A model generated the notes under the pieces. It was not told the DNA's origin. It was given only the letters and a program-made list of their open reading frames with translations, and ran no database searches. The translations under genes and the position numbers were made by a program. A DNA stretch of 64,000 nt, from NCBI GenBank assembly GCA_021810905.1, contig JAJZQH010000014.1:12369-76368 (forward strand), read 5' to 3'. The stretch is from a bacterium. GTDB lineage: Bacteria; UBA10199; 2-02-FULL-44-16; JAAZCA01. Shown here one piece after another: positions 1-64,000 of this stretch (position 1 is the stretch's first letter; each line of letters begins with the position of its first letter).

Positions 1-248
1 GCCGTGATGATGATGATCTTGATGTTCGGGCGGCTCGCGCGAACTCGCCGCAGGACCTCCATGCCGTCCATGCCGGGCATCTTCAAGTCCAGCAGGATGA
101 GCTCGAACTGTTTTTCTCCGAGTTTCGCGAGCGCCTCTTCGCCGTCGGCCGCTGTTGCTATCTCAAACTCGAGCGGTTCCAGCGCCTGCGCGAGCGTCAA
201 TCGGACGTTCTTCTCGTCATCCACGATCAATATCGGTCTGGCTTTCAT
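1..248 (-). CDS. response regulator receiver (REC) domain protein, N-terminal part; gene continues past window start
   Basis: Minus-strand translation from ATG at 246-248 reads MKARPILIVDDEKNVRLTLAQALE...LKMPGMDGMEVLRRVR, a canonical REC domain. GGAGG ribosome-binding site sits a few nt upstream. Paired with the adjacent sensor kinase. Confidence 0.8.
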   Translation of the reverse strand, partial: MKARPILIVDDEKNVRLTLAQALEPLEFEIATAADGEEALAKLGEKQFELILLDLKMPGMDGMEVLRRVRASRPNIKIIIIT

Positions 249-2091
249 CTTCATCCTCCCTGTTTTGCCGCGCCTTCGGCAGAGTCAACGTGAACGTGCT
301 GCCCTTGCCGGGCATAGAGTCTACCCAGATCGTTCCCTTGTGAGCGCGGACGATCTCCCTGCAGATCGCGAGTCCCAGCCCGGTCCCGCCCACGCTCTTC
401 TCGCTCTTGAGCTGCACGAATTTCTCGAAGATGCGGCTCTGATACTCGGGCGGAATTCCTTCGCCATCGTCGGTGACCGACAGGTGCACCCACTGGCCTG
501 CAAGGCGGGCAGACACGGTGATGCTGCTGTCGGCGTAGCGAATCGCGTTGGTGATGAGGTTGGTCAGCACCCATGTGATCTTGTTGACGTCGGCGCGCAC
601 GTCGGGAATGCCGTCTGGCACGTTTGTCACAAGAGCGATCTTTTTTTCTTCTGCCCGGGCTTTGCAGATGTCGACCGCCTTGTCGGCAAGCATATTCGGC
701 GACACCTGATCGAAATCCATCTCCACTTTGCCCGATTCGATTCTGGACAGATCCAGCAGGTCGCCCACCAGGCTTCTGAGCCGCAGCACTTCCTCGTGCG
801 CGACTGCAAGGAGTTCTTTCTGCTTATCGTCCAATTTTTCGGCAGCGCCTTCCCGGAGAAGGTCGATGCTCATGCCCAGGCTGTGGAGCGGCGTCTTGAG
901 TTCGTGAGAAGCCGTCATCACGAACTCGCTCTTCATCCGGTCGAGTTCCTTGAGCCTCGTGACGTCGCGGAGCAACAGGACCACGCCCATCATTTCTCCG
1001 CCTTTGGAGACTACCGGAGTGATGCCGAACAGATAATGGCGGGCCGACTCGCCTTCGCCTATGGAGAGGATGCTGCTTCCCTCGTCGATCTTCGGCGGAC
1101 GGCCGGATTCGGCGGTCTGCTTGATCAGCTCGAAAAGCCGCTCGTCCTTGACGACTTCCAGGAAGTGTTTCCCCAGGGCTGCCTCGGAATCCACGCCCAG
1201 AATATGCCCGGCCTGGGGGTTGATGTTCGCGACGCGAAATCCGGCGTCGACGACCACCACGCCGTCATCTATGCTGCGCAGCACGGCGTCGCTCTTGTGC
1301 TTCTCGGCCACGATCTGCTCGACGTCGAGGCGGTGGTAGATGCCGAGCTTGCGGGCCATCGTGTTGAAACTTTCGGCCAGGCGGCCGAGTTCATCCGATC
1401 CGACGTCAGGCACCTGCACTTCGTAGTCGCCCTCTGCCAGCGCCCTTGTGCTCTCCATCATCCGGCGGATCGGCCGCACGAGGCGTTTGCTGAGCAACAG
1501 GCTGAAGAGCAGCCCGAGCCCAATGGCAGCTGCGCTCACGGCCGCGGTCGACCAGATGGCGGTACGGGCGACCGTCCGCGCGCGGCTGCTGGCGGCGAAC
1601 ATAGTGTCCTGATTGATCTCGCGGAGTCGCACCGCATTGTCGCGGACGTTTTTGAAGGAGGGAAATATCGTATCGTGGTAGAAATTGCCGGCCTGCTGCG
1701 AAGAAGAAACTCCCATTTCATGGAGTCTGGAGAAATTGAGCAGATAGGCCGAATAGTTCGTTTCGATGGAGTGGACGATTTTTTCTTCGCCGGGGATCGT
1801 GATATTGTCTTTGGCCCGGTTGAGCCACTGGAGGAAGAGGCTCTCGTTCTCGTGAAACTGGACGGCGCCTTTTTCGTCGTAGCCCAGCAACACAAGCAGA
1901 GTGGCGCTGTCCTGACGCTCTATCGCGTCGATCATGGATTCGGCGGCCAGGATGCTCTTGTAATTTTCACGCAGGATGGCGTCGCTGGCCTGGCCCAGGT
2001 GGACGAGGTTCAGCATTGCCCACGAAAGCACGATCAGCATCAGCGCCAGGGCGATTCCGTAGCCGATCAGGATTTTTTTGCGAAGCAACAT
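217..2091 (-). CDS. sensor histidine kinase: periplasmic sensor, HAMP, PAS-like, HisKA and HATPase_c domains
   Basis: 624-aa ORF. Two hydrophobic segments near the N-terminus flank a periplasmic region. H-box reads MTASHELKTPLHSL. C-terminal ATPase motifs read GGTGLGLAICREIVRAHKGTIWVDS. The 3-prime end overlaps the REC gene start by about 32 nt. Confidence 0.85.
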   Translation of the reverse strand: MLLRKKILIGYGIALALMLIVLSWAMLNLVHLGQASDAILRENYKSILAAESMIDAIERQDSATLLVLLGYDEKGAVQFHENESLFLQWLNRAKDNITIPGEEKIVHSIETNYSAYLLNFSRLHEMGVSSSQQAGNFYHDTIFPSFKNVRDNAVRLREINQDTMFAASSRARTVARTAIWSTAAVSAAAIGLGLLFSLLLSKRLVRPIRRMMESTRALAEGDYEVQVPDVGSDELGRLAESFNTMARKLGIYHRLDVEQIVAEKHKSDAVLRSIDDGVVVVDAGFRVANINPQAGHILGVDSEAALGKHFLEVVKDERLFELIKQTAESGRPPKIDEGSSILSIGEGESARHYLFGITPVVSKGGEMMGVVLLLRDVTRLKELDRMKSEFVMTASHELKTPLHSLGMSIDLLREGAAEKLDDKQKELLAVAHEEVLRLRSLVGDLLDLSRIESGKVEMDFDQVSPNMLADKAVDICKARAEEKKIALVTNVPDGIPDVRADVNKITWVLTNLITNAIRYADSSITVSARLAGQWVHLSVTDDGEGIPPEYQSRIFEKFVQLKSEKSVGGTGLGLAICREIVRAHKGTIWVDSMPGKGSTFTLTLPKARQNREDEDESQTDIDRG

Positions 2092-2121
2092 TGAGCATCC
2101 CGAAAGTTATCGAGCAGAATC

Positions 2122-3531
2122 TCACACCTTCAGCACCTTCATCATATTGGTTGCGCCAGCGGCGGTTGCGGTGCCGCATACGATCACGATGTGGTCGCCG
2201 GGCCTTGCAAGTTTTTCTTTCTTCATGGCCGCAACTCCCGCCTCGATCATCGTCTCGATGGAGCGCCATGGGCGTATCTTGAGCGGCGTGACGCCCCAGT
2301 AGAACGCGGTGCGCCTCGCGGCGTCGTCGCTGGCCGTGATCGCCACGATATCGACAGACGGCCGCTGCGAGCTCACCATGCGCGCGGAACTGCCGGTCAT
2401 CGTGAAGACGAGGATCGCCTTTGCCCGCGCCTCCTCGGCTGCAAAGCACGCGGCGCGCGCGGTGGCCATGGCGACCGTGTCGTCGTTTTCATCTGGAAGA
2501 TAGGCGCGCCGGGGGATGTAGATGCTCGACTCCGAGGCCTCAGCGATGCGCGCCATGGTCGCTACCACGTTCGTCGGGTCGCAGCCGACCGAAGTCTCCT
2601 CGGAGAGCATCACGGCATCTGTGCCCTCGAAGACCGCGTTCGATACGTCAGTGACTTCGGCGCGCGTGGGCCTCGATTCCTGCACCATGCTCTCCAGCAT
2701 CTGCGTGGCCACGATCACCGGTTTGCGCCAGGCCGCGCACGTGTCGATGATCCTGCGCTGCAGGATCGGCACCTGTTCGATCGGCGTCTCCACCCCGAGG
2801 TCACCGCGCGCCACCATCACGCCGTCCGCCACGGCCACAATCTCGCTCAAGCGCGCGACTGCGACGCCGCGTTCGATCTTCGCCACAATTGGGACGGTTC
2901 GCCCGGCGCTCTTCATTATTGAACGCACGCGGAGGATATCGGAAGGCGATTGCACAAAGGAGACGCCGATGGAATCCACGCCGTGTTCGAGTGCAAAGCG
3001 CAGGTCGCTCTCGTCTTTTTTTGTGATCGCGCTCGTGGAGAGCGCCACGTCCGGCAGATTGATCCCCTTGTGATCGTGCAGCGCGCCGCCGTCGGTCACC
3101 CTGGCCGTGATTTTCCCGCGCGATACGGACTTCACTTGCACGGAGATCTTGCCGTCGTCGATGAGGATGCGTTGCCCCGCTTTCACGTCGTCCGCGAGTT
3201 TCGGGTACGTGACGGGTATTTCATCCCTTTGTGCAGAACCATCCGGCGCGAACGTGACGAGATCGCCACGCTTTAAGTCCATAGGGGCGCCGCCGGGCAT
3301 CGCGCCCGTGCGGATCTTGGGGCCGCCCAGATCGGCGTGAATAGCTATCGGCCTGCCGGCCTTCTTCTCAGCCTCTCGGATATTGGCGATCGTCGCAGTA
3401 TGCTCGTCATATGAACCGTGCGAGAAATTGAGCCGCGCCGCGTCCATCCCAACGCGCATCATCTTTTCGAGCGTCTTGACGCCTGCTGAAGCCGGCCCGA
3501 TAGTCGCGAGGATTTTCGTATGTTTTTTCAT
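2122..3531 (-). CDS. pyk: pyruvate kinase
   Basis: MKKHTKILATIGPASAGVKTLEKMMRVGMDAARLNFSHGSYDEH... carries the pyruvate kinase barrel signature. Start set at MKKHTKIL rather than the upstream in-frame MIVD. Confidence 0.9.
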   Translation of the reverse strand: MKKHTKILATIGPASAGVKTLEKMMRVGMDAARLNFSHGSYDEHTATIANIREAEKKAGRPIAIHADLGGPKIRTGAMPGGAPMDLKRGDLVTFAPDGSAQRDEIPVTYPKLADDVKAGQRILIDDGKISVQVKSVSRGKITARVTDGGALHDHKGINLPDVALSTSAITKKDESDLRFALEHGVDSIGVSFVQSPSDILRVRSIMKSAGRTVPIVAKIERGVAVARLSEIVAVADGVMVARGDLGVETPIEQVPILQRRIIDTCAAWRKPVIVATQMLESMVQESRPTRAEVTDVSNAVFEGTDAVMLSEETSVGCDPTNVVATMARIAEASESSIYIPRRAYLPDENDDTVAMATARAACFAAEEARAKAILVFTMTGSSARMVSSQRPSVDIVAITASDDAARRTAFYWGVTPLKIRPWRSIETMIEAGVAAMKKEKLARPGDHIVIVCGTATAAGATNMMKVLKV

Positions 3532-3649
3532 GTGGGGAAAATATCGCATATCTACGATCATTGCATCGAAAAATTAGGAAGTCGCATAGGATAATTTGAT
3601 GCCATCAGTTCGCCGATCGTGTATATACGAGGCAACAAAGGGGGCCATT

Positions 3650-3874
3650 ATGATGAAAAACGTCGGCAATACGGATAAGTTGTTGCGCGTGATTCTCGGA
3701 CTTGCGATCTTCTATCTGGGCTACACATACAAGAGCTGGTGGGGTCTCGTGGGCTTCGCTCCGATCCTCACCGCTGTTTTCAGTTTCTGCCCAGCCTATG
3801 CGCTCTTCAAGATAAACACCTGCTGCAAGAAGGGCGAAGGCCAAGGAAAGGGCGGATGCTGCTGCGGAGGCTGA
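3650..3874 (+). CDS. DUF2892 (YgaP-like) small inner-membrane protein with Cys/Gly-rich C-terminal tail
   Basis: MMKNVGNTDKLLRVILGLAIFYLGYTY..WWGLVGFAPILTAVFSFCPAYALFKINTC matches the DUF2892 pattern. AAAGGGGG ribosome-binding site precedes ATG 3650. The tail reads CCKKGEGQGKGGCCCGG. Confidence 0.7.
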   Translation: MMKNVGNTDKLLRVILGLAIFYLGYTYKSWWGLVGFAPILTAVFSFCPAYALFKINTCCKKGEGQGKGGCCCGG

Positions 3875-3875
3875 T

Positions 3876-4772
3876 GTGGGTTTCAAGGCAGGGTACGTCG
3901 CGATAATCGGCAGGCCGAACGTGGGCAAGTCCACGCTGCTCAACGCCATCCTCGGCGAGCGGCTAGCCATAGTTACGCCCAAGCCGCAGACTACGCGTCA
4001 CCGCATCGTGGGGATTCTCAACGAGCCGGACGTGCAGGTCGTCTTTCTGGACACGCCCGGCTATCATCGTTCCGACAAACCGCTCAATCAGGCGATGAAC
4101 GAGATCGTAGATATGGTCATCCACGACGCGGACGTGGTCTGCCTCATGCTCGACGCATCGTCCAGCGACCTGCGCATCGAGCGCGGGCTCTTCGATCGCA
4201 TAGGCAGGGATCGCTGCATCCTCGTCGCCAACAAATCCGACCTCGTCGATCGCAAGAAGTTCGACGAGATCGCGCACCGCTTCCGCGACGATTGGAACGC
4301 GAACGAGATGGTCTTTCTCTCGGCGCTAAGGAACGAGGGCGTTCGCACGCTCATCGACGCGATCACCGCGCGCATGCCCGAGGGCGAGGCTTTTTTCCCT
4401 GACGACATCTACACGAGCCATCCCGTGCGCTTCATAGCGGCCGAACTCATCCGCGAGCAGCTCTTTTTGCAGATGCACCAGGAGATTCCTTATTCCACTG
4501 CGGTGGAGATAGAGGAATTCAAGGACGCCACCGAGAACGATCCGATAACGCGCATCAAAGCGTCGATCGTCGTTGAGAAGGAGTCGCAGAAGGCGATGGT
4601 GATAGGAAAGGGCGGCACGCGCATCCGCGAGATCGGCACCCGCGCGCGCAAGGCGATCGAGGAGCTGGTGGGCGGCAAGGTCTTCCTCGACCTCAACGTG
4701 AGGGTGGAGAAGGACTGGACCAAAGACCCCGACGCCATCCGCCGCCTGGGTTACTCATCACAGATGGAGTGA
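3876..4772 (+). CDS. era: GTPase Era
   Basis: G1 motif IIGRPNVGKSTLLN, G3 motif DTPG, G4 motif NKSD, and a C-terminal KH domain. Start codon abuts the previous stop. Confidence 0.92.
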   Translation: MGFKAGYVAIIGRPNVGKSTLLNAILGERLAIVTPKPQTTRHRIVGILNEPDVQVVFLDTPGYHRSDKPLNQAMNEIVDMVIHDADVVCLMLDASSSDLRIERGLFDRIGRDRCILVANKSDLVDRKKFDEIAHRFRDDWNANEMVFLSALRNEGVRTLIDAITARMPEGEAFFPDDIYTSHPVRFIAAELIREQLFLQMHQEIPYSTAVEIEEFKDATENDPITRIKASIVVEKESQKAMVIGKGGTRIREIGTRARKAIEELVGGKVFLDLNVRVEKDWTKDPDAIRRLGYSSQME

Positions 4773-4800
4773 CCCCGTATGATCGATGTCGCAGAGCGCC

Positions 4801-5883
4801 TCAAGGTTTTTCCCGCGGCTCCAAAATCGTAACGCCCGCGCGGATATTTTCCTGCGATTTGAGGTAGGGGAGCAGGGGTTCTTCGATCACCGCGTTTGCG
4901 CGCGATGAGGCGTGCCGAAGCATCGGCTCGCCGCGCGAGCCGTCCTTTTGTACTGGTACGAGCAGCAGGCCCATGTGCGCCACCATCACGCCGAACTTCT
5001 TTGCAGCCTCTTCTTTCCGGAGAAAGACCGCAATCGAGACCTCCGGCAACATGTCGATGAGCGAGGAGTTGAGTTCGTCGGCTTCGGGACAGTCCCCGAA
5101 GAAGGCGGACAGCGGGAGGAAATCGAGCACGACCTGCTGCGGGCCGCCAAGCCCCAGTTCCGCGAGTTCCATTCGCGCCGTGCTCTTTTCGCACTGAGAG
5201 AGATTTTCTTTATTGTCGATCCAACCGGCCCTGTCTATCGGCATGTCCATGGTGCCTGCCAGCTCGCCCCCGATTCCAACCGTGATATCGCGCAGAAAAC
5301 CGTTCCCCGAGTTTTCATCTATCCAGTCGGCCTCCACAAAGTGGTTGCGAAGCCCGTAGGTGCCGACTCCGCCGTGGTAGCGGATGCTCTGGAGCGTGCC
5401 CAGGAACGTGTCGAATGAGGTGGCATGCGACATGGCGAGCACCTCCTCCACGTACGTCATGCAGTCGAGCGCGTCGAAGCGGAACATGGGGTCCTGGTCC
5501 ACAAGCCCCGCGTTTCCTTCTCCCAGCGGATCGAGCTTATAAGGTGTGCCGAGGAAGCGGCGGCTGACGCATTCGAGCCTTTGCGCGAGCGGCATACTGC
5601 GCAACTGCGAGAGGATCGCCTGAAAAGTATTGTCCTCAGGGACAAAGGCGTTCTGGCCGGGCATCGGTGCGCACGGGTCGGGCGGCAGGGCCGCAAAGGA
5701 AGTCGCATTTTGAGGAGGCAGCGGTTGCTCGCATACTGGAAGGGGCTCAATCGGCACATATATAATAGATGAAGGATCGGCCACACAGACCGGCTCTTCC
5801 TCGGGTGTCATGCAAGCAGCGGGGGACGGCGAAGAGACGCAATAATTCCTGACTTCAGCGCTTAATTGTTCGCGGTGCGACAT
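4801..5883 (-). CDS. hypothetical protein with Pro/Cys-rich N-terminus
   Basis: 360-aa ORF with coding-like composition. Contains RFLGTPYKLDPLGEG, reminiscent of DUF1460 amidase-like proteins. Function not established. Confidence 0.55.
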   Translation of the reverse strand: MSHREQLSAEVRNYCVSSPSPAACMTPEEEPVCVADPSSIIYVPIEPLPVCEQPLPPQNATSFAALPPDPCAPMPGQNAFVPEDNTFQAILSQLRSMPLAQRLECVSRRFLGTPYKLDPLGEGNAGLVDQDPMFRFDALDCMTYVEEVLAMSHATSFDTFLGTLQSIRYHGGVGTYGLRNHFVEADWIDENSGNGFLRDITVGIGGELAGTMDMPIDRAGWIDNKENLSQCEKSTARMELAELGLGGPQQVVLDFLPLSAFFGDCPEADELNSSLIDMLPEVSIAVFLRKEEAAKKFGVMVAHMGLLLVPVQKDGSRGEPMLRHASSRANAVIEEPLLPYLKSQENIRAGVTILEPREKP

Positions 5884-6038
5884 GAAATGACCTCTATTAG
5901 TTATCGGCAGTCAGCGGAAAAAGTTGCAATGAAAATTTTTTATCATGAAAACCGTTGAATTATCAGGCAGATGATCCTGTCGCATTCGTGAGATCGTCGA
6001 TTGCAGAATCCATTGGCAGATGCTATCTGCGGTGCCCT

Positions 6039-7205
6039 ATGAAGAATACGCGAAATCGATTTGTCTTCAGCGCGGCATGGACCGTCGCTGGGATCATGGT
6101 TCTGGCCCTGTCTTTTACCGCCGCTTCCGCCTCTGCGCGTGACAAAGGTGGTTCCGGCGACGTGATAAATTATTCTTGGGCTTCCAGCAGGATCGAAGGC
6201 GAGCTCTGGGGGCTGGCACAGGGAAACCTGGATAACGACGGCTCCGCTGATACTGTGCTGCTCGAGCGCAAGCGCGTTCGCATCGGGAAAATCGGGGAGA
6301 AGGGCTTTGAGGAGCGATTCTCGTGCGGATGGAAAGAGGACGCGGCCGCGGCGCGCGCGTATCTGATCGATGTCGATGGTGATGGAAAAGACGAGATCGC
6401 AATATCCGCGGTAGAGGAGGGGATGCCCTCGTCGCTCGTGCTTGCGGTCGACGCGGACGCAAAGAAATGCAGCGAGCTCGTCTCGCGCGCGAGATGGTCG
6501 ATTCGCGCTGTGGCGCTGCCTGCTGAAGGCGCGGACACGGGGCCTGCCAGGCGCGTACTCGCCGGCCAGGCGTGGAGTTCGCAGAAATATTTCAGCGGCC
6601 CTATCGTGGAACTCGCGCTTAAGAAGGACAAGCTGGTCAGGCAGCGTGATATCGAGCTGCCGCACTTTACCGATCTTTATCAGTTCACGATCCTGCCGCC
6701 GGAGAACGGCGCTGAGCGGGTGCTCAGGCTCGCCGGCTATTCGGCAATGGAGCTTAGGGAGCACAAGGGCGGCGGCAAGTGGCGCAAGATCTGGCGCTCC
6801 GGCGACAAGCTCGGCGGGGCCGCGAATCTCCTTCCAGCCGTGCAGCGGCCCGCGCTCGATGAGGTGTCGAGCGACTACGCATATTTTGACCTGCCGCCGC
6901 TGACCCTCAAACAGGCCGATGGAGTGCACGCTCTGGCGGTCAAATACGACCTGCCGCTGCGCAACGTGATCGGAAGGACGCCGTACGCCAGGGGTGCAGA
7001 GACGGTGATGTTCAAACCAGATCCAGCGCTCACGTACATAGAAGAGAAGCGGACCCAGGACCTGCCAGGCCCGATCATGGATTACTTCATCGCAGCGCCG
7101 GCCGACTCCGCAGGCAAGGTCAGGCTTTATGTACTGGTACAGCAGGACGCAGGAGCCTTCATCAACTCCACCGAGGCATCGATACTCGCGTTCGATCTGA
7201 ACTAG
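6039..7205 (+). CDS. secreted hypothetical protein with FG-GAP/VCBS-like Asp-rich repeats
   Basis: Start set at MKNTRNRFVFSAAWTVAGIMVLALSFTAASASA, a signal peptide. Motifs DNDGSADTV and DVDGDGKDEIA. Stop TAG at 7203-7205. Confidence 0.65.
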   Translation: MKNTRNRFVFSAAWTVAGIMVLALSFTAASASARDKGGSGDVINYSWASSRIEGELWGLAQGNLDNDGSADTVLLERKRVRIGKIGEKGFEERFSCGWKEDAAAARAYLIDVDGDGKDEIAISAVEEGMPSSLVLAVDADAKKCSELVSRARWSIRAVALPAEGADTGPARRVLAGQAWSSQKYFSGPIVELALKKDKLVRQRDIELPHFTDLYQFTILPPENGAERVLRLAGYSAMELREHKGGGKWRKIWRSGDKLGGAANLLPAVQRPALDEVSSDYAYFDLPPLTLKQADGVHALAVKYDLPLRNVIGRTPYARGAETVMFKPDPALTYIEEKRTQDLPGPIMDYFIAAPADSAGKVRLYVLVQQDAGAFINSTEASILAFDLN

Positions 7206-7434
7206 GCACAACACATGAGGATCATGGTTTCGGGTCCTGTCGCCGGCCACCCCCATTTGTGACCTTCCGATAGGATTGTTGTACAATGCTGAAATGCCGC
7301 AGCGTGGGTTCCGCGCTGCGGCCGGCATCGCCGCATCTATCACAACTTTATGCGGGCATCGAAGGCGGCTGCTGGCGTCAAATGGGGGTCCCCCGTCCAG
7401 CGCCACCCAAAACCATGATCCTCATGTGTTGTGA
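7206..7434. repeat. 229-nt long-hairpin element with 24-25 nt terminal inverted repeats (MITE-like or structured RNA)
   Basis: GCACAACACATGAGGATCATGGTTT at 7206-7230 is the reverse complement of 7410-7434 (24 of 25 match). Interior is further self-complementary (CCACCCCCATTTG with CAAATGGGGG). Starts on the first base after the stop of the upstream gene. Confidence 0.6.
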
Positions 7435-7505
7435 CAGTTGCACTGATGAATTCCCTAGGTTGCCGAAACGTTATGAACGGAGTCAACCTTACGTTTGGCA
7501 CTTGA

Positions 7506-7774
7506 GCGGTGCAGCTATTCGGCCTGGAGTTTATTGGCGGGCATCGCGTAGAGAGCCGTCTTTGTCGGCGAGCGGTTGCCGGTCGTGCCAGAGTAGAAGC
7601 CCGGGTTGCACGACGCCGAGGCTGTTCGAGCCTGCGAAAGCGGTTTTTTTTAGAGGTAAAGACTTCTTTTGCTTTCGCAGGCGAGTTCCGAGGCGAGGCA
7701 ACCCGAGTCCGTTACAAAGACGTGCGAACGGAGCGCCGCCCGACGATAAACTCCAGGCCGAATAGCTGCACCGC
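7506..7774. repeat. 269-nt element closed by 24-nt perfect inverted repeats, with internal 12-bp hairpin
   Basis: GCGGTGCAGCTATTCGGCCTGGAG at 7506-7529 is the reverse complement of 7751-7774. Internal hairpin GCCTGCGAAAGC with a 29-nt U-rich loop and GCTTTCGCAGGC at 7630-7682. Lies in the convergent gap about 50 nt from the gltB stop. Confidence 0.6.
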
Positions 7775-7822
7775 CTTGGTGCCAATCTGCGTGTTGACTT
7801 CGTTCATAACGTCTCGCCGCGC

Positions 7823-10800
7823 TTACCGCGGAGTCACTAGGATGAAACGGGTGGAGGTTTCCTGCCAGGTGTCCAGCAGGCTGCGGGCTTGCGGGCTCTT
7901 TGTATCATTATAATAGTCAGTCAGGATCTCCCTGAGCGCATCTGTCTTGCCCGGTTCGTCCGCGAGAGATATTGCCGTCACGTCGGAATGCAGGCGCTCG
8001 CGCGCGCTGCCGTCCGGATCAAAGAGATATATCTCTCCGCCGGTCATGCCTGAGCCGACGCAGGGTCCGCATCTGCCGAGCACCACGCCAGTGCCGCCTG
8101 TCATGTATTCGAACGCGTATTTGCCGACCCCCTCGCAGATCAGCAGCGCGCCAGAGTTGCGCACTCCAAAGCGCTGGCCAGCCCTGCCGGCGATATAGAG
8201 ACGACCGCCTGTTGCACCGTATGCAGCGGAATTGCCGACGAGGTGTGGAGCGCAATCGCCTCCAACCCCGGCAGGCGGCGCAATCACGACGCTCGCATTG
8301 CCGCTCATCGCCTCTGCGACGCCGTCGTTTGCAAAGCCGTCGAGCCTTAGGGTCATGCCGTCCGTCGCGGCAAAGCCGAATCCATGTCCGGAATAGCCCT
8401 TGGCGTGGATCTCAATTCGTTCCGCGGTTTCTGCCACCCTCTCCCTTGATGGGAGAGGGAAGGGTGAGGGTGCATCCGATCTCAGCCTGGCTATTTCTCC
8501 TGCAAGCGTTGCGCCCACGGCGTGGTCGCCGTTGCAAAGCGATATGCGTATCGGCGCATTCCCGGCGCGTCCGTCGAACACGGCGCGGGCGGAAGAGAGG
8601 ATCTCGGCGTTCCTTGCGGATACGGCACGAAATTCCGTTTGAACACATCGTGCAGTGCGCGCCTCGCCATGGAAGTACATGAGCATATCCGTGAAATCGA
8701 GACGATCCCAGCGCGCCATACCTGATACGCGAGGTTTCAAGAGATCCACGCGGCCCACGAGTTCGCGCGGGTGTGTGAGGCCCAACGTAGCGAGTATGTT
8801 CCTTAAGTCGTCGCCCATGCATTCGAGATAGCGGATCACGCCGCTTTTTGCTTCATTATATCGATCCATCGCTGCTGCTTCATCGGGATGCACTCCCTTG
8901 AGATAGCCGCGCATGAAGCGTTTGTTCTGTTTTTCCTCGTCCTGCGTCGCGATGCCCACCGGGCAGTTGCCCTTGTTGCACCCACGGCAGAATATGCAGC
9001 ACTCGGCCACGAGGAGCGGCGTGCCTATGGAGACTTCATCGGCGCCGAGCGCGATGATCTTTGCCGCATCCATGCCGCACTTGATGCCGCCGTCCGCGCG
9101 CACGCGCACGCGCGAGCGGATTCCGTTTACGACAAGATATTGATGCAGCTCGGAGACGCCGCGTTCGATCGGCAGTCCCGCGTGCGAGATGCTGCCGGAG
9201 CTCGCGGCGCCGGTGCCGCCCTCAAAGCCGCTCACCACGATCACGTCGGCGCCTGCCTTTGCAACTCCAACGCCGATCGTCCCGAGATTTGTGACCGATG
9301 GAACCTTGACCGACACGATTGCTTCAGGATGCAGCTCGCGGAGATTGGTGATCAGCTGTGCAAGATCCTCGATGCTGTAGATGTCATGATGCGGGGGAGG
9401 GCTGATGAGATCCACGCCAGGCTTCGTCTTTCTGATGCGCGCGATTTCCTCGGTGACTTTTCTGCCGGGCAGGTGGCCGCCCTCGCCGGGCTTGGCGCCC
9501 TGGCCGATCTTTATCTCGATCTCGTCCGCGTGTACGAGATACGTGGCGTCCACGCCGAACCTGCCGGACGCGATCTGGCGGATCCTGCTGCGATCGGAGG
9601 CCCACTCGCCGTCCTGGTTTCGACGCTCGTCTTCTCCGCCCTCGCCGGAGCATGAGGCTGCATCGAAGTGGTTGAAGGCCGACGCTATGGCGCGATGTGC
9701 CGTCGAGTTGAGCGCACCGTGCGACATGGCTGCCCCGCGTATCGTACTCCTTACGATCTCTCTTGTGTCCGCGACTTTTTCGAGATGCGGCGGCATGTCG
9801 CTTTTTTTGAATTCGAGCATGTCGCGCAGATATACGGGAGGTGTATCTTCAAGCAGTTTCACGAACCGGTCGTAGTCGCCGTTTGAATTTCCGTTGCGCG
9901 CAACGAGCTGGAGCGCGTCTGTCACTTCCTTGCGATAGACCGTCATGTTTTTGTTTCGCGCTATGGCATTCGAACCGACGGCCGAGCGTGCGACTGTGTC
10001 CTCGTAGATGTCGTCCATGGTGATGCCGCCGAGCCGCGAGACCGTATCCGGGATGTAGTATTCGACGACATCCGAAGAGATGCCGATCGCCTCGAAGAGC
10101 GCCGAGCCGCGATAACCGGTGAGAGTCGTGATGCCCATCTTCGACATGATGCGCCTCAGCGTGTGCACAACCGACTTCACAACGTTGGCGTACGCTTCGT
10201 CAGGTGGGATATCGGAAAAAGTCGTGGCCAGGTGCAGCATGGCGTACGGGTTCACGGCCGTGGCGCCGTAGGAGAGCAGGATCGCACAATCGTGGCCTTC
10301 GTGCGTGCTGCCCGTCTCGGCAATGATGCTGGCAAAGCGCCGGAGGCCCCTAGCGGCGAGCGCCTGATGGATGGAGCTCACAACGAGCAGCATGGGAACC
10401 GGCGGCCTTTCGCCGCGCGTGGCGGCGTAATCCGTAACAACGAGTATCGACGCCTCCTTGGAGCGTATCACGCGCACGGCTTCGTCGGTGAGGTCGTGTA
10501 TCCTTCTCACGATTTCGCGCGGGCTGCCTTTGTCGACGAAAGTCGCGTCGATCTCGTGCGCCTTTAGTTCAGAGATATCTGATGAGAGGATCGCCTGCAT
10601 CTGATCGTTCGTCAGTATCGGGTGATCCAACTTATACTGCGGCCACGACATGTAATCGCTGCGCCTGCTGATGCGCGGCGAGCGGCCCAGGTACACCGTA
10701 GTATCTATGGCGCCGCCCTCGCGCAGCGGATCGATGGGCGGATTTGTGACGACAGCAACGATCTGGTGAAGGAAGCTGTAGAGCCTGGAATGGTTTTCGC

Positions 10801-12259
10801 TGAAGATCGCGAGCGGGCTGTCGTTGCCCATGCCGAGAATCGGCTCCTTGCCGCCCTTGATCATCTCGTGCAGTTGCTCGATGCGCTCCTTTGTCCAGCC
10901 GAACGCGTTGAGCGCGCGGATATCGAGCGGCTCGCTCTGCCTGCCTCTGCCGATGGGGAGCAGATCCACCGTGGCCAGGTTTTCGAAGTTGAGCCCGGTG
11001 CGATCTACGATCCATGCGGTCGCAGACTCAGGAGATATGAACTCGCCGTTCTCCACGTCGGCGATAAGCATTGCACCCGGCTCGAGCTGGCCATCGCACT
11101 CGATCTCCGAGGCTTCGAGCGGAACCGCACCGGCCTCGCTCGATACGATCACGCGATCGGATTTAGTCCTCACGTATCGTAGCGGCCGCAGTCCCATGCG
11201 GTCCATCGCCGCCGCGAGTATTTTTCCATCCGTGCCGAGGATCGCTATCGGTCCCTCCCACGCGCCCATGGTTCCGAGCGCGCGGCGATTCGCCTCGAAA
11301 AATCTGCGTTCGCGCTCGCCGAGCAGGTCTTCGTCCCAGGCGGGGGAGATCATCCTGCGCAGCGCCTCGTGGATGCCGGTGACGCCGTTGGCCACCATCA
11401 TCTCGGCCACGCGGTCGAGCTGCGCGGAATCGCTTCCGTGGTTCATGAGCGTGTTGCCGATGGCGAGCGCGCTGTCCGCGTCCTTGATGGCGCGGCAGTT
11501 TGCGGTGATCGTGTTGATCTCGCCGTTGTGCGCGATGTGCCGAAACGGCTGCACCAGATTCCAGTTGGAGAACGTGTTGGTAGAGAAGCGCCTGTGCGCC
11601 ACTATAACCCTCGTCTTGAACTCCGGATCGCGGAAGTCCTCATAGAATGACGCGAGTTGATCGGACTTAGCGAGCGCCTTGTAAACGGTTGTATGCGGAG
11701 CGAGCGAGACCACGTTGACTATGCCGGCGAGCTCGCGCTCTATGAGGACCTTCGCGTGGTGGAGCGCTTCAAAGAGCTGCGCCTCCCGCCTGTGGCCCTT
11801 GGCTGCGAGGAGCTGGAATATGATGGGTGCGTCTTCCCGCGCACGAGCGCCCAGTGCAGACGGATCAACCGGAGTCTTGCGCCAACCGAGCGGGGCGAGA
11901 CCCTCCCTGCGTATGATGAGGTCCATTTCGCGCGTGAGCTGCGGGATATTGCGCTCGCCGTGGAGGAAAAAGACCGTGCCCACGATGAGAGGTTCCTTTG
12001 CGCTCTGGAGGGAGCGTCCGTGCGCGATGAATCGCTCGAAGAAGGACCTCTCCGGCCGGAGGATCAGCCCCGCGCCGTCGCCCGTGTCTCCGAGCGAGCC
12101 GCCCCGGTGCTCCATGCGGATGAGCCCGTCCAGGGCCTGCCTGAGCAGTTCGTGGGAGGCCGGCGCAGCCAGATCGGCGATAGCGAGGATCGCGCATCCC
12201 CCGCGGCCGGGGTCGCCCTTGATTTCCTCGATGCGTTTTTTGTATTTTTTCGTATTCAT
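7823..12259 (-). CDS. gltB: glutamate synthase large subunit (single chain, about 1478 aa)
   Basis: N-terminal Ntn amidotransferase region (GDPGRGGCAILAIAD), central FMN/Fe-S domain, C-terminal GXGXG domain. Start set at MNTKKYKK (ATG 12257-12259) with an AAGGA ribosome-binding site. Confidence 0.9.
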   Translation of the reverse strand: MNTKKYKKRIEEIKGDPGRGGCAILAIADLAAPASHELLRQALDGLIRMEHRGGSLGDTGDGAGLILRPERSFFERFIAHGRSLQSAKEPLIVGTVFFLHGERNIPQLTREMDLIIRREGLAPLGWRKTPVDPSALGARAREDAPIIFQLLAAKGHRREAQLFEALHHAKVLIERELAGIVNVVSLAPHTTVYKALAKSDQLASFYEDFRDPEFKTRVIVAHRRFSTNTFSNWNLVQPFRHIAHNGEINTITANCRAIKDADSALAIGNTLMNHGSDSAQLDRVAEMMVANGVTGIHEALRRMISPAWDEDLLGERERRFFEANRRALGTMGAWEGPIAILGTDGKILAAAMDRMGLRPLRYVRTKSDRVIVSSEAGAVPLEASEIECDGQLEPGAMLIADVENGEFISPESATAWIVDRTGLNFENLATVDLLPIGRGRQSEPLDIRALNAFGWTKERIEQLHEMIKGGKEPILGMGNDSPLAIFSENHSRLYSFLHQIVAVVTNPPIDPLREGGAIDTTVYLGRSPRISRRSDYMSWPQYKLDHPILTNDQMQAILSSDISELKAHEIDATFVDKGSPREIVRRIHDLTDEAVRVIRSKEASILVVTDYAATRGERPPVPMLLVVSSIHQALAARGLRRFASIIAETGSTHEGHDCAILLSYGATAVNPYAMLHLATTFSDIPPDEAYANVVKSVVHTLRRIMSKMGITTLTGYRGSALFEAIGISSDVVEYYIPDTVSRLGGITMDDIYEDTVARSAVGSNAIARNKNMTVYRKEVTDALQLVARNGNSNGDYDRFVKLLEDTPPVYLRDMLEFKKSDMPPHLEKVADTREIVRSTIRGAAMSHGALNSTAHRAIASAFNHFDAASCSGEGGEDERRNQDGEWASDRSRIRQIASGRFGVDATYLVHADEIEIKIGQGAKPGEGGHLPGRKVTEEIARIRKTKPGVDLISPPPHHDIYSIEDLAQLITNLRELHPEAIVSVKVPSVTNLGTIGVGVAKAGADVIVVSGFEGGTGAASSGSISHAGLPIERGVSELHQYLVVNGIRSRVRVRADGGIKCGMDAAKIIALGADEVSIGTPLLVAECCIFCRGCNKGNCPVGIATQDEEKQNKRFMRGYLKGVHPDEAAAMDRYNEAKSGVIRYLECMGDDLRNILATLGLTHPRELVGRVDLLKPRVSGMARWDRLDFTDMLMYFHGEARTARCVQTEFRAVSARNAEILSSARAVFDGRAGNAPIRISLCNGDHAVGATLAGEIARLRSDAPSPFPLPSRERVAETAERIEIHAKGYSGHGFGFAATDGMTLRLDGFANDGVAEAMSGNASVVIAPPAGVGGDCAPHLVGNSAAYGATGGRLYIAGRAGQRFGVRNSGALLICEGVGKYAFEYMTGGTGVVLGRCGPCVGSGMTGGEIYLFDPDGSARERLHSDVTAISLADEPGKTDALREILTDYYNDTKSPQARSLLDTWQETSTRFILVTPR
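8435..8482 (-). repeat. palindromic repeat copy embedded in-frame in gltB, encoding SDAPSPFPLPSRERVAE
   Basis: Reverse complement reads GATCGGATGCACCCTCACCCTTCCCTCTCCCATCAAGGGAGAGGGTGGCAGAAACC. It is near-identical to the intergenic copy at 43171-43229. Contains the hairpin CCCTCTCCC..GGGAGAGGG. Confidence 0.7.
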
Positions 12260-12573
12260 GGTTCCTTGCGCAGTAGAAGCAGCTTTTCTCAGTGACGGGA
12301 GGATTGATGTCAAGACGAAATGCTTGCGAAGCAATCTTCTTTATGTCATATGCGCCAGACGTTTTGCCCAGTGACAACTTGATTGCGGGCTGTTCAAAAT
12401 GACCAGATGCAAGGCTCCCGATGGAGCCTGACTGAGATTCACTTGAAAGAGGGTTTCAGAAATAGTGCGAGACGAGGCAGGCTGAGGAGGCCGGCCGAGT
12501 CGTACTGTAAGTACGTCGCAGGCCGTGCCGACGAAGACAACGAAGTATCGCGCTATTTATGAAACCCGACATT

Positions 12574-12647
12574 GGCGGGATAGCTCAGATGGTGAGAGCG
12601 AGGGATTCATAACCCCTAGGTCGACGGTTCGATCCCGTCTCCCGCCA
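12574..12647 (+). tRNA. tRNA with CAU anticodon (elongator tRNA-Met or lysidine tRNA-Ile2)
   Basis: Cloverleaf read by hand. Acceptor stem GGCGGGA pairs with TCCCGCC. D-arm GCTC..GAGC. Anticodon loop TTCATAA. T-arm GACGG TTCGATC CCGTC. A G1-C72 pair argues against initiator tRNA. Confidence 0.8.
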
Positions 12648-12688
12648 CAAAATATTAAGGCGCCGTCAAGGCGCCTTAATATTTTGCG
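12648..12688 (+). terminator. rho-independent terminator
   Basis: Perfect 16-bp stem AAAATATTAAGGCGCC, loop GTCA, then GGCGCCTTAATATTTT followed by TTTTG. Immediately after the tRNA. Confidence 0.75.
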
Positions 12689-12732
12689 AGCCCGCCGTCG
12701 CTTCAGTGGCGTGCCACCCATCGGAGTTCAGC

Positions 12733-13155
12733 ATGCACAGCATCCAGACGAAAATCCAGAAGATCATCATCGCGCGCTGCGAGCCTGGCGACGACCTATA
12801 TGTTTCACTTGACCAGCTCGTGCAGGAGAACGATGTGCGCTCCGGGTTTTTTCAGGTGATCGGCGCTGTGAGCCGCGCCAGGCTCGGCGTGTTCGAGCAC
12901 GGGAAATACGAGTGGATGGAACACGAAGGCTCGCTTGAAATTTCCTCCTGTACTGGTAATATCTCTATAAAGGATGGCAGGTCGTTAGTGCACGGTCATG
13001 CGGTGCTGACGGATCATAAGGGTACCGTACTCGGCGGCCACGTGGTCGAGGGGTGCATCGTCGACCCCACGGCTGAGATCCACCTCCACGTCCTTGAAGG
13101 CAGCGTGGAGCGCAGGCTCGATAAGAAGACTGGGCTATGGTTGTTGGATATCTGA
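12733..13155 (+). CDS. PPC/DUF296 domain protein
   Basis: Length and motifs fit the PPC (DUF296) fold: GDDLYVSLDQLV and HGHAVLTDHKGTVLGGHVVEGCIVDP. The alternative GTG start at 12706 cannot be excluded. Confidence 0.6.
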   Translation: MHSIQTKIQKIIIARCEPGDDLYVSLDQLVQENDVRSGFFQVIGAVSRARLGVFEHGKYEWMEHEGSLEISSCTGNISIKDGRSLVHGHAVLTDHKGTVLGGHVVEGCIVDPTAEIHLHVLEGSVERRLDKKTGLWLLDI

Positions 13156-13179
13156 GAGCGCTGACAAGGGGGATGAGAG

Positions 13180-13779
13180 ATGAGTGCAAATACGACGGAT
13201 CGCGGAAATAAAGATCTTGCGTCGGCAGACACCGCGACGAGCAAAAAAATACGGCAATCCGAAAGCGACGAAGTCCAACAGCGTCTGAATGATCTTTATG
13301 ATGGCCTGGCCGACGGAGTCATTATTCTGGATAAGAATTTCTGCATTATGTGGGCTAATAAGAAGTTTTTGATTGACGCCGGATTATCGCAGCAAGAGAT
13401 AATAGGCAGACATTGTTACGAGGTAACGCACGGAAGAGCAGAACAATGCTCCTCCCCTCTACACGAATGTCCGGTACTCTCGCTTATGCAATCCAATAAA
13501 TTGACGGAAACGGTCCACACGCATTACGACAGTGAAGGACGTGCACATTTCGTGGAAGTGACCGTCAATCCCGTCAGGGATTCCAACGGCGATATCGTCC
13601 GGTTTGTGCATATGACGAGGGATGTGACAGAGGTGGTCAAAACCAGGGAGACCCTTAAGCGCATGGAGGATCTCAACAAATTCATGTTTGAGAGGGAGGA
13701 GATGATCATCGCAATAAAAAAAGAGGTGAACGAGCTGTTGCAAAAACTGGGCAAACCGAGAAAATACGATATTACGTAA
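13180..13779 (+). CDS. PAS domain protein (standalone sensor, 199 aa)
   Basis: PAS-like core LADGVIILDKNFCIMWANKKFLIDAGLSQQEIIGRHCYEV with a C-terminal coiled segment. Good AAGGGGG ribosome-binding site. Markedly lower GC than flanks. Confidence 0.7.
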   Translation: MSANTTDRGNKDLASADTATSKKIRQSESDEVQQRLNDLYDGLADGVIILDKNFCIMWANKKFLIDAGLSQQEIIGRHCYEVTHGRAEQCSSPLHECPVLSLMQSNKLTETVHTHYDSEGRAHFVEVTVNPVRDSNGDIVRFVHMTRDVTEVVKTRETLKRMEDLNKFMFEREEMIIAIKKEVNELLQKLGKPRKYDIT

Positions 13780-13952
13780 CGTGGGAATGTGGAGAGGCAC
13801 AGGGTGTGAACAGGACGAACGCGCACTTTTCCTCCGTTATTTCCGGAAAATCCGCAATTTGCGCTCGATATCTGAATTTCCAAAAAAAACACGCAACTAT
13901 TTCTTGAAATTGTCGACAATGCGAGTGGATAGTGACGTCTGCGTGGAGAACC

Positions 13953-15806
13953 ATGATATTCGATAGAAACAGTGATTATGATGAAGTGCAGAGCCTCTTC
14001 CGCATTGCGGAGTGGTACGGTTTCCTCTATCGCGTTGAGGCGCGCGGGCTTGCTGAACTCAAGAAAGCGGCCATGCGCGTAGAGCCGCTCGATAAATACG
14101 ATCGTAATTTGCTTGAAAATGCATACAGAGCGCTCGTCAATCATCCTGAAGCTGAAATGGCACGTGCGCGCTGGAAGATTAAACGCGGCGGCCAGGCTGA
14201 AGCAGGAAACGGATTAACTCTCTGGCCCGTTGAAAGCAGCAGGGATACAGTGCCCGCATCCGGAGAAGTCTCCTCCTCCGAAGCCACGACGCAACCGCCG
14301 CCGCCTCCCGCCCCAGAAGCTGATACGCTGCCGCCTCCCGCTGCTGACGAAGCTGTTGAGTTTCCGCCGGCGACTCCCGTTCCCGCCGAGACCAGAGATT
14401 TGACTTCGAGAAAAGAAATGGAGGCGCAGTTGAGAGTGCTGGGGCCCGCCTTCTCGAAGACGGCGCGCATGGCGATATCTTTGTCAAAGGATTCGATATA
14501 TATTGAGTTCATACATCTTCACTTCGACGGGTTGTTCGCAAGGCTCTCCGCCCTGATCAATGCGTTGACGGATGATAAGACATCATCGTCTGTATCATTG
14601 GCTGACAGATTCATCACGCGCGCCAGCCAGGACATGAATACCGCCGGATTGCTAACCGAGTGCGATACAGGGGTCCTGCACTTCTTTGCAGCAGGCCTTT
14701 TGGCCGATATATCCATGGCGCTGGCAGAGTTTGAGGGAGAGGATGGTGAGCGGCTTTCTGCATTATCGCAGCTCGTGATATCCGCAAAACAGTCGGATGA
14801 ATTGTTGTCGGCGGCGCGTGCGCAGATACTTGAAGCGCATCTCCGCGCGCAACTGATATTGAACCCGTATCCAGATCCTGCAACGTTCAATACGGCTGAG
14901 CAAAACAACAGCCGTCCAAGAGACGGTACTCCGACCGTCGTGGCGCCTGCTGAGGTCAGTGCAGCTCCGGTCAGAAACGTTAGAGCCGACAGCCGTCGAG
15001 TCGAGGCCTATGACGTCGATGAAACAAGGGAGCGCTGTCTGGAACTGGTCAACAAGTTAGGCGTCGGCAGCACTGGCGCGCATATAATGCAGCGACACAA
15101 TCAGCTTCAACGGATACTGGGCGGCGCGTTTGATGTCGAACCTCTTTCCACGGTCTTCAGGCAGATAGTCCGCGATCTCGATATGATTGCGCGCATAGAC
15201 GATGCTCAGAGATTGCGTCCAGAGATATACGAAAGCGGCGAGAGCGCCGAGAATGGAATGAAGGCGTTTGATGGACTGGTGCAGAATGTCTGCAAGGAGA
15301 TAAAAGTTGCAGCCTTGATGATAAAAAAAGAGAGCGAAAATACAGCTGAAGACTTCGAAACCCTGGCGAAAGAAATATCAGATGACCTACAGGAGCTGTG
15401 GAAGGGGCGTTCAATAGTTGCGACTTTACGAATAAGAGAGATGGAGGAAGAGGTCAGAAGTCATCTTCTTGCAGAGTTCCAGAACGAAGGCCGTACAAAG
15501 TTCGATGAACTGCGCGCAAAGCTCATGGACGGGCATATCCGCGCTGCCTGCATCATCACTCCGGTCGATGTGCCGTCGGCAGGCGGGTCGGGCACGCCGG
15601 GCGGAGGCAATGCGGGTCCGGCTACATCGGCAGACGGCGATCCGGAGATAAGAGTTACTTATTCATCTGTTGAGCAGGGTGAAGACTCTTCCGCGGTTTC
15701 CGATGGCGATACGTTTGGGACCTCTTCCCTCGAATACCTCGACGCCGCCGGCGTACCGGCGGCGCAATTGGCTTCCTCTCAAGTTATCCTGTCCCCGGTT
15801 CTTTAA
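13953..15806 (+). CDS. hypothetical protein with Pro-rich linker
   Basis: Long ORF with coding-like composition. Start ambiguous: GTG 13932 or ATG 13953. Internal PPPPPAPEADTLPPPAADE linker. No recognisable domain. Confidence 0.5.
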   Translation: MIFDRNSDYDEVQSLFRIAEWYGFLYRVEARGLAELKKAAMRVEPLDKYDRNLLENAYRALVNHPEAEMARARWKIKRGGQAEAGNGLTLWPVESSRDTVPASGEVSSSEATTQPPPPPAPEADTLPPPAADEAVEFPPATPVPAETRDLTSRKEMEAQLRVLGPAFSKTARMAISLSKDSIYIEFIHLHFDGLFARLSALINALTDDKTSSSVSLADRFITRASQDMNTAGLLTECDTGVLHFFAAGLLADISMALAEFEGEDGERLSALSQLVISAKQSDELLSAARAQILEAHLRAQLILNPYPDPATFNTAEQNNSRPRDGTPTVVAPAEVSAAPVRNVRADSRRVEAYDVDETRERCLELVNKLGVGSTGAHIMQRHNQLQRILGGAFDVEPLSTVFRQIVRDLDMIARIDDAQRLRPEIYESGESAENGMKAFDGLVQNVCKEIKVAALMIKKESENTAEDFETLAKEISDDLQELWKGRSIVATLRIREMEEEVRSHLLAEFQNEGRTKFDELRAKLMDGHIRAACIITPVDVPSAGGSGTPGGGNAGPATSADGDPEIRVTYSSVEQGEDSSAVSDGDTFGTSSLEYLDAAGVPAAQLASSQVILSPVL

Positions 15807-17335
15807 CTGCAGGGTCCGGCAGCGCAATTTAAATCCATGTCGGAGATGATCGCTCGATAGGACGCATGACTGTCCAGATCCACCGTATTGAAGACCCTGC
15901 CGCTGGCGCCGTCCGCGACGATGGAGACGCCGGCATTCCTGGTCAAAGGCGCGGCCTGCGAGACATAGCTTGCCTGCGAACTCAGCGTTGAATCGTATTT
16001 GACCGTATACGCCTCGTAAGAAGTAGCTTCCGCGACAGTCGATCTGGAGCCGGTTGCATAGATGTCGCTGCCTGATATCGCTACCGAATTGAATACGTTG
16101 ACGTAGCCTGCCTCAGGCGGATGCTTGTACGTTGCATTGCCCACCGCAGACTGACTGATGGCCAGCGTCGAAATATCGATTTTCGCGATCAGGAGGTCTT
16201 GTTCGGTTCCGGCGGCGTTGAAGCTCGTCCCGGCGACTACGATCTCGTTGTTCTTCACGTCGATCCCCTGCAGGATGATGCCATCCGCCGTGTCTGCATA
16301 CGATTGCACAACGAGGGAGTCGTTGTATTTCGCCACGGTGCTCTTCGTTTCATGAACGGCCAGCGAGTTATAACCCACGACATAAATGTCGTCGTTGCTG
16401 TCGAGGCTGCACGATCGAAAACCCAGGTTCCTGCCGAGCTCGCCCAGGCCCGAGGTATGGACCTCGCATCCGGCGGCGGAACATTTTGCCAGCGCACCCT
16501 CCGCGCCGCCGTCGGTCGATCTAAATCCGCAGACGATCGCGTTGCCGCTGCTGTCCGCCCGGATGTCGCGCATCACCAGTTTCGACGTGTCGATCTTGAT
16601 ATAGGCCTTCTCCGAGAGATCGGTCGCATCGTACTCGATGACGTAGTACTCATTTACGCCCAGGGGAAAAGCGGCTGCTATCAGCTCGTATAAAACGTTG
16701 TCCCTGAAGACGGCCTTCACGACTTCAAGGGAGACGTAGGCCGCGTCGTCCTTCGTGGCCTCCCTGATGAGATTCCCGCTGTCGTCGTAGATTGCAGTCC
16801 TGGCAATTTTCCTGCCATCTGCGCTGATCTTGAACCCGGCGACGATCGCCTGGTCGCTGCCGTAAGGAAGGACATTGTTGAATCCCGCCGTCGCGGCCGC
16901 GCTTTCGAAATTTCCAAGGTCAGGGGTCCAGAAACTGGACTCGTACTTGTTCTCCATGGTCTCGCCGTTCGAACCCTGGACGCCCGAGATTGACACAGTG
17001 TACATCGTGTTTGCAGCGAAGTTTGCCTGAGGTGTGAGGAGCACGGTGTCGGCGTCGCTCAGAGAGGCGGCCAATGCCACGCCGTTTCCGCTTGCGTCGG
17101 AGATCGTGATCGAGGAGATCGACGAAGGGTTGACGGGCTTATCGAAATCAATGGTTACCTGCGAATCGAGTGCGACGATTGAGCCGTCCGACGGTCCAAC
17201 GTTCATGACGTTAATGGCCCCGGGCGTCGGCGGTGGTACGGGCGGTGTTGGCGATTCACCTGGATTAATGCCTGCGACACAGCTCGTGAGCAGGCTGAGT
17301 GAAAATATTAATGCCAGCAGCCTCGCGAATTTCAT
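15803..17335 (-). CDS. lipoprotein with Ig-like (Big) and beta-propeller-like repeats
   Basis: Start set at MKFARLLALIFSLSLLTSC, a lipobox signal. GGAGAAGGAG ribosome-binding site. Pro-rich linker follows, then repetitive Ser/Thr/Asp-rich beta-repeat sequence. Confidence 0.7.
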   Translation of the reverse strand: MKFARLLALIFSLSLLTSCVAGINPGESPTPPVPPPTPGAINVMNVGPSDGSIVALDSQVTIDFDKPVNPSSISSITISDASGNGVALAASLSDADTVLLTPQANFAANTMYTVSISGVQGSNGETMENKYESSFWTPDLGNFESAAATAGFNNVLPYGSDQAIVAGFKISADGRKIARTAIYDDSGNLIREATKDDAAYVSLEVVKAVFRDNVLYELIAAAFPLGVNEYYVIEYDATDLSEKAYIKIDTSKLVMRDIRADSSGNAIVCGFRSTDGGAEGALAKCSAAGCEVHTSGLGELGRNLGFRSCSLDSNDDIYVVGYNSLAVHETKSTVAKYNDSLVVQSYADTADGIILQGIDVKNNEIVVAGTSFNAAGTEQDLLIAKIDISTLAISQSAVGNATYKHPPEAGYVNVFNSVAISGSDIYATGSRSTVAEATSYEAYTVKYDSTLSSQASYVSQAAPLTRNAGVSIVADGASGRVFNTVDLDSHASYRAIISDMDLNCAAGPCS

Positions 17336-17602
17336 CTCCTTCTCCTTTTCCAAATTGACCAGCACCACTATAAATAAGCATTTTTCGTGCCAGTTCTGCT
17401 TCTAAAAAAGAATCGGAATTTTAGACGGTTATAATTTCAGAAGAGGGCTGGTGGGGTAATTTCGTCTGCAATCGTCAAGAAATTGCCATCGAACATGATA
17501 AATTTGGGTTTCCAGACACGGGTATCGGCTATTTACTTGTATTTCTGAGAGAATATGCTAGGCAGCCGCACCAGGAAAAATTCCTGAATATCAAGGGGTT
17601 TC

Positions 17603-18904
17603 ATGAAGCCATTAGTTGCAATAGTAGGGCGGCCCAACGTGGGCAAATCCAGGCTCTTCAACAGGCTTGTGGGCCAGCGCCGCGCCATTGTTGCGGACGT
17701 GCCGGGCGTCACGCGCGACAGGCACTATGCACCTGCGGATTGGGCCGGTCGCGAGTACATAGTCATCGATACGGGCGGTCTGGACTTGGAACCGGCGGCG
17801 GACCTCGAGCACAAGATCAGCAAACAGAGCATGCGCGCCGTTGAAGAAGCGGATGCGGTCATATGCCTCTTCGACGGGCAGTGCGATCCGACTTCTTCCG
17901 ATAGAGAAGTAGTCGCGGCGCTCAGGGGCGTGAGCAAGCCGGTAATATTTGTGGTCAACAAGGTAGACGAGGCGACTCACGAGGCGCGGCTGCACGAATT
18001 CTACGAACTCGGTATCAAGGATCTCTTCGCTGTCTCTGCCGAGCACGGCCGCGGCGTGGACGATATGCTGGACGAACTGTGGCGCAGACTTCCCCAGGCG
18101 CCGGAACCGTCGGAGGAGGCCGAGAGGGGAACGATGGTGGCGGTGGTGGGCAGGCCCAACGTTGGCAAGTCAACGCTCATAAACCGGCTTGCCGGGGAAG
18201 AGCGCGTGGTCGTGCATGAGAAGGCCGGCACTACCAGAGACGCGATAGACGTGGAGATAGATTTCGAGGGCCATGCGTACACGTTCATAGATACGGCAGG
18301 AGTCAAGCGCGGCTGGGGCGTTGCCGACCGCCTTGAAAAATTTACCGCAATGCGCAGCCTCCGCACCATCGACCGCGCGGCAATAGTCCTTCAGCTGATC
18401 GACGGCTCGGAGGGGATGACAAAGCAGGATCTGCATCTGTCGGAGTTCGTGCGCGAGCAGGGCAAGGGGCTCATCATCCTGGTTAACAAGTGGGACCTCG
18501 TTGATGAGGAATGGGAGCTCCGCCGTCAGAAAATTCTGGACGCGCTGGGCGAAATGGCAGACGTGCCGCTGCTCGCGATCTCCGCGGCGAAAGGGCAGAA
18601 TTGCCTCAAGATCTTTTCTCTCATAGATCGCATGGAGGCGGGACTCGCGCAGAAGATTTCTACGTCGAAGCTCAATCGCATTATCGAACGCGCGCTGGCC
18701 GAACATCACCTGCCGGTCTACAAGGGAAGAGAAGTGCGCATCTACTACGCAACGCAGGTCAGCACCTATCCCCCGACCTTTGCGCTGTTTGCAAATTACC
18801 CGGCGGCCGTGCCATATCAGTACCGAAGGTATCTCATCCGGCGGATTCAGGAAGAACTGGGAGGAGGGGGCGTGCCGGTGAGGATAGTCTGCAGGAGGAA
18901 GTGA
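17603..18904 (+). CDS. der: ribosome-associated GTPase Der (EngA)
   Basis: Two tandem GTPase domains (VAIVGRPNVGKSRLFN and VAVVGRPNVGKSTLINRL) plus a C-terminal KH-like domain. Confidence 0.92.
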   Translation: MKPLVAIVGRPNVGKSRLFNRLVGQRRAIVADVPGVTRDRHYAPADWAGREYIVIDTGGLDLEPAADLEHKISKQSMRAVEEADAVICLFDGQCDPTSSDREVVAALRGVSKPVIFVVNKVDEATHEARLHEFYELGIKDLFAVSAEHGRGVDDMLDELWRRLPQAPEPSEEAERGTMVAVVGRPNVGKSTLINRLAGEERVVVHEKAGTTRDAIDVEIDFEGHAYTFIDTAGVKRGWGVADRLEKFTAMRSLRTIDRAAIVLQLIDGSEGMTKQDLHLSEFVREQGKGLIILVNKWDLVDEEWELRRQKILDALGEMADVPLLAISAAKGQNCLKIFSLIDRMEAGLAQKISTSKLNRIIERALAEHHLPVYKGREVRIYYATQVSTYPPTFALFANYPAAVPYQYRRYLIRRIQEELGGGGVPVRIVCRRK

Positions 18905-18910
18905 TACCGT

Positions 18911-19762
18911 ATGAAGTTCATAAAATTCATCGGCCGAGTCATCCGTTCCTTCTTTGTGGACGACTGTCTGAACTATGCTGCAAACATGTCGTTCTGCGCG
19001 CTGCTCGCCATCATTCCCATCGCCATGCTCATGGTCTCCATCGCAGGTTTTTTCCTCGGGTCGTCGCAGGATGCGCTGCAGAGGATCGTGCAGCTCGCAA
19101 CGGACGTGCTGCCGGTCGGCCGCGATACGTTCACGATGAATCTCCAGTCGGTGCTCGACCAGCGCACGTCGCTGGGAATCGTCGGCATTTTTTTTCTCAT
19201 CTTCATCGCCACGATACTGATGGCCTCGATAGAGCGCGCGCTAGATGCGATATTCCGTACGCCTTCGAGGCGTAATTTTTTCCATTCCAAGCTGATAGGC
19301 ATAGGGCTGATAGTCGGCGCCACCGTGCTTTTCTCGCTGCCAACAATGGCGCAGATTCTGGAAGGGCTGTTGCAGCGCTACGGCTTCGGTTTTCCTCTCT
19401 CATATTTGATGGGCGGCAAGGCGTATTTCTTCCTCGTCGGATTCATGACTTATATGATGACTATAGTGGTCATACCGAACCGCAGGGTGTACATCCGCTA
19501 TGCGGCGGTGGGAGGCATTTTCTTCTCCGTCGGCGTGGGCGTGGCGAAGTTCCTCTTCCGCTCGTATATGATTTTCGCGTTGCAGCGCTACAACGTGATC
19601 TACGGTTCTCTCACCGCGGCGGTGCTGCTCGTCGTATGGATCTATTATTTCTCAGCAATCTTTCTGCTCTCGGCGGAACTGGTCGCAGCCATGCAGGAAG
19701 GGCGCTTCTTCCACAAGAAGCGTCTGGAGGAGACGGAGGACTGGGACGGGATCACAGTTTGA
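18911..19762 (+). CDS. YihY/BrkB family membrane protein
   Basis: Six predicted transmembrane segments. N-terminal motif DDCLNYAANMSFCALLAIIPIAMLM is typical of YihY/BrkB. Confidence 0.8.
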   Translation: MKFIKFIGRVIRSFFVDDCLNYAANMSFCALLAIIPIAMLMVSIAGFFLGSSQDALQRIVQLATDVLPVGRDTFTMNLQSVLDQRTSLGIVGIFFLIFIATILMASIERALDAIFRTPSRRNFFHSKLIGIGLIVGATVLFSLPTMAQILEGLLQRYGFGFPLSYLMGGKAYFFLVGFMTYMMTIVVIPNRRVYIRYAAVGGIFFSVGVGVAKFLFRSYMIFALQRYNVIYGSLTAAVLLVVWIYYFSAIFLLSAELVAAMQEGRFFHKKRLEETEDWDGITV

Positions 19763-20522
19763 AAGTTGCCACGCTCCGATTGATTCCGATCTCAAGCTCA
19801 CGCCTTATCAGAGAATAAACGCCTTCGTCGATCACGAGTTCCTCGTGGCTGTAATCGCCGGCATCGACGTTTACGATGTTGCCAGCGCCCGGAGGGATTT
19901 CGATCTCAGCATATGGCCGAGGGCAGTATGTATCCACGGGTGAATAGATGGACGCAACGTAGGTCTCCGCTGGAATTTGCATCTGCTTCATGCGCGTTAT
20001 CAACGGAGAATCGGGGGCTATGTCCCGGAGTCCCTGCGACAGGCGGCGGAGTAAGAAGAGTCTTTTCTTCAATGCGAAAGGGCTGCCGCGATGCGGGCTC
20101 CCCAGCGTGACGATGGTGTGGACGAACGCCGCACCGCCCATGGCCGACACGAACCATCTTGCGATAACCCCTCCAAGCGAGTGACCTACGATCGCGATGC
20201 GACCTGACGGGCTCTTTGCAGCCAGGTTTTTCACCTGTAGAGCGAGCAGAGACGCGCTCGCTTCCACACCGTTTGTGTTGAAGGTTTTAGCGAGACCGCC
20301 GAGCCTCGCGCAGGAAGGGGCAAATCCGTCGACACCGAGTCTCCTTGCAAGCACGCTCATTGTGCCGGGCGTGCTGCCCCAGCTGTGAACGAGCATCACG
20401 GCTGGCAATGCGGATGCCGGCTGCTCCTTCCAGGGCATGAAATTGTGCCAATAGAAATTAAGCGTGTTTTCCGCCCATCGTACGAATGGCGCGGGCTTGC
20501 GATTTTCTGACATGCTTCTCAT
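19752..20522 (-). CDS. alpha/beta hydrolase (lipase/esterase-like)
   Basis: Nucleophile elbow GHSLGG, HSWG oxyanion-like region. Start uncertain: MRSMSEN or MSENRK. Confidence 0.65.
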   Translation of the reverse strand: MRSMSENRKPAPFVRWAENTLNFYWHNFMPWKEQPASALPAVMLVHSWGSTPGTMSVLARRLGVDGFAPSCARLGGLAKTFNTNGVEASASLLALQVKNLAAKSPSGRIAIVGHSLGGVIARWFVSAMGGAAFVHTIVTLGSPHRGSPFALKKRLFLLRRLSQGLRDIAPDSPLITRMKQMQIPAETYVASIYSPVDTYCPRPYAEIEIPPGAGNIVNVDAGDYSHEELVIDEGVYSLIRRELEIGINRSVATFKL

Positions 20523-20600
20523 GTTATTGAAAATTGACTGTAAAGTCAAAGAGTTGCAGGTTGACAAGGGATGGGCGCTCTGTTACACGCCCGACAACAT

Positions 20601-20681
20601 AAAACGTCGTTCGTCGTTAGTCGTTCGTGAATCGTAAAGACCTCAGTCACTTGGGCGGTTTTACGATCGACGAACGACGAA
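20601..20681. repeat. TAGT-arm hairpin element, copy A (5-prime leader of yfgM-like gene)
   Basis: AAAACGTCGTTCGTCGTTAGTCGTTCGTGAATCGTAAAGACCTCAGTCACTTGGGCGGTTTTACGATCGACGAACGACGA. Arms and core are self-complementary. Homologous copies at 36618-36728 and 39975-40050. Confidence 0.65.
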
Positions 20682-20758
20682 GGAGGTGTCCAATTCCTAC
20701 CTATAAACAGCTGCCGCGCGGGAAGCAAAAAGCGCACGACGATTTCAAAGACTGGAGC

Positions 20759-21382
20759 ATGCACGCTATACAGTGGATCGTAGCCCACTGGGTTGGCGTT
20801 ATAGAGCTCGTGGCCGTGGGCGCAGTTGCGGTCGCCGTCATCATGGGAGCCTCTGCATACGGAAGGTATCGCGCCGATGCCGCGGCTCTTAAGTTCTATG
20901 CGGCCGATAAACTTGAGAATAAATCCGACGCGCGCTTGGAAGCGCTCAAAAAAGTTGCAAAAGATTACTCGCGCACGTCGGCGGGTCGTCAGGCTACGAT
21001 GCAACTGGGAGACATGCTTGCCGAACGCGGCGATCGCGATGGCGCGATCGAACAATTCAGATTGCTTGCGGAAGGTTCGCGCAATCAGCCGCTCTTCCGC
21101 GTGGCCGCGCTGCATCGCATAGCCGATCTCCAGCTTGCCGCCGGCAATTCGGCCGAGGCGGCGGAGACTTTCCGCAAGGCGGCTGCGGATCCCAAAAATC
21201 TTACCGCCCTTACGAGCGAGCTGCTCGCTGCCTCATGCCTCGAACGAGCCGGCGATTACGCGGGCGCCGCTCTTCTCTACAAGAGGATCATTAAGGACGC
21301 AGGCGAGGGCGACCGAGCCGTGCGCGAACAGAGCGAGGAGCGACTCATATGGCTTTCGGCAAACGGCTTGATCGCCGGCTGA
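20759..21382 (+). CDS. YfgM-like TPR membrane protein
   Basis: N-terminal transmembrane segment WVGVIELVAVGAVAVAVIMGA followed by TPR-like helices, matching E. coli YfgM architecture. Genomic neighbourhood holds bamB-like and der. Upstream in-frame extension to 20627 overlaps the repeat and was not taken as coding. Confidence 0.6.
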   Translation: MHAIQWIVAHWVGVIELVAVGAVAVAVIMGASAYGRYRADAAALKFYAADKLENKSDARLEALKKVAKDYSRTSAGRQATMQLGDMLAERGDRDGAIEQFRLLAEGSRNQPLFRVAALHRIADLQLAAGNSAEAAETFRKAAADPKNLTALTSELLAASCLERAGDYAGAALLYKRIIKDAGEGDRAVREQSEERLIWLSANGLIAG

Positions 21383-22623
21383 GCTTGGTTTTTGTCGCGC
21401 CGCTTGTTTTCGCGCTTTCTTTCGCGGCGCTTTCGGACGATGCGTTCGCGGCAAAGCAGCGAGCCAGTCATCATTTCACGAGCCAGGAATCTCATCAGCG
21501 GCCGGAGAAGTATCGCAGCGGCTCGTTCAAATCTACGTCGGCGCGTAAATTCAAGGTTAAGACCAGGCGCATCGCCTCTCTCAAAAAATCCTCATTCTGG
21601 AATACGCGGCCTTACCAGTTCGCTACACCGCTCGTGGCTGGAGACCGTATCTTTGTCGGCGTCGATGCCGGTCGTTTCTACGCGTTCGATCTGGAGAAGG
21701 GCAAGCAGCTCTGGGAGTTTCAGACCGATGGGCCGGTCCACAGCAAAGCCGCGTACGCGGATGGCGCCGTCTATGTGCCGGACGTGGAAGGCAGAGTCTA
21801 CGCGCTGGACGCGGGAAGCGGCGAGAAGCGCTGGACCGCAACGCTCGACACCGACATCCTAGCAACTCCTTACGTGGAGGGAAATCGGCTCTATGTAGCG
21901 ACCATGTCCGGACGCTTATATGCACTGGACATCTCGACCGGAGTTGAACTCTGGCACACGGACACCGATGAGAAGGAATTCGGCTTCTCCGTAAGGCGTT
22001 CGTCCGCGCCCGTTGCGGCGGGCGGAGTGGTGCTCTACGGAACGTCCTCGGGCCTTCTACGAGCTGTGCGCGGGAGCGACGGCTCCCAGGTATGGAGCCG
22101 CCAGCTCTCCGAAAAGAAGGGACAGGTATATGACGTGGACAGCGAGCCGCTGCTCTATAACGGAAAGGTCTACGAGAGCACTGCCGAAGGCACGCTTTCA
22201 AGCATCGATCTTGCCAGTGGCCGCATAATCTGGACTGTCGACGCTGGAGGCGTGAACGATCCGATAGCGAAGGACGGGCGGATCTACTGCACGGGCGGAG
22301 GGAGCCTCTACGCGCTCGATCCTGACAGCGGCGATATCTACTGGCAGCAGGATCTGGAAGTGCCGGAGATCTCGTCGCCTGTATCGAACGACAACTATAT
22401 CGCGGTCACCTCCACTCGCGAAAAGATCTATCTGATAGACAGGGATTCCGGCGACATCGCGTATGAGCGCTACATAGGCAAAGGGAGCTACGGCGATCCG
22501 ATAGTCTCCGGGGACAAAGTCTATCTGCTTGGCAACACCGGCAAGCTCTTTTCCTTCCTCATAAAGGAAGCAGAGCCCAAGGAAGAGGCAAAGGTGAAGA
22601 AAGGGAAAAAGAAGGCGGAGTGA
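21349..22623 (+). CDS. BamB-like PQQ beta-propeller lipoprotein
   Basis: Signal peptide, then repeated PQQ-like blades (RFYAFDLEKGKQLWEF, RVYALDAGSGEKRWTA, RLYALDISTGVELWHT). GAGGAG ribosome-binding site. Confidence 0.75.
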   Translation: MAFGKRLDRRLSLVFVAPLVFALSFAALSDDAFAAKQRASHHFTSQESHQRPEKYRSGSFKSTSARKFKVKTRRIASLKKSSFWNTRPYQFATPLVAGDRIFVGVDAGRFYAFDLEKGKQLWEFQTDGPVHSKAAYADGAVYVPDVEGRVYALDAGSGEKRWTATLDTDILATPYVEGNRLYVATMSGRLYALDISTGVELWHTDTDEKEFGFSVRRSSAPVAAGGVVLYGTSSGLLRAVRGSDGSQVWSRQLSEKKGQVYDVDSEPLLYNGKVYESTAEGTLSSIDLASGRIIWTVDAGGVNDPIAKDGRIYCTGGGSLYALDPDSGDIYWQQDLEVPEISSPVSNDNYIAVTSTREKIYLIDRDSGDIAYERYIGKGSYGDPIVSGDKVYLLGNTGKLFSFLIKEAEPKEEAKVKKGKKKAE

Positions 22624-22698
22624 AATTGATTGCCACCCAAAGCCGCCTCTGATAATTTTTCATTCGATGGGCGTCTCTTCGGAACCTACGGGGGATTC

Positions 22699-24687
22699 AT
22701 GAGAGATATGCAGAAGCGCCTGTGGGCACTCGTTGCCGCGGCAGTGGTCTCCGCAATACCTGCTGCGGCGGGCGCGGACAGTCCGACGTTCAACGCTATA
22801 TTCTTTCATCCCGCCACCGGCCGGAATACTTACCTCATGCTCCAGGGAACCGAGACCCTGCATCAGATGCAGTTCGACGTGGGCGAATATTTTTCGTACG
22901 GATGGCATCCGCTCGACATACGCACGACCGCAGGATCTCGAGTGCAGGGCGTGATCAGCCAGTTGGTCGTAAGCGATTTCACCGCCGCGATCGGCGCAAC
23001 TGATTGGCTGCAGTTCGGACTCGACGTGCCGGTGGTCCTCATCAACAGCTTCCGCGAGCCTGACGCCGTGCAAGGTGCTCCGACCGCAAATCACTTCAAC
23101 CTGAGCGACATACGTTTTGAGGCAAAGGGCAGATTCCTTGATGCATGCAAGACGCGCATCGGGCTCGCGCTCGTGCCGTTCGTCACCTTCCCCACTGGCA
23201 GTGACGCGCATTACGTGGGCGACCCGGGCTTCACCGGAGGCGCCACGATCGCACTTGACGGCAAAGTTTCGAGAAAGATCGGACTCACGCTCAACGTGGG
23301 CTATCAGGGCGGTCGAAAGGTCAAGATCTCGAACGTCGAGTTCCAGCACAGGCTGCTCCTCGGCGGCGGTATCCAGGGCAACATATTCCGCGGGCTCGAC
23401 GTATTCGGTGAGATCAACGCGATAGCGGCGTTCAACAAACTCCTGCACGACCGCGATATGAATCCGACGGAATTCATGGCCGGCGCAAGATGGGACGTGG
23501 GGAAGACGGGCCTTACGGTTCAAGGCGGGGCCGGCACTTGCCTGGTCTGCGGCGTGAAGGGCGCACGTATCAGGGCCGTGGCCGGTCTCAAGTACAGGCT
23601 CAGCACTCCCAAGTATCGCCAGCTCGAAGATCAGCGTGCGGGCGTCTGCACGCTGCGGGGGTATTTCAGCAAGTCACGGCTCTATGAGCTCAAACAGAAT
23701 TGTCCGCAGAAACCTGAGGACTATGTCCAGGGAGTGCACGACGACGCGTGTCCCAAATATTATGAGCTGCAGGAGCTGGCGGGGTTAATCCTCAAGTGTC
23801 CCGTGAGGCCGGAGGATTTCAATCCGAGCATGCATGATCCCGCATGCCAGAAGGTATATGACATGCCGGATGAATTTTCGCCTGCGGATGTACGCAACAT
23901 CGTGTCAATGGCGGTGGCGGAGATGAGCCTCATCTGTCCCGCTGATCCCACGAATTTCAACGCGCAGATCCACGATGCGGCCTGCCCCAAATATTACGAT
24001 CTCAAGGAGACCGAGGCGCTTGCCAGCCGCTGTCCATCCAACGCGGACGACTATAAGGAAGGCGTGGACGATCCGTCTTGTCCCAAGTACTACACCCTGC
24101 GAGAGGCCTACGGCGATATCGACTGGAACGAGGTTAACAAACTTCGCAGCATCGATCTGGATCGTTACGGCTCCGCCATCCTCGGCGGCGAGATCCAGAC
24201 GTTGCGGCCCGTGTATTTTGACTTTGCGAAGTCGAACCTCCTGCCGACAATGCTTCCTGTGCTCGATCAGGTTATTCGCGTCATAAACGAAACTCCGTGG
24301 GTGAGCGTGGTGAGGATCGGCGGGCACGCGGACGCGCGAGGCACCGTGGATGCGAATGAGAAGATCTCCATGAAGCGCTCACAGACCGTGATCGATTACA
24401 TGAAATCGCATGGGGTGCGCAGCGACGTGCAGCTCATACCGGTAGCTTACGGTTCGTACAGGCCCGCAGCCTCCAACGAAACCGAAGAGGGACGCGCCCT
24501 CAACCGCCGCGTCATATTCACGGTCTCGAGCTACAAGATCCCGAAATATACGCCATCCGCGATAAAAAAGGCGTCAGCAGCGCCGGCGCCATCCGCGCCG
24601 ATGGGGGAGACTCCCTCGTTAGAAACGGGCGCCGAGCCAGTCAAAGAGGGAGAGCCGCAGCTTCCCCCGTCGCGATGGTCGGAGTAA
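22699..24687 (+). CDS. OmpA-family outer membrane protein with four or five tandem two-cysteine repeats
   Basis: Signal peptide MRDMQKRLWALVAAAVVSAIPAAAGA and an N-terminal beta-barrel-like region. Middle holds repeats CPxxPEDYxxGVHDDACPKYYxL. C-terminal OmpA domain reads VRIGGHADARGTVDANEKISMKRSQTV..LNRRV. Confidence 0.75.
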   Translation: MRDMQKRLWALVAAAVVSAIPAAAGADSPTFNAIFFHPATGRNTYLMLQGTETLHQMQFDVGEYFSYGWHPLDIRTTAGSRVQGVISQLVVSDFTAAIGATDWLQFGLDVPVVLINSFREPDAVQGAPTANHFNLSDIRFEAKGRFLDACKTRIGLALVPFVTFPTGSDAHYVGDPGFTGGATIALDGKVSRKIGLTLNVGYQGGRKVKISNVEFQHRLLLGGGIQGNIFRGLDVFGEINAIAAFNKLLHDRDMNPTEFMAGARWDVGKTGLTVQGGAGTCLVCGVKGARIRAVAGLKYRLSTPKYRQLEDQRAGVCTLRGYFSKSRLYELKQNCPQKPEDYVQGVHDDACPKYYELQELAGLILKCPVRPEDFNPSMHDPACQKVYDMPDEFSPADVRNIVSMAVAEMSLICPADPTNFNAQIHDAACPKYYDLKETEALASRCPSNADDYKEGVDDPSCPKYYTLREAYGDIDWNEVNKLRSIDLDRYGSAILGGEIQTLRPVYFDFAKSNLLPTMLPVLDQVIRVINETPWVSVVRIGGHADARGTVDANEKISMKRSQTVIDYMKSHGVRSDVQLIPVAYGSYRPAASNETEEGRALNRRVIFTVSSYKIPKYTPSAIKKASAAPAPSAPMGETPSLETGAEPVKEGEPQLPPSRWSE

Positions 24688-24704
24688 AATCTTGTGACAA
24701 TCAA

Positions 24705-24794
24705 CCCCTCCCCTTTGTAAGGGGAGGATGGGAGAGGTAGACCGTGGATACAACCACGATCTACCTCCCCTCGCCCCTCCTTACAAAGGAGGGG
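24705..24794. repeat. REP-like palindromic element: two inverted units of CCCCTCC-TTTGTAA-GGAGGGG..GGGAGGTAGAYC
   Basis: Unit at 24705-24743, palindromic spacer GTGGATACAACCAC, inverted unit at 24758-24794. The same unit recurs at 57518-57555. Confidence 0.7.
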
Positions 24795-24817
24795 AATAAA
24801 TCGTCACTTATCACTGC

Positions 24818-24845
24818 TTGACATCGTTCGGATATCATATATAGC
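24818..24845 (+). promoter_or_regulatory. candidate sigma70 promoter for guaB
   Basis: TTGACA at 24818-24823, a 16-nt spacer, then TATAGC at 24840-24845. The very short distance to ATG 24854 suggests either a leaderless transcript or a true start at ATG 24869. Confidence 0.35.
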
Positions 24846-24853
24846 GTCCCGCC

Positions 24854-26320
24854 ATGTTAGGCGAACGCATGCAGGAAGGGCTCACTTTTGACGATGTCCT
24901 GCTAATACCTGGGCACTCGAAACTCCTGCCAAAAGACGTAGATATCGCTACAAAGCTAACCTCCGAAATTACGCTCAACATCCCGCTCGTCTCCGCTGCA
25001 ATGGATACGGTCACCGAGGCCGCGACGGCAATCGCCCTGGCGCAAGAGGGCGGAATCGGCATCATCCACAAGAACTGGACCGCTGATCGGCAGGCTGCAG
25101 AGGTCATGCGTGTGAAGAAATACGAAAGCGGCGTGGTGACGGAGCCGATCACGGTATCACCATCGATGACGCTCTCGGAACTGCGGGAGTTATCGCGAGA
25201 GCATAATATCTCGGGTTTTCCGGTCACCGACGGCATGAGGCTCGTCGGCATCATCACGAATCGCGACATCACTTTTGAAGACGACCTATCGCGCAAGGTC
25301 ATCGAACTCATGACCCCGAGAGACAGGCTCGTCACCGCGGCACAGGGCATAACGCTCGATGAGGCGCGCACGATCTTCCGCGAGCGACGCATCGAGAAAC
25401 TCCCTCTCATCGACAAGGACGGGAATCTCGCCGGGCTCATGACGGTGCGCGATCTCAAGACCGCAACGCGATACCCGAACGCGGCAAAGGATTCGCGCGG
25501 CAGTCTCAGGGTGGGAGCTGCAGTGGGCGTGGGCGAGGCTGAATTCGCGCGCGCCGAGGCCTTGCTCGCGGCCGGCGTGGACGCCGTCGTTGTAGATACC
25601 GCGCACGGGCATTCCGCCGGCGTCATAGGCATGGTGAAAAAGTTGCGAGACGCATTCAAGGACGCCCAGATAATCGGCGGCAATATCGCAACAGCGGATG
25701 CGGCAAAGGCGCTCATCGATGCGGGGGCGTCCGGCGTGAAGGTCGGCGTCGGCCCCGGCTCTATCTGCACGACCCGCGTGGTAGGCGGCTGCGGCGTCCC
25801 GCAGATCACCGCAGTGGCGGACGTAGCGCACTACGCGCGTAAGCACGGCGTTCCTGTGATCGCTGACGGCGGGATAAAATTCAGCGGAGATATCGTAAAG
25901 GCGCTCGCTGCCGGCGCATCGAGCGTGATGATAGGCTCCATGTTCGGCGGTACGGACGAATCTCCGGGAGAGGTCGTCCTCTACCAGGGCCGCAGTTACA
26001 AAGTCTACCGCGGCATGGGCTCCATTGCCGCCATGCAGAAGGGGAGCAAGGATCGTTACTTCCAGGGCGACGTAACCGAGGCCGGCAAGCTCGTGCCCGA
26101 GGGCATCGAGGGCAGGGTGCCGTATCGAGGCAAGCTGCGCGACGTGCTCTATCAGATGATCGGCGGGCTGCGCTCGGGCATGGGATATACAGGCGTCGCC
26201 TCGATCGAGGAACTCTCCACAAAGACGAAGTTCATCCGAATCACCGCGGCCGGCCTGCGCGAGTCGCACGTGCACGACGTGATCATCACCAAGGAAGCAC
26301 CGAATTACTGGCAGGAATAA
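24854..26320 (+). CDS. guaB: IMP dehydrogenase
   Basis: [11 protein letters not shown], tandem CBS domains, catalytic loop [20 protein letters not shown]. The start may instead be 24869. Confidence 0.92.
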
Positions 26321-26340
26321 ACTTAGTGATAGTATGGTGG

Positions 26341-26470
26341 TACGTTAGTACGTTAGTACGTTAGTACTTTCGTACGTTCGTTAAGCGTGTGAGCTGTCAG
26401 GTTTAGAACACCATGTTCGATCACGATCCTTTAACTAACGTACCAACGTACTAACGTACCAACGTACGAA
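26341..26470. repeat. inverted-repeat element with TACGTTAG tandem arms (divergent member of the TAGT-arm family)
   Basis: Left arm is TACGTTAG repeated about 3.5 times. Right arm is the reverse-complement pattern CTAACGTACCAACGTACTAACGTACCAACGTACG. About 70-nt core. Lies directly upstream of guaA. Confidence 0.55.
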
Positions 26471-26479
26471 GTTGATACC

Positions 26480-28021
<1,542 letters not shown>

Positions 28022-28173
28022 ACGGCGGCGGGAAAAGCCAGCAAGGCAAGCAACGCCAGCGACGGAAATCCCGAGAGGGAGCGCCTGGATTCAGCCCATT
28101 CAGATAGATAGCAACTTCTTTGCGAAAACGACGATAAATAATAGGTATCCTGGACACGATCGAGGGAGGGCGC

Positions 28174-28560
28174 GTGAACGTTCTTCAGAGAGTTCTGCAT
28201 ACGGACGGAAAGCGCTTGGCCGATGCTGACGGTGAATGCAGGGATCTCAATGCGAACCCCTATATCGATACGCCCGTGAGTAGGCCGGCGACAACGCCCG
28301 AAAGCCTGCAGACTGACTCTTTTATCGCGGAAAGAGAATCTGCATCGAGAGATCTCTACGCCAACCCCTACACGTCTCCGGGCATACAGAAGAAATCGAT
28401 CAAGGGCGCGCATCCCTTCCTCTGTTCAAAGTTTGACGCAACGATCGACTGCGAACTCCGGAACCCATATGTCGAAGACGACGGAGCTGCCATACGCGCG
28501 GACGCGGAAGATCGTCCGGTTGTTGAAGTGGAAGAGCTGATCGTCAATCCCTATAGATGA
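28174..28560 (+). CDS. small hypothetical protein with four NPY repeats
   Basis: GTG start 5 nt after GAGGGAGGG. Repeats LNANPYIDTP, LYANPYTSPG, LRNPYVEDD, LIVNPYR. No known domain. Confidence 0.45.
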   Translation: MNVLQRVLHTDGKRLADADGECRDLNANPYIDTPVSRPATTPESLQTDSFIAERESASRDLYANPYTSPGIQKKSIKGAHPFLCSKFDATIDCELRNPYVEDDGAAIRADAEDRPVVEVEELIVNPYR

Positions 28561-28834
28561 TATTGCGTGTTGGCCGATTGCCTTCGCGCGACCGTTCATC
28601 GCGGTTTTCGCCCACGAGCTGTTTTCTTTCCTCGTATTCAACCTGATGCCATGTCGGTAATGGAAGCCGGTAAAGATCGCCAAAATATTGACAACCGCGC
28701 GTGTTTTTCCTGATTTGAGAAATCACAATGTTGCGCCGTGCATTACAACCCCATCAATAGAAAGAGTTTTTTCTGAAATACAGATAGCCCGTTCGCGGCA
28801 CGATATTTGCTGTATAATAGGTGAGGAGGTTCTT

Positions 28835-30001
28835 ATGAAAAACAGAACAATAATCGTCTTTGTCATTGGTGTGTTTATGCTTGCAGCCGGTTCCGCCCTT
28901 GCAGCGCCTGTCTCTCAGACTTCCGAAATACGCGTGCAACAGGTAATGCCGGTTCAGCCGGGCGCCGTCAAAACCGCTCCGGCAACACCGCAATACCAGA
29001 TCCAAAAGCAAGTAATGCCTGTAATGAAGTCAGCCATAAATATTGAGGGAGGCATCGCGATTCCGAAGCGTATCGTCTACACTGAATATAAAACATCTCC
29101 CTCCAATTATGGCGAAGTGGCGGATACGCGTTCATACACCCTTAATTTTGAAAGCGGGGTGCTTTCAAACATACAGGAAACTTATTTCGGTGGTTCGTAT
29201 GAATATGATTTTACATACTTAAATAATAAGGCGACCAAGATCGTTAAAAAGAGCATTCCCTCCAATAATGTGGAAGGCATTGTTGTATACAGCTATGACG
29301 GTCCTTCTGGAAAGCTCTCTACGGAAAAGGATTATGATGGTCCAATGTCGGATGTCGATCCAACCGTGAATCTAATCGGATGGTACGATTACGGTTATAA
29401 TCAAGGAATCAGATATGGTTCCAAGACGAGTAAAAGTTCTAGCGGGACATATCAAAAAAATGCAGATTGGAACGAAGTATCTACCTTCAATACGGACGGT
29501 TTGCCCAATTACCTCACTGTTAATGATCGTCCCAATACGATACCACTTTCCGACAGGGTTGCTATCGCGTACGGCAATGACGGTTCTGTAGAGAGTATCG
29601 ACGAAAATCAGGATGCTGTTCTGAGCGTGGCAGGCCAGACCCAGGATCACGCAACTCCGATTAACAGATTCTCTCAGATCACATATGAAAACGGTATGCC
29701 CAAGAAGATGTCAATTTTCGAGGACAATAAATTGGCGTACGTTGTTCAAGCTGAAGATGTGGATGCCGTGGGGCGAGTACTCAAAGAAGCAACGTATGTT
29801 TGCAAGGATAAACCGCAATGTTTAAAATGGCGTGAGACGACTTTCGAATACGAATATTTTGCGCTGAAACCTTTGTCGCCTCCGCTCTTCACGGTGATAT
29901 CTAATCTGGCAAAGTATGAAAGCCTTCTTTTCCTGGGTCAGCCGACCTTGCTCTTCGGTAGTGACGGTGTCGGCTTGTATCAGTGGATGAAAGGTTTTTG
30001 A
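28835..30001 (+). CDS. secreted hypothetical protein (AT-rich, probably acquired)
   Basis: GAGGAGG ribosome-binding site, signal peptide MKNRTIIVFVIGVFMLAAGSALAAPVSQ. Y/D/G-rich beta-repeat-like sequence. GC far below window average. Confidence 0.65.
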   Translation: MKNRTIIVFVIGVFMLAAGSALAAPVSQTSEIRVQQVMPVQPGAVKTAPATPQYQIQKQVMPVMKSAINIEGGIAIPKRIVYTEYKTSPSNYGEVADTRSYTLNFESGVLSNIQETYFGGSYEYDFTYLNNKATKIVKKSIPSNNVEGIVVYSYDGPSGKLSTEKDYDGPMSDVDPTVNLIGWYDYGYNQGIRYGSKTSKSSSGTYQKNADWNEVSTFNTDGLPNYLTVNDRPNTIPLSDRVAIAYGNDGSVESIDENQDAVLSVAGQTQDHATPINRFSQITYENGMPKKMSIFEDNKLAYVVQAEDVDAVGRVLKEATYVCKDKPQCLKWRETTFEYEYFALKPLSPPLFTVISNLAKYESLLFLGQPTLLFGSDGVGLYQWMKGF

Positions 30002-30002
30002 A

Positions 30003-30470
30003 CTATAGGTAATGGCGCCCGAATACCATCGCAGAAAACTGGAGCGGATCCAGGGACGCGGTGCTCATGCACGACGGGTTTCCTAAGAACCTTTCCGGAC
30101 CTGATTCCGGGGGATCCGGCTCCTCAGGCAGGAATGGACGATAGAGTTCGAGCAACTCCTGGAACTCCTCACACTTCGACGGGACCTGGCCTTTGGCTAT
30201 TACCGCCCGAATAGCTTCTTGCCACCAGGGCAGAGAATCGAAGCACTGGCAGGGGACATGATCTATTATTCGAGCGATTGCATCTACGTTTGAGGCGCAG
30301 GCAGTTCCGTTCGCATCGACGTAGATATCGCCAGGGGTCAGACCCAGCGTATTCGAGATACACGCAACCTCTTCGGAGCTGAGGACCAGGTTTTTGTCCG
30401 AGATTTCAAAAACGAATGCATTTTCAGCGGGTTGTGACGCAGAGATAAGTGCCGATACAAAGTCTGCCAT
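30003..30470 (-). CDS. hypothetical protein (155 aa)
   Basis: ORF with plausible coding composition, convergent with and 2 nt from the preceding gene. No recognisable domain. Confidence 0.4.
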   Translation of the reverse strand: MADFVSALISASQPAENAFVFEISDKNLVLSSEEVACISNTLGLTPGDIYVDANGTACASNVDAIARIIDHVPCQCFDSLPWWQEAIRAVIAKGQVPSKCEEFQELLELYRPFLPEEPDPPESGPERFLGNPSCMSTASLDPLQFSAMVFGRHYL

Positions 30471-30651
30471 AGGGCCGTCCTTAAGCCCCCTCCATACTTA
30501 TTATCGGCTGAAAATCGCCGAAGTTGCGTGAAAATCGTGTTACAGTGGAAATCCTGTTGCGGGAATTCAACAGACCGACGAGCGACAAGCGAGACGAGCG
30601 GTGCCTGGCACCGGAGTCCTCACTTTCTGCAATGCCCTGGGCAGACGAAGA

Positions 30652-32982
30652 TCACCGGAAAACCGTGCCCAAGTGCATGGAGATAGGCGACAGTGTGGCG
30701 GCGGAATCGATGTTGAGTGTTGCTCCTTCATCGATCGCATCCCCGTTCCATTCGACGATCGAGTCCATTTCAGCGAAATAGTCTGATGCATTCTCTCCCG
30801 CGGCCGAAACCTTCTGGCTCTTGGAGCCTTCGATCATCTCCTTCACTGCGAGCACCGCATCCGTACGCGCCTTCGCAGGCTCGCGTGAAGCAGATTCCCT
30901 CGCGCGAAGGAGTCTTGCGCGGATTTCTTCGGGCATCTCATGTTCGGGCGCCGTGGAGAGCGCCATGTCCACGATTTCCGCAGCGTGCAGGATGCTGCGC
31001 AGGCGCGGCGCCGGCTCCGTCATCATCCAGGCGCCCATGATCAGCACGCTCCTCACGTAATTGCCGCTGATCGATTTTGACGGATCGTTCAGCGCGACGA
31101 AGAGACGAAGATCCACGCCCTTGAGGGTGTGGAGGGTATGTCCTTGCGCGATGAGTTCACGGAGGTGCGGCTCGATCGTTTCCCTGCGTCGGAGAAAATA
31201 TTCGGCCGGACCTGCGATTTCCTTATGGAGTTTTGCGGCCCGTTTATCATCAAGAAGACCGCCAGCCCTGAGCGCACCGACGAGGGTACCCAGCGCATAA
31301 TGCCGCTCGGCCTCGGGGAAATGATATGCATCTGCGGGGATGTCGCCCCGTGCCTTGAGATTTTCAACTGCGATGCGGTCTCTTCGCGCGACCAGAAAAC
31401 GGGTGAGCTGCAGATCGTCGGCAAGGAGCGCAGGATGTATTCCCTTCAGGGTTGCCGAACGGTCGAAGATCGTGCGCGCGCTGGTCACGCGTGACTGGTC
31501 CTTGATCGCCTGATCGGCCTTGAGCGCGCCGCTGTACTGCAGTGCACACATCAGCGTGGAAACGGAATAGGCCGTTGGAATGCAGCGAGAGCTCTGGCGA
31601 CGTAATTTTTTCTGTTCCCTGGATACCCGTGGAGCCGCCTTTCTGAGTTCATCGTAGAGGAGGTCGAAGGTGGGGATATCTTTTGAGGCGATCGACTGCA
31701 GGATCCTGGAATGATGGTAGAGTTCGATGGCATCCGCGACGCGAAGCAGGCCCTGAAGTTTCGATTTTCCTTTTGCACCCGAGAGCATGCCATGTCCCGC
31801 AAGGCAGGCCAGGTACATCGTGGCGATGCTCAGGCGGGAGCGGGATTCAGCCCCAATGACCTGGGCACGAATGGATCTGAGTTTCGCGACCATTGTCGGC
31901 GCATCCATTAGATCCTCGGGCGCTATGGAACGCAGGGGAGCGGATCGTTCAAAGAGCTCCATTGCGCTCGCCCACCGTCCGAACATCTCGGCCCTGCCTT
32001 CGGGTATGACGCCGGCTGCGGCCAGCATTCTGAATATTGTGGAATAGCTATACTCCGCGCGAATGTCTCGAACCTCGCTCTTTTCATCTATGAGCTGTTT
32101 TCGGATTCGAGGCAATGCTGCAATGAATGCCTCAGGGCACGCCGTGAGCGAGGAATCCATCCGTTGCAAAGCCGGGGACCGTTCGTAAAAGTCGCGGTAT
32201 TGAGCCGTAGTCTCAAATTCCCGCGAGGCCCTCTCGGAGATTCGCCCTGCCGCAATCAGGGCGCGCGTCAGAGTCAGAAAGGAATAGGGAGCGGTTTGTA
32301 CGTGAACCCCATCAGATCGTCTTGTCTGTCTCTTCGTCTTGAGGATATGCGGCCGAAGTTCAGCCAGCTTTTTCATGAGCCGCTGCGGAGAGGAGAGATC
32401 CTGTTTGCTCACTGACCGGAGGATGCTGCTTCGCTCATAGATCTCTGCGGCGCTGGCCAGCCATACGGCCGTCTGCCAGTCCGTCCTCGGGGCCAGGCTG
32501 TTTGTCTCAACCAGGGCGGCGACGAGGGCCGAGAGTTTGCATCCGATGCGCCATGGGTCAGCTTCCGTGAATTCTGCGAGTTTCTTCTCGATCGCGCATC
32601 TTTGCCGGACGAGCGCCTTCACGAGCGAGATGGGGGTCTCTGAGGATTCATCCGCAATCTTTCTGAGCGTCGAGGAGCCGACTATCAATTCCTCGAACTT
32701 TTTATGGAGGGCTGGGCTGGACTTCCTTCGGGACTTGCCGCCCTTGGATGCAGCGCTGTCGCGCCCGTCTGTCAGCCTCTTGAGCGCGTCTCCAGAGAGG
32801 ACGTGCGACAGGGCGTCGATCACCTCATAGCGATCGTCGACCGAAGCTACACCTCTATGAGTGATCCGGAGGGAGTCCCGGATCAGGCGCGCGTCTTTTG
32901 CGGCGAGCGAATCCTCGTGAGACGTATCGATGAATCGAACGATTACCCTTGTAGTTGATGCATTCAGCAGTATCCGGGCCAC
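30652..32982 (-). CDS. large hypothetical protein with internal repeats of about 80-90 aa (776 aa)
   Basis: GTG start preceded by GGAGGAG. At least five repeats share (I/L)(Y/F)(E/D)RSxxL(R/Q)S(I/V)...DL...KL, for example AAEIYERSSILRSVSKQDL, AMELFERSAPLRSIAPEDL, AIELYHHSRILQSIASKDI. Confidence 0.55.
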   Translation of the reverse strand: MARILLNASTTRVIVRFIDTSHEDSLAAKDARLIRDSLRITHRGVASVDDRYEVIDALSHVLSGDALKRLTDGRDSAASKGGKSRRKSSPALHKKFEELIVGSSTLRKIADESSETPISLVKALVRQRCAIEKKLAEFTEADPWRIGCKLSALVAALVETNSLAPRTDWQTAVWLASAAEIYERSSILRSVSKQDLSSPQRLMKKLAELRPHILKTKRQTRRSDGVHVQTAPYSFLTLTRALIAAGRISERASREFETTAQYRDFYERSPALQRMDSSLTACPEAFIAALPRIRKQLIDEKSEVRDIRAEYSYSTIFRMLAAAGVIPEGRAEMFGRWASAMELFERSAPLRSIAPEDLMDAPTMVAKLRSIRAQVIGAESRSRLSIATMYLACLAGHGMLSGAKGKSKLQGLLRVADAIELYHHSRILQSIASKDIPTFDLLYDELRKAAPRVSREQKKLRRQSSRCIPTAYSVSTLMCALQYSGALKADQAIKDQSRVTSARTIFDRSATLKGIHPALLADDLQLTRFLVARRDRIAVENLKARGDIPADAYHFPEAERHYALGTLVGALRAGGLLDDKRAAKLHKEIAGPAEYFLRRRETIEPHLRELIAQGHTLHTLKGVDLRLFVALNDPSKSISGNYVRSVLIMGAWMMTEPAPRLRSILHAAEIVDMALSTAPEHEMPEEIRARLLRARESASREPAKARTDAVLAVKEMIEGSKSQKVSAAGENASDYFAEMDSIVEWNGDAIDEGATLNIDSAATLSPISMHLGTVFR

Positions 32983-33150
32983 ATCTCCTCCAACCGCCGC
33001 ATCTCGGCGATGACCCTGTTATCGGAACTTTCGCCCAGAAGTTGTGTCCTATTTCCGATCGATGATTGAGAGGAACAGGTTCCACGGGTCGCGGATATCC
33101 GCTTATCGCGATTGATTCTTTCCGCGGGCTATGCTTAATCTCGCAAACCC

Positions 33151-36100
33151 ATGCAGCACGCCAATTTCGTACATCTGCACGTGCATTCATACTACAGCCT
33201 GCTGGACGGCGCCGCGCCCATCGAGGTCCTGGCCGAGAGGGCCAAGGAGTTCCGGATGCCGGCCCTGGCGCTCACCGACCACGGCAACCTATTTGGCGCC
33301 ATCGAATTTTATCAGACGCTCTCCAAGGCAGGGGTCAAGCCGTGTATCGGTTGCGAGTGCTACCTGCTCACCAAGGGGAGCCGTCACACGCGCGACCTCA
33401 AGCAGGAGGGCACGCTCTCACACATCACTTTGCTCGCAAAAAACCGCGAAGGCTTTCGCAGCCTCTGCCGCCTGATTAGTTCAAGTTATTTGGAGGGTTT
33501 TTATTATAAGCCTCGAATAGACAAAGAAATATTGAGAGAAAATAATGCCGGGCTCATAGCCCTCTCGGGTTGCTTGAAGGGTGAGGTGCCATTTGCCTTA
33601 TCTGAAGGGAGATTTGAAGACGCAAAGGCTGCGGCTTTGGAACTCGCTTCTATTTTCACAAATAACCGCCTCTTTCTTGAGGTGCAAGACCACGGGTTGC
33701 CGGAACAAGCCAGGATAAAAGAGGGAATCAAGGAATTGGGCCAGGAGCTGGGCATAGGGCTCGCGGCCACTAACGACGTTCATTATATCCATCGCGAGGA
33801 CGCCCCGGTCCACGATGCACTCCTGTGCATCCAGACCGCCAAGACAATCGACGAGCCCAACCGCATGCGCCTTGGCTCGGACGAATTTTACCTCAAATCG
33901 CCCGAGGAGATGTCCCAACTCTTTGCCGACTGCCCTGAGGCGATCTCCAACACCGTGGCCATCGCCGAGCGGTTGAACCTGGATTTTGACTTCAAGACCT
34001 ATCATTTCCCCAAGTTCGTGCCGCCGGAAGGCAGGGACCTGGCCGCGTATCTGGACGAGCGCGCAAGGGAGGCGCTGGCCGGAAAGCTCGAGACGGTGCT
34101 CGCCCGCCACACTGAGGATAAGGATAAGACGAGGAAGGATTACGAAGAGCGCCTGGAGGTGGAGCTCAAGGTCATCATTTCTATGGGTTTTGCCGGTTAC
34201 TTCCTCATAGTGGCCGATTTCATAGCGCACGCGCGCTCGATCGACCTGCCGGTAGGGCCGGGCCGCGGCTCTGCAGCCGGCTCCCTTGTCGCGTATTGCC
34301 TGGGCATCACCAACATAGACCCGATCGAGCACGGCCTGCTCTTCGAGCGATTCTTGAACCCCGAGCGCATCAGCATGCCGGACGTGGACATAGACTTCTG
34401 CATGCGCCGCCGTGAAGAGGTGATCGAGTATGTGGCGAAGAAGTACGGCAACGTGAGCCAGATCATCACGTTCGGAAAGATGAAGGCGCGCGCGGTGGTG
34501 CGCGACGTGGGCAGAGTAATGGGGCTGCCTTACGGGGACGTGGACCGGATCGCCAAGTTGATACCGGCGACGCTGGGCATGACGCTCGACGAGGCCGTGA
34601 AGATTGAACCAAAGCTCAAGGAGACGGCGGCAAAGGACAAGCAGGTGGCGCGGCTCCTGGAGATCGCGCGAGCGCTCGAGGGTTATCCGCGCCATGCGTC
34701 CACGCATGCGGCGGGCGTTGTGATCTCCGACCAGCCGCTAACGGAGTTCGTACCGCTTTATCGCGGCCAGAACGACGAAGTCGTGACGCAGTTCGACATG
34801 AAGTGCGTGGAAAAGGTGGGGCTGATCAAGTTCGATTTCCTGGGGCTCAAGACCCTCACGGTGATAGACGACGCGCTCAAGCTGATACGTGCGCGTACCG
34901 GAGAGCGCATCGATATAGACTCGATCCCGCTCGACGATCCGCTCGTCTACGAGAACCTCTCAAAGGGCGACACCGCCGGCGTATTCCAGCTCGAAAGCTC
35001 CGGCATGACCGATCTGGTGATGAAGCTCAAGCCCAGCGCGTTCCCGGATATCGTTGCTCTAGTCGCGCTCTTCCGCCCCGGTCCTCTGGGCTCGGGCATG
35101 GTGGACGACTTCATCGACCGCAAGCACGGCCGCAAGGCTATCAAGTACGAACTGCCGCAACTAGAGGGGATTTTGCGCGAGACGTACGGCGTGATCGTCT
35201 ATCAGGAGCAGGTGATGCAGATAGCGAATCTGCTCGCGAACTACAGCCTGGGCGAAGCCGATCTCCTCCGCCGCGCCATGGGCAAGAAAAAACCCGAGGA
35301 GATGGCCAAGCAGCGCGAGCGGTTCGTAACCGGCGCCGTGGCGAATAAAATTTCCAAACAAAAGGCTGAATTCATCTTCGACCTGATGGCCAAGTTCGCC
35401 GAATACGGCTTCAACAAGTCGCACAGCGCTGCGTACGCGATGGTCTCCTATCAGACCGCGTGGCTGAAATTCCACTATCCCACGGAGTTCATGGCAGCGC
35501 TGCTCACGTCGGAAAAGGACGTCACGGACAAGATACTGCGCTACATGAACGACTGCCGCAGCCATGGGCTCAAGGTGCTGCCTCCGGACGTGGGCGAGAG
35601 CCAGCGCGATTTTTCGGTAGTGGAGCAGGGGACGATACGCTTCGGTCTGGCTGCGGTGAAGAACGTGGGAGAGGCCGCCATCGACAGCATCATCGCGGTG
35701 CGCAACGAGGGCGGGCCTTTCGCGTCGCTCTTTGATTTCTGCGAGCGGGTCGATTCCCGCAGGGTGAACCGTCGCGTGATAGAGAGCCTCATCAAGTGCG
35801 GCGCCTTCGACTCCACAAAGGCGGCGCGCGCGGCGCTTTTGACGGCGCTGGATCGGGCGATGGAGATGGCCGCCTCCAGGCAGCGCGACCGGCAGAGCGG
35901 ACAGTCCAGGCTATTCGATCTCATGTCGGGTGCGGGGCATGCGCTTCCGGAACCGGAGCTGCCGGACGTTTCCGAATGGGGCGAGCGGCAGCTGCTCGCT
36001 TACGAGAAGGAGTCCCTCGGGTTCTACATCACCGGCCATCCTCTTGCGCAATACGAGGAGCTGCTCACGCAATATGCGAACACGGATACGGCCGCGCTTC

Positions 36101-36618
36101 CTGAGATCTCAGATAATCAGGAGGTGCGGCTCGGCGGAGTCGTGGCGAAGCTCCGTGAGATCACGACAAAGCGCGGCGACCGGATGGGATTTGTTACGCT
36201 TGAGGATCTCAAGGGCACGGCGGAGGTCGTGGTCTTTTCCGAGCCCTTCGCGGAGTCCATGTCGCTCATCAAGGGCGATCGTCCGCTGTTCGTGGTGGGG
36301 ACGGCCGATGCGGACGGTGAAAGCGTCAAGATCATTGCAAAGTCGATCTGGCCGATCGAAGACGTTCCGCAGAGGCTCACCAAGAGCGTGCACTTCTTCC
36401 TGCATCAGCCGGAGGTTACGCCCAACCACCTGGCGCAGCTGAAGAACATACTATCGCGCTATCCCGGTGAGTGCCCGGCGTTCGTGCATCTCATCGTGCC
36501 TGAAAAAACTGAGACTGTGCTCTCGCTGCCGGAGGAGATGAAACTCTCGCCTTCTCCGCAGCTTGTTGCTACAGTCGATAAACTATTCGGGCACAGCGTT
36601 ACGAGGTTTGTATCTTGA
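33151..36618 (+). CDS. dnaE: DNA polymerase III alpha subunit
   Basis: PHP domain (VHLHVHSYYSLLDGA), polymerase core, OB fold. 1155 aa. Confidence 0.95.
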   Translation: MQHANFVHLHVHSYYSLLDGAAPIEVLAERAKEFRMPALALTDHGNLFGAIEFYQTLSKAGVKPCIGCECYLLTKGSRHTRDLKQEGTLSHITLLAKNREGFRSLCRLISSSYLEGFYYKPRIDKEILRENNAGLIALSGCLKGEVPFALSEGRFEDAKAAALELASIFTNNRLFLEVQDHGLPEQARIKEGIKELGQELGIGLAATNDVHYIHREDAPVHDALLCIQTAKTIDEPNRMRLGSDEFYLKSPEEMSQLFADCPEAISNTVAIAERLNLDFDFKTYHFPKFVPPEGRDLAAYLDERAREALAGKLETVLARHTEDKDKTRKDYEERLEVELKVIISMGFAGYFLIVADFIAHARSIDLPVGPGRGSAAGSLVAYCLGITNIDPIEHGLLFERFLNPERISMPDVDIDFCMRRREEVIEYVAKKYGNVSQIITFGKMKARAVVRDVGRVMGLPYGDVDRIAKLIPATLGMTLDEAVKIEPKLKETAAKDKQVARLLEIARALEGYPRHASTHAAGVVISDQPLTEFVPLYRGQNDEVVTQFDMKCVEKVGLIKFDFLGLKTLTVIDDALKLIRARTGERIDIDSIPLDDPLVYENLSKGDTAGVFQLESSGMTDLVMKLKPSAFPDIVALVALFRPGPLGSGMVDDFIDRKHGRKAIKYELPQLEGILRETYGVIVYQEQVMQIANLLANYSLGEADLLRRAMGKKKPEEMAKQRERFVTGAVANKISKQKAEFIFDLMAKFAEYGFNKSHSAAYAMVSYQTAWLKFHYPTEFMAALLTSEKDVTDKILRYMNDCRSHGLKVLPPDVGESQRDFSVVEQGTIRFGLAAVKNVGEAAIDSIIAVRNEGGPFASLFDFCERVDSRRVNRRVIESLIKCGAFDSTKAARAALLTALDRAMEMAASRQRDRQSGQSRLFDLMSGAGHALPEPELPDVSEWGERQLLAYEKESLGFYITGHPLAQYEELLTQYANTDTAALPEISDNQEVRLGGVVAKLREITTKRGDRMGFVTLEDLKGTAEVVVFSEPFAESMSLIKGDRPLFVVGTADADGESVKIIAKSIWPIEDVPQRLTKSVHFFLHQPEVTPNHLAQLKNILSRYPGECPAFVHLIVPEKTETVLSLPEEMKLSPSPQLVATVDKLFGHSVTRFVS

Positions 36619-36728
36619 AAACCGTCGTTCGTCGTTAGTCGTTCGTCGATCGTGACGGCCTCAAGAACATGGACGTTTTTACGATCAACGCACCACGAAT
36701 TACGAACGACTAACGACTAACGACGAAA
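36618..36728. repeat. TAGT-arm hairpin element, copy B (fills the gap from the dnaE stop to the ribosome-binding site of the next gene)
   Basis: AAAACCGTCGTTCGTCGTTAGTCGTTCGTCGATCGTGACGGCCTCAAGAAC..GTTTTTACGATCAACG..CGAACGACTAACGACTAACGACGAAAC. Arms are reverse complements. Aligns with copy A. Confidence 0.65.
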
Positions 36729-36740
36729 CAAGGAGGCAAC

Positions 36741-37430
36741 ATGCATTCGAAGAAAGCAGTGGCAATGGCAGTGGCAGTGGCGTTCACGTTCGCGGCAGGC
36801 GCGGCGTTTGGCGCCAGCAAGAGGCCGCCTCAGTCGGGCGATATTGCCGCGGCAAACGAGCCCTCCCAGGCTCCGGCGCAGATGAGCAACCTACGCGTGT
36901 CGATCTACCCCGTGAAGACCGACGGTTTCACGCTGAATAAGAGCGAGGTCACGGAAATCCACCGCATCGCCATGCAGGCATGCTTTGACGCAGGTCTGCG
37001 CTGTTCGGGCAGGGGCGAGACGGTGGGCAACGTCCAGAAGGAGCAGTCGTACGAAGGACGCGGGCGCATCGCGCAGGCGCAGTACGTGGCCGAATTTACG
37101 CTCGTCGGCAAGACGCAGGACAAGGTCAAGCTCGGCCTCCCGGGCGGATTCCACGTCGGCGGCGGATATGGAACCAACTTCGGCGGCGGGGTCGTTGGCG
37201 GCGGCGTGTACACAGACCTCTCCGGTCTTGGAATCAAGATGGACGGCATGGAGCTGGTGGGGCAGATCTCCGATACCTCCGACGGGGCCCTTGTTTACTC
37301 CGATACGCAGAGCAAGCTTGCGCTGAGGGGGAGCTTCATAGTGGGAGAGGCGGGCGGATCAAACGCCAAAAAGCTGCTCAAGACGTTCCGACAGATGTTT
37401 GACGACTTCAGGGCGAGGATCGGTCGCTGA
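36741..37430 (+). CDS. secreted hypothetical protein (229 aa, Gly-rich)
   Basis: AAGGAGG ribosome-binding site. Signal peptide MHSKKAVAMAVAVAFTFAAGAAFGAS. Gly-rich stretch GGGYGTNFGGGVVGGGVY. Confidence 0.6.
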   Translation: MHSKKAVAMAVAVAFTFAAGAAFGASKRPPQSGDIAAANEPSQAPAQMSNLRVSIYPVKTDGFTLNKSEVTEIHRIAMQACFDAGLRCSGRGETVGNVQKEQSYEGRGRIAQAQYVAEFTLVGKTQDKVKLGLPGGFHVGGGYGTNFGGGVVGGGVYTDLSGLGIKMDGMELVGQISDTSDGALVYSDTQSKLALRGSFIVGEAGGSNAKKLLKTFRQMFDDFRARIGR

Positions 37431-37489
37431 CTGGCTCCAAGTCAACGCAGTCCATTGCAGGGCGTTTCGGGCCTCAGCGCGCGCTCATC

Positions 37490-38701
37490 GTGGGAGTGCG
37501 CCATGGGCGGATGTCGCGGCGTGCGATGGAGCGATCGCTTTCCGAGCTCGAACGGCTGATCGATACCGCTGGCGGCGTTGTCGTTGGCAAGAGCTCGCAG
37601 GAGGTGCGGCGCATAGATCCCGCCACGTTCATCGGTCGAGGCAAGGCGGAGGAGTTTGCTGCAAAGGTAGTCGAACTCGCCGCTGAACTAGTTGTGCTCG
37701 ACTGCGAACTCTCCCCGGTCCAGAATAGAAATCTGGAGGATAAACTCGGCGTCCTCGTGCTCGACAGGACGGCGGTGATCCTCGACATCTTCGCGCAGCG
37801 CGCGCGCTCCAACGAGGGTAAACTCCAGGTGGAGCTGGCCCAGTTGGAGTATCTCGGGCCCAGGCTCGTGGGCCGCGGCAAGATGCTCTCTCAACAGACC
37901 GGCCGCATAGGCACTAGGGGGCCTGGCGAGACGGCGCTGGAGTACGATAGACGCCGCATGCGCGACAGAATTACAAGGCTGCGCCGCGGGCTCGAGCACG
38001 TGCGCGCGCACCGCGGTCTTCACCGCCGCAAGCGCGCCTCCATTCCCATTCCGCTCGTATCGCTCGTTGGCTACACCAACTCCGGCAAGTCCACGCTCAT
38101 GAACGCACTGACAGGCGCCGGCGTCTTTGTCGAAGACAAACTCTTCGCAACGCTCGACCCTACCGTGCGCAGGCTCAGGCTTCCATCAGGCAGGGAGGTG
38201 CTTCTCGCGGATACAGTGGGCTTTATCAGCAGGCTTCCCCACGAACTCGTGGAGTCGTTCAAGTCCACTTTTGAGGAAGTGGAAGCAGCGAGCGTGCTTC
38301 TGCACGTAATCGACGGCGGCGATGAAGAGGCGGCCATGCACGTGAAGATCGTGGAGGGCGTGCTCGCCGAGCTGGGCCTGGGCAAAAAACCCGTGCTCGA
38401 CGTCGTCAACAAATGCGACCTGCCGGCCGTGTTTTATCGCGGAGATCGCGATGCCGTTCGCGTCTCCGCGATCACTGGGCAGGGGATAGGCGAGATCACG
38501 GAGAGATTGGACAAGATGCTTACGGTCGAATTCAGAAGCGTTACCCTGAGCCTTCCTCAAGATCGCGGCGACGTGCTCTCCGAACTCTATCGCCTTGGAC
38601 ACGTCACTTTGGTCGAGTACTGCGAGGATCGTATAAGGGTCGAATGCGAGCTGCATGCGAAGCAGTTCGGCAAATACCGCCGATACGTCGAAGGGAGCTA
38701 G
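37490..38701 (+). CDS. hflX: GTPase HflX
   Basis: HflX N-terminal domain (DRTAVILDIFAQRARSNEGKLQVELAQLEY), G domain GYTNSGKSTLMNAL, DTVGF, NKCD. Start could be a few codons downstream. Confidence 0.9.
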   Translation: MGVRHGRMSRRAMERSLSELERLIDTAGGVVVGKSSQEVRRIDPATFIGRGKAEEFAAKVVELAAELVVLDCELSPVQNRNLEDKLGVLVLDRTAVILDIFAQRARSNEGKLQVELAQLEYLGPRLVGRGKMLSQQTGRIGTRGPGETALEYDRRRMRDRITRLRRGLEHVRAHRGLHRRKRASIPIPLVSLVGYTNSGKSTLMNALTGAGVFVEDKLFATLDPTVRRLRLPSGREVLLADTVGFISRLPHELVESFKSTFEEVEAASVLLHVIDGGDEEAAMHVKIVEGVLAELGLGKKPVLDVVNKCDLPAVFYRGDRDAVRVSAITGQGIGEITERLDKMLTVEFRSVTLSLPQDRGDVLSELYRLGHVTLVEYCEDRIRVECELHAKQFGKYRRYVEGS

Positions 38702-38785
38702 CGAACGGGCGGCAGCCAACTGTTTATTTTGACTGGAACTTTTTCTTTTGATTGTGTATTTCAACGATCCTGGAGGGATTTTTGA

Positions 38786-39394
38786 ATGGCGCGAAAGGCG
38801 CGTGCATTTTCGATCATCATATTGCTCGTCAGCACTGCGGCTTTTGCGCGTACGGCTGATGAACCGCGCCGTGAGCTGGTTACATTCTTTGCCTCCGAAC
38901 GGATACTTGGAAGCTGGATCAAGTCATATTTCAACTCGATACCGGGCGGCGAGGCGAATTTCAACGAATGCGAGGCCTCGATAGGCGAGGCCCTTGCTTC
39001 GCGCGGGTACGCCGCTGCGGCAGTTTCGTTTTCCGAAGATCAGAGGGCGTCGGCAAGGCGCTACGGAACGGTGTTCAAGCGCTATAACGACGTGAGCATG
39101 ATGCCCAACGAAACTCTGGTGCGCGCATCATCCGTAGTCGACAACAGCGCATCTGTCGTGCTCGCGTGCAGGGCGGTCGTGGAGAAACCAGGCTGGAGAT
39201 CCGGCGGAGCCGGCGATGCGTGCGCGTCCGCGCGGTGCAAGGCGGTCGATACCGCTTCCCGGAGGCGCATAGCAACGGCATCCGGAGTCCGGTGTTCTCA
39301 ACCCGGCGAGGGCGAAGGCGGCCGAATCCGTGCCATCAGGCAGGCTTGCATCGACATGGTGACGCAGATCCAGGGAAGGCTTGCTGAAAGATGA
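38786..39394 (+). CDS. secreted hypothetical protein (202 aa)
   Basis: Signal peptide MARKARAFSIIILLVSTAAFA. Several Cys residues. No known domain. Confidence 0.5.
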   Translation: MARKARAFSIIILLVSTAAFARTADEPRRELVTFFASERILGSWIKSYFNSIPGGEANFNECEASIGEALASRGYAAAAVSFSEDQRASARRYGTVFKRYNDVSMMPNETLVRASSVVDNSASVVLACRAVVEKPGWRSGGAGDACASARCKAVDTASRRRIATASGVRCSQPGEGEGGRIRAIRQACIDMVTQIQGRLAER

Positions 39395-39407
39395 GAGGTC
39401 TCTTGAT

Positions 39408-39986
39408 ATGGAATTGACCGCGGCAAATATCCTAACCCTCTCGCGTCTGGTGCTGGCGCCGGTCTTTGTAGTCTTATTCGTGATCGGTCAATACGGCTGG
39501 GCGCTGGCGGTATTTATTTTCGCAGGCTTCACCGATCTCATAGACGGTACTGTTGCGCGCATGCTGAGGCAGCGCTCGCAGGGCGGCGCGCTGCTCGATC
39601 CAATCGCCGACAAGCTGCTGGTTCAGAGCTGCTTCATATCGCTTGCCTGGATCGGCGCGCTGCCCTGGTGGTTCGCCGCTCTCGCCCTTGCCCGCGACGT
39701 CATGATTGTAGGCGGGATATTCTACCTTGAACACGTGCGAGCGCCGCTCCCGTACAGGCCTGCGGTGATTTCGAAGTTCGCGACACTCTTCCAGATTGGT
39801 ACCGCCGTGCTGGGACTTGTGACGATCTGGAAGCCGGAGCTCATGATCTCGGGAGTGAGGGCAGATGAATTGCTCGTCTGGACGATCTACGCGACCGCGG
39901 CCCTGATAGTCGCCAGCGGCGCAAGATACGTATCCATGGGATTGCAGATACTCAGGCAGCATCGCCTTGGAAGCCGTAAATCGTAA
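39408..39986 (+). CDS. pgsA: CDP-diacylglycerol--glycerol-3-phosphate 3-phosphatidyltransferase
   Basis: CDP-alcohol phosphatidyltransferase motif DLIDGTVAR...GALLDPIADK with NILTLSRLVLAP at the start. An alternative start 27 nt upstream would overlap the previous gene. Confidence 0.85.
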   Translation: MELTAANILTLSRLVLAPVFVVLFVIGQYGWALAVFIFAGFTDLIDGTVARMLRQRSQGGALLDPIADKLLVQSCFISLAWIGALPWWFAALALARDVMIVGGIFYLEHVRAPLPYRPAVISKFATLFQIGTAVLGLVTIWKPELMISGVRADELLVWTIYATAALIVASGARYVSMGLQILRQHRLGSRKS

Positions 39987-40050
39987 ATCGTTAAAGACCT
40001 CCAGTTCCTGGGCGGTGTTACGAACCACGATCCACGAAACACGAACCGCG
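39975..40050. repeat. TAGT-arm hairpin element, copy C (degenerate; 5-prime leader of the metallophosphoesterase gene)
   Basis: CGTAAATCGTAAATCGTTAAAGACCTCCAGTTCCTGGGCGGTGTTACGAACCACGATCCACGAAACACGAACC. Shares the core ATCGT(T)AAAGACCTC..CTGGGCGGT(G/T)TTACGA with copies A and B. Confidence 0.5.
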
Positions 40051-40062
40051 TAGGGATATTTC

Positions 40063-41151
40063 ATGTCCAAAGAAAAAATAACGCTGGTGGTGAGCGATTT
40101 TCATATTGGCGGCGGGCCTGAGTTGTCCGACGGCACTGCCAACTATCTCGAGGATTTTTTTCAGGATGCGAAGTTCGTGGAGTTCCTGAATTATTATTCA
40201 TCCGGAGAAAACGCCAGGCGGGAAGTCGAACTCGTGATCAACGGCGATTTCTTCAACCACCTGCAGCTCTTTCCAGACGAAGAGCGACCCCAATTCATCA
40301 CTGAGGCCGTAGCCCTTCGGCGCACTGGCTTGATATTCTCCGGTCACGCCGATGTCTTCGACGGGCTCGCGCAATTCGCCGCTGCGCCTCATCATTCCAT
40401 AGTATTCATGATCGGCAACCACGACGTGGGCCTGTTATGGCAATCGGTTCGCCAGATGGTAGTTAACAGGCTGGGTCCCTCCGTGCGCGTGCATGAAACG
40501 CCGGCTTACATATCGGACGGCGTCTGGATCGAACACGGGAATCAGCAGGTGGCCGAGAACCGCATGGACTTCGCGCGGCCAATCATTGAGAACGACAGGG
40601 GCGAGTCCGTCTTGAACCTGCCGTGGGGCGACATCTTCGTGATCCGCTTCCTCAACCGCGTGAAGCGCGGCAGGCGATATATCGACAAGGTTTTTCCGTT
40701 CAGGATCTATCTCAGGTGGGCGCTGATTCACGATACGTGTTTTGCCATCAGGACCGCGTTTGCGGGGCTTTTCTATTTTCTGCAGGTGTTGCTGGGTATC
40801 GGCGGCAACGGCGACCTCGGCAGACGCGAGTTCCTCAAAATCGCAAAGGAATTTTCCTTCCCGGTAAAGATGGATCGCAGCGCAAAGCGCATCCTTGCGC
40901 TTCATCCGAATGTGCGCATCGTCGTCTTCGGCCACGGACACCGCGCGGCGGCGAGGGTCTTCGCGGGGGGCAAACAGTATTTCAACACTGGAATCTGGAA
41001 TGAGATGATAAGCCTGGACATCGGCACCATGGGAAGGACGCTCAAACTCACGTTCACGGAGATACTGCACGGCAGGGACCGGATCCCGCACGGCAGGCTT
41101 CGCGAGTGGAAGGGCGCATATAGGGAAGTGGAGGAAATAGGTCTGACATAA
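40063..41151 (+). CDS. calcineurin-like metallophosphoesterase
   Basis: VSDFHIG, GDFFNH, GNHD, GHGH metal-ligand motifs in order. Confidence 0.75.
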   Translation: MSKEKITLVVSDFHIGGGPELSDGTANYLEDFFQDAKFVEFLNYYSSGENARREVELVINGDFFNHLQLFPDEERPQFITEAVALRRTGLIFSGHADVFDGLAQFAAAPHHSIVFMIGNHDVGLLWQSVRQMVVNRLGPSVRVHETPAYISDGVWIEHGNQQVAENRMDFARPIIENDRGESVLNLPWGDIFVIRFLNRVKRGRRYIDKVFPFRIYLRWALIHDTCFAIRTAFAGLFYFLQVLLGIGGNGDLGRREFLKIAKEFSFPVKMDRSAKRILALHPNVRIVVFGHGHRAAARVFAGGKQYFNTGIWNEMISLDIGTMGRTLKLTFTEILHGRDRIPHGRLREWKGAYREVEEIGLT

Positions 41152-41162
41152 AGATTCCGACG

Positions 41163-41861
41163 ATGAAACAAATCCCAATGACCAAATCCCAATATCAAAA
41201 TGCGGTGATGGAATGGCAGGATCTCGGGCGCATGCCTTATCGCGAGGCGTGGTCGTTGCAGGAGAAGTTGCGCGCTGAGCGGAGTGAAGCGGTTATAACA
41301 GACAGGATGCTCATCGTGGAACATCCTCCGGTCATCACCATGGGCCGCAAGGAATGCATCGCGGACGTCGTCTCGACTGAGTCCACACTCTCAGCCGAGG
41401 GAATAGAACTCATCAAGTCGAACAGGGGCGGCCGCGCGACGTACCACGGCCCGGGACAGCTCGTCTCTTATTTTATCTGCGAACTCTCTTCATTCGGAAT
41501 GGGTGTAGCGGATTTTGTGTTTGCGCTGGAGGAGATGTGTATCCGCACGCTCGCGGATTTCGATATCTGCGCAACGCGAGATCCGGTGAACCCGGGACTC
41601 TGGGTTGGAACAGACAAAATCGTGGCCATAGGTCTGAACGTATCTCATGGCGTCACTCAGCACGGACTCGCGCTTAACGTGGACTGCGACCTCGCTGCAT
41701 ACCGACATATCATCGCATGCGGGATACATGGCAGGGGGATTACCTCGATCGAGCGGCTCACGGGCCAAAGACCGCAGCAGAGCGCAGTAGGACAGCGGCT
41801 GATCGCTCATGCCGGAGAGATATTGTCGAGGGAGATGAAGAGTGTGACGCCACTAGCCTGA
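41163..41861 (+). CDS. lipB: octanoyltransferase LipB
   Basis: QDLGRMPYREAWSLQ, PVITMGRK, RGGRATYHGPGQLV and catalytic C in HIIACGIHG match LipB. Start could be MEWQDLG at 41211. Confidence 0.85.
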   Translation: MKQIPMTKSQYQNAVMEWQDLGRMPYREAWSLQEKLRAERSEAVITDRMLIVEHPPVITMGRKECIADVVSTESTLSAEGIELIKSNRGGRATYHGPGQLVSYFICELSSFGMGVADFVFALEEMCIRTLADFDICATRDPVNPGLWVGTDKIVAIGLNVSHGVTQHGLALNVDCDLAAYRHIIACGIHGRGITSIERLTGQRPQQSAVGQRLIAHAGEILSREMKSVTPLA

Positions 41862-42074
41862 CGTGAACGTGAGCTGATCCGCGGTAGGAGTCGGAGGATC
41901 CTGAACAGACTCGTCTTTGAATTCCATGTACTCGCCTTTTGCCTCGTCGTCGGGCAACTTCTTGAGAAAGGCCTCATATTCCGCGGTATCAAGCCTGCCG
42001 AGGCGGAGATTCCGCTCGAGCAGCCTTGTGTCGTACATCAGTCCTTCGCCTGGCTTTTGTGCCTTCGTAGTCAT
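41853..42074 (-). CDS. small hypothetical protein (73 aa) downstream of the DAC gene
   Basis: Charged, helical-looking sequence MTTKAQKPGEGLMYDTRLLERNLRLGRLDTAEYEAFLKK. Co-directional with and 22 nt after the DAC gene. Confidence 0.4.
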   Translation of the reverse strand: MTTKAQKPGEGLMYDTRLLERNLRLGRLDTAEYEAFLKKLPDDEAKGEYMEFKDESVQDPPTPTADQLTFTSG

Positions 42075-42096
42075 AGGTTCTCTGTCCTCTCGTGTG

Positions 42097-43023
42097 TCAT
42101 TTTTTTGCCGGGGCCTTCTCGATATGCATTATTATCCGGCCGTCCTTGAAGATACGTACGTCGCCGGAGGACTGCGATATAACAAAGGCCACAGCCCGGG
42201 TCAAGCTTGTGATGCCCGCCGCAGCAATATGCCGGCTCCCTAGACCGCGCGGAAGCTGCGATTCATCGATAGCAGCGCCCAGGTAGCGTCCGGCAGCGAG
42301 CACGGTCCCGTCGTCGGCTATCACGAAGGCGCCGTCCATAGCGGCAAACTCGCGGATGGTCTCCTTGAGCGAGGTGGTGAGTATGTTTCGTTCATCCTCG
42401 TCGTAGCCCTTGAAGGGGTTCATGATCATCTGCTTGGAGAGCTGCATCACGTGTTCATGATCGCCCACGACGAAGATAGTACCTATAGACTTGCCCTCGC
42501 GGCCTGTATCCGCCAGCTCCACGGCCAGGTTCAGCACTGCCTGGAAGAGTTCCGGCTGAACCGCTTCAGATATCTTCGCAAGCCCCTTGTGCGCCACGAT
42601 CTCGGATTCCTTTGACGTGTCTACGATCTGTATCAGATCGAGCGATCCCGATTCGGTGGGGCCGACGGCGAAGACGATCTTTGCTCCAGGCTCTACGATC
42701 TCCTGCGAGAGTGCGAGGGTGGTTCCGATCTTTATCAACGAGATGCGCGTGAGCGCTATGCGAGGAATCTGGATTACGGCAGTTGCGCTCATTGCAAGCG
42801 AGTTCTTCTCCTCTTCACTGCCGTCCACGTGTTTTTTCTTCGTGAGCAGTATTATCTTTATGCCCTTTGGAATGCGTTCCTCGCATACGAGATCGTCCAG
42901 GGGATCCACATGCACAACAACGGCATCTGCGTCCGTCTTGGAGGCGATCGTAAAGGCTGTCTTGAGGAATAGTGCGTTTTCGCTGTTCATCCGTATTTCA
43001 AAATACCGGAAGGGCTTCGCCAC
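42097..43023 (-). CDS. DAC (diadenylate cyclase, DisA_N) domain protein with uncharacterised N-terminal domain
   Basis: C-terminal half matches the DAC pattern: GTIFVVGDHE, DGAFVIADDGTVLAAGRYL, LGSRHIAAAGITSLTRAVAFVISQSSGDVRIFKDG (compare RHRAA and VVSEETG in DisA/CdaA). The N-terminal 150 aa has no predicted transmembrane segment and no DisA HhH domain. Confidence 0.65.
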   Translation of the reverse strand: MAKPFRYFEIRMNSENALFLKTAFTIASKTDADAVVVHVDPLDDLVCEERIPKGIKIILLTKKKHVDGSEEEKNSLAMSATAVIQIPRIALTRISLIKIGTTLALSQEIVEPGAKIVFAVGPTESGSLDLIQIVDTSKESEIVAHKGLAKISEAVQPELFQAVLNLAVELADTGREGKSIGTIFVVGDHEHVMQLSKQMIMNPFKGYDEDERNILTTSLKETIREFAAMDGAFVIADDGTVLAAGRYLGAAIDESQLPRGLGSRHIAAAGITSLTRAVAFVISQSSGDVRIFKDGRIIMHIEKAPAKK

Positions 43024-43137
43024 TTCAAGGGGAATGATTGACCTTGCGGTATTGGTGCTGTAAAAAAGCGATCCGTGTTGAACAGCCGCCGCAATAACGC
43101 AGAGAGTGGGCTATGCGAAAGACGATAATATTGAAAG

Positions 43138-43262
43138 CTCCCCGCGGCAAGCCGCGGGGAATCATCGGCAACATTTCCGATCACCCTCACCCTTCCCTCT
43201 CCCCTCAAGGGAGAGGGTGGCGGAAACCCCGCAGCAAGCTGCGGGGTTTCATCGGATTGGCA
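43138..43262. repeat. cluster of three REP-like hairpins
   Basis: Hairpin a: CCCCGCGG-CAAG-CCGCGGGG at 43140-43159. Hairpin b: 43171-43229, the near-identical copy of the gltB insert, with CCCTCTCCC-CTCAA-GGGAGAGGG. Hairpin c: AAACCCCGCAGC-AA-GCTGCGGGGTTT at 43224-43249. Hairpins a and c are followed by the related tails AATCATCGGCAA and TCATCGGATTGGCAA. Confidence 0.7.
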
Positions 43263-43271
43263 ATCATCTTT

Positions 43272-44939
43272 ATGCTGTCCTCCATCGGCGGGACGGCGCG
43301 GGCTGCGCTCAATCCGTCTTCGCCGTTCCAGGTCTTCTGGGACGACGCGCCGATGACGATTTCCGCTGGAACCCCATTCCATCTCAACGTCACGATCAGG
43401 GCGCCCGAGGGGTATTATCTGTATGCGGATGAGACTGACCTCGATTTTGTGAGCCTGGAAGGCCTGTTTGTAAAAGATATTCGATATCCGCGCCCCATTC
43501 AGTACACCGACCCTTATTTAGGCAAGACAGTTGGTATTTTCAAAGGCGATACGGTCATATCGATAGAAGGCATGGCGCCCGCGGGTCTCGAACCTGGCAG
43601 AAAGGAACTCACCGCTTTATTGCATTTCAGAGGGTGTTCTCCTTCGCTCTGTTACAGGCCGGAAGAGGATGAAATCGCCTTCATACTGGTCGTGGAGCCA
43701 GCGCCGCAGGTGGAGCGAGTCGAACCAAAGAATCCGGACGTGCATGCGCAGGAGGAGTCAACGCCAATGCCCAGGAGCCTGCCGGAGCAGCTGGGGCTCA
43801 AGCACCTGCTGCAGGTTCAGGATTTCTCGACTCTGCTGGGGCGCGGAACTCTCTTTGCGCTGCTCGTCGTCTTCCTTGCGGGAGTGCTGACTTCGCTCAC
43901 GCCGTGCGTCTGGCCCGTGATACCCGTGGTCCTCCTCTATGTAGGTGTGCACCCGCACAAGCGCTTTCTGGAAAACTTCCTCCTCTCGGCCGTGATGGTC
44001 CTGGGGATAGTGGTCACCTATGCCGCACTGGGCATCGGCGTTGCGGCCTTTGGAAAAAACCTGGGTTTCCTCTATCAGCAGCGGTGGTTTTTGGCGCTGG
44101 TCGTGCTCTTCTTCATTGCGATGAGCCTCTCGATGTTCGGGGCCTTTGACATCCGCATGCCGCGCCGCCTTCATGCGCGGCTCCATGCGCTCGGGGGCGA
44201 GGGATACTGGGGCGCCTTCCTGGCTGGCATGGGGCTGGGGCTCGTCGCCTCGCCTTGTTCGGGCCCGGTGCTCGCGGCGCTTTTGGGTTACGTGGCCCTG
44301 CAGGGTAGCTACCTCGTAGGTTTCGGCCTGCTCATAGTCTACGGCCTCGGGATGGGCCTGCTCATGATGCTGCTCGGCGCATGTTACGGAGAGCTTGCCG
44401 GCAAACTCAAAGGGGGCGCGTGGATGCTCTGGATAAGGCGCGCCCTTGGAATCGTATTGCTGTTCCCGGCGGCGTACTACATGGGCGTGCTCTTCAACTG
44501 GAACCCGCAGCACAAGGCCCCTGCGAACGCCGCGCGAATAGAGTGGGTGACCAGTGAAACCGACGCCCTGCGCGCTGCAGCCCAGACGGGTAAATCCGTC
44601 ATGATCGATTTTACGGCCGCGTGGTGTCCGCCGTGCGGAGCGCTCGAACGCAATTTCTTTTCGAGAAACGACGTCATCGGGTTGGGCTTCGAGCTCATCC
44701 CGCTCAGGGTGGACGCAACGTCCGAGACAAAGGACGTGCGGCAGCTCATCGCCAGATACCGCGTCGCAGGATGGCCGACCGTTCTCTTCGTGGGGCCGGA
44801 CGGAACCGTGTACGAGGACCTGAGGGTGAGCGATTACGACCCTCCGGCAATCGAGCGCAACATGCGCGAAGCGATAAAGAGGGCCCATGCTTCTGACATG
44901 CCCGGAATACGCTCCGAACGAGCGACGGAGAAGCGATGA
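43272..44939 (+). CDS. dsbD: thiol:disulfide interchange protein DsbD-like (CcdA-type membrane core plus C-terminal thioredoxin)
   Basis: Transmembrane Cys pair LTPCVWPVIPV and SPCSGPVLAALL. C-terminal thioredoxin FTAAWCPPCGALE. Start uncertain (ATG 43272 or upstream TTG); the long upstream in-frame extension covers the repeat cluster. Confidence 0.75.
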   Translation: MLSSIGGTARAALNPSSPFQVFWDDAPMTISAGTPFHLNVTIRAPEGYYLYADETDLDFVSLEGLFVKDIRYPRPIQYTDPYLGKTVGIFKGDTVISIEGMAPAGLEPGRKELTALLHFRGCSPSLCYRPEEDEIAFILVVEPAPQVERVEPKNPDVHAQEESTPMPRSLPEQLGLKHLLQVQDFSTLLGRGTLFALLVVFLAGVLTSLTPCVWPVIPVVLLYVGVHPHKRFLENFLLSAVMVLGIVVTYAALGIGVAAFGKNLGFLYQQRWFLALVVLFFIAMSLSMFGAFDIRMPRRLHARLHALGGEGYWGAFLAGMGLGLVASPCSGPVLAALLGYVALQGSYLVGFGLLIVYGLGMGLLMMLLGACYGELAGKLKGGAWMLWIRRALGIVLLFPAAYYMGVLFNWNPQHKAPANAARIEWVTSETDALRAAAQTGKSVMIDFTAAWCPPCGALERNFFSRNDVIGLGFELIPLRVDATSETKDVRQLIARYRVAGWPTVLFVGPDGTVYEDLRVSDYDPPAIERNMREAIKRAHASDMPGIRSERATEKR

Positions 44940-46858
44940 GAAAACGCCTAAGCAGGTACGAACGCAGGATCGCCGCGTCATTCTCCGCGTCGCTCCTGTC
45001 TTTGCCGGACGACAGTCCGGAGCTCGCTCCCCTGATGGATCGCATCGAAGACCTTCTGAAGCATTTTACAAAGGACATGCGCCTCGCGTGGAGCCTCTGT
45101 CTGTGGGCGCTGGAATTTCTAGCGATCTTCTACTACGCCTCATTCAAACCGATGTCGCGGATGTCTCCCGAGCTCCGCCTCCGTTATGTAAGCGCCTGGC
45201 ATAACACATGGTGGTCGGTGAAGCGCACGATCAAGCGCTTCCTCGAGGCCGTGGTCTTCATGAACTATTATTCTCTGCCGGAAGTGGAGCGCCGCGTTGG
45301 ATATACGCCGCGTTACTCGCCCGCTCGCGGCGGCCGGGATTTCCCGACGTCCAATCTCGTGAGGGATATTCCCGCGGGAGACGTAAACTTCGATGCGGAC
45401 GTCTGCGTCGTTGGCTCCGGCGCCGGCGGCGCGTTTATCGCCATGGAACTGGCGAAGGCCGGCAGGAAGGTCGTTATAATCGAGGAGGGCGGTTTCTTCG
45501 ACGTGAACGATTTCGGCTACGACGCGGTGACGATGACGAAGAAGCTCTACCGCGCCGGAGGGCTCACCAACACCTTTGGGTGGCCGCCTATACTCGTGCC
45601 TCTGGGACGCTGCGCCGGAGGCACAACCGTAATCAATTCCGGCACGTGTTTTCGGGCGTCGCCCAAGATTTTCGAGTGGTGGGCGGACCGTTTCGGACTT
45701 ACGGGCTGGTCTAACGACGTCATGCTGTCTTTCTACGAACGCGCGGAACGGATACTCGAGGTGGAGCCTGCTAGAAACGAAGTTCAGGGCCGTTCCGCAG
45801 AAATTTTTGCGCGCGGCGCCTCGAAGCTTGGCATTGAAGTGAAGCCTCTGTTGCGCAACGCCCCGGGCTGCTGCGGCAGCGGCGTTTGCTGCTGGGGCTG
45901 TCCAACCAACGCAAAGAAATCCATGCAGCTCAATGCCCTACCGCTGGCGCTACAGTCAGGGGCCGTGCTCTATACGAAGTGCCGGGCCGAACGAATTGTC
46001 TTTGAAGGCAGCAAGGTGTCTGAAGTTCATGCGCGTTTTATCGACCCGGTCGCGCGCAGGAGAGGCGGGAAGTTGACGGTGAAGGCGAAGGTGGTTGTGG
46101 CGGCGTGCGGATCGCTGCATACTCCGGTGTTGCTGGACCGATCCGGGATTCCGGATTCGTCGAGGCAGTGCGGCAGAAACCTCACGCTGCATCCCGCATC
46201 AAAGGTGACGGCGCTATTCGATGAAAATATCCGCGGCTGGTATGGCATTCCTCAGGGCTGTTACGCGGACGCGCTTGTCGAGGAAGGAATAAAGCTGGAG
46301 GGGATATTCCTGCCGCCTGCCTACACGGCTCCTACGATACTTCTCATGGGCGAAGAACATCGAGAGGCCATGATGCGCTACAATAACATGGCCACGTTCG
46401 GGCTCATGGTCTCGGACACGACCCGCGGCAGGGTCGTGCGCGGGATCAATGGACATTCGATCTCACTTTACACGATCAACCGCGAGGATCTGCCGAAGTA
46501 TCAACGCGGAATCACGCTGCTCACAGAGGCTTTTTTTGAGGCGGGCGCACAAAAGGTCTTCCCGGGCATCTGTACGCTGCCTGTCGTGACGAAAGAGCAG
46601 GGCGCCGCTGCAATCGCAAAACTCAGGCTCAGGAACAAGGATCTGGACCTTCAGGCCTTCCATCCCCTGGGCACATGCCGCATGGGCGCAGATCCGCGCG
46701 AGGCGGTGGTCGACCCAAACGGCCGAGTCTACGGGATCGATAATCTCTTCGTTGCGGACGGCTCCATATTCCCCACTGCGCTCGGCGTGAATCCGCAGAT
46801 GACGATCATGGCGGCGGCCCTCAAGATAGCAGAGGGAATCCATCGAGATGTCCTGTAG
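44936..46858 (+). CDS. GMC-family FAD oxidoreductase with about 150-aa N-terminal extension
   Basis: FAD-binding VCVVGSGAGGAFIAMELAKAGRKVVIIEEGG. C-terminal GMC_oxred_C-like region HPLGTCRMGADPREAVVDPNGRVYGIDNLFVADGSIFPT. Confidence 0.8.
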   Translation: MRKRLSRYERRIAASFSASLLSLPDDSPELAPLMDRIEDLLKHFTKDMRLAWSLCLWALEFLAIFYYASFKPMSRMSPELRLRYVSAWHNTWWSVKRTIKRFLEAVVFMNYYSLPEVERRVGYTPRYSPARGGRDFPTSNLVRDIPAGDVNFDADVCVVGSGAGGAFIAMELAKAGRKVVIIEEGGFFDVNDFGYDAVTMTKKLYRAGGLTNTFGWPPILVPLGRCAGGTTVINSGTCFRASPKIFEWWADRFGLTGWSNDVMLSFYERAERILEVEPARNEVQGRSAEIFARGASKLGIEVKPLLRNAPGCCGSGVCCWGCPTNAKKSMQLNALPLALQSGAVLYTKCRAERIVFEGSKVSEVHARFIDPVARRRGGKLTVKAKVVVAACGSLHTPVLLDRSGIPDSSRQCGRNLTLHPASKVTALFDENIRGWYGIPQGCYADALVEEGIKLEGIFLPPAYTAPTILLMGEEHREAMMRYNNMATFGLMVSDTTRGRVVRGINGHSISLYTINREDLPKYQRGITLLTEAFFEAGAQKVFPGICTLPVVTKEQGAAAIAKLRLRNKDLDLQAFHPLGTCRMGADPREAVVDPNGRVYGIDNLFVADGSIFPTALGVNPQMTIMAAALKIAEGIHRDVL

Positions 46859-46922
46859 CACGCCTGCAGAATCAATTTTCGTTACAGCGCTTGACGGGTA
46901 CGCGGAGAGCGTGTATCGGGTT

Positions 46923-46942
46923 ATATCGTCATATGACGATAT
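46923..46942. promoter_or_regulatory. 20-bp perfect palindrome, candidate ArsR operator
   Basis: ATATCGTCAT then ATGACGATAT, 30 nt upstream of the arsR ATG. A TTGACG hexamer lies at 46891-46896. Confidence 0.5.
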
Positions 46943-46971
46943 AACGATAAATGATTTTGGCGTGAGGACGT

Positions 46972-47349
46972 ATGGACGAACTCCAGCGTATGTTCAGGGC
47001 GCTTGCCGATTCGACAAGACTGCGGATAGTCAGGATGCTCGTGATTAAGCCTCTTTGCGTCTGCGAGGTTATGTCCGTGCTTCGCATGGCGCAATCCACT
47101 ACGTCGAAGCACCTGCGTATTCTTCATGATTCGGGGCTCGTCGAAGAGACGCCCGGCGGCACCTGGACAATCTATCGTCTCGTGAAACCGGAGCTCGGAT
47201 CGGCGGCGGAGTATCTTCTTGATCTCATCAAGAAGGCAGAGGTGACGGAGCAATCGAAACGGGACGAGGAACAGGCGAGAGGGGCGGACCGCGAACGAAT
47301 CTGCCGGTTGCGCGCAAAGAAGACAATCAAACGGCAACGGCGGAGGTGA
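46972..47349 (+). CDS. arsR: ArsR/SmtB family metalloregulator
   Basis: ALADSTRLRIVRMLV..PLCVCEVMSVL carries the CVC As(III)-binding motif in helix 3. HTH region TTSKHLRILHDSGLV. Confidence 0.9.
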   Translation: MDELQRMFRALADSTRLRIVRMLVIKPLCVCEVMSVLRMAQSTTSKHLRILHDSGLVEETPGGTWTIYRLVKPELGSAAEYLLDLIKKAEVTEQSKRDEEQARGADRERICRLRAKKTIKRQRRR

Positions 47350-47352
47350 GCT

Positions 47353-48423
47353 ATGGCCGAGAGCGGCGTCAAAAAACGTCTCAATGTATTCGAACGTTAC
47401 CTCACGCTTTGGGTGGCGGCTTGCATGGTGATTGGTGTGGCGATCGGCCGATATTTGCCGGTGGCTACCGATGCGCTGCGGAGATTCGAATTCGGGACGC
47501 AGAGTCACATCAACGTCGTTATCGCTGTCCTCATCTGGCTCATGATTTATCCCATGATGCTCAAGGTCGACTTCGGGTCGATCCTGAACGTCGGGCGTCA
47601 GCCGAGGGGGCTTGCCATCACGCTCTTCGTCAACTGGCTCGTCAAACCCTTCAGCATGGCCTTCTTCGGCTGGCTCTTCTTCCGACATGTCTTCACGCCG
47701 TGGATCGGCCCCGAGATGGCCGACCAGTATATAGCCGGCGTCATCATTCTCGCTGCGGCGCCTTGCACCGCCATGGTATTTGTCTGGAGCTATCTCACCG
47801 ACGGCGACCCGGCTTACACGCTCGTGCAGGTGACGATCAACGATCTTATCATGCTCGTCCTTTTCGCTCCGATCGTGAAGTTCCTCGTCACCGGCGCTTC
47901 GACGCTCGAGGTCCCGTTTGTCGTGCTTGTCTGGGCCGTGGTCTTGTTCATCGTAATTCCACTGACGGCGGGAACCGTCACGCGCGCAATCCTCCTCAAA
48001 GCGAAGAACGCAATTTGGTTCGAGGAGAAGTTCCTCCCGGTCCTCCATCCTGTTTCGATCCTGGCCTTGCTTCTTACGCTCGTCATCATCTTCGCCTTCC
48101 AGTCGGACAACATCACGCAGCGATTCTTTCACGTCATCCTGATCGCGGTCCCGATCCTCATCCAAGTCTACTTCAACTCAACCCTTGTCTATACGCTCAT
48201 GCAGAAGTTCCGTGTCCGATTCTCCATTGCGGCGCCGGGCGCGCTCATCGGGGCATCGAACTTCTTTGAGCTGGCGGTAGCCACAGCCATCGCGCTCTAT
48301 GGCCCGGGTTCTGGTGCTGCGCTGGCTACGGTGGTCGGCGTGCTCGTTGAAGTGCCGGTGATGCTCTCAGTCGTCGGGATCTGCAACCGTACGCGCGGCT
48401 GGTTCGCAAACGCCACACGCTAG
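47353..48423 (+). CDS. acr3: arsenite efflux transporter, ACR3 family
   Basis: MAESGVKKRLNVFERYLTLWV..IYPMMLKV. About ten predicted transmembrane segments. ACR3 family length and pattern. Confidence 0.88.
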   Translation: MAESGVKKRLNVFERYLTLWVAACMVIGVAIGRYLPVATDALRRFEFGTQSHINVVIAVLIWLMIYPMMLKVDFGSILNVGRQPRGLAITLFVNWLVKPFSMAFFGWLFFRHVFTPWIGPEMADQYIAGVIILAAAPCTAMVFVWSYLTDGDPAYTLVQVTINDLIMLVLFAPIVKFLVTGASTLEVPFVVLVWAVVLFIVIPLTAGTVTRAILLKAKNAIWFEEKFLPVLHPVSILALLLTLVIIFAFQSDNITQRFFHVILIAVPILIQVYFNSTLVYTLMQKFRVRFSIAAPGALIGASNFFELAVATAIALYGPGSGAALATVVGVLVEVPVMLSVVGICNRTRGWFANATR

Positions 48424-48437
48424 AAAAGGAGGAATTC

Positions 48438-49319
48438 ATGTTTCGAACGATCCTGATTGCGACCGATCTCTCCGCGGCATCGGAGGAGCTGTGCAAGTGC
48501 GTCGTGTCCCTCAAGAAGATCGGCCCGCGCGAGGTCTGGCTTGCACATGTCTGCAATGTTCGACAGGTAGGAGGGCTGGCGACCTCACTCAAGGAGGAGC
48601 ACCTCGGGGAGCTTGAACGTCAGGTGGGTATCCTCAAACGACATGGTCTCAACGCCAGGGGCGTGATCCGCCAGGGGATTCCTTTCATCGAGATCAATCG
48701 CGAGGCGACGCGGAGGAAGGCGCGCCTTATCGTCGTAGGAAGCCACGGCGAAGGACTTCTCAAGGAGATGCTGATCGGTTCTACTGCCTTCGAAATCATT
48801 CGACAGGGGACGCACCCGGTGCTCGTCTTCCGTCACGAAGTCATCGAACGCGAAGGAAATCGGCGCTGCCTGATGCGTTGCCACGATCCATTCAGGCACA
48901 TCCTCTTCGCTACGGACTTCTCGAAGAACGCGGCGCACGCCCAACTCTTTGTCGACCACATCTGCCGCGAGGCGAGGCCTCGCGTGACACTCGTTCACGT
49001 TCAGGAGAAATCACGGATCGAGCATCACCTAAAGGAACGCCTTGCAGAATTCAATCGCATCGATACCGCGCGTCTCGAGACGATCGCGAATGGCCTTCGG
49101 AAACGGGGGGCGCGGAAGGTCGACATCGCCATTCCCTACGGCCATGCCGTGAAAGAGCTCTTGAAGCTGGAACGGAAGGCGAAACCCACGCTGATTGTGC
49201 TTGGTTCGCAAGGTCGCAGCTGGACAAACGAGCTTTTCCTAGGGAGCGTCGCCCACAACGTCGTCCGGCACGCCAAAACGCCGGTTCTCGTTGTGCCATG
49301 GCGTCCCGCGTTTGCATAA
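48438..49319 (+). CDS. tandem universal stress protein (two UspA domains)
   Basis: Two repeats of the Usp pattern (ILIATDLS ... VVGSHGEG and ILFATDFS ... VLGSQGRS). Confidence 0.8.
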   Translation: MFRTILIATDLSAASEELCKCVVSLKKIGPREVWLAHVCNVRQVGGLATSLKEEHLGELERQVGILKRHGLNARGVIRQGIPFIEINREATRRKARLIVVGSHGEGLLKEMLIGSTAFEIIRQGTHPVLVFRHEVIEREGNRRCLMRCHDPFRHILFATDFSKNAAHAQLFVDHICREARPRVTLVHVQEKSRIEHHLKERLAEFNRIDTARLETIANGLRKRGARKVDIAIPYGHAVKELLKLERKAKPTLIVLGSQGRSWTNELFLGSVAHNVVRHAKTPVLVVPWRPAFA

Positions 49320-49356
49320 CCTTTTCCCGGAAAAAAAGCCTTTGGAGAGGCTGATC

Positions 49357-49695
49357 ATGAATATCGAAATATATGATCCGGCAATGTGTTGTTCGACGGG
49401 GCTCTGCGGGCCGGCGATCGATCCGGTGCTCGTCAGAATGAACGATGCCTTGCTGGCATTGAAAAAACAGGGAGTCGAAATCGAACGGTTCAATCTTGCC
49501 CAGCAGACACAAGCGTTCATGATGAACAAAACGGTCGCCGGCCTACTCCATAAGAACGGAAAAAAGATACTGCCTGTCATTTTTGTCAATGGAGAGGTGT
49601 TCATGACGGGTCGATATCCGTCCTATGAGGAGTTGTGCGAGGTGCTGGGCATTGAACCATTAAAGCAACAACCAATAACGCTGACAGCTCGCTGA
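49357..49695 (+). CDS. arsD: arsenical resistance metallochaperone and repressor ArsD
   Basis: MNIEIYDPAMCCSTGLCGP carries the Cys12-Cys13-Cys18 As(III) site. GGAGAGG ribosome-binding site. Confidence 0.88.
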   Translation: MNIEIYDPAMCCSTGLCGPAIDPVLVRMNDALLALKKQGVEIERFNLAQQTQAFMMNKTVAGLLHKNGKKILPVIFVNGEVFMTGRYPSYEELCEVLGIEPLKQQPITLTAR

Positions 49696-49712
49696 TAACA
49701 TGAGGAGGATGA

Positions 49713-50006
49713 ATGCTTACGGTGACTGATAATGCGGTAGAGCGATTCAAAAAAATGCTTCAGGAAAATAGCGGTGAAAATTGCGGGATAAGGATATTCG
49801 CAGCCGGCGGCGGTTGTTGTGGCCCCTCCATGGCGATGGATATGGCGGAAAAAGCCGAAAGTGGAGATGAAACCATTGATGTAAGTGGGCTTAAGATCTT
49901 CCTTGATATAGAGGCGGGCAAATTACTCGGCGGCGCGACAATAGATTACTCTGATCAGCAGGGTTTCATCATAACGGGAATGCCGCGCGCGTCATGCTGC
50001 GGTTGA
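49713..50006 (+). CDS. HesB/IscA-like protein with C-terminal CC motif
   Basis: MLTVTDNAVERFKKMLQEN..IRIFAAGGGCCGPS..IDYSDQQGFII matches the IscA/HesB fold pattern. C-terminal SCCG. Located between arsD and arsA. Confidence 0.6.
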   Translation: MLTVTDNAVERFKKMLQENSGENCGIRIFAAGGGCCGPSMAMDMAEKAESGDETIDVSGLKIFLDIEAGKLLGGATIDYSDQQGFIITGMPRASCCG

Positions 50007-50015
50007 AATTCGGAG

Positions 50016-51818
50016 ATGACGCAGATGACGAAATATCTTTTTTTCTCGGGCAAGGGAGGCGTCGGCAAGACCACGATGGCGTCCTCAACCGCCATTCATC
50101 ATGCGGAGGCAGGAAAACGGACCCTGATCGTGACGACCGACCCTGCCTCCAACCTGGCCGATGTCTTCGAGCAGGAGATAGGGCACGCAATAACGCCCAT
50201 CCGGGACGTGAAGGGTCTCTTTGCCATGGAGATCGACCCCGATGAAGCGACGAGGGAATACAAGGAACGGATCATCGGTCCGTTCAGGGAGGTTATGCCG
50301 GAAGACGTCATCGCGTCCCTCGAGGAAAACTTAAGCGGCCCGTGCACTACGGAGATGGCCTCCTTTGACCGCTTCATCGACTTCATGGAGGACGATGCCT
50401 ACGACGTCATCGTGTTTGATACCGCCCCAACGGGCCACACGATAAGGCTCCTTGAGCTGCCGGTTGACTGGTCCAGGCATATTGAGGAATCCGCAAAGGG
50501 GAGCGGGCAGACATGCCTCGGCCCGGTTCAGTCCATCCAGGAATCGAAGGCAAAATACGACAGGGCGACTGCCCTCCTCACCGCTCCCGACAAAACGAGC
50601 TTTGTCTTTGTCATGAGGCCTGAGGAGCTGTCGCTCTACGAAACCCTCAGGGCATCCCGCGAGCTCGAGACCATCGGTGTAAAATCGGGAGAACTCATCA
50701 TCAACGGCATTCTGCCGGAAGAGGTCTGCGAGATCGCCTTCTTCAGAAAAAAATACGAGGCGCAGCAGCGGGTCATCAAAGAGGCGGAGTCGGCAATACC
50801 AAAACCAACGCGCTTCATGCTCCTTCGGGACAATGAGGTCAAAGGCATAGAGGCGTTACGTGCTATGGCAGAGGAGCTCTACAATGGCACGAGATCTGCC
50901 CCCAGCGTCGAGGGCATGACGTTCCAGGCCGATATCGCCGTGGAGAAGCCGGACGTCGATCGCCTCCTCCTTCCTGCCGGCGAGACGAAGGCGATATTCT
51001 TCACTGGGAAGGGCGGCGTGGGCAAAACGACTGTGTCCTGTATCGCGGCTGTTCATATCGCGCAGAGGGGTTTTAAGACGCTCCTCGTTACGACGGACCC
51101 GGCGGCGCACATCGGGGAGGTGCTCGGCGTGAAGGTCCAGAGCACGCCGACTCTGGTTACGTATAATCTGTACGCCGTCATGGTCGACCAGGAAGAGGCT
51201 TTCAATATCTATAGGGACAGGGTCTTGAGCGAATCCAGAGGCAAATATTCCGAGGACATGATTGCCGCCATGGAGGAAGAGCTGAATTCGCCGTGTACTC
51301 AGGAGATGGCGGCCTTTGACACCTTCATCCAGTTCATCGAAAGCAAGGAGTACGACGCCATCGTCTTTGACACGGCGCCGACGGGTCACACCTTGAGATT
51401 GCTCTCCCTGCCGTTTGATTATGCAAAGCAGATGGAGATGATGGTATCGACGGAAGAGGCTTCGCACGCCGGCAATGTGACGGGCAACAGGTTTCGTGAT
51501 ATCATCGACGTACTGAAAAACAAGAACAAGGCATGTTTCGCTTTCGTCCTTTATCCCGAGTCCACGCCGATTCTCGAATCTTACAGGGCGATGCTGGACC
51601 TCAGGGATGCCGGAATCGAGACGCAGGTTGTTGTCTCCAATATGATGTTGCCGAAAGAGGTCTGTACCAACCATTTCTTTGAGAACAGAAGAAGGATGCA
51701 ACTGAAATATCTGTTGGAAATCGAGGAGAAATTCAATCTGCCGGTCCTGCAGCTACCGCTCTTCCAGGATGAAGTAAAGGGCCTCGGACCGCTGAAAATG
51801 GCGGCGGGAAATTTGTAA
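50016..51818 (+). CDS. arsA: arsenite-stimulated ATPase ArsA
   Basis: Two homologous halves, each with a P-loop GKGGVGKTT, DTAPTGHT signal-transduction motif and metalloid-site Cys (GPCTTEMA and SPCTQEMA). Confidence 0.92.
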   Translation: MTQMTKYLFFSGKGGVGKTTMASSTAIHHAEAGKRTLIVTTDPASNLADVFEQEIGHAITPIRDVKGLFAMEIDPDEATREYKERIIGPFREVMPEDVIASLEENLSGPCTTEMASFDRFIDFMEDDAYDVIVFDTAPTGHTIRLLELPVDWSRHIEESAKGSGQTCLGPVQSIQESKAKYDRATALLTAPDKTSFVFVMRPEELSLYETLRASRELETIGVKSGELIINGILPEEVCEIAFFRKKYEAQQRVIKEAESAIPKPTRFMLLRDNEVKGIEALRAMAEELYNGTRSAPSVEGMTFQADIAVEKPDVDRLLLPAGETKAIFFTGKGGVGKTTVSCIAAVHIAQRGFKTLLVTTDPAAHIGEVLGVKVQSTPTLVTYNLYAVMVDQEEAFNIYRDRVLSESRGKYSEDMIAAMEEELNSPCTQEMAAFDTFIQFIESKEYDAIVFDTAPTGHTLRLLSLPFDYAKQMEMMVSTEEASHAGNVTGNRFRDIIDVLKNKNKACFAFVLYPESTPILESYRAMLDLRDAGIETQVVVSNMMLPKEVCTNHFFENRRRMQLKYLLEIEEKFNLPVLQLPLFQDEVKGLGPLKMAAGNL

Positions 51819-51828
51819 ACGGGTAACT

Positions 51829-52377
51829 ATGCACATTCTCGAAACTGCTAATATGTCGCTGGAGATGGAGGAACGGGTGATTTTAAACGACCTCAGCTTG
51901 TCGGTCGAGGCCGGAACGATCCACTCCATTCTCGGGCCGAACGCCGCGGGGAAGTCAAGCCTGGCCTACGCTCTCATAGGTTGTTGCGACTATTTTCCGC
52001 AAAAAGGTTCCATTCAATTTCTTGGTGAAGATGTTACCGATGCCCCCGTGAGCAAGAGGGCGCGAATGGGCATGACGCTCGCATGGCAGGAGCCCGCCCG
52101 TTTCGAGGGGCTCACGGTAGAAGATTATATTGCCGTCGGTATGCGAGAGAAGAACGACGATGCCATTAACGAAGCACTTCGCCACGTTCTATTGAATCCG
52201 GATGACTATCGACACAGAGCGGTCGATAAAACCTTGAGTGGCGGGGAGAGAAAACGAATTGAGCTCGCCGCCATCTTCCGTACCAGAATGCCGGTGGGGT
52301 ACCCGCGGTTTTTAAACGCTCCGATATCGCCCATCTCATCGTCCATAGGAACAAGGTCATCGGCAGCACGACGGTGA
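51829..52377 (+). CDS. SufC-like ABC ATPase, apparently truncated or frameshifted after the LSGGE signature (possible pseudogene)
   Basis: Walker A GPNAAGKSS, Q-loop and signature LSGGERKR are present. No Walker B, D-loop or H-loop. An H-loop-like piece (DIAHLIVHRNKV) sits in the reading frame of the next gene upstream of its GTG. Confidence 0.55.
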   Translation: MHILETANMSLEMEERVILNDLSLSVEAGTIHSILGPNAAGKSSLAYALIGCCDYFPQKGSIQFLGEDVTDAPVSKRARMGMTLAWQEPARFEGLTVEDYIAVGMREKNDDAINEALRHVLLNPDDYRHRAVDKTLSGGERKRIELAAIFRTRMPVGYPRFLNAPISPISSSIGTRSSAARR

Positions 52378-53186
52378 AGGGATTGATACTCGAGCCGAAA
52401 GAATCCGCTGCGGGGGTTGATATACGACTGACAGTACAGCGAGGGGTAAAAATTGAAAATCTTGTGCATCTCTGTTTTGGCGTCCTTCCAAAGGAAGGCG
52501 TTCAGGAAATTAACATCAATGCGCTGATTGAGGATGACGCCGGAGTTAAGCTTCTTGCCCATTGCGTCTTTCCCAATGCCGTTAAGGTGGTCCATAAAAT
52601 GTTGGCCGATATTACGATCGGCAACAACGCTTATTATGAATATAATGAGGTGCATCATCACGGCGAAGGCGGCGGCATCGAAGTTGTTCCAAAGGCGAAA
52701 ATCAGGGTTGGTAATAACAGCAGTCTGACGACGACATTTTCCCTACTCAAGGGCAGGGTGGGTGTATTCAATCTGGACTACGAAACGGAGGTCTTGGACC
52801 ATTCTTCACTTGATATGACGGCAAAGATCTACGGTTACGGTGACGACCAGATACTAATCAGAGAGGCTGGGCGCGTTATCGGCGAATCCTCTCGAGGCCT
52901 CCTCAAAAGCCGCGTTGCCCTGAAAGAGAATGCTATGTGCGAGATTGTCAACGAACTTACCGCCTCCGCCAGCGGCGCCAGGGGCCACGTTGACTGCGTG
53001 GAGATCATCCAGGGCAGCGCTACGGCAAAGGCCGTTCCTATCGTCCATGTGACGAACGAATTCGCGCAAGTCACCCACGAGGCAGCCATAGGCAGGGTGG
53101 ACAAAAAACAGGTTGAAACCCTGATGGCGCGGGGACTTGATGAAGAAAAGGCCATTGACGTCGTGGTTGGCGGATTTCTCAAGTAA
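52374..53186 (+). CDS. SufB/SufD-family beta-helix protein
   Basis: C-terminal SufBD signature GHVDCVEIIQG...HEAAIGRVDKKQVETLMARGLDEEKA..VVGGF. GTG start overlaps the SufC-like end. Confidence 0.7.
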   Translation: MKGLILEPKESAAGVDIRLTVQRGVKIENLVHLCFGVLPKEGVQEININALIEDDAGVKLLAHCVFPNAVKVVHKMLADITIGNNAYYEYNEVHHHGEGGGIEVVPKAKIRVGNNSSLTTTFSLLKGRVGVFNLDYETEVLDHSSLDMTAKIYGYGDDQILIREAGRVIGESSRGLLKSRVALKENAMCEIVNELTASASGARGHVDCVEIIQGSATAKAVPIVHVTNEFAQVTHEAAIGRVDKKQVETLMARGLDEEKAIDVVVGGFLK

Positions 53187-53206
53187 TTTCAAAACAGGGG
53201 GATAAT

Positions 53207-53575
53207 ATGAAAATAGCAATTCTCATGTGCGCATGCAGCGGGGTGTGTCCCAGTATGGCGAAGATCAATTTCTTCGATCTCATGGAAAGGTTGAGGCTCG
53301 AAGTGCCGCACGATTTCATGGTTTTGCACCCGCGCCTGTGCGAGGAAAACGGCGAGGCCCTTATGCGGGACCTGCTCAAGCCTGATACGGTCTACGTCAC
53401 GCCAGCCTGTAACGAAAAACATCAGATGAAGCTCCTTGCGGCCGGCTTTTCGAAGGCCGGCGTGCCCATGGATGATAAGCACTGGATTCCGGTGACGCTC
53501 GCGCAGAAGGACACCGACCAGGCGTTTGCGGATATCAAGGCCGCCGTTGAAAAGGCGAAGGGGATCGCGTCATGA
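53207..53575 (+). CDS. Cys-rich protein, tentatively MvhD/FlpD-like
   Basis: KIAILMCACSGVC ... FMVLHPRLCEENGEALMRDLLKPDTVYVTPAC follows the spacing of the FlpD pattern KIavFlCnwC ... VriirvpCsG...GADgVlv.gC. Weak, motif-level call only. Confidence 0.4.
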   Translation: MKIAILMCACSGVCPSMAKINFFDLMERLRLEVPHDFMVLHPRLCEENGEALMRDLLKPDTVYVTPACNEKHQMKLLAAGFSKAGVPMDDKHWIPVTLAQKDTDQAFADIKAAVEKAKGIAS

Positions 53576-53850
53576 AGAAGACCTACCTAGGCGTCCCGCG
53601 CGAAGAGATTCCGTGGTATCCCCATATCAACGCCGATCTGTGCACGTTGTGCGGTGCGTGCAAGGAGTTCTGCCCGAACGATGTGTTCGAGGCTGGCGTC
53701 GAGTGCATGCTCGTCAAGAATCCGATGAACTGCGTCGTCGCTTGCGACAAGTGCGCGGCTGAGTGCCCGATTGCGGCGATCTCATTCCCCGACAAGGCCC
53801 AGCTGCTCAAGTGGGTCGAGGAAGCCAAGAGCAAGAAAGGAACGACATGA
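53572..53850 (+). CDS. 2x[4Fe-4S] ferredoxin
   Basis: Two cluster motifs: CTLCGACKEFCP and CVVACDKCAAECP. Confidence 0.8.
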   Translation: MKKTYLGVPREEIPWYPHINADLCTLCGACKEFCPNDVFEAGVECMLVKNPMNCVVACDKCAAECPIAAISFPDKAQLLKWVEEAKSKKGTT

Positions 53851-54335
53851 AAGCGCGCAAAGCCATCAGAAACGCTTTGCGCATCGTCCTTTTGCTCATC
53901 GTCGCGGGGAGCGTCGGATATCTCTTCGCGAAGGATTACGTGTGGAACGGCGGCGAAATGCCTGCCCCTGTAGCCGCTCCTTCGGCCACGCCCGACCACG
54001 TCGTCGCTTACTATTTCCACAGCAATTTCCGCTGCGTGTCCTGCCGAGAGATCGAGGAATATTCCCGCGCGGCGATCGAGGAGGGCTTCCAGCTGGAGTT
54101 GAAAGACGGCCGCCTCTCGTTCGAGGTCGTCAATGTTGAGGAGCCGCAGAATCGCCATTTCATCCGTGACTACTCCCTTGTCACGAAGTCGTTGGTGCTA
54201 GTGCTCAAGGACGGCGACCGACAGGTGCGCTTCAAGAACCTCGATTTCGTCTGGCAGCTCCTTGGTTCTCCCGACCAATTCAAAATATATGTCCAGAATG
54301 AGGTCCGCGGATTTCTCGGTGAGGTGCGACGATGA
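53847..54335 (+). CDS. membrane-anchored thioredoxin-like CxxC protein (possible ArsF-like nitro-arsenical reductase subunit)
   Basis: Start set at MKARKAIRNALRIVLLLIVAGSVGYLF, an N-terminal transmembrane anchor. Thioredoxin-like YYFHSNFRCVSCREIE. Confidence 0.55.
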   Translation: MKARKAIRNALRIVLLLIVAGSVGYLFAKDYVWNGGEMPAPVAAPSATPDHVVAYYFHSNFRCVSCREIEEYSRAAIEEGFQLELKDGRLSFEVVNVEEPQNRHFIRDYSLVTKSLVLVLKDGDRQVRFKNLDFVWQLLGSPDQFKIYVQNEVRGFLGEVRR

Positions 54336-55015
54336 CGTTCCTCGGACTCCTCTCGGCCCTGTGGCTGGGACTCTTGACCTCCGTTTCTCCGTGTCCTCTT
54401 GCGACGAATGTCGCCGCTGTTTCCTTCGTCTCGCGACGTTTTTCAAATCATACAGCCGTGCTTTCGGCGGGGGTGCTCTACACGCTGGGGCGCGTTTTTA
54501 CCTACACGTTGCTCGGCGCATTCCTCGTCACAGGTCTCATCAATGCATCCCGCATCTCCTTCTTCCTGCAATTCTCTATTGGGAAATTCCTTGGCCCTGC
54601 GATGATCCTCGTAGGCATGGTTGTCTTGGATCTCATTAGAATTCCCCTCCCGAAGGGGAGGTGGCTCTCTCGCATGGAGGAACGCGCCGGACGATGGGGA
54701 CAACCCGGTTCGGTTGTCCTGGGCATCCTCTTCGCGATTATGTTTTGTCCCGTCTCGGCTGCGCTTTTCTTCGGTGGGTTGATTCCGCTTGCGGTAGAAC
54801 AGAAGTCGTCATTTCTCCTGCCAACGCTGTACGGGATCGGGACCGGTCTTCCGGTGGCACTCTTTGCCGTTTTCTTTGCAGTCGGTTTGAAGCGGGTGGG
54901 CAGGATCGTCCATCGCATGGCGAGCGTGGAAATATGGGCGCGTCGCGCGACAGGCGTCATCTTCATTCTTATCGGGCTGTACGAAACATATCTCGCTTTG
55001 CGAGGCGCTGCATGA
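54332..55015 (+). CDS. ccdA: CcdA/DsbD-family transmembrane thiol-disulfide electron transporter
   Basis: Conserved transmembrane Cys in LTSVSPCPLATN and a second in FCPVSAALFFGG. Six predicted transmembrane segments. Confidence 0.7.
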   Translation: MTFLGLLSALWLGLLTSVSPCPLATNVAAVSFVSRRFSNHTAVLSAGVLYTLGRVFTYTLLGAFLVTGLINASRISFFLQFSIGKFLGPAMILVGMVVLDLIRIPLPKGRWLSRMEERAGRWGQPGSVVLGILFAIMFCPVSAALFFGGLIPLAVEQKSSFLLPTLYGIGTGLPVALFAVFFAVGLKRVGRIVHRMASVEIWARRATGVIFILIGLYETYLALRGAA

Positions 55016-55032
55016 TCTGAAAGGAGCTGTTC

Positions 55033-55326
55033 ATGGAAATCAAAGTTCTCGGACCCGGATGCTCCAATTGTCAAACGCTGATCGAGCGCGTCGGAAAGGC
55101 CGTTCAAAAGGCGGGCGTCGAGGCGACGATCACCAAGGTGACGGATTACGACGAGATGCTCTCTTACGGCATCATGAGCACGCCTGGGCTCGTCATCGAT
55201 GGGAAGCTCATAATGAGCGGCAGGGTGCCGTCCGTTGACGAAATTACAAAATTGATCGCAGACACAAATGTGGCGGTGGCATCGGTGAGCGCTGGAGGCA
55301 AATGCAGCTGCGGCAGTTGCTGCTGA
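55033..55326 (+). CDS. small thioredoxin-family protein (redox-active disulfide protein 2 type) with Cys-rich tail
   Basis: MEIKVLGPGCSNCQTL matches the TM0983/MTH895-like CxxC thioredoxin pattern. C-terminal GGKCSCGSCC. Confidence 0.7.
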   Translation: MEIKVLGPGCSNCQTLIERVGKAVQKAGVEATITKVTDYDEMLSYGIMSTPGLVIDGKLIMSGRVPSVDEITKLIADTNVAVASVSAGGKCSCGSCC

Positions 55327-55337
55327 GAGGAGGAAAT

Positions 55338-55565
55338 ATGTCAGGAAGTTTACCGGATAATACTCGCGAACTGGTTGCAATGGCGGCTTCGGTTGCCTGC
55401 GGCTGTGAGCCCTGCCTCAAATACCATTACGACGCTGCTAAAAAAGCCGGTTGCAGCGTGAAAGAAATGACCGATGCGGTCGGTATCGCCATGATGGTCA
55501 AACAGGCACCGCTCAAAGCCATGGAAGAGCTCACACAACGATTAGGTATACGGAAGGGGGCATGA
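55338..55565 (+). CDS. AhpD-like (carboxymuconolactone decarboxylase family) protein
   Basis: VACGCEPCLKYH matches the AhpD-core CxxC motif. Strong GGAGGAAAT ribosome-binding site before ATG 55338. Confidence 0.65.
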   Translation: MSGSLPDNTRELVAMAASVACGCEPCLKYHYDAAKKAGCSVKEMTDAVGIAMMVKQAPLKAMEELTQRLGIRKGA

Positions 55566-55630
55566 GCCCCGGGTCATTTTGACGTCTTCTTGGCTGCTGA
55601 TGGACGCTCGTTCGTTCGGAAAGGTCTTTC

Positions 55631-56089
55631 ATGACGCGACTCAAGATATTGTTTCTCTGCACCGGCAACTCCTGCCGCAGCCAGATGGCGGAGGGATGGG
55701 CGAAGCATCTCCTTGGGGATGATGTCGAGGTATACTCCGCTGGCGTCGAGGCGCACGGACTCAATCCACGCGCGGTCAAGGTCATGGCCGAGGCGGGCGT
55801 GAACATATCCGGACAGAAATCGAAAACAATCGAGGAACTGGGCGATTCCACGTTCGATGTGGTCATAACGGTCTGCGACCGGGCGCGCGAGTCTTGCCCG
55901 ATCTTTCCCGGGAATGCTGAGAAGATCCATCGTTCTTTCGACGATCCGCCGAGCTTGGCCGAGGAAGCGAAAACCGAAGAGGAAGCCCTGGAGCACTACC
56001 GCCGCGTGCGCGATGAAATCCGCGCGTTCGTTGAAACATTGCTGGACATCTTGAACAACACGGGGAAAAAATCGGAAGAGCAGGCGTGA
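55631..56089 (+). CDS. arsC: arsenate reductase, LMW-PTP (thioredoxin-coupled) type
   Basis: P-loop [16 protein letters not shown], with downstream Cys in CDRARESCP. Confidence 0.88.
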
Positions 56090-56131
56090 ACAGACATCTC
56101 ACGCTGTAAATTTCGGGAAGATCCAGGAACG

Positions 56132-56560
56132 ATGAAAGATCAATACATCAAGAGCATTCTCTTTCTGTGTACGGGCAACGCCTGTCGCTCGCAGATGGCT
56201 GAAGGGTTTGCGCGTGAAATGCTGCCTCCGGGATGGCGGGTGTACAGCGCGGGAATTAAGGCGTCGGGCCTGAATCAGCGGGCGGCGGCGGTGATGAGCG
56301 AGGTCGGATTCGACATCTCAAGCCAGCGTTCAAAGACGCTGGACGAAATTCCCGTGGACGATATCGATTACGTGATCACGCTGTGCGGCCATGCGAGGGA
56401 CATGTGCCCAGTATTTCTACGTGCGGTGTTCACAGAGCACTGGCCGATAGACGACCCGATTCGATCCGAAGGAACGCCCATGGAGCAGCGGGTCTTTCGC
56501 AGTACGAGGGATGATATCCGGCGCCGCGTGCAGGACCTTGCGAGGCGTCTGAAGGGGTAG
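56132..56560 (+). CDS. arsC: second LMW-PTP-type arsenate reductase paralogue
   Basis: [16 protein letters not shown] and CGHARDMCP. Confidence 0.85.
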   Translation: MKDQYIKSILFLCTGNACRSQMAEGFAREMLPPGWRVYSAGIKASGLNQRAAAVMSEVGFDISSQRSKTLDEIPVDDIDYVITLCGHARDMCPVFLRAVFTEHWPIDDPIRSEGTPMEQRVFRSTRDDIRRRVQDLARRLKG

Positions 56561-56563
56561 TGA

Positions 56564-57511
56564 ATGTTCGATCTTATCGCCAGCAGGATCGTATACCGCC
56601 TGCTCTCATTCGAGCAAGGGACGTATGCAGGCGACGCCGTGCATTTTTTCGTCATGGACGTGATGAAGATCTTCGTGCTGCTCGCGGTCGTCATCACGCT
56701 CGTCAGCTATCTCCGCTCGTATTTTCCGGCGACGCGCTCGCGCATGTTGCTGGCCGGACGCAAGCGTTTCGGCTATCCCCTGGCCGGCGGCCTTGGAGTC
56801 CTGACTCCGTTCTGCTCGTGTTCGGCGGTGCCGATGTTCATAGGCTTCATCGAGGCCGGCATCCCGCTCGGCGTAACGATGACCTTTCTGATAGCGAGTC
56901 CCACCGTAAACGAGATAGCGATAGCGCTGCTCTTCGGGCTCTTCGGCTGGAAGGTGACGACTATCTATATAGCGAGCGGGCTCGCGATTGCGATCGTCGG
57001 CGGCATCATAATCGATGCGCTGAAGATGGAGAGGCACGTTGAGGACTACGTGTGGAATCTGCGCTTCGACAACGTGTCCGATGCGGTGATCCCTTCGCAG
57101 CGGGAGAGAATAGTACAGGCCGTCGCGCACATGCGTTCGATCATCTCGAAAATCTGGATATTCGTCTTCGTCGGCATCGGTATCGGCGCTACGATCCACG
57201 GTTTTGTCCCTGCATCGTGGATCGTGGAGCACTTGGGCGCCAGGCAGTGGTGGTCGGTGCCAGCGGCGGTGCTGATAGGCGTGCCGCTCTACGGCAACGC
57301 TGGCAGCACTCTCCCCGCGATTGGAGAGCTCATCGCCAAGGGCGTGCCGCTGGGCACGGCGCTGGCGCTCATGATGTCGATCACCGCGATCTCGCTGCCG
57401 GAACTCATCCTGTTGCGACGAGTGCTCAAACCCCGGCTGCTTGCGGTATTCGTAGGAATCGTTGCCGCGGCGATCGTCTGCGTGGGCTATCTCTTCAACG
57501 CGATCCTGTAA
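56564..57511 (+). CDS. arsP: ArsP-type permease (DUF318) with TPFCSCS motif
   Basis: Eight predicted transmembrane segments. Conserved VLTPFCSCSAVPMF, the motif reported for organoarsenical efflux permease ArsP (recalled from the literature, not searched). Confidence 0.75.
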   Translation: MFDLIASRIVYRLLSFEQGTYAGDAVHFFVMDVMKIFVLLAVVITLVSYLRSYFPATRSRMLLAGRKRFGYPLAGGLGVLTPFCSCSAVPMFIGFIEAGIPLGVTMTFLIASPTVNEIAIALLFGLFGWKVTTIYIASGLAIAIVGGIIIDALKMERHVEDYVWNLRFDNVSDAVIPSQRERIVQAVAHMRSIISKIWIFVFVGIGIGATIHGFVPASWIVEHLGARQWWSVPAAVLIGVPLYGNAGSTLPAIGELIAKGVPLGTALALMMSITAISLPELILLRRVLKPRLLAVFVGIVAAAIVCVGYLFNAIL

Positions 57512-57517
57512 ATATTA

Positions 57518-57555
57518 CCCCTCCTTTGTAAGGAGGGGTAGGGGAGGTAGATCCT
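57518..57555. repeat. REP-like unit CCCCTCC-TTTGTAA-GGAGGGG-TAGGGGAGGTAGATCC (same family as 24705-24794)
   Basis: Begins 7 nt after the arsP stop. Hairpin stem of 7 bp with a TTTGTAA loop. Near-identical to the inverted unit at 24758-24794. Confidence 0.7.
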
Positions 57556-57588
57556 TTCACTTCAAGTGGGGCAAGTTGACACGTCCAC

Positions 57589-58152
57589 GTGGATAAGGCT
57601 AAAACGCGCGGCATGGAAAACCTGATCAGGGAAATGCTCTCAAAGCTCGGCGAAGATCCTTCGCGCGAGGGGCTCCGCAAGACGCCAGCTCGCGTGAAGG
57701 AATCGCTCGGATTCCTGACCGAAGGTTATCGCCAGGACCCTCGCGCGCTCATCGAAAATTCTGTATATTCGGACAAGCACGAGGAGATGGTGCTCGTGCG
57801 GGATATTCCCATCTACAGCCTCTGCGAGCATCACCTGCTGCCGTTCTTCGGCACTGCGCACGTGGGTTACATTCCCAACGAAAAGATCGTGGGGATCTCC
57901 AAGATCGCGCGCATGGTCGATCTCTTCGCGCGCAGGCTCCAGGTGCAGGAGCGGCTCACCAATCAGATTGCTGAGACGCTCATGGAAGTACTCAAACCCA
58001 AGGGAGTGGCGGTAGTGATCGACGCGGAGCACCTCTGCATGCAGATGAGGGGAGTGCAGAAGCGCGGCACCTCGGTCGTCACATCCTCAATGCTCGGCGC
58101 GTTCCGCCGTAAGCCCGAGACGCGCGCGGAGTTCATGAATCTGATCAAGTAA
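57589..58152 (+). CDS. folE: GTP cyclohydrolase I
   Basis: CEHHLLPF and [16 protein letters not shown] are signature motifs. Start could be MENLIRE at 57613. Confidence 0.9.
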
Positions 58153-58191
58153 ATCCCAAATTTCAACAACCCAGTTCTAAACAATTTTCAA

Positions 58192-58234
58192 CCTCCAAAA
58201 AATCAAACAATATCCTGGTGTTTGATTTTTGGAG
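58192..58234. terminator. bidirectional rho-independent terminator between convergent folE and the HEAT-repeat gene
   Basis: CTCCAAAAAATCAAACA then loop then TGTTTGATTTTTGGAG. A-rich and T-rich on both sides, in an AT-rich 115-nt gap. Confidence 0.6.
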
Positions 58235-58267
58235 CTTTGAAATTTTGGTGCTTGAAATTTGATATCT

Positions 58268-59650
58268 TCAACGCCTTTTGATGAGTCCCCTTCGGGTAGC
58301 TCTGTCGAGCGCTTTGAGGCCGGTTTCAGCGTGCTGACTCATCCAGGGAAAGGTTGCCGTGACCGAGCGGATGGCCGAGGCGGCTGCTTCGCGAGCCTCT
58401 GCATTTTGGGGATTGTTCAGGGCGTTGATGAGCGGAGGAACCAAGGTTTCAGAGGCTGCGGAACATGTGGACAAAAACCTTTGCGATGACCAGGTATGGA
58501 TATGCTCAAGGGCCAGCGCTGATTCTTTGCGCACGTCCGGACTTGGATCCTTGAGTCCTGCGGTGAGTGAGGAGAAGACGGCTTTTGCACCACAGATTGG
58601 AGAAGTATTACCGAACCATCTGAGTTCGCCGAGGGCCCAGGCTGCGGCGGCGCGAACCGGCGCGCTTTGGTTATTTTGATTCTGGGTGAGGGCTGCCATC
58701 AGGGCCGGCCCGGCCGCATCGGCCTTCATCCGGCCGAGGGCCCACGCTGCTGCTGCACGAACGTTTGCCGTTTCGTGATCATCGTTCAGGACGTCGATCA
58801 GGGCAGGAATGGCCGCCGGAGCGTCAATCATGCCGAGGGAGCGAGCCGACGCCTCGCGAACTTTCGCGTCTGGATCGTTCTTCAAGGCTGCAATCAGGGT
58901 GACAGCGCGGGCAGGTTCGATCGAAGCGCCATCAGGGACACGCCCCATGCCCTGAGCCGCATTTTCGCGAACGGTTGCATCCTGATCATTCTTCAGGGCC
59001 GCCATCAGGGCTGTAATCCGGGCAGGCTCGGCCTGGCTGTCATTAAAGGTCTGGGCGAGGATCCGAACGGTCACCCTTCGAACGTTCACATCTGGATCCT
59101 GCAGTTTTGGGACGAGGGCGGGCACGGCGTCGGTTCCCAGCGGGCCGGTCAGCATGAGAGCCGCTTCTTGGCGAATGCCGCGGTTGGGATGCTTCAGCGC
59201 CGCCTCGACGAGGGCGGGGACAGCAACCGGACCCATCCTCATGATGACGCCGAGGGCTTTCGCAGCGTCCCTATCTTTCACGCTCCCTGAACGGCTCATA
59301 CACGTGAGGAGAGGGAGGACCGCCGCAGGACCGATGGCGACAAGGTCGAGGATTGCGCGCTCGACGCTGGCATCATCGGAACTCTTCAAGTCCTGAATGT
59401 ACCGTGTAATCTGGCGCTGCTGGACTTGTGGCCCTGTCCCGACCTGTGCCACCACGTTGCCGCTCCAGAAAGAAGGAACGAACTTGGCGCCAGGGAAGAA
59501 CTTGGCGTTGATCGATCCGGCCGTATGGAATTCACCGCTCGCCATGTTGTCGTCGGAAGCGCCTTTGAGCGCCGGCGCCGAAGGCGGCGGTGATGGAGGC
59601 ACGCCTCCAACCAGCGCATTCCTGACCGCTTCAAGATTCTGTGTCTTCAT
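58268..59650 (-). CDS. HEAT/PBS-lyase repeat protein
   Basis: Multiple repeats ending in VR..A..AL (VRENAAQGMGRV, VREASARSLGMI, VRAAAAWALGRM, VRRVTVRILAQ). N-terminal Pro-rich region. Confidence 0.65.
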   Translation of the reverse strand: MKTQNLEAVRNALVGGVPPSPPPSAPALKGASDDNMASGEFHTAGSINAKFFPGAKFVPSFWSGNVVAQVGTGPQVQQRQITRYIQDLKSSDDASVERAILDLVAIGPAAVLPLLTCMSRSGSVKDRDAAKALGVIMRMGPVAVPALVEAALKHPNRGIRQEAALMLTGPLGTDAVPALVPKLQDPDVNVRRVTVRILAQTFNDSQAEPARITALMAALKNDQDATVRENAAQGMGRVPDGASIEPARAVTLIAALKNDPDAKVREASARSLGMIDAPAAIPALIDVLNDDHETANVRAAAAWALGRMKADAAGPALMAALTQNQNNQSAPVRAAAAWALGELRWFGNTSPICGAKAVFSSLTAGLKDPSPDVRKESALALEHIHTWSSQRFLSTCSAASETLVPPLINALNNPQNAEAREAAASAIRSVTATFPWMSQHAETGLKALDRATRRGLIKRR

Positions 59651-60019
59651 CTTTTCCTCCCTGCTTTTCTCAAGCTATCTGAGAACTCAAGATGGAGCAA
59701 GTGTTGCACGTGTACTTCATGGAATAACGGCACTACGATCTTTCGCTTTGGCTGATGATTTCTCGCCCCTTGTTTTCGTCGATCGTGGCGAAATGTTGCT
59801 ATCAAATTGAGCTCTCCAGAAATAAGGTGATCAGAAAGCTCCGAACAGTTGGACATCCTGTGTCGGGAGGAACGGATTTTGTTGTTGAGATCGCTCTGAT
59901 ATTTCGAAATGTGAGGACTCTCGGAGATCCTCATCTTTTCCGAGCAACTTTTTCTGCGCCTGAGCGATAAGAGAGAGGATCCTCTTGCTTCCGGAATCGG
60001 AACGAGGGGAGGGTCGACC

Positions 60020-61642
60020 ATGGATATGATGAATACGACATCAAGCGGGTTTTGGATGTACTCCCTGGCTGTGGCTGCGGGTACGGAGGCAGAGTTGCCC
60101 GATTTTCCGCAAGAATCCGGCCAACCGGAATTCGCGGTGGCGGCAGATGACGGCGCGTCCTCGTCGTCGCTTGAAGCCCTGCCGCGCGATGTCACGGCAG
60201 GAAGGCCCTTCGGGCGCTCGGCCGCGCGCTTCGCCGCGGATGCATCAGCGCTTGAGGAGCTGGCGGGCCCGATCCTGACGCGTGAAGGAAAGGACAGCGC
60301 CGAATGCAACCGCCAGTTGACGGCATCTGGAAGTTCCCCCCTCGGGAACGTCGGGCGAAGGGATGGATCGGACGAACACGGCCTGCAATGTGCATCAAAG
60401 GGAGATCGCTCCAATGTCGTTCGCGAGGCGATCCAGGTTCTGCGCACGGATTTGCGCGCGACTGAGGCGGCTGGGAAGGAAGAGGAAGTGGCCTATCTGC
60501 GCTCGCGCGATGCGATCGCTGCTTTACTCAGGGTTCTGCGGGTTGGAGAGCGCGAATATGACGATGCTGCAGCGGAGAGGGCTTTTGTCCTGCGGGAACT
60601 GCTTCCGATCGCCCATCGCGTCTACGAAGAAATTGCGGCTCTCAAGAATCCAGCGAGGTTTTTTTTGCGCGGCTGGTTTGGGATCCAGGAGCTTCTCCCA
60701 CGGTATCAGGTCTCTGAGCTCTTTCCCCTTCTCACGGAATTCCCTCCGCCATTCCAGCGAGACGTGCTGAGCATGGTCCTGCGTGGGCCTGTTACATCCC
60801 ATGCGCCCAGAGAACTGGAGGCGTTTCTCGGGCGGCCTGAGGTCTTTGAGCATCTGCTTTTTCAGATACCTGCGTTCATGACCGAAGACAGACCAATTGT
60901 TTCATGTATTGATGGTGAAACGCTTCCTTCGGTCCTTCTCAAGAGGATCGTGAAGACGGATTTTGCCCTCAGGTTCCCTGCATTGTGGAAGGCGTTGGGG
61001 GCCGCATCGCTCGCTTCGTCCAGGATGGCGCTTGCCGTGATCGAGGCCTATTTGATGAGCGACCATAACAACGCACAGCCCTTTGTGAGGGGGATGGCGT
61101 CAGCGATCAGAAGCGGCGCGATCTCTTTGCCGGCTGCCCTGGCGACGCTGGACCGCATTCGCAAAGGGATGTCGGTTGAAGCCATCGCACCGCTCTCCTT
61201 TGACGGCGATCCGCTCGTCTCATCGCTGGCTGCCAGAGCTCTCGTGGTATGCGGCAACACGAAGAAGCTCGCGGATGTCGTGAAGGGGTGGATTCGGCGC
61301 GGTGCGTGGGAGAGGGCCTTTGAGACGATCAATGCGGCAACGGTATTTTCTCAGGGCGAAGAAGGAACGGTGTCGAGGCTGAAACCCCGGGAGATCGTGC
61401 TCTTCGTCTCCGTCGTCGAGCGGATGCTCGCGTCGGACAAACCTCGCCTGCGTTCGAGCGCCCTGACGCTCCTTCTGAGGATCGCGCCGGAGAGAGCGGA
61501 AGAAGCGCTTGTGGCAGCAGCCCGCGATTCGGATGCCGCCGTACGAAGGCGTGCGGAGGCATTGTCTGCCGCTCTTCCGCCATCACGGGATCAAGCCGCG
61601 GAAGATGAAGAGCGCGACGATGGCGATCCACTTCCCGAATAA
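60020..61642 (+). CDS. hypothetical protein with C-terminal HEAT-like repeats (540 aa)
   Basis: GGGGAGGG ribosome-binding site before ATG 60020. Ends in HEAT-like SSALTLLLRIAPERAEEALVAAARDSDAAVRRRAEAL. Divergent from the HEAT gene. Confidence 0.5.
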   Translation: MDMMNTTSSGFWMYSLAVAAGTEAELPDFPQESGQPEFAVAADDGASSSSLEALPRDVTAGRPFGRSAARFAADASALEELAGPILTREGKDSAECNRQLTASGSSPLGNVGRRDGSDEHGLQCASKGDRSNVVREAIQVLRTDLRATEAAGKEEEVAYLRSRDAIAALLRVLRVGEREYDDAAAERAFVLRELLPIAHRVYEEIAALKNPARFFLRGWFGIQELLPRYQVSELFPLLTEFPPPFQRDVLSMVLRGPVTSHAPRELEAFLGRPEVFEHLLFQIPAFMTEDRPIVSCIDGETLPSVLLKRIVKTDFALRFPALWKALGAASLASSRMALAVIEAYLMSDHNNAQPFVRGMASAIRSGAISLPAALATLDRIRKGMSVEAIAPLSFDGDPLVSSLAARALVVCGNTKKLADVVKGWIRRGAWERAFETINAATVFSQGEEGTVSRLKPREIVLFVSVVERMLASDKPRLRSSALTLLLRIAPERAEEALVAAARDSDAAVRRRAEALSAALPPSRDQAAEDEERDDGDPLPE

Positions 61643-61986
61643 TGTTGTCATCTCATCCCAAAACTCCCGTAACAGCGGATTCAAATCGCTCTGAAGACAA
61701 GACCGGGATTGAGTTTGACGCGGTCGCCGTGCCCCACGAGTTCCCGCCCATTGCGATTGGCCTGAAGAGAGAGGTCGTGCGCCGAGTCGTCCTCACAGTC
61801 CCCTCAGACGGAGCGAAATGGAGAAAACGCACGATAAATGCAGCCAGCATCGCTGCCTGCTCCTGCTCCGTCGCACGGAAACCCCACTGTCCTGCTCCGT
61901 CTGCACTCTTCGTCTGCAATTCACTCTTGAAGCCCGGAGGCTGCGATGATACTGCGGTGTCGGTCTTCAACCTCCAGGAGTTTCCC

Positions 61987-62367
61987 ATGGCGGTCTTCAC
62001 CTACATCTGGGAGTTCATCGTTCGACCGGAACACATGGCGGCGTTTGTGGCTGCTTATGGGCCCGGGGGAGATTGGGTGAGGTTCTTCAGTCGCGATCCC
62101 CTCTACCTCGGGACCGAGCTGCTGCGCGACCGCGAGCGTCCGGAGCGCTTCATCACCAGGGACAGCTGGGCGACGCGCGATGCGCGTTTCTCGTTTCGCG
62201 AGCGTTTCCGCGCCGAATACGACGCGATCGACGCGAGGTGCGAGGCCTTCACGCACGAAGAACGCCGCCTCGGGGATTTCGAGGTCGTCGCCGGCCATCT
62301 CTCCTCTTCGGATCAGGCAGAGGGCTACCGGTTTCCGATCGGCCGTATGGGAAGTTCGTCGAGATGA
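61987..62367 (+). CDS. antibiotic biosynthesis monooxygenase (ABM)-like small protein
   Basis: MAVFTYIWEFIVRPEHMAAFVAAYGPGGDWVRFF fits the ABM/ferredoxin-like fold pattern. The upstream in-frame extension was judged non-coding. Confidence 0.55.
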   Translation: MAVFTYIWEFIVRPEHMAAFVAAYGPGGDWVRFFSRDPLYLGTELLRDRERPERFITRDSWATRDARFSFRERFRAEYDAIDARCEAFTHEERRLGDFEVVAGHLSSSDQAEGYRFPIGRMGSSSR

Positions 62368-62439
62368 TCTTGATTCGCAACGCGGCGCTCGATGACCTTC
62401 TCGTGCCCCGGCATGATGCTGTCGCAGGCGATCAAGTGA

Positions 62440-63855
62440 TCAGATTGCCCTGAACACGATTCCCGGCGTCAGTTTGACGCGATCGCCATGCGCGACGAGT
62501 TCCAGCTCATTGCGATTTCCCTGCAGATAGCGATCATGTGCAGGGTCGTCGTCGAAAATGACCGTTACGTCACCCCTCAGCGCCCTGACATCGCTTTTAT
62601 CCGTGCCTCTTGGACGGGTGATCAGCGCGTGAGCACGGGAGAGCTGGCTCCTGGGATCATGCAGGGGGACGTAGTAAAGTTTCCCGGCTGGATGATTCCT
62701 GAAAAAGTACTCGATCGCCTCGTTAATCCTTTGTCGTGTGGCGTTGTCCCAATTTTCTCCACCGCCTCTGCCGATGATGTAACCGACCTCTTCATCTGGC
62801 AAAGTGAATGCATACATGCTTCGCGCCGCATCCCATGCAAAGGGAGTGGGGAGCATGATGTTCGGATTATCCCATCGGCCCGTGGTCGGATCAAAGGCGT
62901 AGGCGAGCTGCACCGGAGACCAGGTGAGCTGCTGGAATGGGATCTCTCCTTTTTCATAAGGGGTTCGCTGGACCATCGCTCCAGCCATATTGCCTACCGT
63001 TGCAGCGCCGGGTACGGCTGACGCGCCATTCTGCTGGGGCGCCGGTGCGACACCTCCGACTGTCTGATACACGGACCGGCGTGCGCCTGTCGCGGGCGCT
63101 GCAGCGCCGTTGGGGACAACGGTGAATCCTGTCCTGGAGGCGCCAACGAAAGTCTCATGGCTGAATCCTCCCATATGCGTGACCGTCCTTGAAGCATTTG
63201 AAAAATCATCCACGCCGCGACGGATATCTTCGTTGGTTCGCGGCAAGACCTTGATCCATTGTTCGGGTATGCCCATGCTGCTGAAGACGCTGAAAAAATC
63301 GGTGTGTCCGTCTTCCACGCCAAGGCCGGCGAAAATATGTCGTCCGGTGGCAAGCATCGATTCCACCCGGCTCCGAATCGCGTTGACATCGCCGCCATCG
63401 GTATCAGCGCCGTCCGTCATGAGCCATGTCATCGTATAAACCGAGCGCCCCCGCTCAAATCCTCTTACGGCTGCTTCGATCTCGTCGAGGGCCACCGGAA
63501 TCTGTCGATACAGGGGGGTCGAAAGGCTGGGACGATAATTTTCCCGATTCATCCGCGGCGCGGATTTCGGCGGCTGGTACTTATCAGACAATCCGCCACC
63601 ATTTAAGAATCGCGTCCTGATCAGCACTTCCTGTTCGGCACCCTGATACCTGGTCAGCAGGTCATTATGCGCATCCCTGATGGCGCCGTCATTACGATAA
63701 CTCGCGATAGAGCTGGAGTCGTCAACGATGCCGGTGACCAATATCAATGGAGGTTGTTCGACAATCTCTATTTCTGATTCTGCTTCTGCTTCAGCTGCGG
63801 CAGGAAGCAACAATGCTAATTCCGGTATGGAGCCTGCTCCTGGAATGTTTGCCAT
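62440..63855 (-). CDS. vWA domain protein with uncharacterised C-terminal domain (471 aa)
   Basis: N-terminal vWA: LILVTGIVDDSSSIASY (MIDAS-like DxSxS) ... TWLMTDGADTD. C-terminal 250 aa unknown. The operon continues outside the window. Confidence 0.6.
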   Translation of the reverse strand: MANIPGAGSIPELALLLPAAAEAEAESEIEIVEQPPLILVTGIVDDSSSIASYRNDGAIRDAHNDLLTRYQGAEQEVLIRTRFLNGGGLSDKYQPPKSAPRMNRENYRPSLSTPLYRQIPVALDEIEAAVRGFERGRSVYTMTWLMTDGADTDGGDVNAIRSRVESMLATGRHIFAGLGVEDGHTDFFSVFSSMGIPEQWIKVLPRTNEDIRRGVDDFSNASRTVTHMGGFSHETFVGASRTGFTVVPNGAAAPATGARRSVYQTVGGVAPAPQQNGASAVPGAATVGNMAGAMVQRTPYEKGEIPFQQLTWSPVQLAYAFDPTTGRWDNPNIMLPTPFAWDAARSMYAFTLPDEEVGYIIGRGGGENWDNATRQRINEAIEYFFRNHPAGKLYYVPLHDPRSQLSRAHALITRPRGTDKSDVRALRGDVTVIFDDDPAHDRYLQGNRNELELVAHGDRVKLTPGIVFRAI

Positions 63856-64000
63856 GGCGATTTCCTTTGCTGTTCATGCGTTTCATCGTCTTTATCGGCG
63901 GTTTACATGGATAGTTGCGTAATAAATGCAGGAGTCAAAAAAAAGGTCGGCCAGGATCGGAAAAGGCGTTTCTCCTGATTCCTACACCATGTAATATTGG

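Follow-up and report, generated by a model that had tools for sequence, protein, structure and literature searches.

A cysteine-protein/ferredoxin pair, an ArsEFG set and the remnants of an SMS-type scaffold in the arsenic resistance island of an uncultured anaerobe

Relays of the CcdA/DsbD type run from a cytoplasmic thioredoxin through CcdA to an anchored periplasmic thioredoxin-like protein (ResA or CcmG). The ArsEFG proteins of Shewanella putrefaciens 200, reportedly described by Chen, Zhang and Rosen in 2019 in Environ Sci Technol 53:6182, are said to carry out both nitroreduction and efflux of aromatic arsenicals. A minimal system for Fe-S biogenesis, SMS, is represented by SmsC2B2 of Methanocaldococcus jannaschii (PMC12192291), MvhD has a [2Fe-2S] relay cluster (PMC13580544), and folE is a reported resistance determinant of ars operons (PMC9144182). 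In a limited search of the searchable literature, neither Sms nor MvhD-like genes turned up as members of ars islands.

We analysed a 3.7-kb block from a stretch of 64,000 nucleotides (the window); the block belongs to a real ars island on the chromosome of an uncultured anaerobe (Table 1). The eight co-directional ORFs that an initial annotation had placed at 51829-55565 were all present, with 4-bp overlaps at four junctions (52374/52377, 53572/53575, 53847/53850 and 54332/54335), and seven of the eight identities proposed for them stood, the ferredoxin, the CcdA-like protein and the AhpD-like protein each scoring above a Pfam cut-off; the eighth, MvhD/FlpD-like, stood at the level of the fold alone. 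The flanking ars genes were mostly as annotated, ArsR, ACR3, ArsD and GET3/ArsA passing NCBIfam cut-offs, although both ArsC copies fell just under the cut-off of their best NCBIfam match, the thioredoxin-type pI258 family, and arsP was recognized through Pfam matches of its relatives, its own matches in NCBIfam being to transporters below threshold only. Against ArsA equivalog models the arsA product scored 509-656 bits, under those models' own cut-offs. The annotation had overlooked the HesB/IscA-like gene between arsD and arsA, the product of which carries vicinal cysteine pairs in GGGCCGP and in a C-terminal SCCG.

Table 1. Coordinates of the block and of the surrounding ars island in the window
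Feature	Coordinates	Strand	Evidence
arsR, ArsR/SmtB-family regulator at island start	46972..47349	+	NCBIfam NF033788, 84.7 bits (cut-off 55)
acr3, arsenite efflux transporter	47353..48423	+	TIGR00832, 371.9 bits (282.8)
Tandem universal-stress-protein (Usp) gene	48438..49319	+	Weak Usp matches in window; Pfam Usp in relatives
arsD, metallochaperone	49357..49695	+	NF033727, 126.5 bits (90); Pfam ArsD, 134.7 bits
HesB/IscA-like A-type Fe-S carrier variant	49713..50006	+	TIGR00049, 60.2 bits (58.8); Pfam Fe-S_biosyn, 41.1 (26.3)
arsA, two-domain arsenite pump ATPase	50016..51818	+	TIGR00345 (GET3/ArsA subfamily), 462.8 bits (135)
smsC remnant, SMS-type Fe-S scaffold ATPase, first 150 codons	51829..52278	+	ABC_tran and SufC profiles; deletion relative to L001
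smsB remnant, SufBD-core protein	52279..53186	+	Pfam SUFBD_core, 56.7 bits (27)
Cys protein, 122 aa, unnamed family	53207..53575	+	AF2 fold, invariant cysteines, Foldseek
2x[4Fe-4S] ferredoxin, 92 aa	53572..53850	+	Pfam Fer4, 33.7 bits (21.1)
arsF-family gene	53847..54335	+	NF040494, 106 bits (60)
arsG-family gene, CcdA/DsbD_2-type membrane protein	54332..55015	+	NF040495, 265.9 bits (200); Pfam DsbD_2, 54.8 (24.9)
arsE-family small thioredoxin-like protein (CxxC)	55033..55326	+	TIGR00412, 104.8 bits (62); Pfam Thioredoxin_3, 99.8
AhpD/CMD-like CxxC protein, motif CGCEPC	55338..55565 (start most likely)	+	Pfam CMD, 56.4 bits (23); TIGR00778, 38.1 (27.8)
arsC copy 1, low-molecular-weight-phosphatase, thioredoxin-type arsenate reductase	55631..56089	+	TIGR02691, 160.9 bits (174.3)
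arsC copy 2, thioredoxin type	56132..56560	+	TIGR02691, 158.8 bits (174.3)
arsP-like permease	56564..57511	+	Pfam ArsP_1 on L001 and L082 orthologues
folE (GTP cyclohydrolase I), directly 3' of arsP	57589..58152	+	NF006825, 270 bits (174)

Island content differs greatly between close relatives, in which arsM, hesB, smsCB, ahpD and the second arsC come and go. The HesB/IscA-like gene is present in locus L001 and absent from L082; arsC copy 1, the cysteines of which were seen in a 12-residue segment and in ESCP, has a counterpart in neither, and copy 2 has an orthologue in both. Our preferred reading, for and against which the scales seem to us evenly balanced, is that the block is a mosaic of four accessory modules that have been gained and lost separately, and that it includes a supply of reductant. 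The modules are the remnants of an SMS-type minimal Fe-S scaffold (smsC'-smsB'), inactivated by a 321-bp deletion; a translationally coupled pair that joins a small MvhD/HdrA-like protein, probably an Fe-S protein, to a 2x[4Fe-4S] ferredoxin; arsF-arsG-arsE, the described ArsEFG set; and an AhpD-like CxxC protein, which is a recurrent but variable add-on.

The first two genes had been annotated as encoding a SufC-like ATPase and a SufB/D-like protein, an identity that holds and can be sharpened to SmsC and SmsB, but neither gene is intact. Compared with L001, which has the same gene order and an intact smsCB, the window has cleanly lost 321 bp at the junction 52278|52279, and with them the ATPase's Walker B motif, H-loop, C-terminal Cys triad and stop codon as well as codons 1-11 of the SufBD-like gene. 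Therefore, the ATPase ORF encodes 150 residues of the true protein followed by 32 that are read out of frame up to a TGA at 52375-52377, and the ABC_tran and SufC profiles match it over positions 1-157 of 243 only. The ATPase is a dead stump and smsB, homologues of which are ~311 aa long, is left without its native start, the listed ORF opening at a GTG at 52374. The identical truncated ATPase product was found on four contigs from several assemblies, and the deletion therefore looks like a real allele. In the syntenic loci L082-L085, where the order arsA-Cys protein-ferredoxin-arsM-arsF-arsG-arsE is kept, only the last 57 nt of smsB remain between arsA and the Cys protein gene.

The intact relatives that are linked to ars genes resemble SmsC and SmsB of M. 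jannaschii much more closely than they do SufC and SufB: the smsB relative P0001 matched SmsB MJ0034 (9h7y_B) with an E value of 7.9e-68 and SufB with one of 8e-6, and an intact smsC relative matched SmsC (9h78_A) at 9.4e-77, Cys triad included. Equivalents of the [4Fe-4S] cluster ligands C218, C239 and C242 are kept in these relatives, and SmsC lies directly 5' of SmsB in 75 of 76 loci. Unlike the M. jannaschii system, the window copy is a deletion remnant and misses the NCBIfam SmsB cut-off (66.6 bits versus 650), and it is a subclade of 55-88% identity that has found its way into ars or thiol-stress islands (10/40 loci, versus 1/41 more distant ones). A strict ars gene lay within 10 kb in only 11 of the 81 SmsCB loci, with none nearby in the other 70, and of the 83 loci with the Cys-protein/ferredoxin pair only 3 also have SmsB. 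The Fe-S assembly genes would appear to be dispensable in this island. Together with HesB, which lies directly 5' of SmsC in L023, L025, L027 and L028, SmsCB may have been an optional set for the maturation or repair of Fe-S proteins, now being lost from this lineage.

The 122-aa Cys protein matched no Pfam or NCBIfam family, and its family is rare (97 representative clusters in 1.84 billion proteins). Five cysteines (C8, C10, C14, C45 and C68) are invariant in the alignment, and in the AF2 model (pLDDT 93) they appear to lie at or just past the C-terminal ends of strands 1-3, a placement like that in MvhD and HdrA. The best Foldseek matches were HdrA and MvhD chains of Mvh/Fdh-Hdr complexes (5odc, 7bkb and 8rvu; probability 0.96-1.00, query TM-score 0.47-0.67), and the adjoining ferredoxin gene recalls MvhB in mvhDGAB (PMC13580544). 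The earlier MvhD/FlpD-like label thus stands for the fold but not for the sequence, in which similarity was undetectable, with no Pfam FlpD match and no PDB sequence match. The Cys protein also differs in standing alone, with no hydrogenase or Hdr genes nearby, and in its Cys motifs (CxCSGxCPSM, HPRLCEE and TPAC). It is probably an Fe-S electron carrier.

The ferredoxin is an obligate partner of the Cys protein: its start overlaps the Cys protein stop by 4 bp, and it lay directly 3' in 78 of the 78 loci with room for it. This undescribed pair is found almost only in arsenic resistance islands of uncultured anaerobes. A core ars gene lay near it in 43 of the 53 loci of at least 5 kb, versus ~1% expected, by a rough estimate, for random 16-kb windows, and the association holds for proteins of 55-96% identity and in more than 15 sampling projects. 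A single sediment project contributed many of the metagenome loci, and the counts are therefore not independent; among the non-Ga0315 loci, the ars link still held in 15 of 19 by a hand count. Unbiased clustering of neighbouring ORFs returned Usp, ACR3, ArsR, ArsE, ArsC, ArsD, ArsM and ArsA as recurrent partners. In other loci, the gene most often found directly 5' of the pair is a Usp gene (22 loci; present in 39/83), and an AhpD-like gene occurs in 13/83. No one donor or acceptor enzyme adjoins the pair in every locus. Neither ArsFG nor SmsCB is a constant companion of the pair; ArsF accompanies it in only 7 of 83 loci and ArsG in only 4, and its link to ArsEFG is therefore not general. On whether the block also occurs in relatives lacking ars genes, the modules part company: SmsCB mostly does, whereas the pair is almost always among ars genes.

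As in Shewanella, three adjacent genes of the window, inside an ars operon, encode proteins that pass the curated NCBI cut-offs for ArsF, ArsG and ArsE. The initial annotation had cited ArsE and ArsF as a CcdA-like and thioredoxin-like pair, which was right in substance but not in assignment: ArsG is the family of the CcdA-like protein, whereas ArsF corresponds to the anchored thioredoxin and ArsE to the small one. The ArsF-family protein has an N-terminal membrane anchor, a Pro/Ala/Ser-rich linker and a thioredoxin-fold domain with an invariant CxxC (10/10 homologues, within an invariant YYFH..RCxxC), and its annotation as a membrane-anchored thioredoxin-like protein was upheld by the AF2 model (pLDDT 89), for which every top Foldseek match was a thioredoxin. 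ArsG has two invariant cysteines, C21 and C139 (7/7 homologues), and ArsE a CxxC kept in 43/44 homologues. From its sequence, the set has the anatomy of a CcdA-type transmembrane thiol relay, with a DsbD_2 match, two invariant membrane cysteines, a CxxC thioredoxin-like protein predicted to be cytoplasmic (ArsE) and an anchored thioredoxin-fold CxxC domain predicted to face outward (ArsF). It differs from such relays in lacking a cytochrome c maturation context and in that the curated name of the membrane protein is efflux permease, not electron transporter. It differs from the Shewanella set in its host, an uncultured anaerobe, in an unusual extra Cys-rich tail on ArsE (KCSCGSCC, in 3-4/44 homologues) and in its translational coupling to the upstream Fe-S protein/ferredoxin pair, 4-bp overlaps chaining the Cys protein, ferredoxin, arsF and arsG genes. 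The order Cys protein-ferredoxin-arsF-arsG-arsE is kept in the clade whose Cys proteins share 90% identity or more (the window, L001/L093, L092 and L095), with arsM inserted in L082/L089. For the AhpD-like gene beyond arsE, the most likely start is 55338, which follows a GGAGG motif, and not 55302; its product also matches the AhpD domain of ArsM-AhpD fusion selenoproteins.

The initial annotation had taken all eight genes, the Suf-like pair included, for one co-adapted electron relay. Their tight, co-directional packing and the identical order in L001 are consistent with this, but the window smsC lacks its Walker B motif, H-loop and cluster ligands, the closest syntenic relatives have lost the Suf-like pair and retain the remainder (L082-L085, as does L092 without SmsCB), and SmsB seldom accompanies the pair, just as SmsCB seldom lies near ars genes. 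The single relay is largely refuted by the deletion in the window and the 57-nt scar in the relatives, and we consider it very improbable. No more credible is the idea that an island prone to recombination has carried the non-ars genes along as passengers with no arsenic-related role; the variability of arsM, hesB, smsCB, ahpD and the second arsC among close relatives would fit it, but the excess of core ars genes beside the pair, and its persistence across divergent proteins and many sampling projects, argue against it.

It is possible, if rather unlikely, that arsenic induces SmsCB, HesB and the pair as spare parts (scaffold, carrier and putative arsenite-tolerant electron carriers) with which Fe-S metabolism continues under attack by As(III) on clusters and vicinal thiols, and that they supply no reductant to ars enzymes. 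These genes recur together without ArsFG (for example in L007, L017, L018, L024, L026 and L081, with a 30%-identical Cys protein and ferredoxin immediately 5' of SmsC-SmsB), HesB adjoins SmsC upstream in the four loci named above, and Usp and ACR3, the commonest neighbours of the pair, have no obvious need for electrons. Back-up genes for targets also have a precedent in ars operons in folE (PMC9144182), which lies 3' of arsP here too. However, SmsCB is broken in the window and deleted in its nearest relatives, whereas the pair is kept, its translation coupled in the window to that of arsF and arsG. More doubtful still is a dedicated organoarsenical module, the form that ArsEFG would take in an anaerobe with the donor attached, in which the ferredoxin pair would donate electrons for the reported ArsEF-dependent reduction of the nitro groups of roxarsone and nitarsone and ArsG would export the amino products. 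Low-potential ferredoxins reduce nitroaromatics in anaerobes, and both the NCBIfam scores and the gene order conserved in the window's clade speak for it; family-wide, however, the pair mostly occurs without ArsF and ArsG, and instead beside the inorganic-arsenic genes ACR3, ArsD, ArsA and ArsC.

Under the reading that we prefer, a mosaic with a reductant supply, low-potential electrons from the ferredoxin pool of the cell would enter the ferredoxin/Cys-protein pair and pass to thiol-based components of the island, namely ArsE and then, across the membrane, ArsG to ArsF. They would likewise reach both ArsC enzymes of the thioredoxin type, the AhpD-like protein and, in relatives, ArsM. Thus, the island would carry its own supply of reductant.

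The region from 46.9 to 58.2 kb of the window carries a single string of co-directional plus-strand genes in the order arsR, acr3, a tandem Usp gene, arsD, a HesB/IscA-like gene, arsA, eight ORFs (smsC', smsB', a Cys protein gene, a ferredoxin gene, arsF, arsG, arsE and an AhpD-like gene), two arsC genes, an arsP-like permease gene and folE. The ArsR family, ACR3, ArsD, GET3/ArsA subfamily and FolE assignments all reached their NCBIfam cutoffs. For both ArsC copies, the best NCBIfam match was the thioredoxin-type pI258 family, slightly below the cutoff, and the arsP label is based on Pfam ArsP_1 matches of the orthologues in related loci. The AhpD-like protein matched Pfam CMD (56.4 bits; cutoff, 23) and TIGR00778 (38.1 bits; cutoff, 27.8) and has the CxxC motif CGCEPC. 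Because the island is preceded by housekeeping genes (DnaE, HflX, LipB, a DAC-domain protein, DsbD and a GMC oxidoreductase), we regard it as chromosomal; the GC content along the window showed no sharp boundary. A scan for promoters and terminators between 46.5 and 58.5 kb gave counts no better than those from shuffled sequence, so the putative operon structure of the island is read from gene spacing only. An Rfam scan of the 64-kb window at the gathering threshold returned one tRNA gene and nothing else.

Coordinates of the features discussed here
Feature	Sequence	Strand	Coordinates	Position or size
tRNA gene	Window		12574-12647	Far from the island
DsbD-type thiol-disulfide transporter (608 aa) and GMC-family oxidoreductase (640 aa)	Window		43113-46858	Directly upstream of arsR
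HesB/IscA-like gene	Window	+	49713-50006	Between arsD and arsA
Eight ORFs	Window	+	51829-55565	Between arsA and arsC
321-bp gap relative to L001	Window		Between 52278 and 52279	
Stop codon of the shifted ATPase frame	Window	+	52375-52377	
Cys protein gene	Window	+	53207-53575	122 aa
Ferredoxin gene	Window	+	53572-53850	92 aa
N-terminal ferredoxin motif	Window	+	53572-53640	
N-terminal ferredoxin motif	L018		6830-6900	
N-terminal ferredoxin motif	L026		8654-8720	
arsF, arsG and arsE	Window	+	53847-55326	Between arsA and arsC
Cys-rich C-terminal tail of ArsE	Window	+	55290-55326	
folE (GTP cyclohydrolase I)	Window	+	57589-58152	Directly after arsP
arsM	L082		10109-10915	Between the ferredoxin gene and arsF
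Two Com_YlbF-family genes	L001		10721-11499	Between smsB and the Cys protein gene
B12-binding and SPASM radical SAM genes	L086		8875-11701	Adjoining the Cys protein-ferredoxin pair

The first two of the eight ORFs had been taken in the initial annotation for a SufC-like gene and a SufB/D-like gene. Both ORFs are present, but neither is intact. Matches of the ATPase ORF to ABC and SufC profiles cover only profile positions 1 to 157 of 243, and the SufBD-like ORF encodes 270 aa versus ~311 aa in its homologues. Alignment with L001, a metagenome contig whose version of this island encodes an intact ATPase of 247 aa and a partner of 305 aa, revealed a clean 321-bp gap in the window. This gap deprives the ATPase of its Walker B motif, H-loop, C terminus and stop codon, and the partner of its 11 initial codons, start codon included; the ATPase frame then runs through 32 partner codons out of frame before reaching a stop. 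The ATPase sequence is genuine up to residue 150, past the LSGGERKR signature. We also considered whether the stretch after the ABC signature might be the ATPase's own C terminus in another frame and rejected this, as it is the N terminus of the partner.

The intact L001 ATPase matched SmsC of Methanocaldococcus jannaschii (9h78_A), the ATPase of the minimal SMS Fe-S scaffold system, with an E value of 9.4e-77 and 261 bits, versus 108 bits for SufC. It has both Walker motifs (A and B), the H-loop and, at the C terminus, the [4Fe-4S]-binding Cys triad of SmsC; its Cys residues there (LMC...ELCVPC) align with SmsC C218, C239 and C242, which are the [4Fe-4S] ligands (PMC12192291). The partner, represented by the related protein P0001, matched SmsB (9h7y_B) at 7.9e-68 versus 8e-6 for SufB. 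Judged from these alignments, the intact relatives of the Suf-like ORFs are SMS-type rather than SUF-type. The window smsC does not have this set of features, the 321-bp gap having left it without catalytic motifs and without cluster ligands. The window SmsB, a copy without those 11 codons and its start, scored 56.7 bits against Pfam SUFBD_core (cutoff, 27) and 66.6 bits against the NCBIfam SmsB model, below the cutoff of 650. The truncated ATPase product is recorded on four contigs from several assemblies, and the truncated smsC is probably a genuine allele and not a one-off assembly error. P0087, a 195-aa protein with no contig recorded for it, matches the C-terminal portion of the window SmsB with full identity.

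In the nearest relatives (loci L082 to L085), which have flanks in common with the window (DAC, DsbD, GMC oxidoreductase and arsR through folE) and a Cys protein 96% identical to that of the window, hesB, smsC and smsB are all missing. The spacer between arsA and the Cys protein gene in these loci is 102 bp long and contains an ATG followed by the final 57 nt of smsB, encoding GLDEEKAIDIVVGGMLK and the stop. This scar implies that SmsCB is ancestral here and is being lost, with the downstream genes retained. The order of the DsbD-type transporter and GMC-family oxidoreductase genes upstream of arsR is likewise kept in these four loci. These relatives also have arsM, between the ferredoxin gene and arsF; its product in L082 scored 336.6 bits against the NCBIfam arsenite methyltransferase model (cutoff, 263); the window lacks arsM and has the AhpD-like gene and an additional arsC instead. 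Between smsB and the Cys protein gene, L095 has two Com_YlbF-family genes, as does L001, and L096 has one; the window has none. In L082, arsP and folE are not adjacent but have an HNH gene and two DUF4116 genes between them. In Brevundimonas, folE has been reported as a resistance determinant of an ars operon (PMC9144182).

To place SmsCB more broadly, we scanned one genome per species for SmsB-like proteins, found 459 loci and kept the best 80, which together with L001 made up a set of 81. A strict ars gene (ACR3, ArsA, ArsD, ArsC, ArsF or ArsG) lay within 10 kb of SmsB in 7 of the 32 loci of this set with at least 60% SmsB identity to the window copy, in 3 of 8 at 55 to 60% identity and in 1 of 41 below 55%. 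The low-identity group consists mainly of Dehalococcoidia and Methanosarcinaceae. SmsC was immediately 5' of SmsB in 75/76 loci among the same best 80 plus L001. From this distribution, SmsCB is a general Fe-S system, and a single subclade of it has been taken into ars or thiol-stress islands across many phyla.

The HesB/IscA-like gene, which the initial annotation had omitted from its list for the island, encodes a protein that narrowly passed the TIGR00049 cutoff (60.2 versus 58.8 bits). At the ligand positions it has vicinal CC pairs (GGGCCGP and a C-terminal SCCG), not the canonical C...CGC arrangement, and these recall the pairs with which ArsD binds As(III). The gene is found in L001 and L104 and is missing from L082; in four further loci (L023, L025, L027 and L028), a homologue lies immediately 5' of SmsC.

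The arsF, arsG and arsE genes are adjacent and co-directional, and their products exceeded the curated cutoffs of the ArsF (NF040494; 106 versus 60 bits), ArsG (NF040495; 265.9 versus 200 bits) and MTH895/ArsE (TIGR00412; 104.8 versus 62 bits) family models. ArsG matched Pfam DsbD_2 (54.8 versus 24.9 bits), scored 24.6 bits against DsbD_TM, under the cutoff of 27.1, and retains C21 and C139 in 7/7 homologues. We found no Pfam family match for ArsF. In its alignment, a basic N terminus and a single hydrophobic helix are followed by a Pro/Ala/Ser linker and the invariant motif YYFH..RCxxC, and its AlphaFold2 model (pLDDT, 89) has a thioredoxin fold, with every top Foldseek match being a thioredoxin; by the positive-inside rule, ArsF is predicted to face outward. 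The ArsE CxxC motif is kept in 43/44 homologues. The trio thus has the anatomy of a CcdA/DsbD-type thiol-disulfide relay, that is, a cytoplasmic thioredoxin, a DsbD-family membrane protein with two conserved Cys residues and an anchored thioredoxin-fold CxxC acceptor that is predicted to be extracytoplasmic. The initial annotation had already pointed to this anatomy. The C-terminal tail of ArsE is Cys rich (GGKCSCGSCC), occurs in only 3 to 4 of the 44 homologues and may be a metalloid-binding extension. The curated ArsE, ArsF and ArsG names come from the 2019 work of Chen, Zhang and Rosen, in which ArsEF is reported to reduce the nitro group of trivalent roxarsone and nitarsone and ArsG to export the amino products.

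The Cys protein matched no Pfam (E ≤ 0.01) or NCBIfam model; we detected neither a Pfam FlpD domain nor sequence similarity to MvhD, and a profile search of PDB sequences (E ≤ 10) returned only noise. The family is small, with 49 clusters by indexed search and 97 representative clusters by an exhaustive profile search of 1.84 billion proteins; apart from one marginal match of 1,261 aa (E value, 4.1e-4), every member is short and stands alone. No homologue was found in the plasmid collection. Five Cys residues, in CxCSGxCPSM, HPRLCEE and TPAC, are invariant. The AlphaFold2 model (pLDDT, 93; pTM, 0.88) has a four-strand alpha/beta fold, in which the five Cys residues are predicted to lie at or just past the C-terminal ends of strands 1 to 3. 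The best Foldseek matches were HdrA chains (E value, 8.7e-5; query TM-score, 0.67), followed by MvhD-type chains (2.6e-3 to 9.5e-3). The initial label "MvhD/FlpD-like" is therefore supported by fold and not by sequence. In MvhD, a [2Fe-2S] cluster passes electrons from hydrogenase to HdrA (PMC13580544).

The ferredoxin matched Pfam Fer4 (33.7 versus 21.1 bits) and has the two Cys motifs of a 2x[4Fe-4S] protein, the first (CTLCGACKEFCP) canonical and the second (CVVACDKCAAECP) with CxxxC spacing. Ferredoxins partnered with the Cys protein have in common an N-terminal motif, (V/I)PRExIPW(Y/A)PxI(D/N), ahead of the first CxxCxxCxxxCP, which appears to mark a separate, unnamed ferredoxin subfamily. 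In the window, 4-bp overlaps join the Cys protein gene, the ferredoxin gene, arsF and arsG.

We assembled 83 loci carrying this pair from three contig look-ups and a metagenome scan (best 80 of 140 relatives) and scored their neighborhoods by tblastn with the proteins of the island. In this set, the ferredoxin gene was immediately 3' of the Cys protein gene in all 78 loci with room for it, and a core ars gene was present in 43 of the 53 loci of at least 5 kb; by hand count, the same was true of 15 of 19 loci outside the dominant Ga0315 sediment project. Across the 83 loci, again including the best 80 of 140 relatives, the neighbors were Usp (39), ACR3 (36), ArsR (28), ArsE (23), ArsD (19), ArsA (18), ArsC1-type (16), ArsM (15), AhpD (13), ArsP (12), ArsC2-type (7), ArsF (7), ArsG (4) and SmsB (3). 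Unbiased clustering of the surrounding ORFs recovered the same families. A more divergent branch (L018 and L026), in which the Cys protein is 30% identical and has the same five Cys residues, keeps the ferredoxin; there, the pair is directly upstream of SmsC-SmsB and is accompanied by ArsR, ArsE-like, AhpD-like, CoA-binding and permease genes. Thus, the pairing of the Cys protein with the ferredoxin is obligate and specific to ars islands. The unbiased clustering found no universal large redox enzyme beside the pair that would serve as its donor or acceptor. Separately, genes for two radical SAM proteins, one B12-binding and one of the SPASM type, adjoin the pair in L086 and L101, and L112 has the B12-type gene alone near it; such neighbors may indicate that organoarsenicals are synthesized or modified with electrons at the ferredoxin level.

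Of the initial account of this block as a Fe-S and thiol redox module within the island, we could confirm the observation in part, and the data support its interpretation in part. We envisage that the ferredoxin and the MvhD-like Cys protein would together arrange three Fe-S clusters in a short chain, draw low-potential electrons from the ferredoxin pool of the anaerobe and pass them to ArsE, from which they would travel via ArsG outward to ArsF; other recipients might be the AhpD-like protein, the two ArsC enzymes of the thioredoxin type and, in relatives, ArsM. On this view, HesB and SmsCB would once have served to mature or repair Fe-S proteins during arsenite stress, a function that the lineage of the window can dispense with. 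As a tentative proposal that we consider rather unlikely to be correct, the pair would give strict anaerobes a new ars-dedicated redox system, functionally analogous to thioredoxin reductase but driven by ferredoxin, that keeps ArsE-type thioredoxins reduced and, through them, serves thioredoxin-type ArsC, ArsM and the outward ArsG/ArsF relay. In the main rival explanation, the pair and the Fe-S genes serve as spare parts for arsenite stress and do not supply reductant. A narrower explanation is that the pair is merely the electron donor for nitroreduction by ArsEF; as a general role, this is at odds with the finding that the pair occurs broadly with inorganic-arsenic genes without ArsFG.

ArsEFG, SmsCB, AhpD and the ferredoxin are known parts of the block. 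New are the pair of an ars-specific protein of predicted MvhD-like fold with a ferredoxin and the finding that ars islands have repeatedly gained and lost SMS and HesB genes; in the searchable literature, we found nothing specific on Suf/Sms genes, or on a ferredoxin together with Usp, in ars operons. In anoxic sediments, aquifers and paddy soils, arsenic is detoxified largely by uncultured anaerobes, whose ars islands are rich in unnamed genes. The pair adds two concrete candidate ars genes for electron supply, rare overall and found almost exclusively among ars genes. ArsEFG has been named as nitroreductase subunits plus an efflux permease, yet it has a complete CcdA-type relay anatomy, which may prompt a reexamination of its mechanism. 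The ancient SMS Fe-S scaffold can be captured into ars islands and then lost, which bears on whether arsenite physiologically targets Fe-S biogenesis in anaerobes. If the pair does act as an analogue of thioredoxin reductase, thiol-dependent arsenic detoxification in these organisms would be independent of NADPH.
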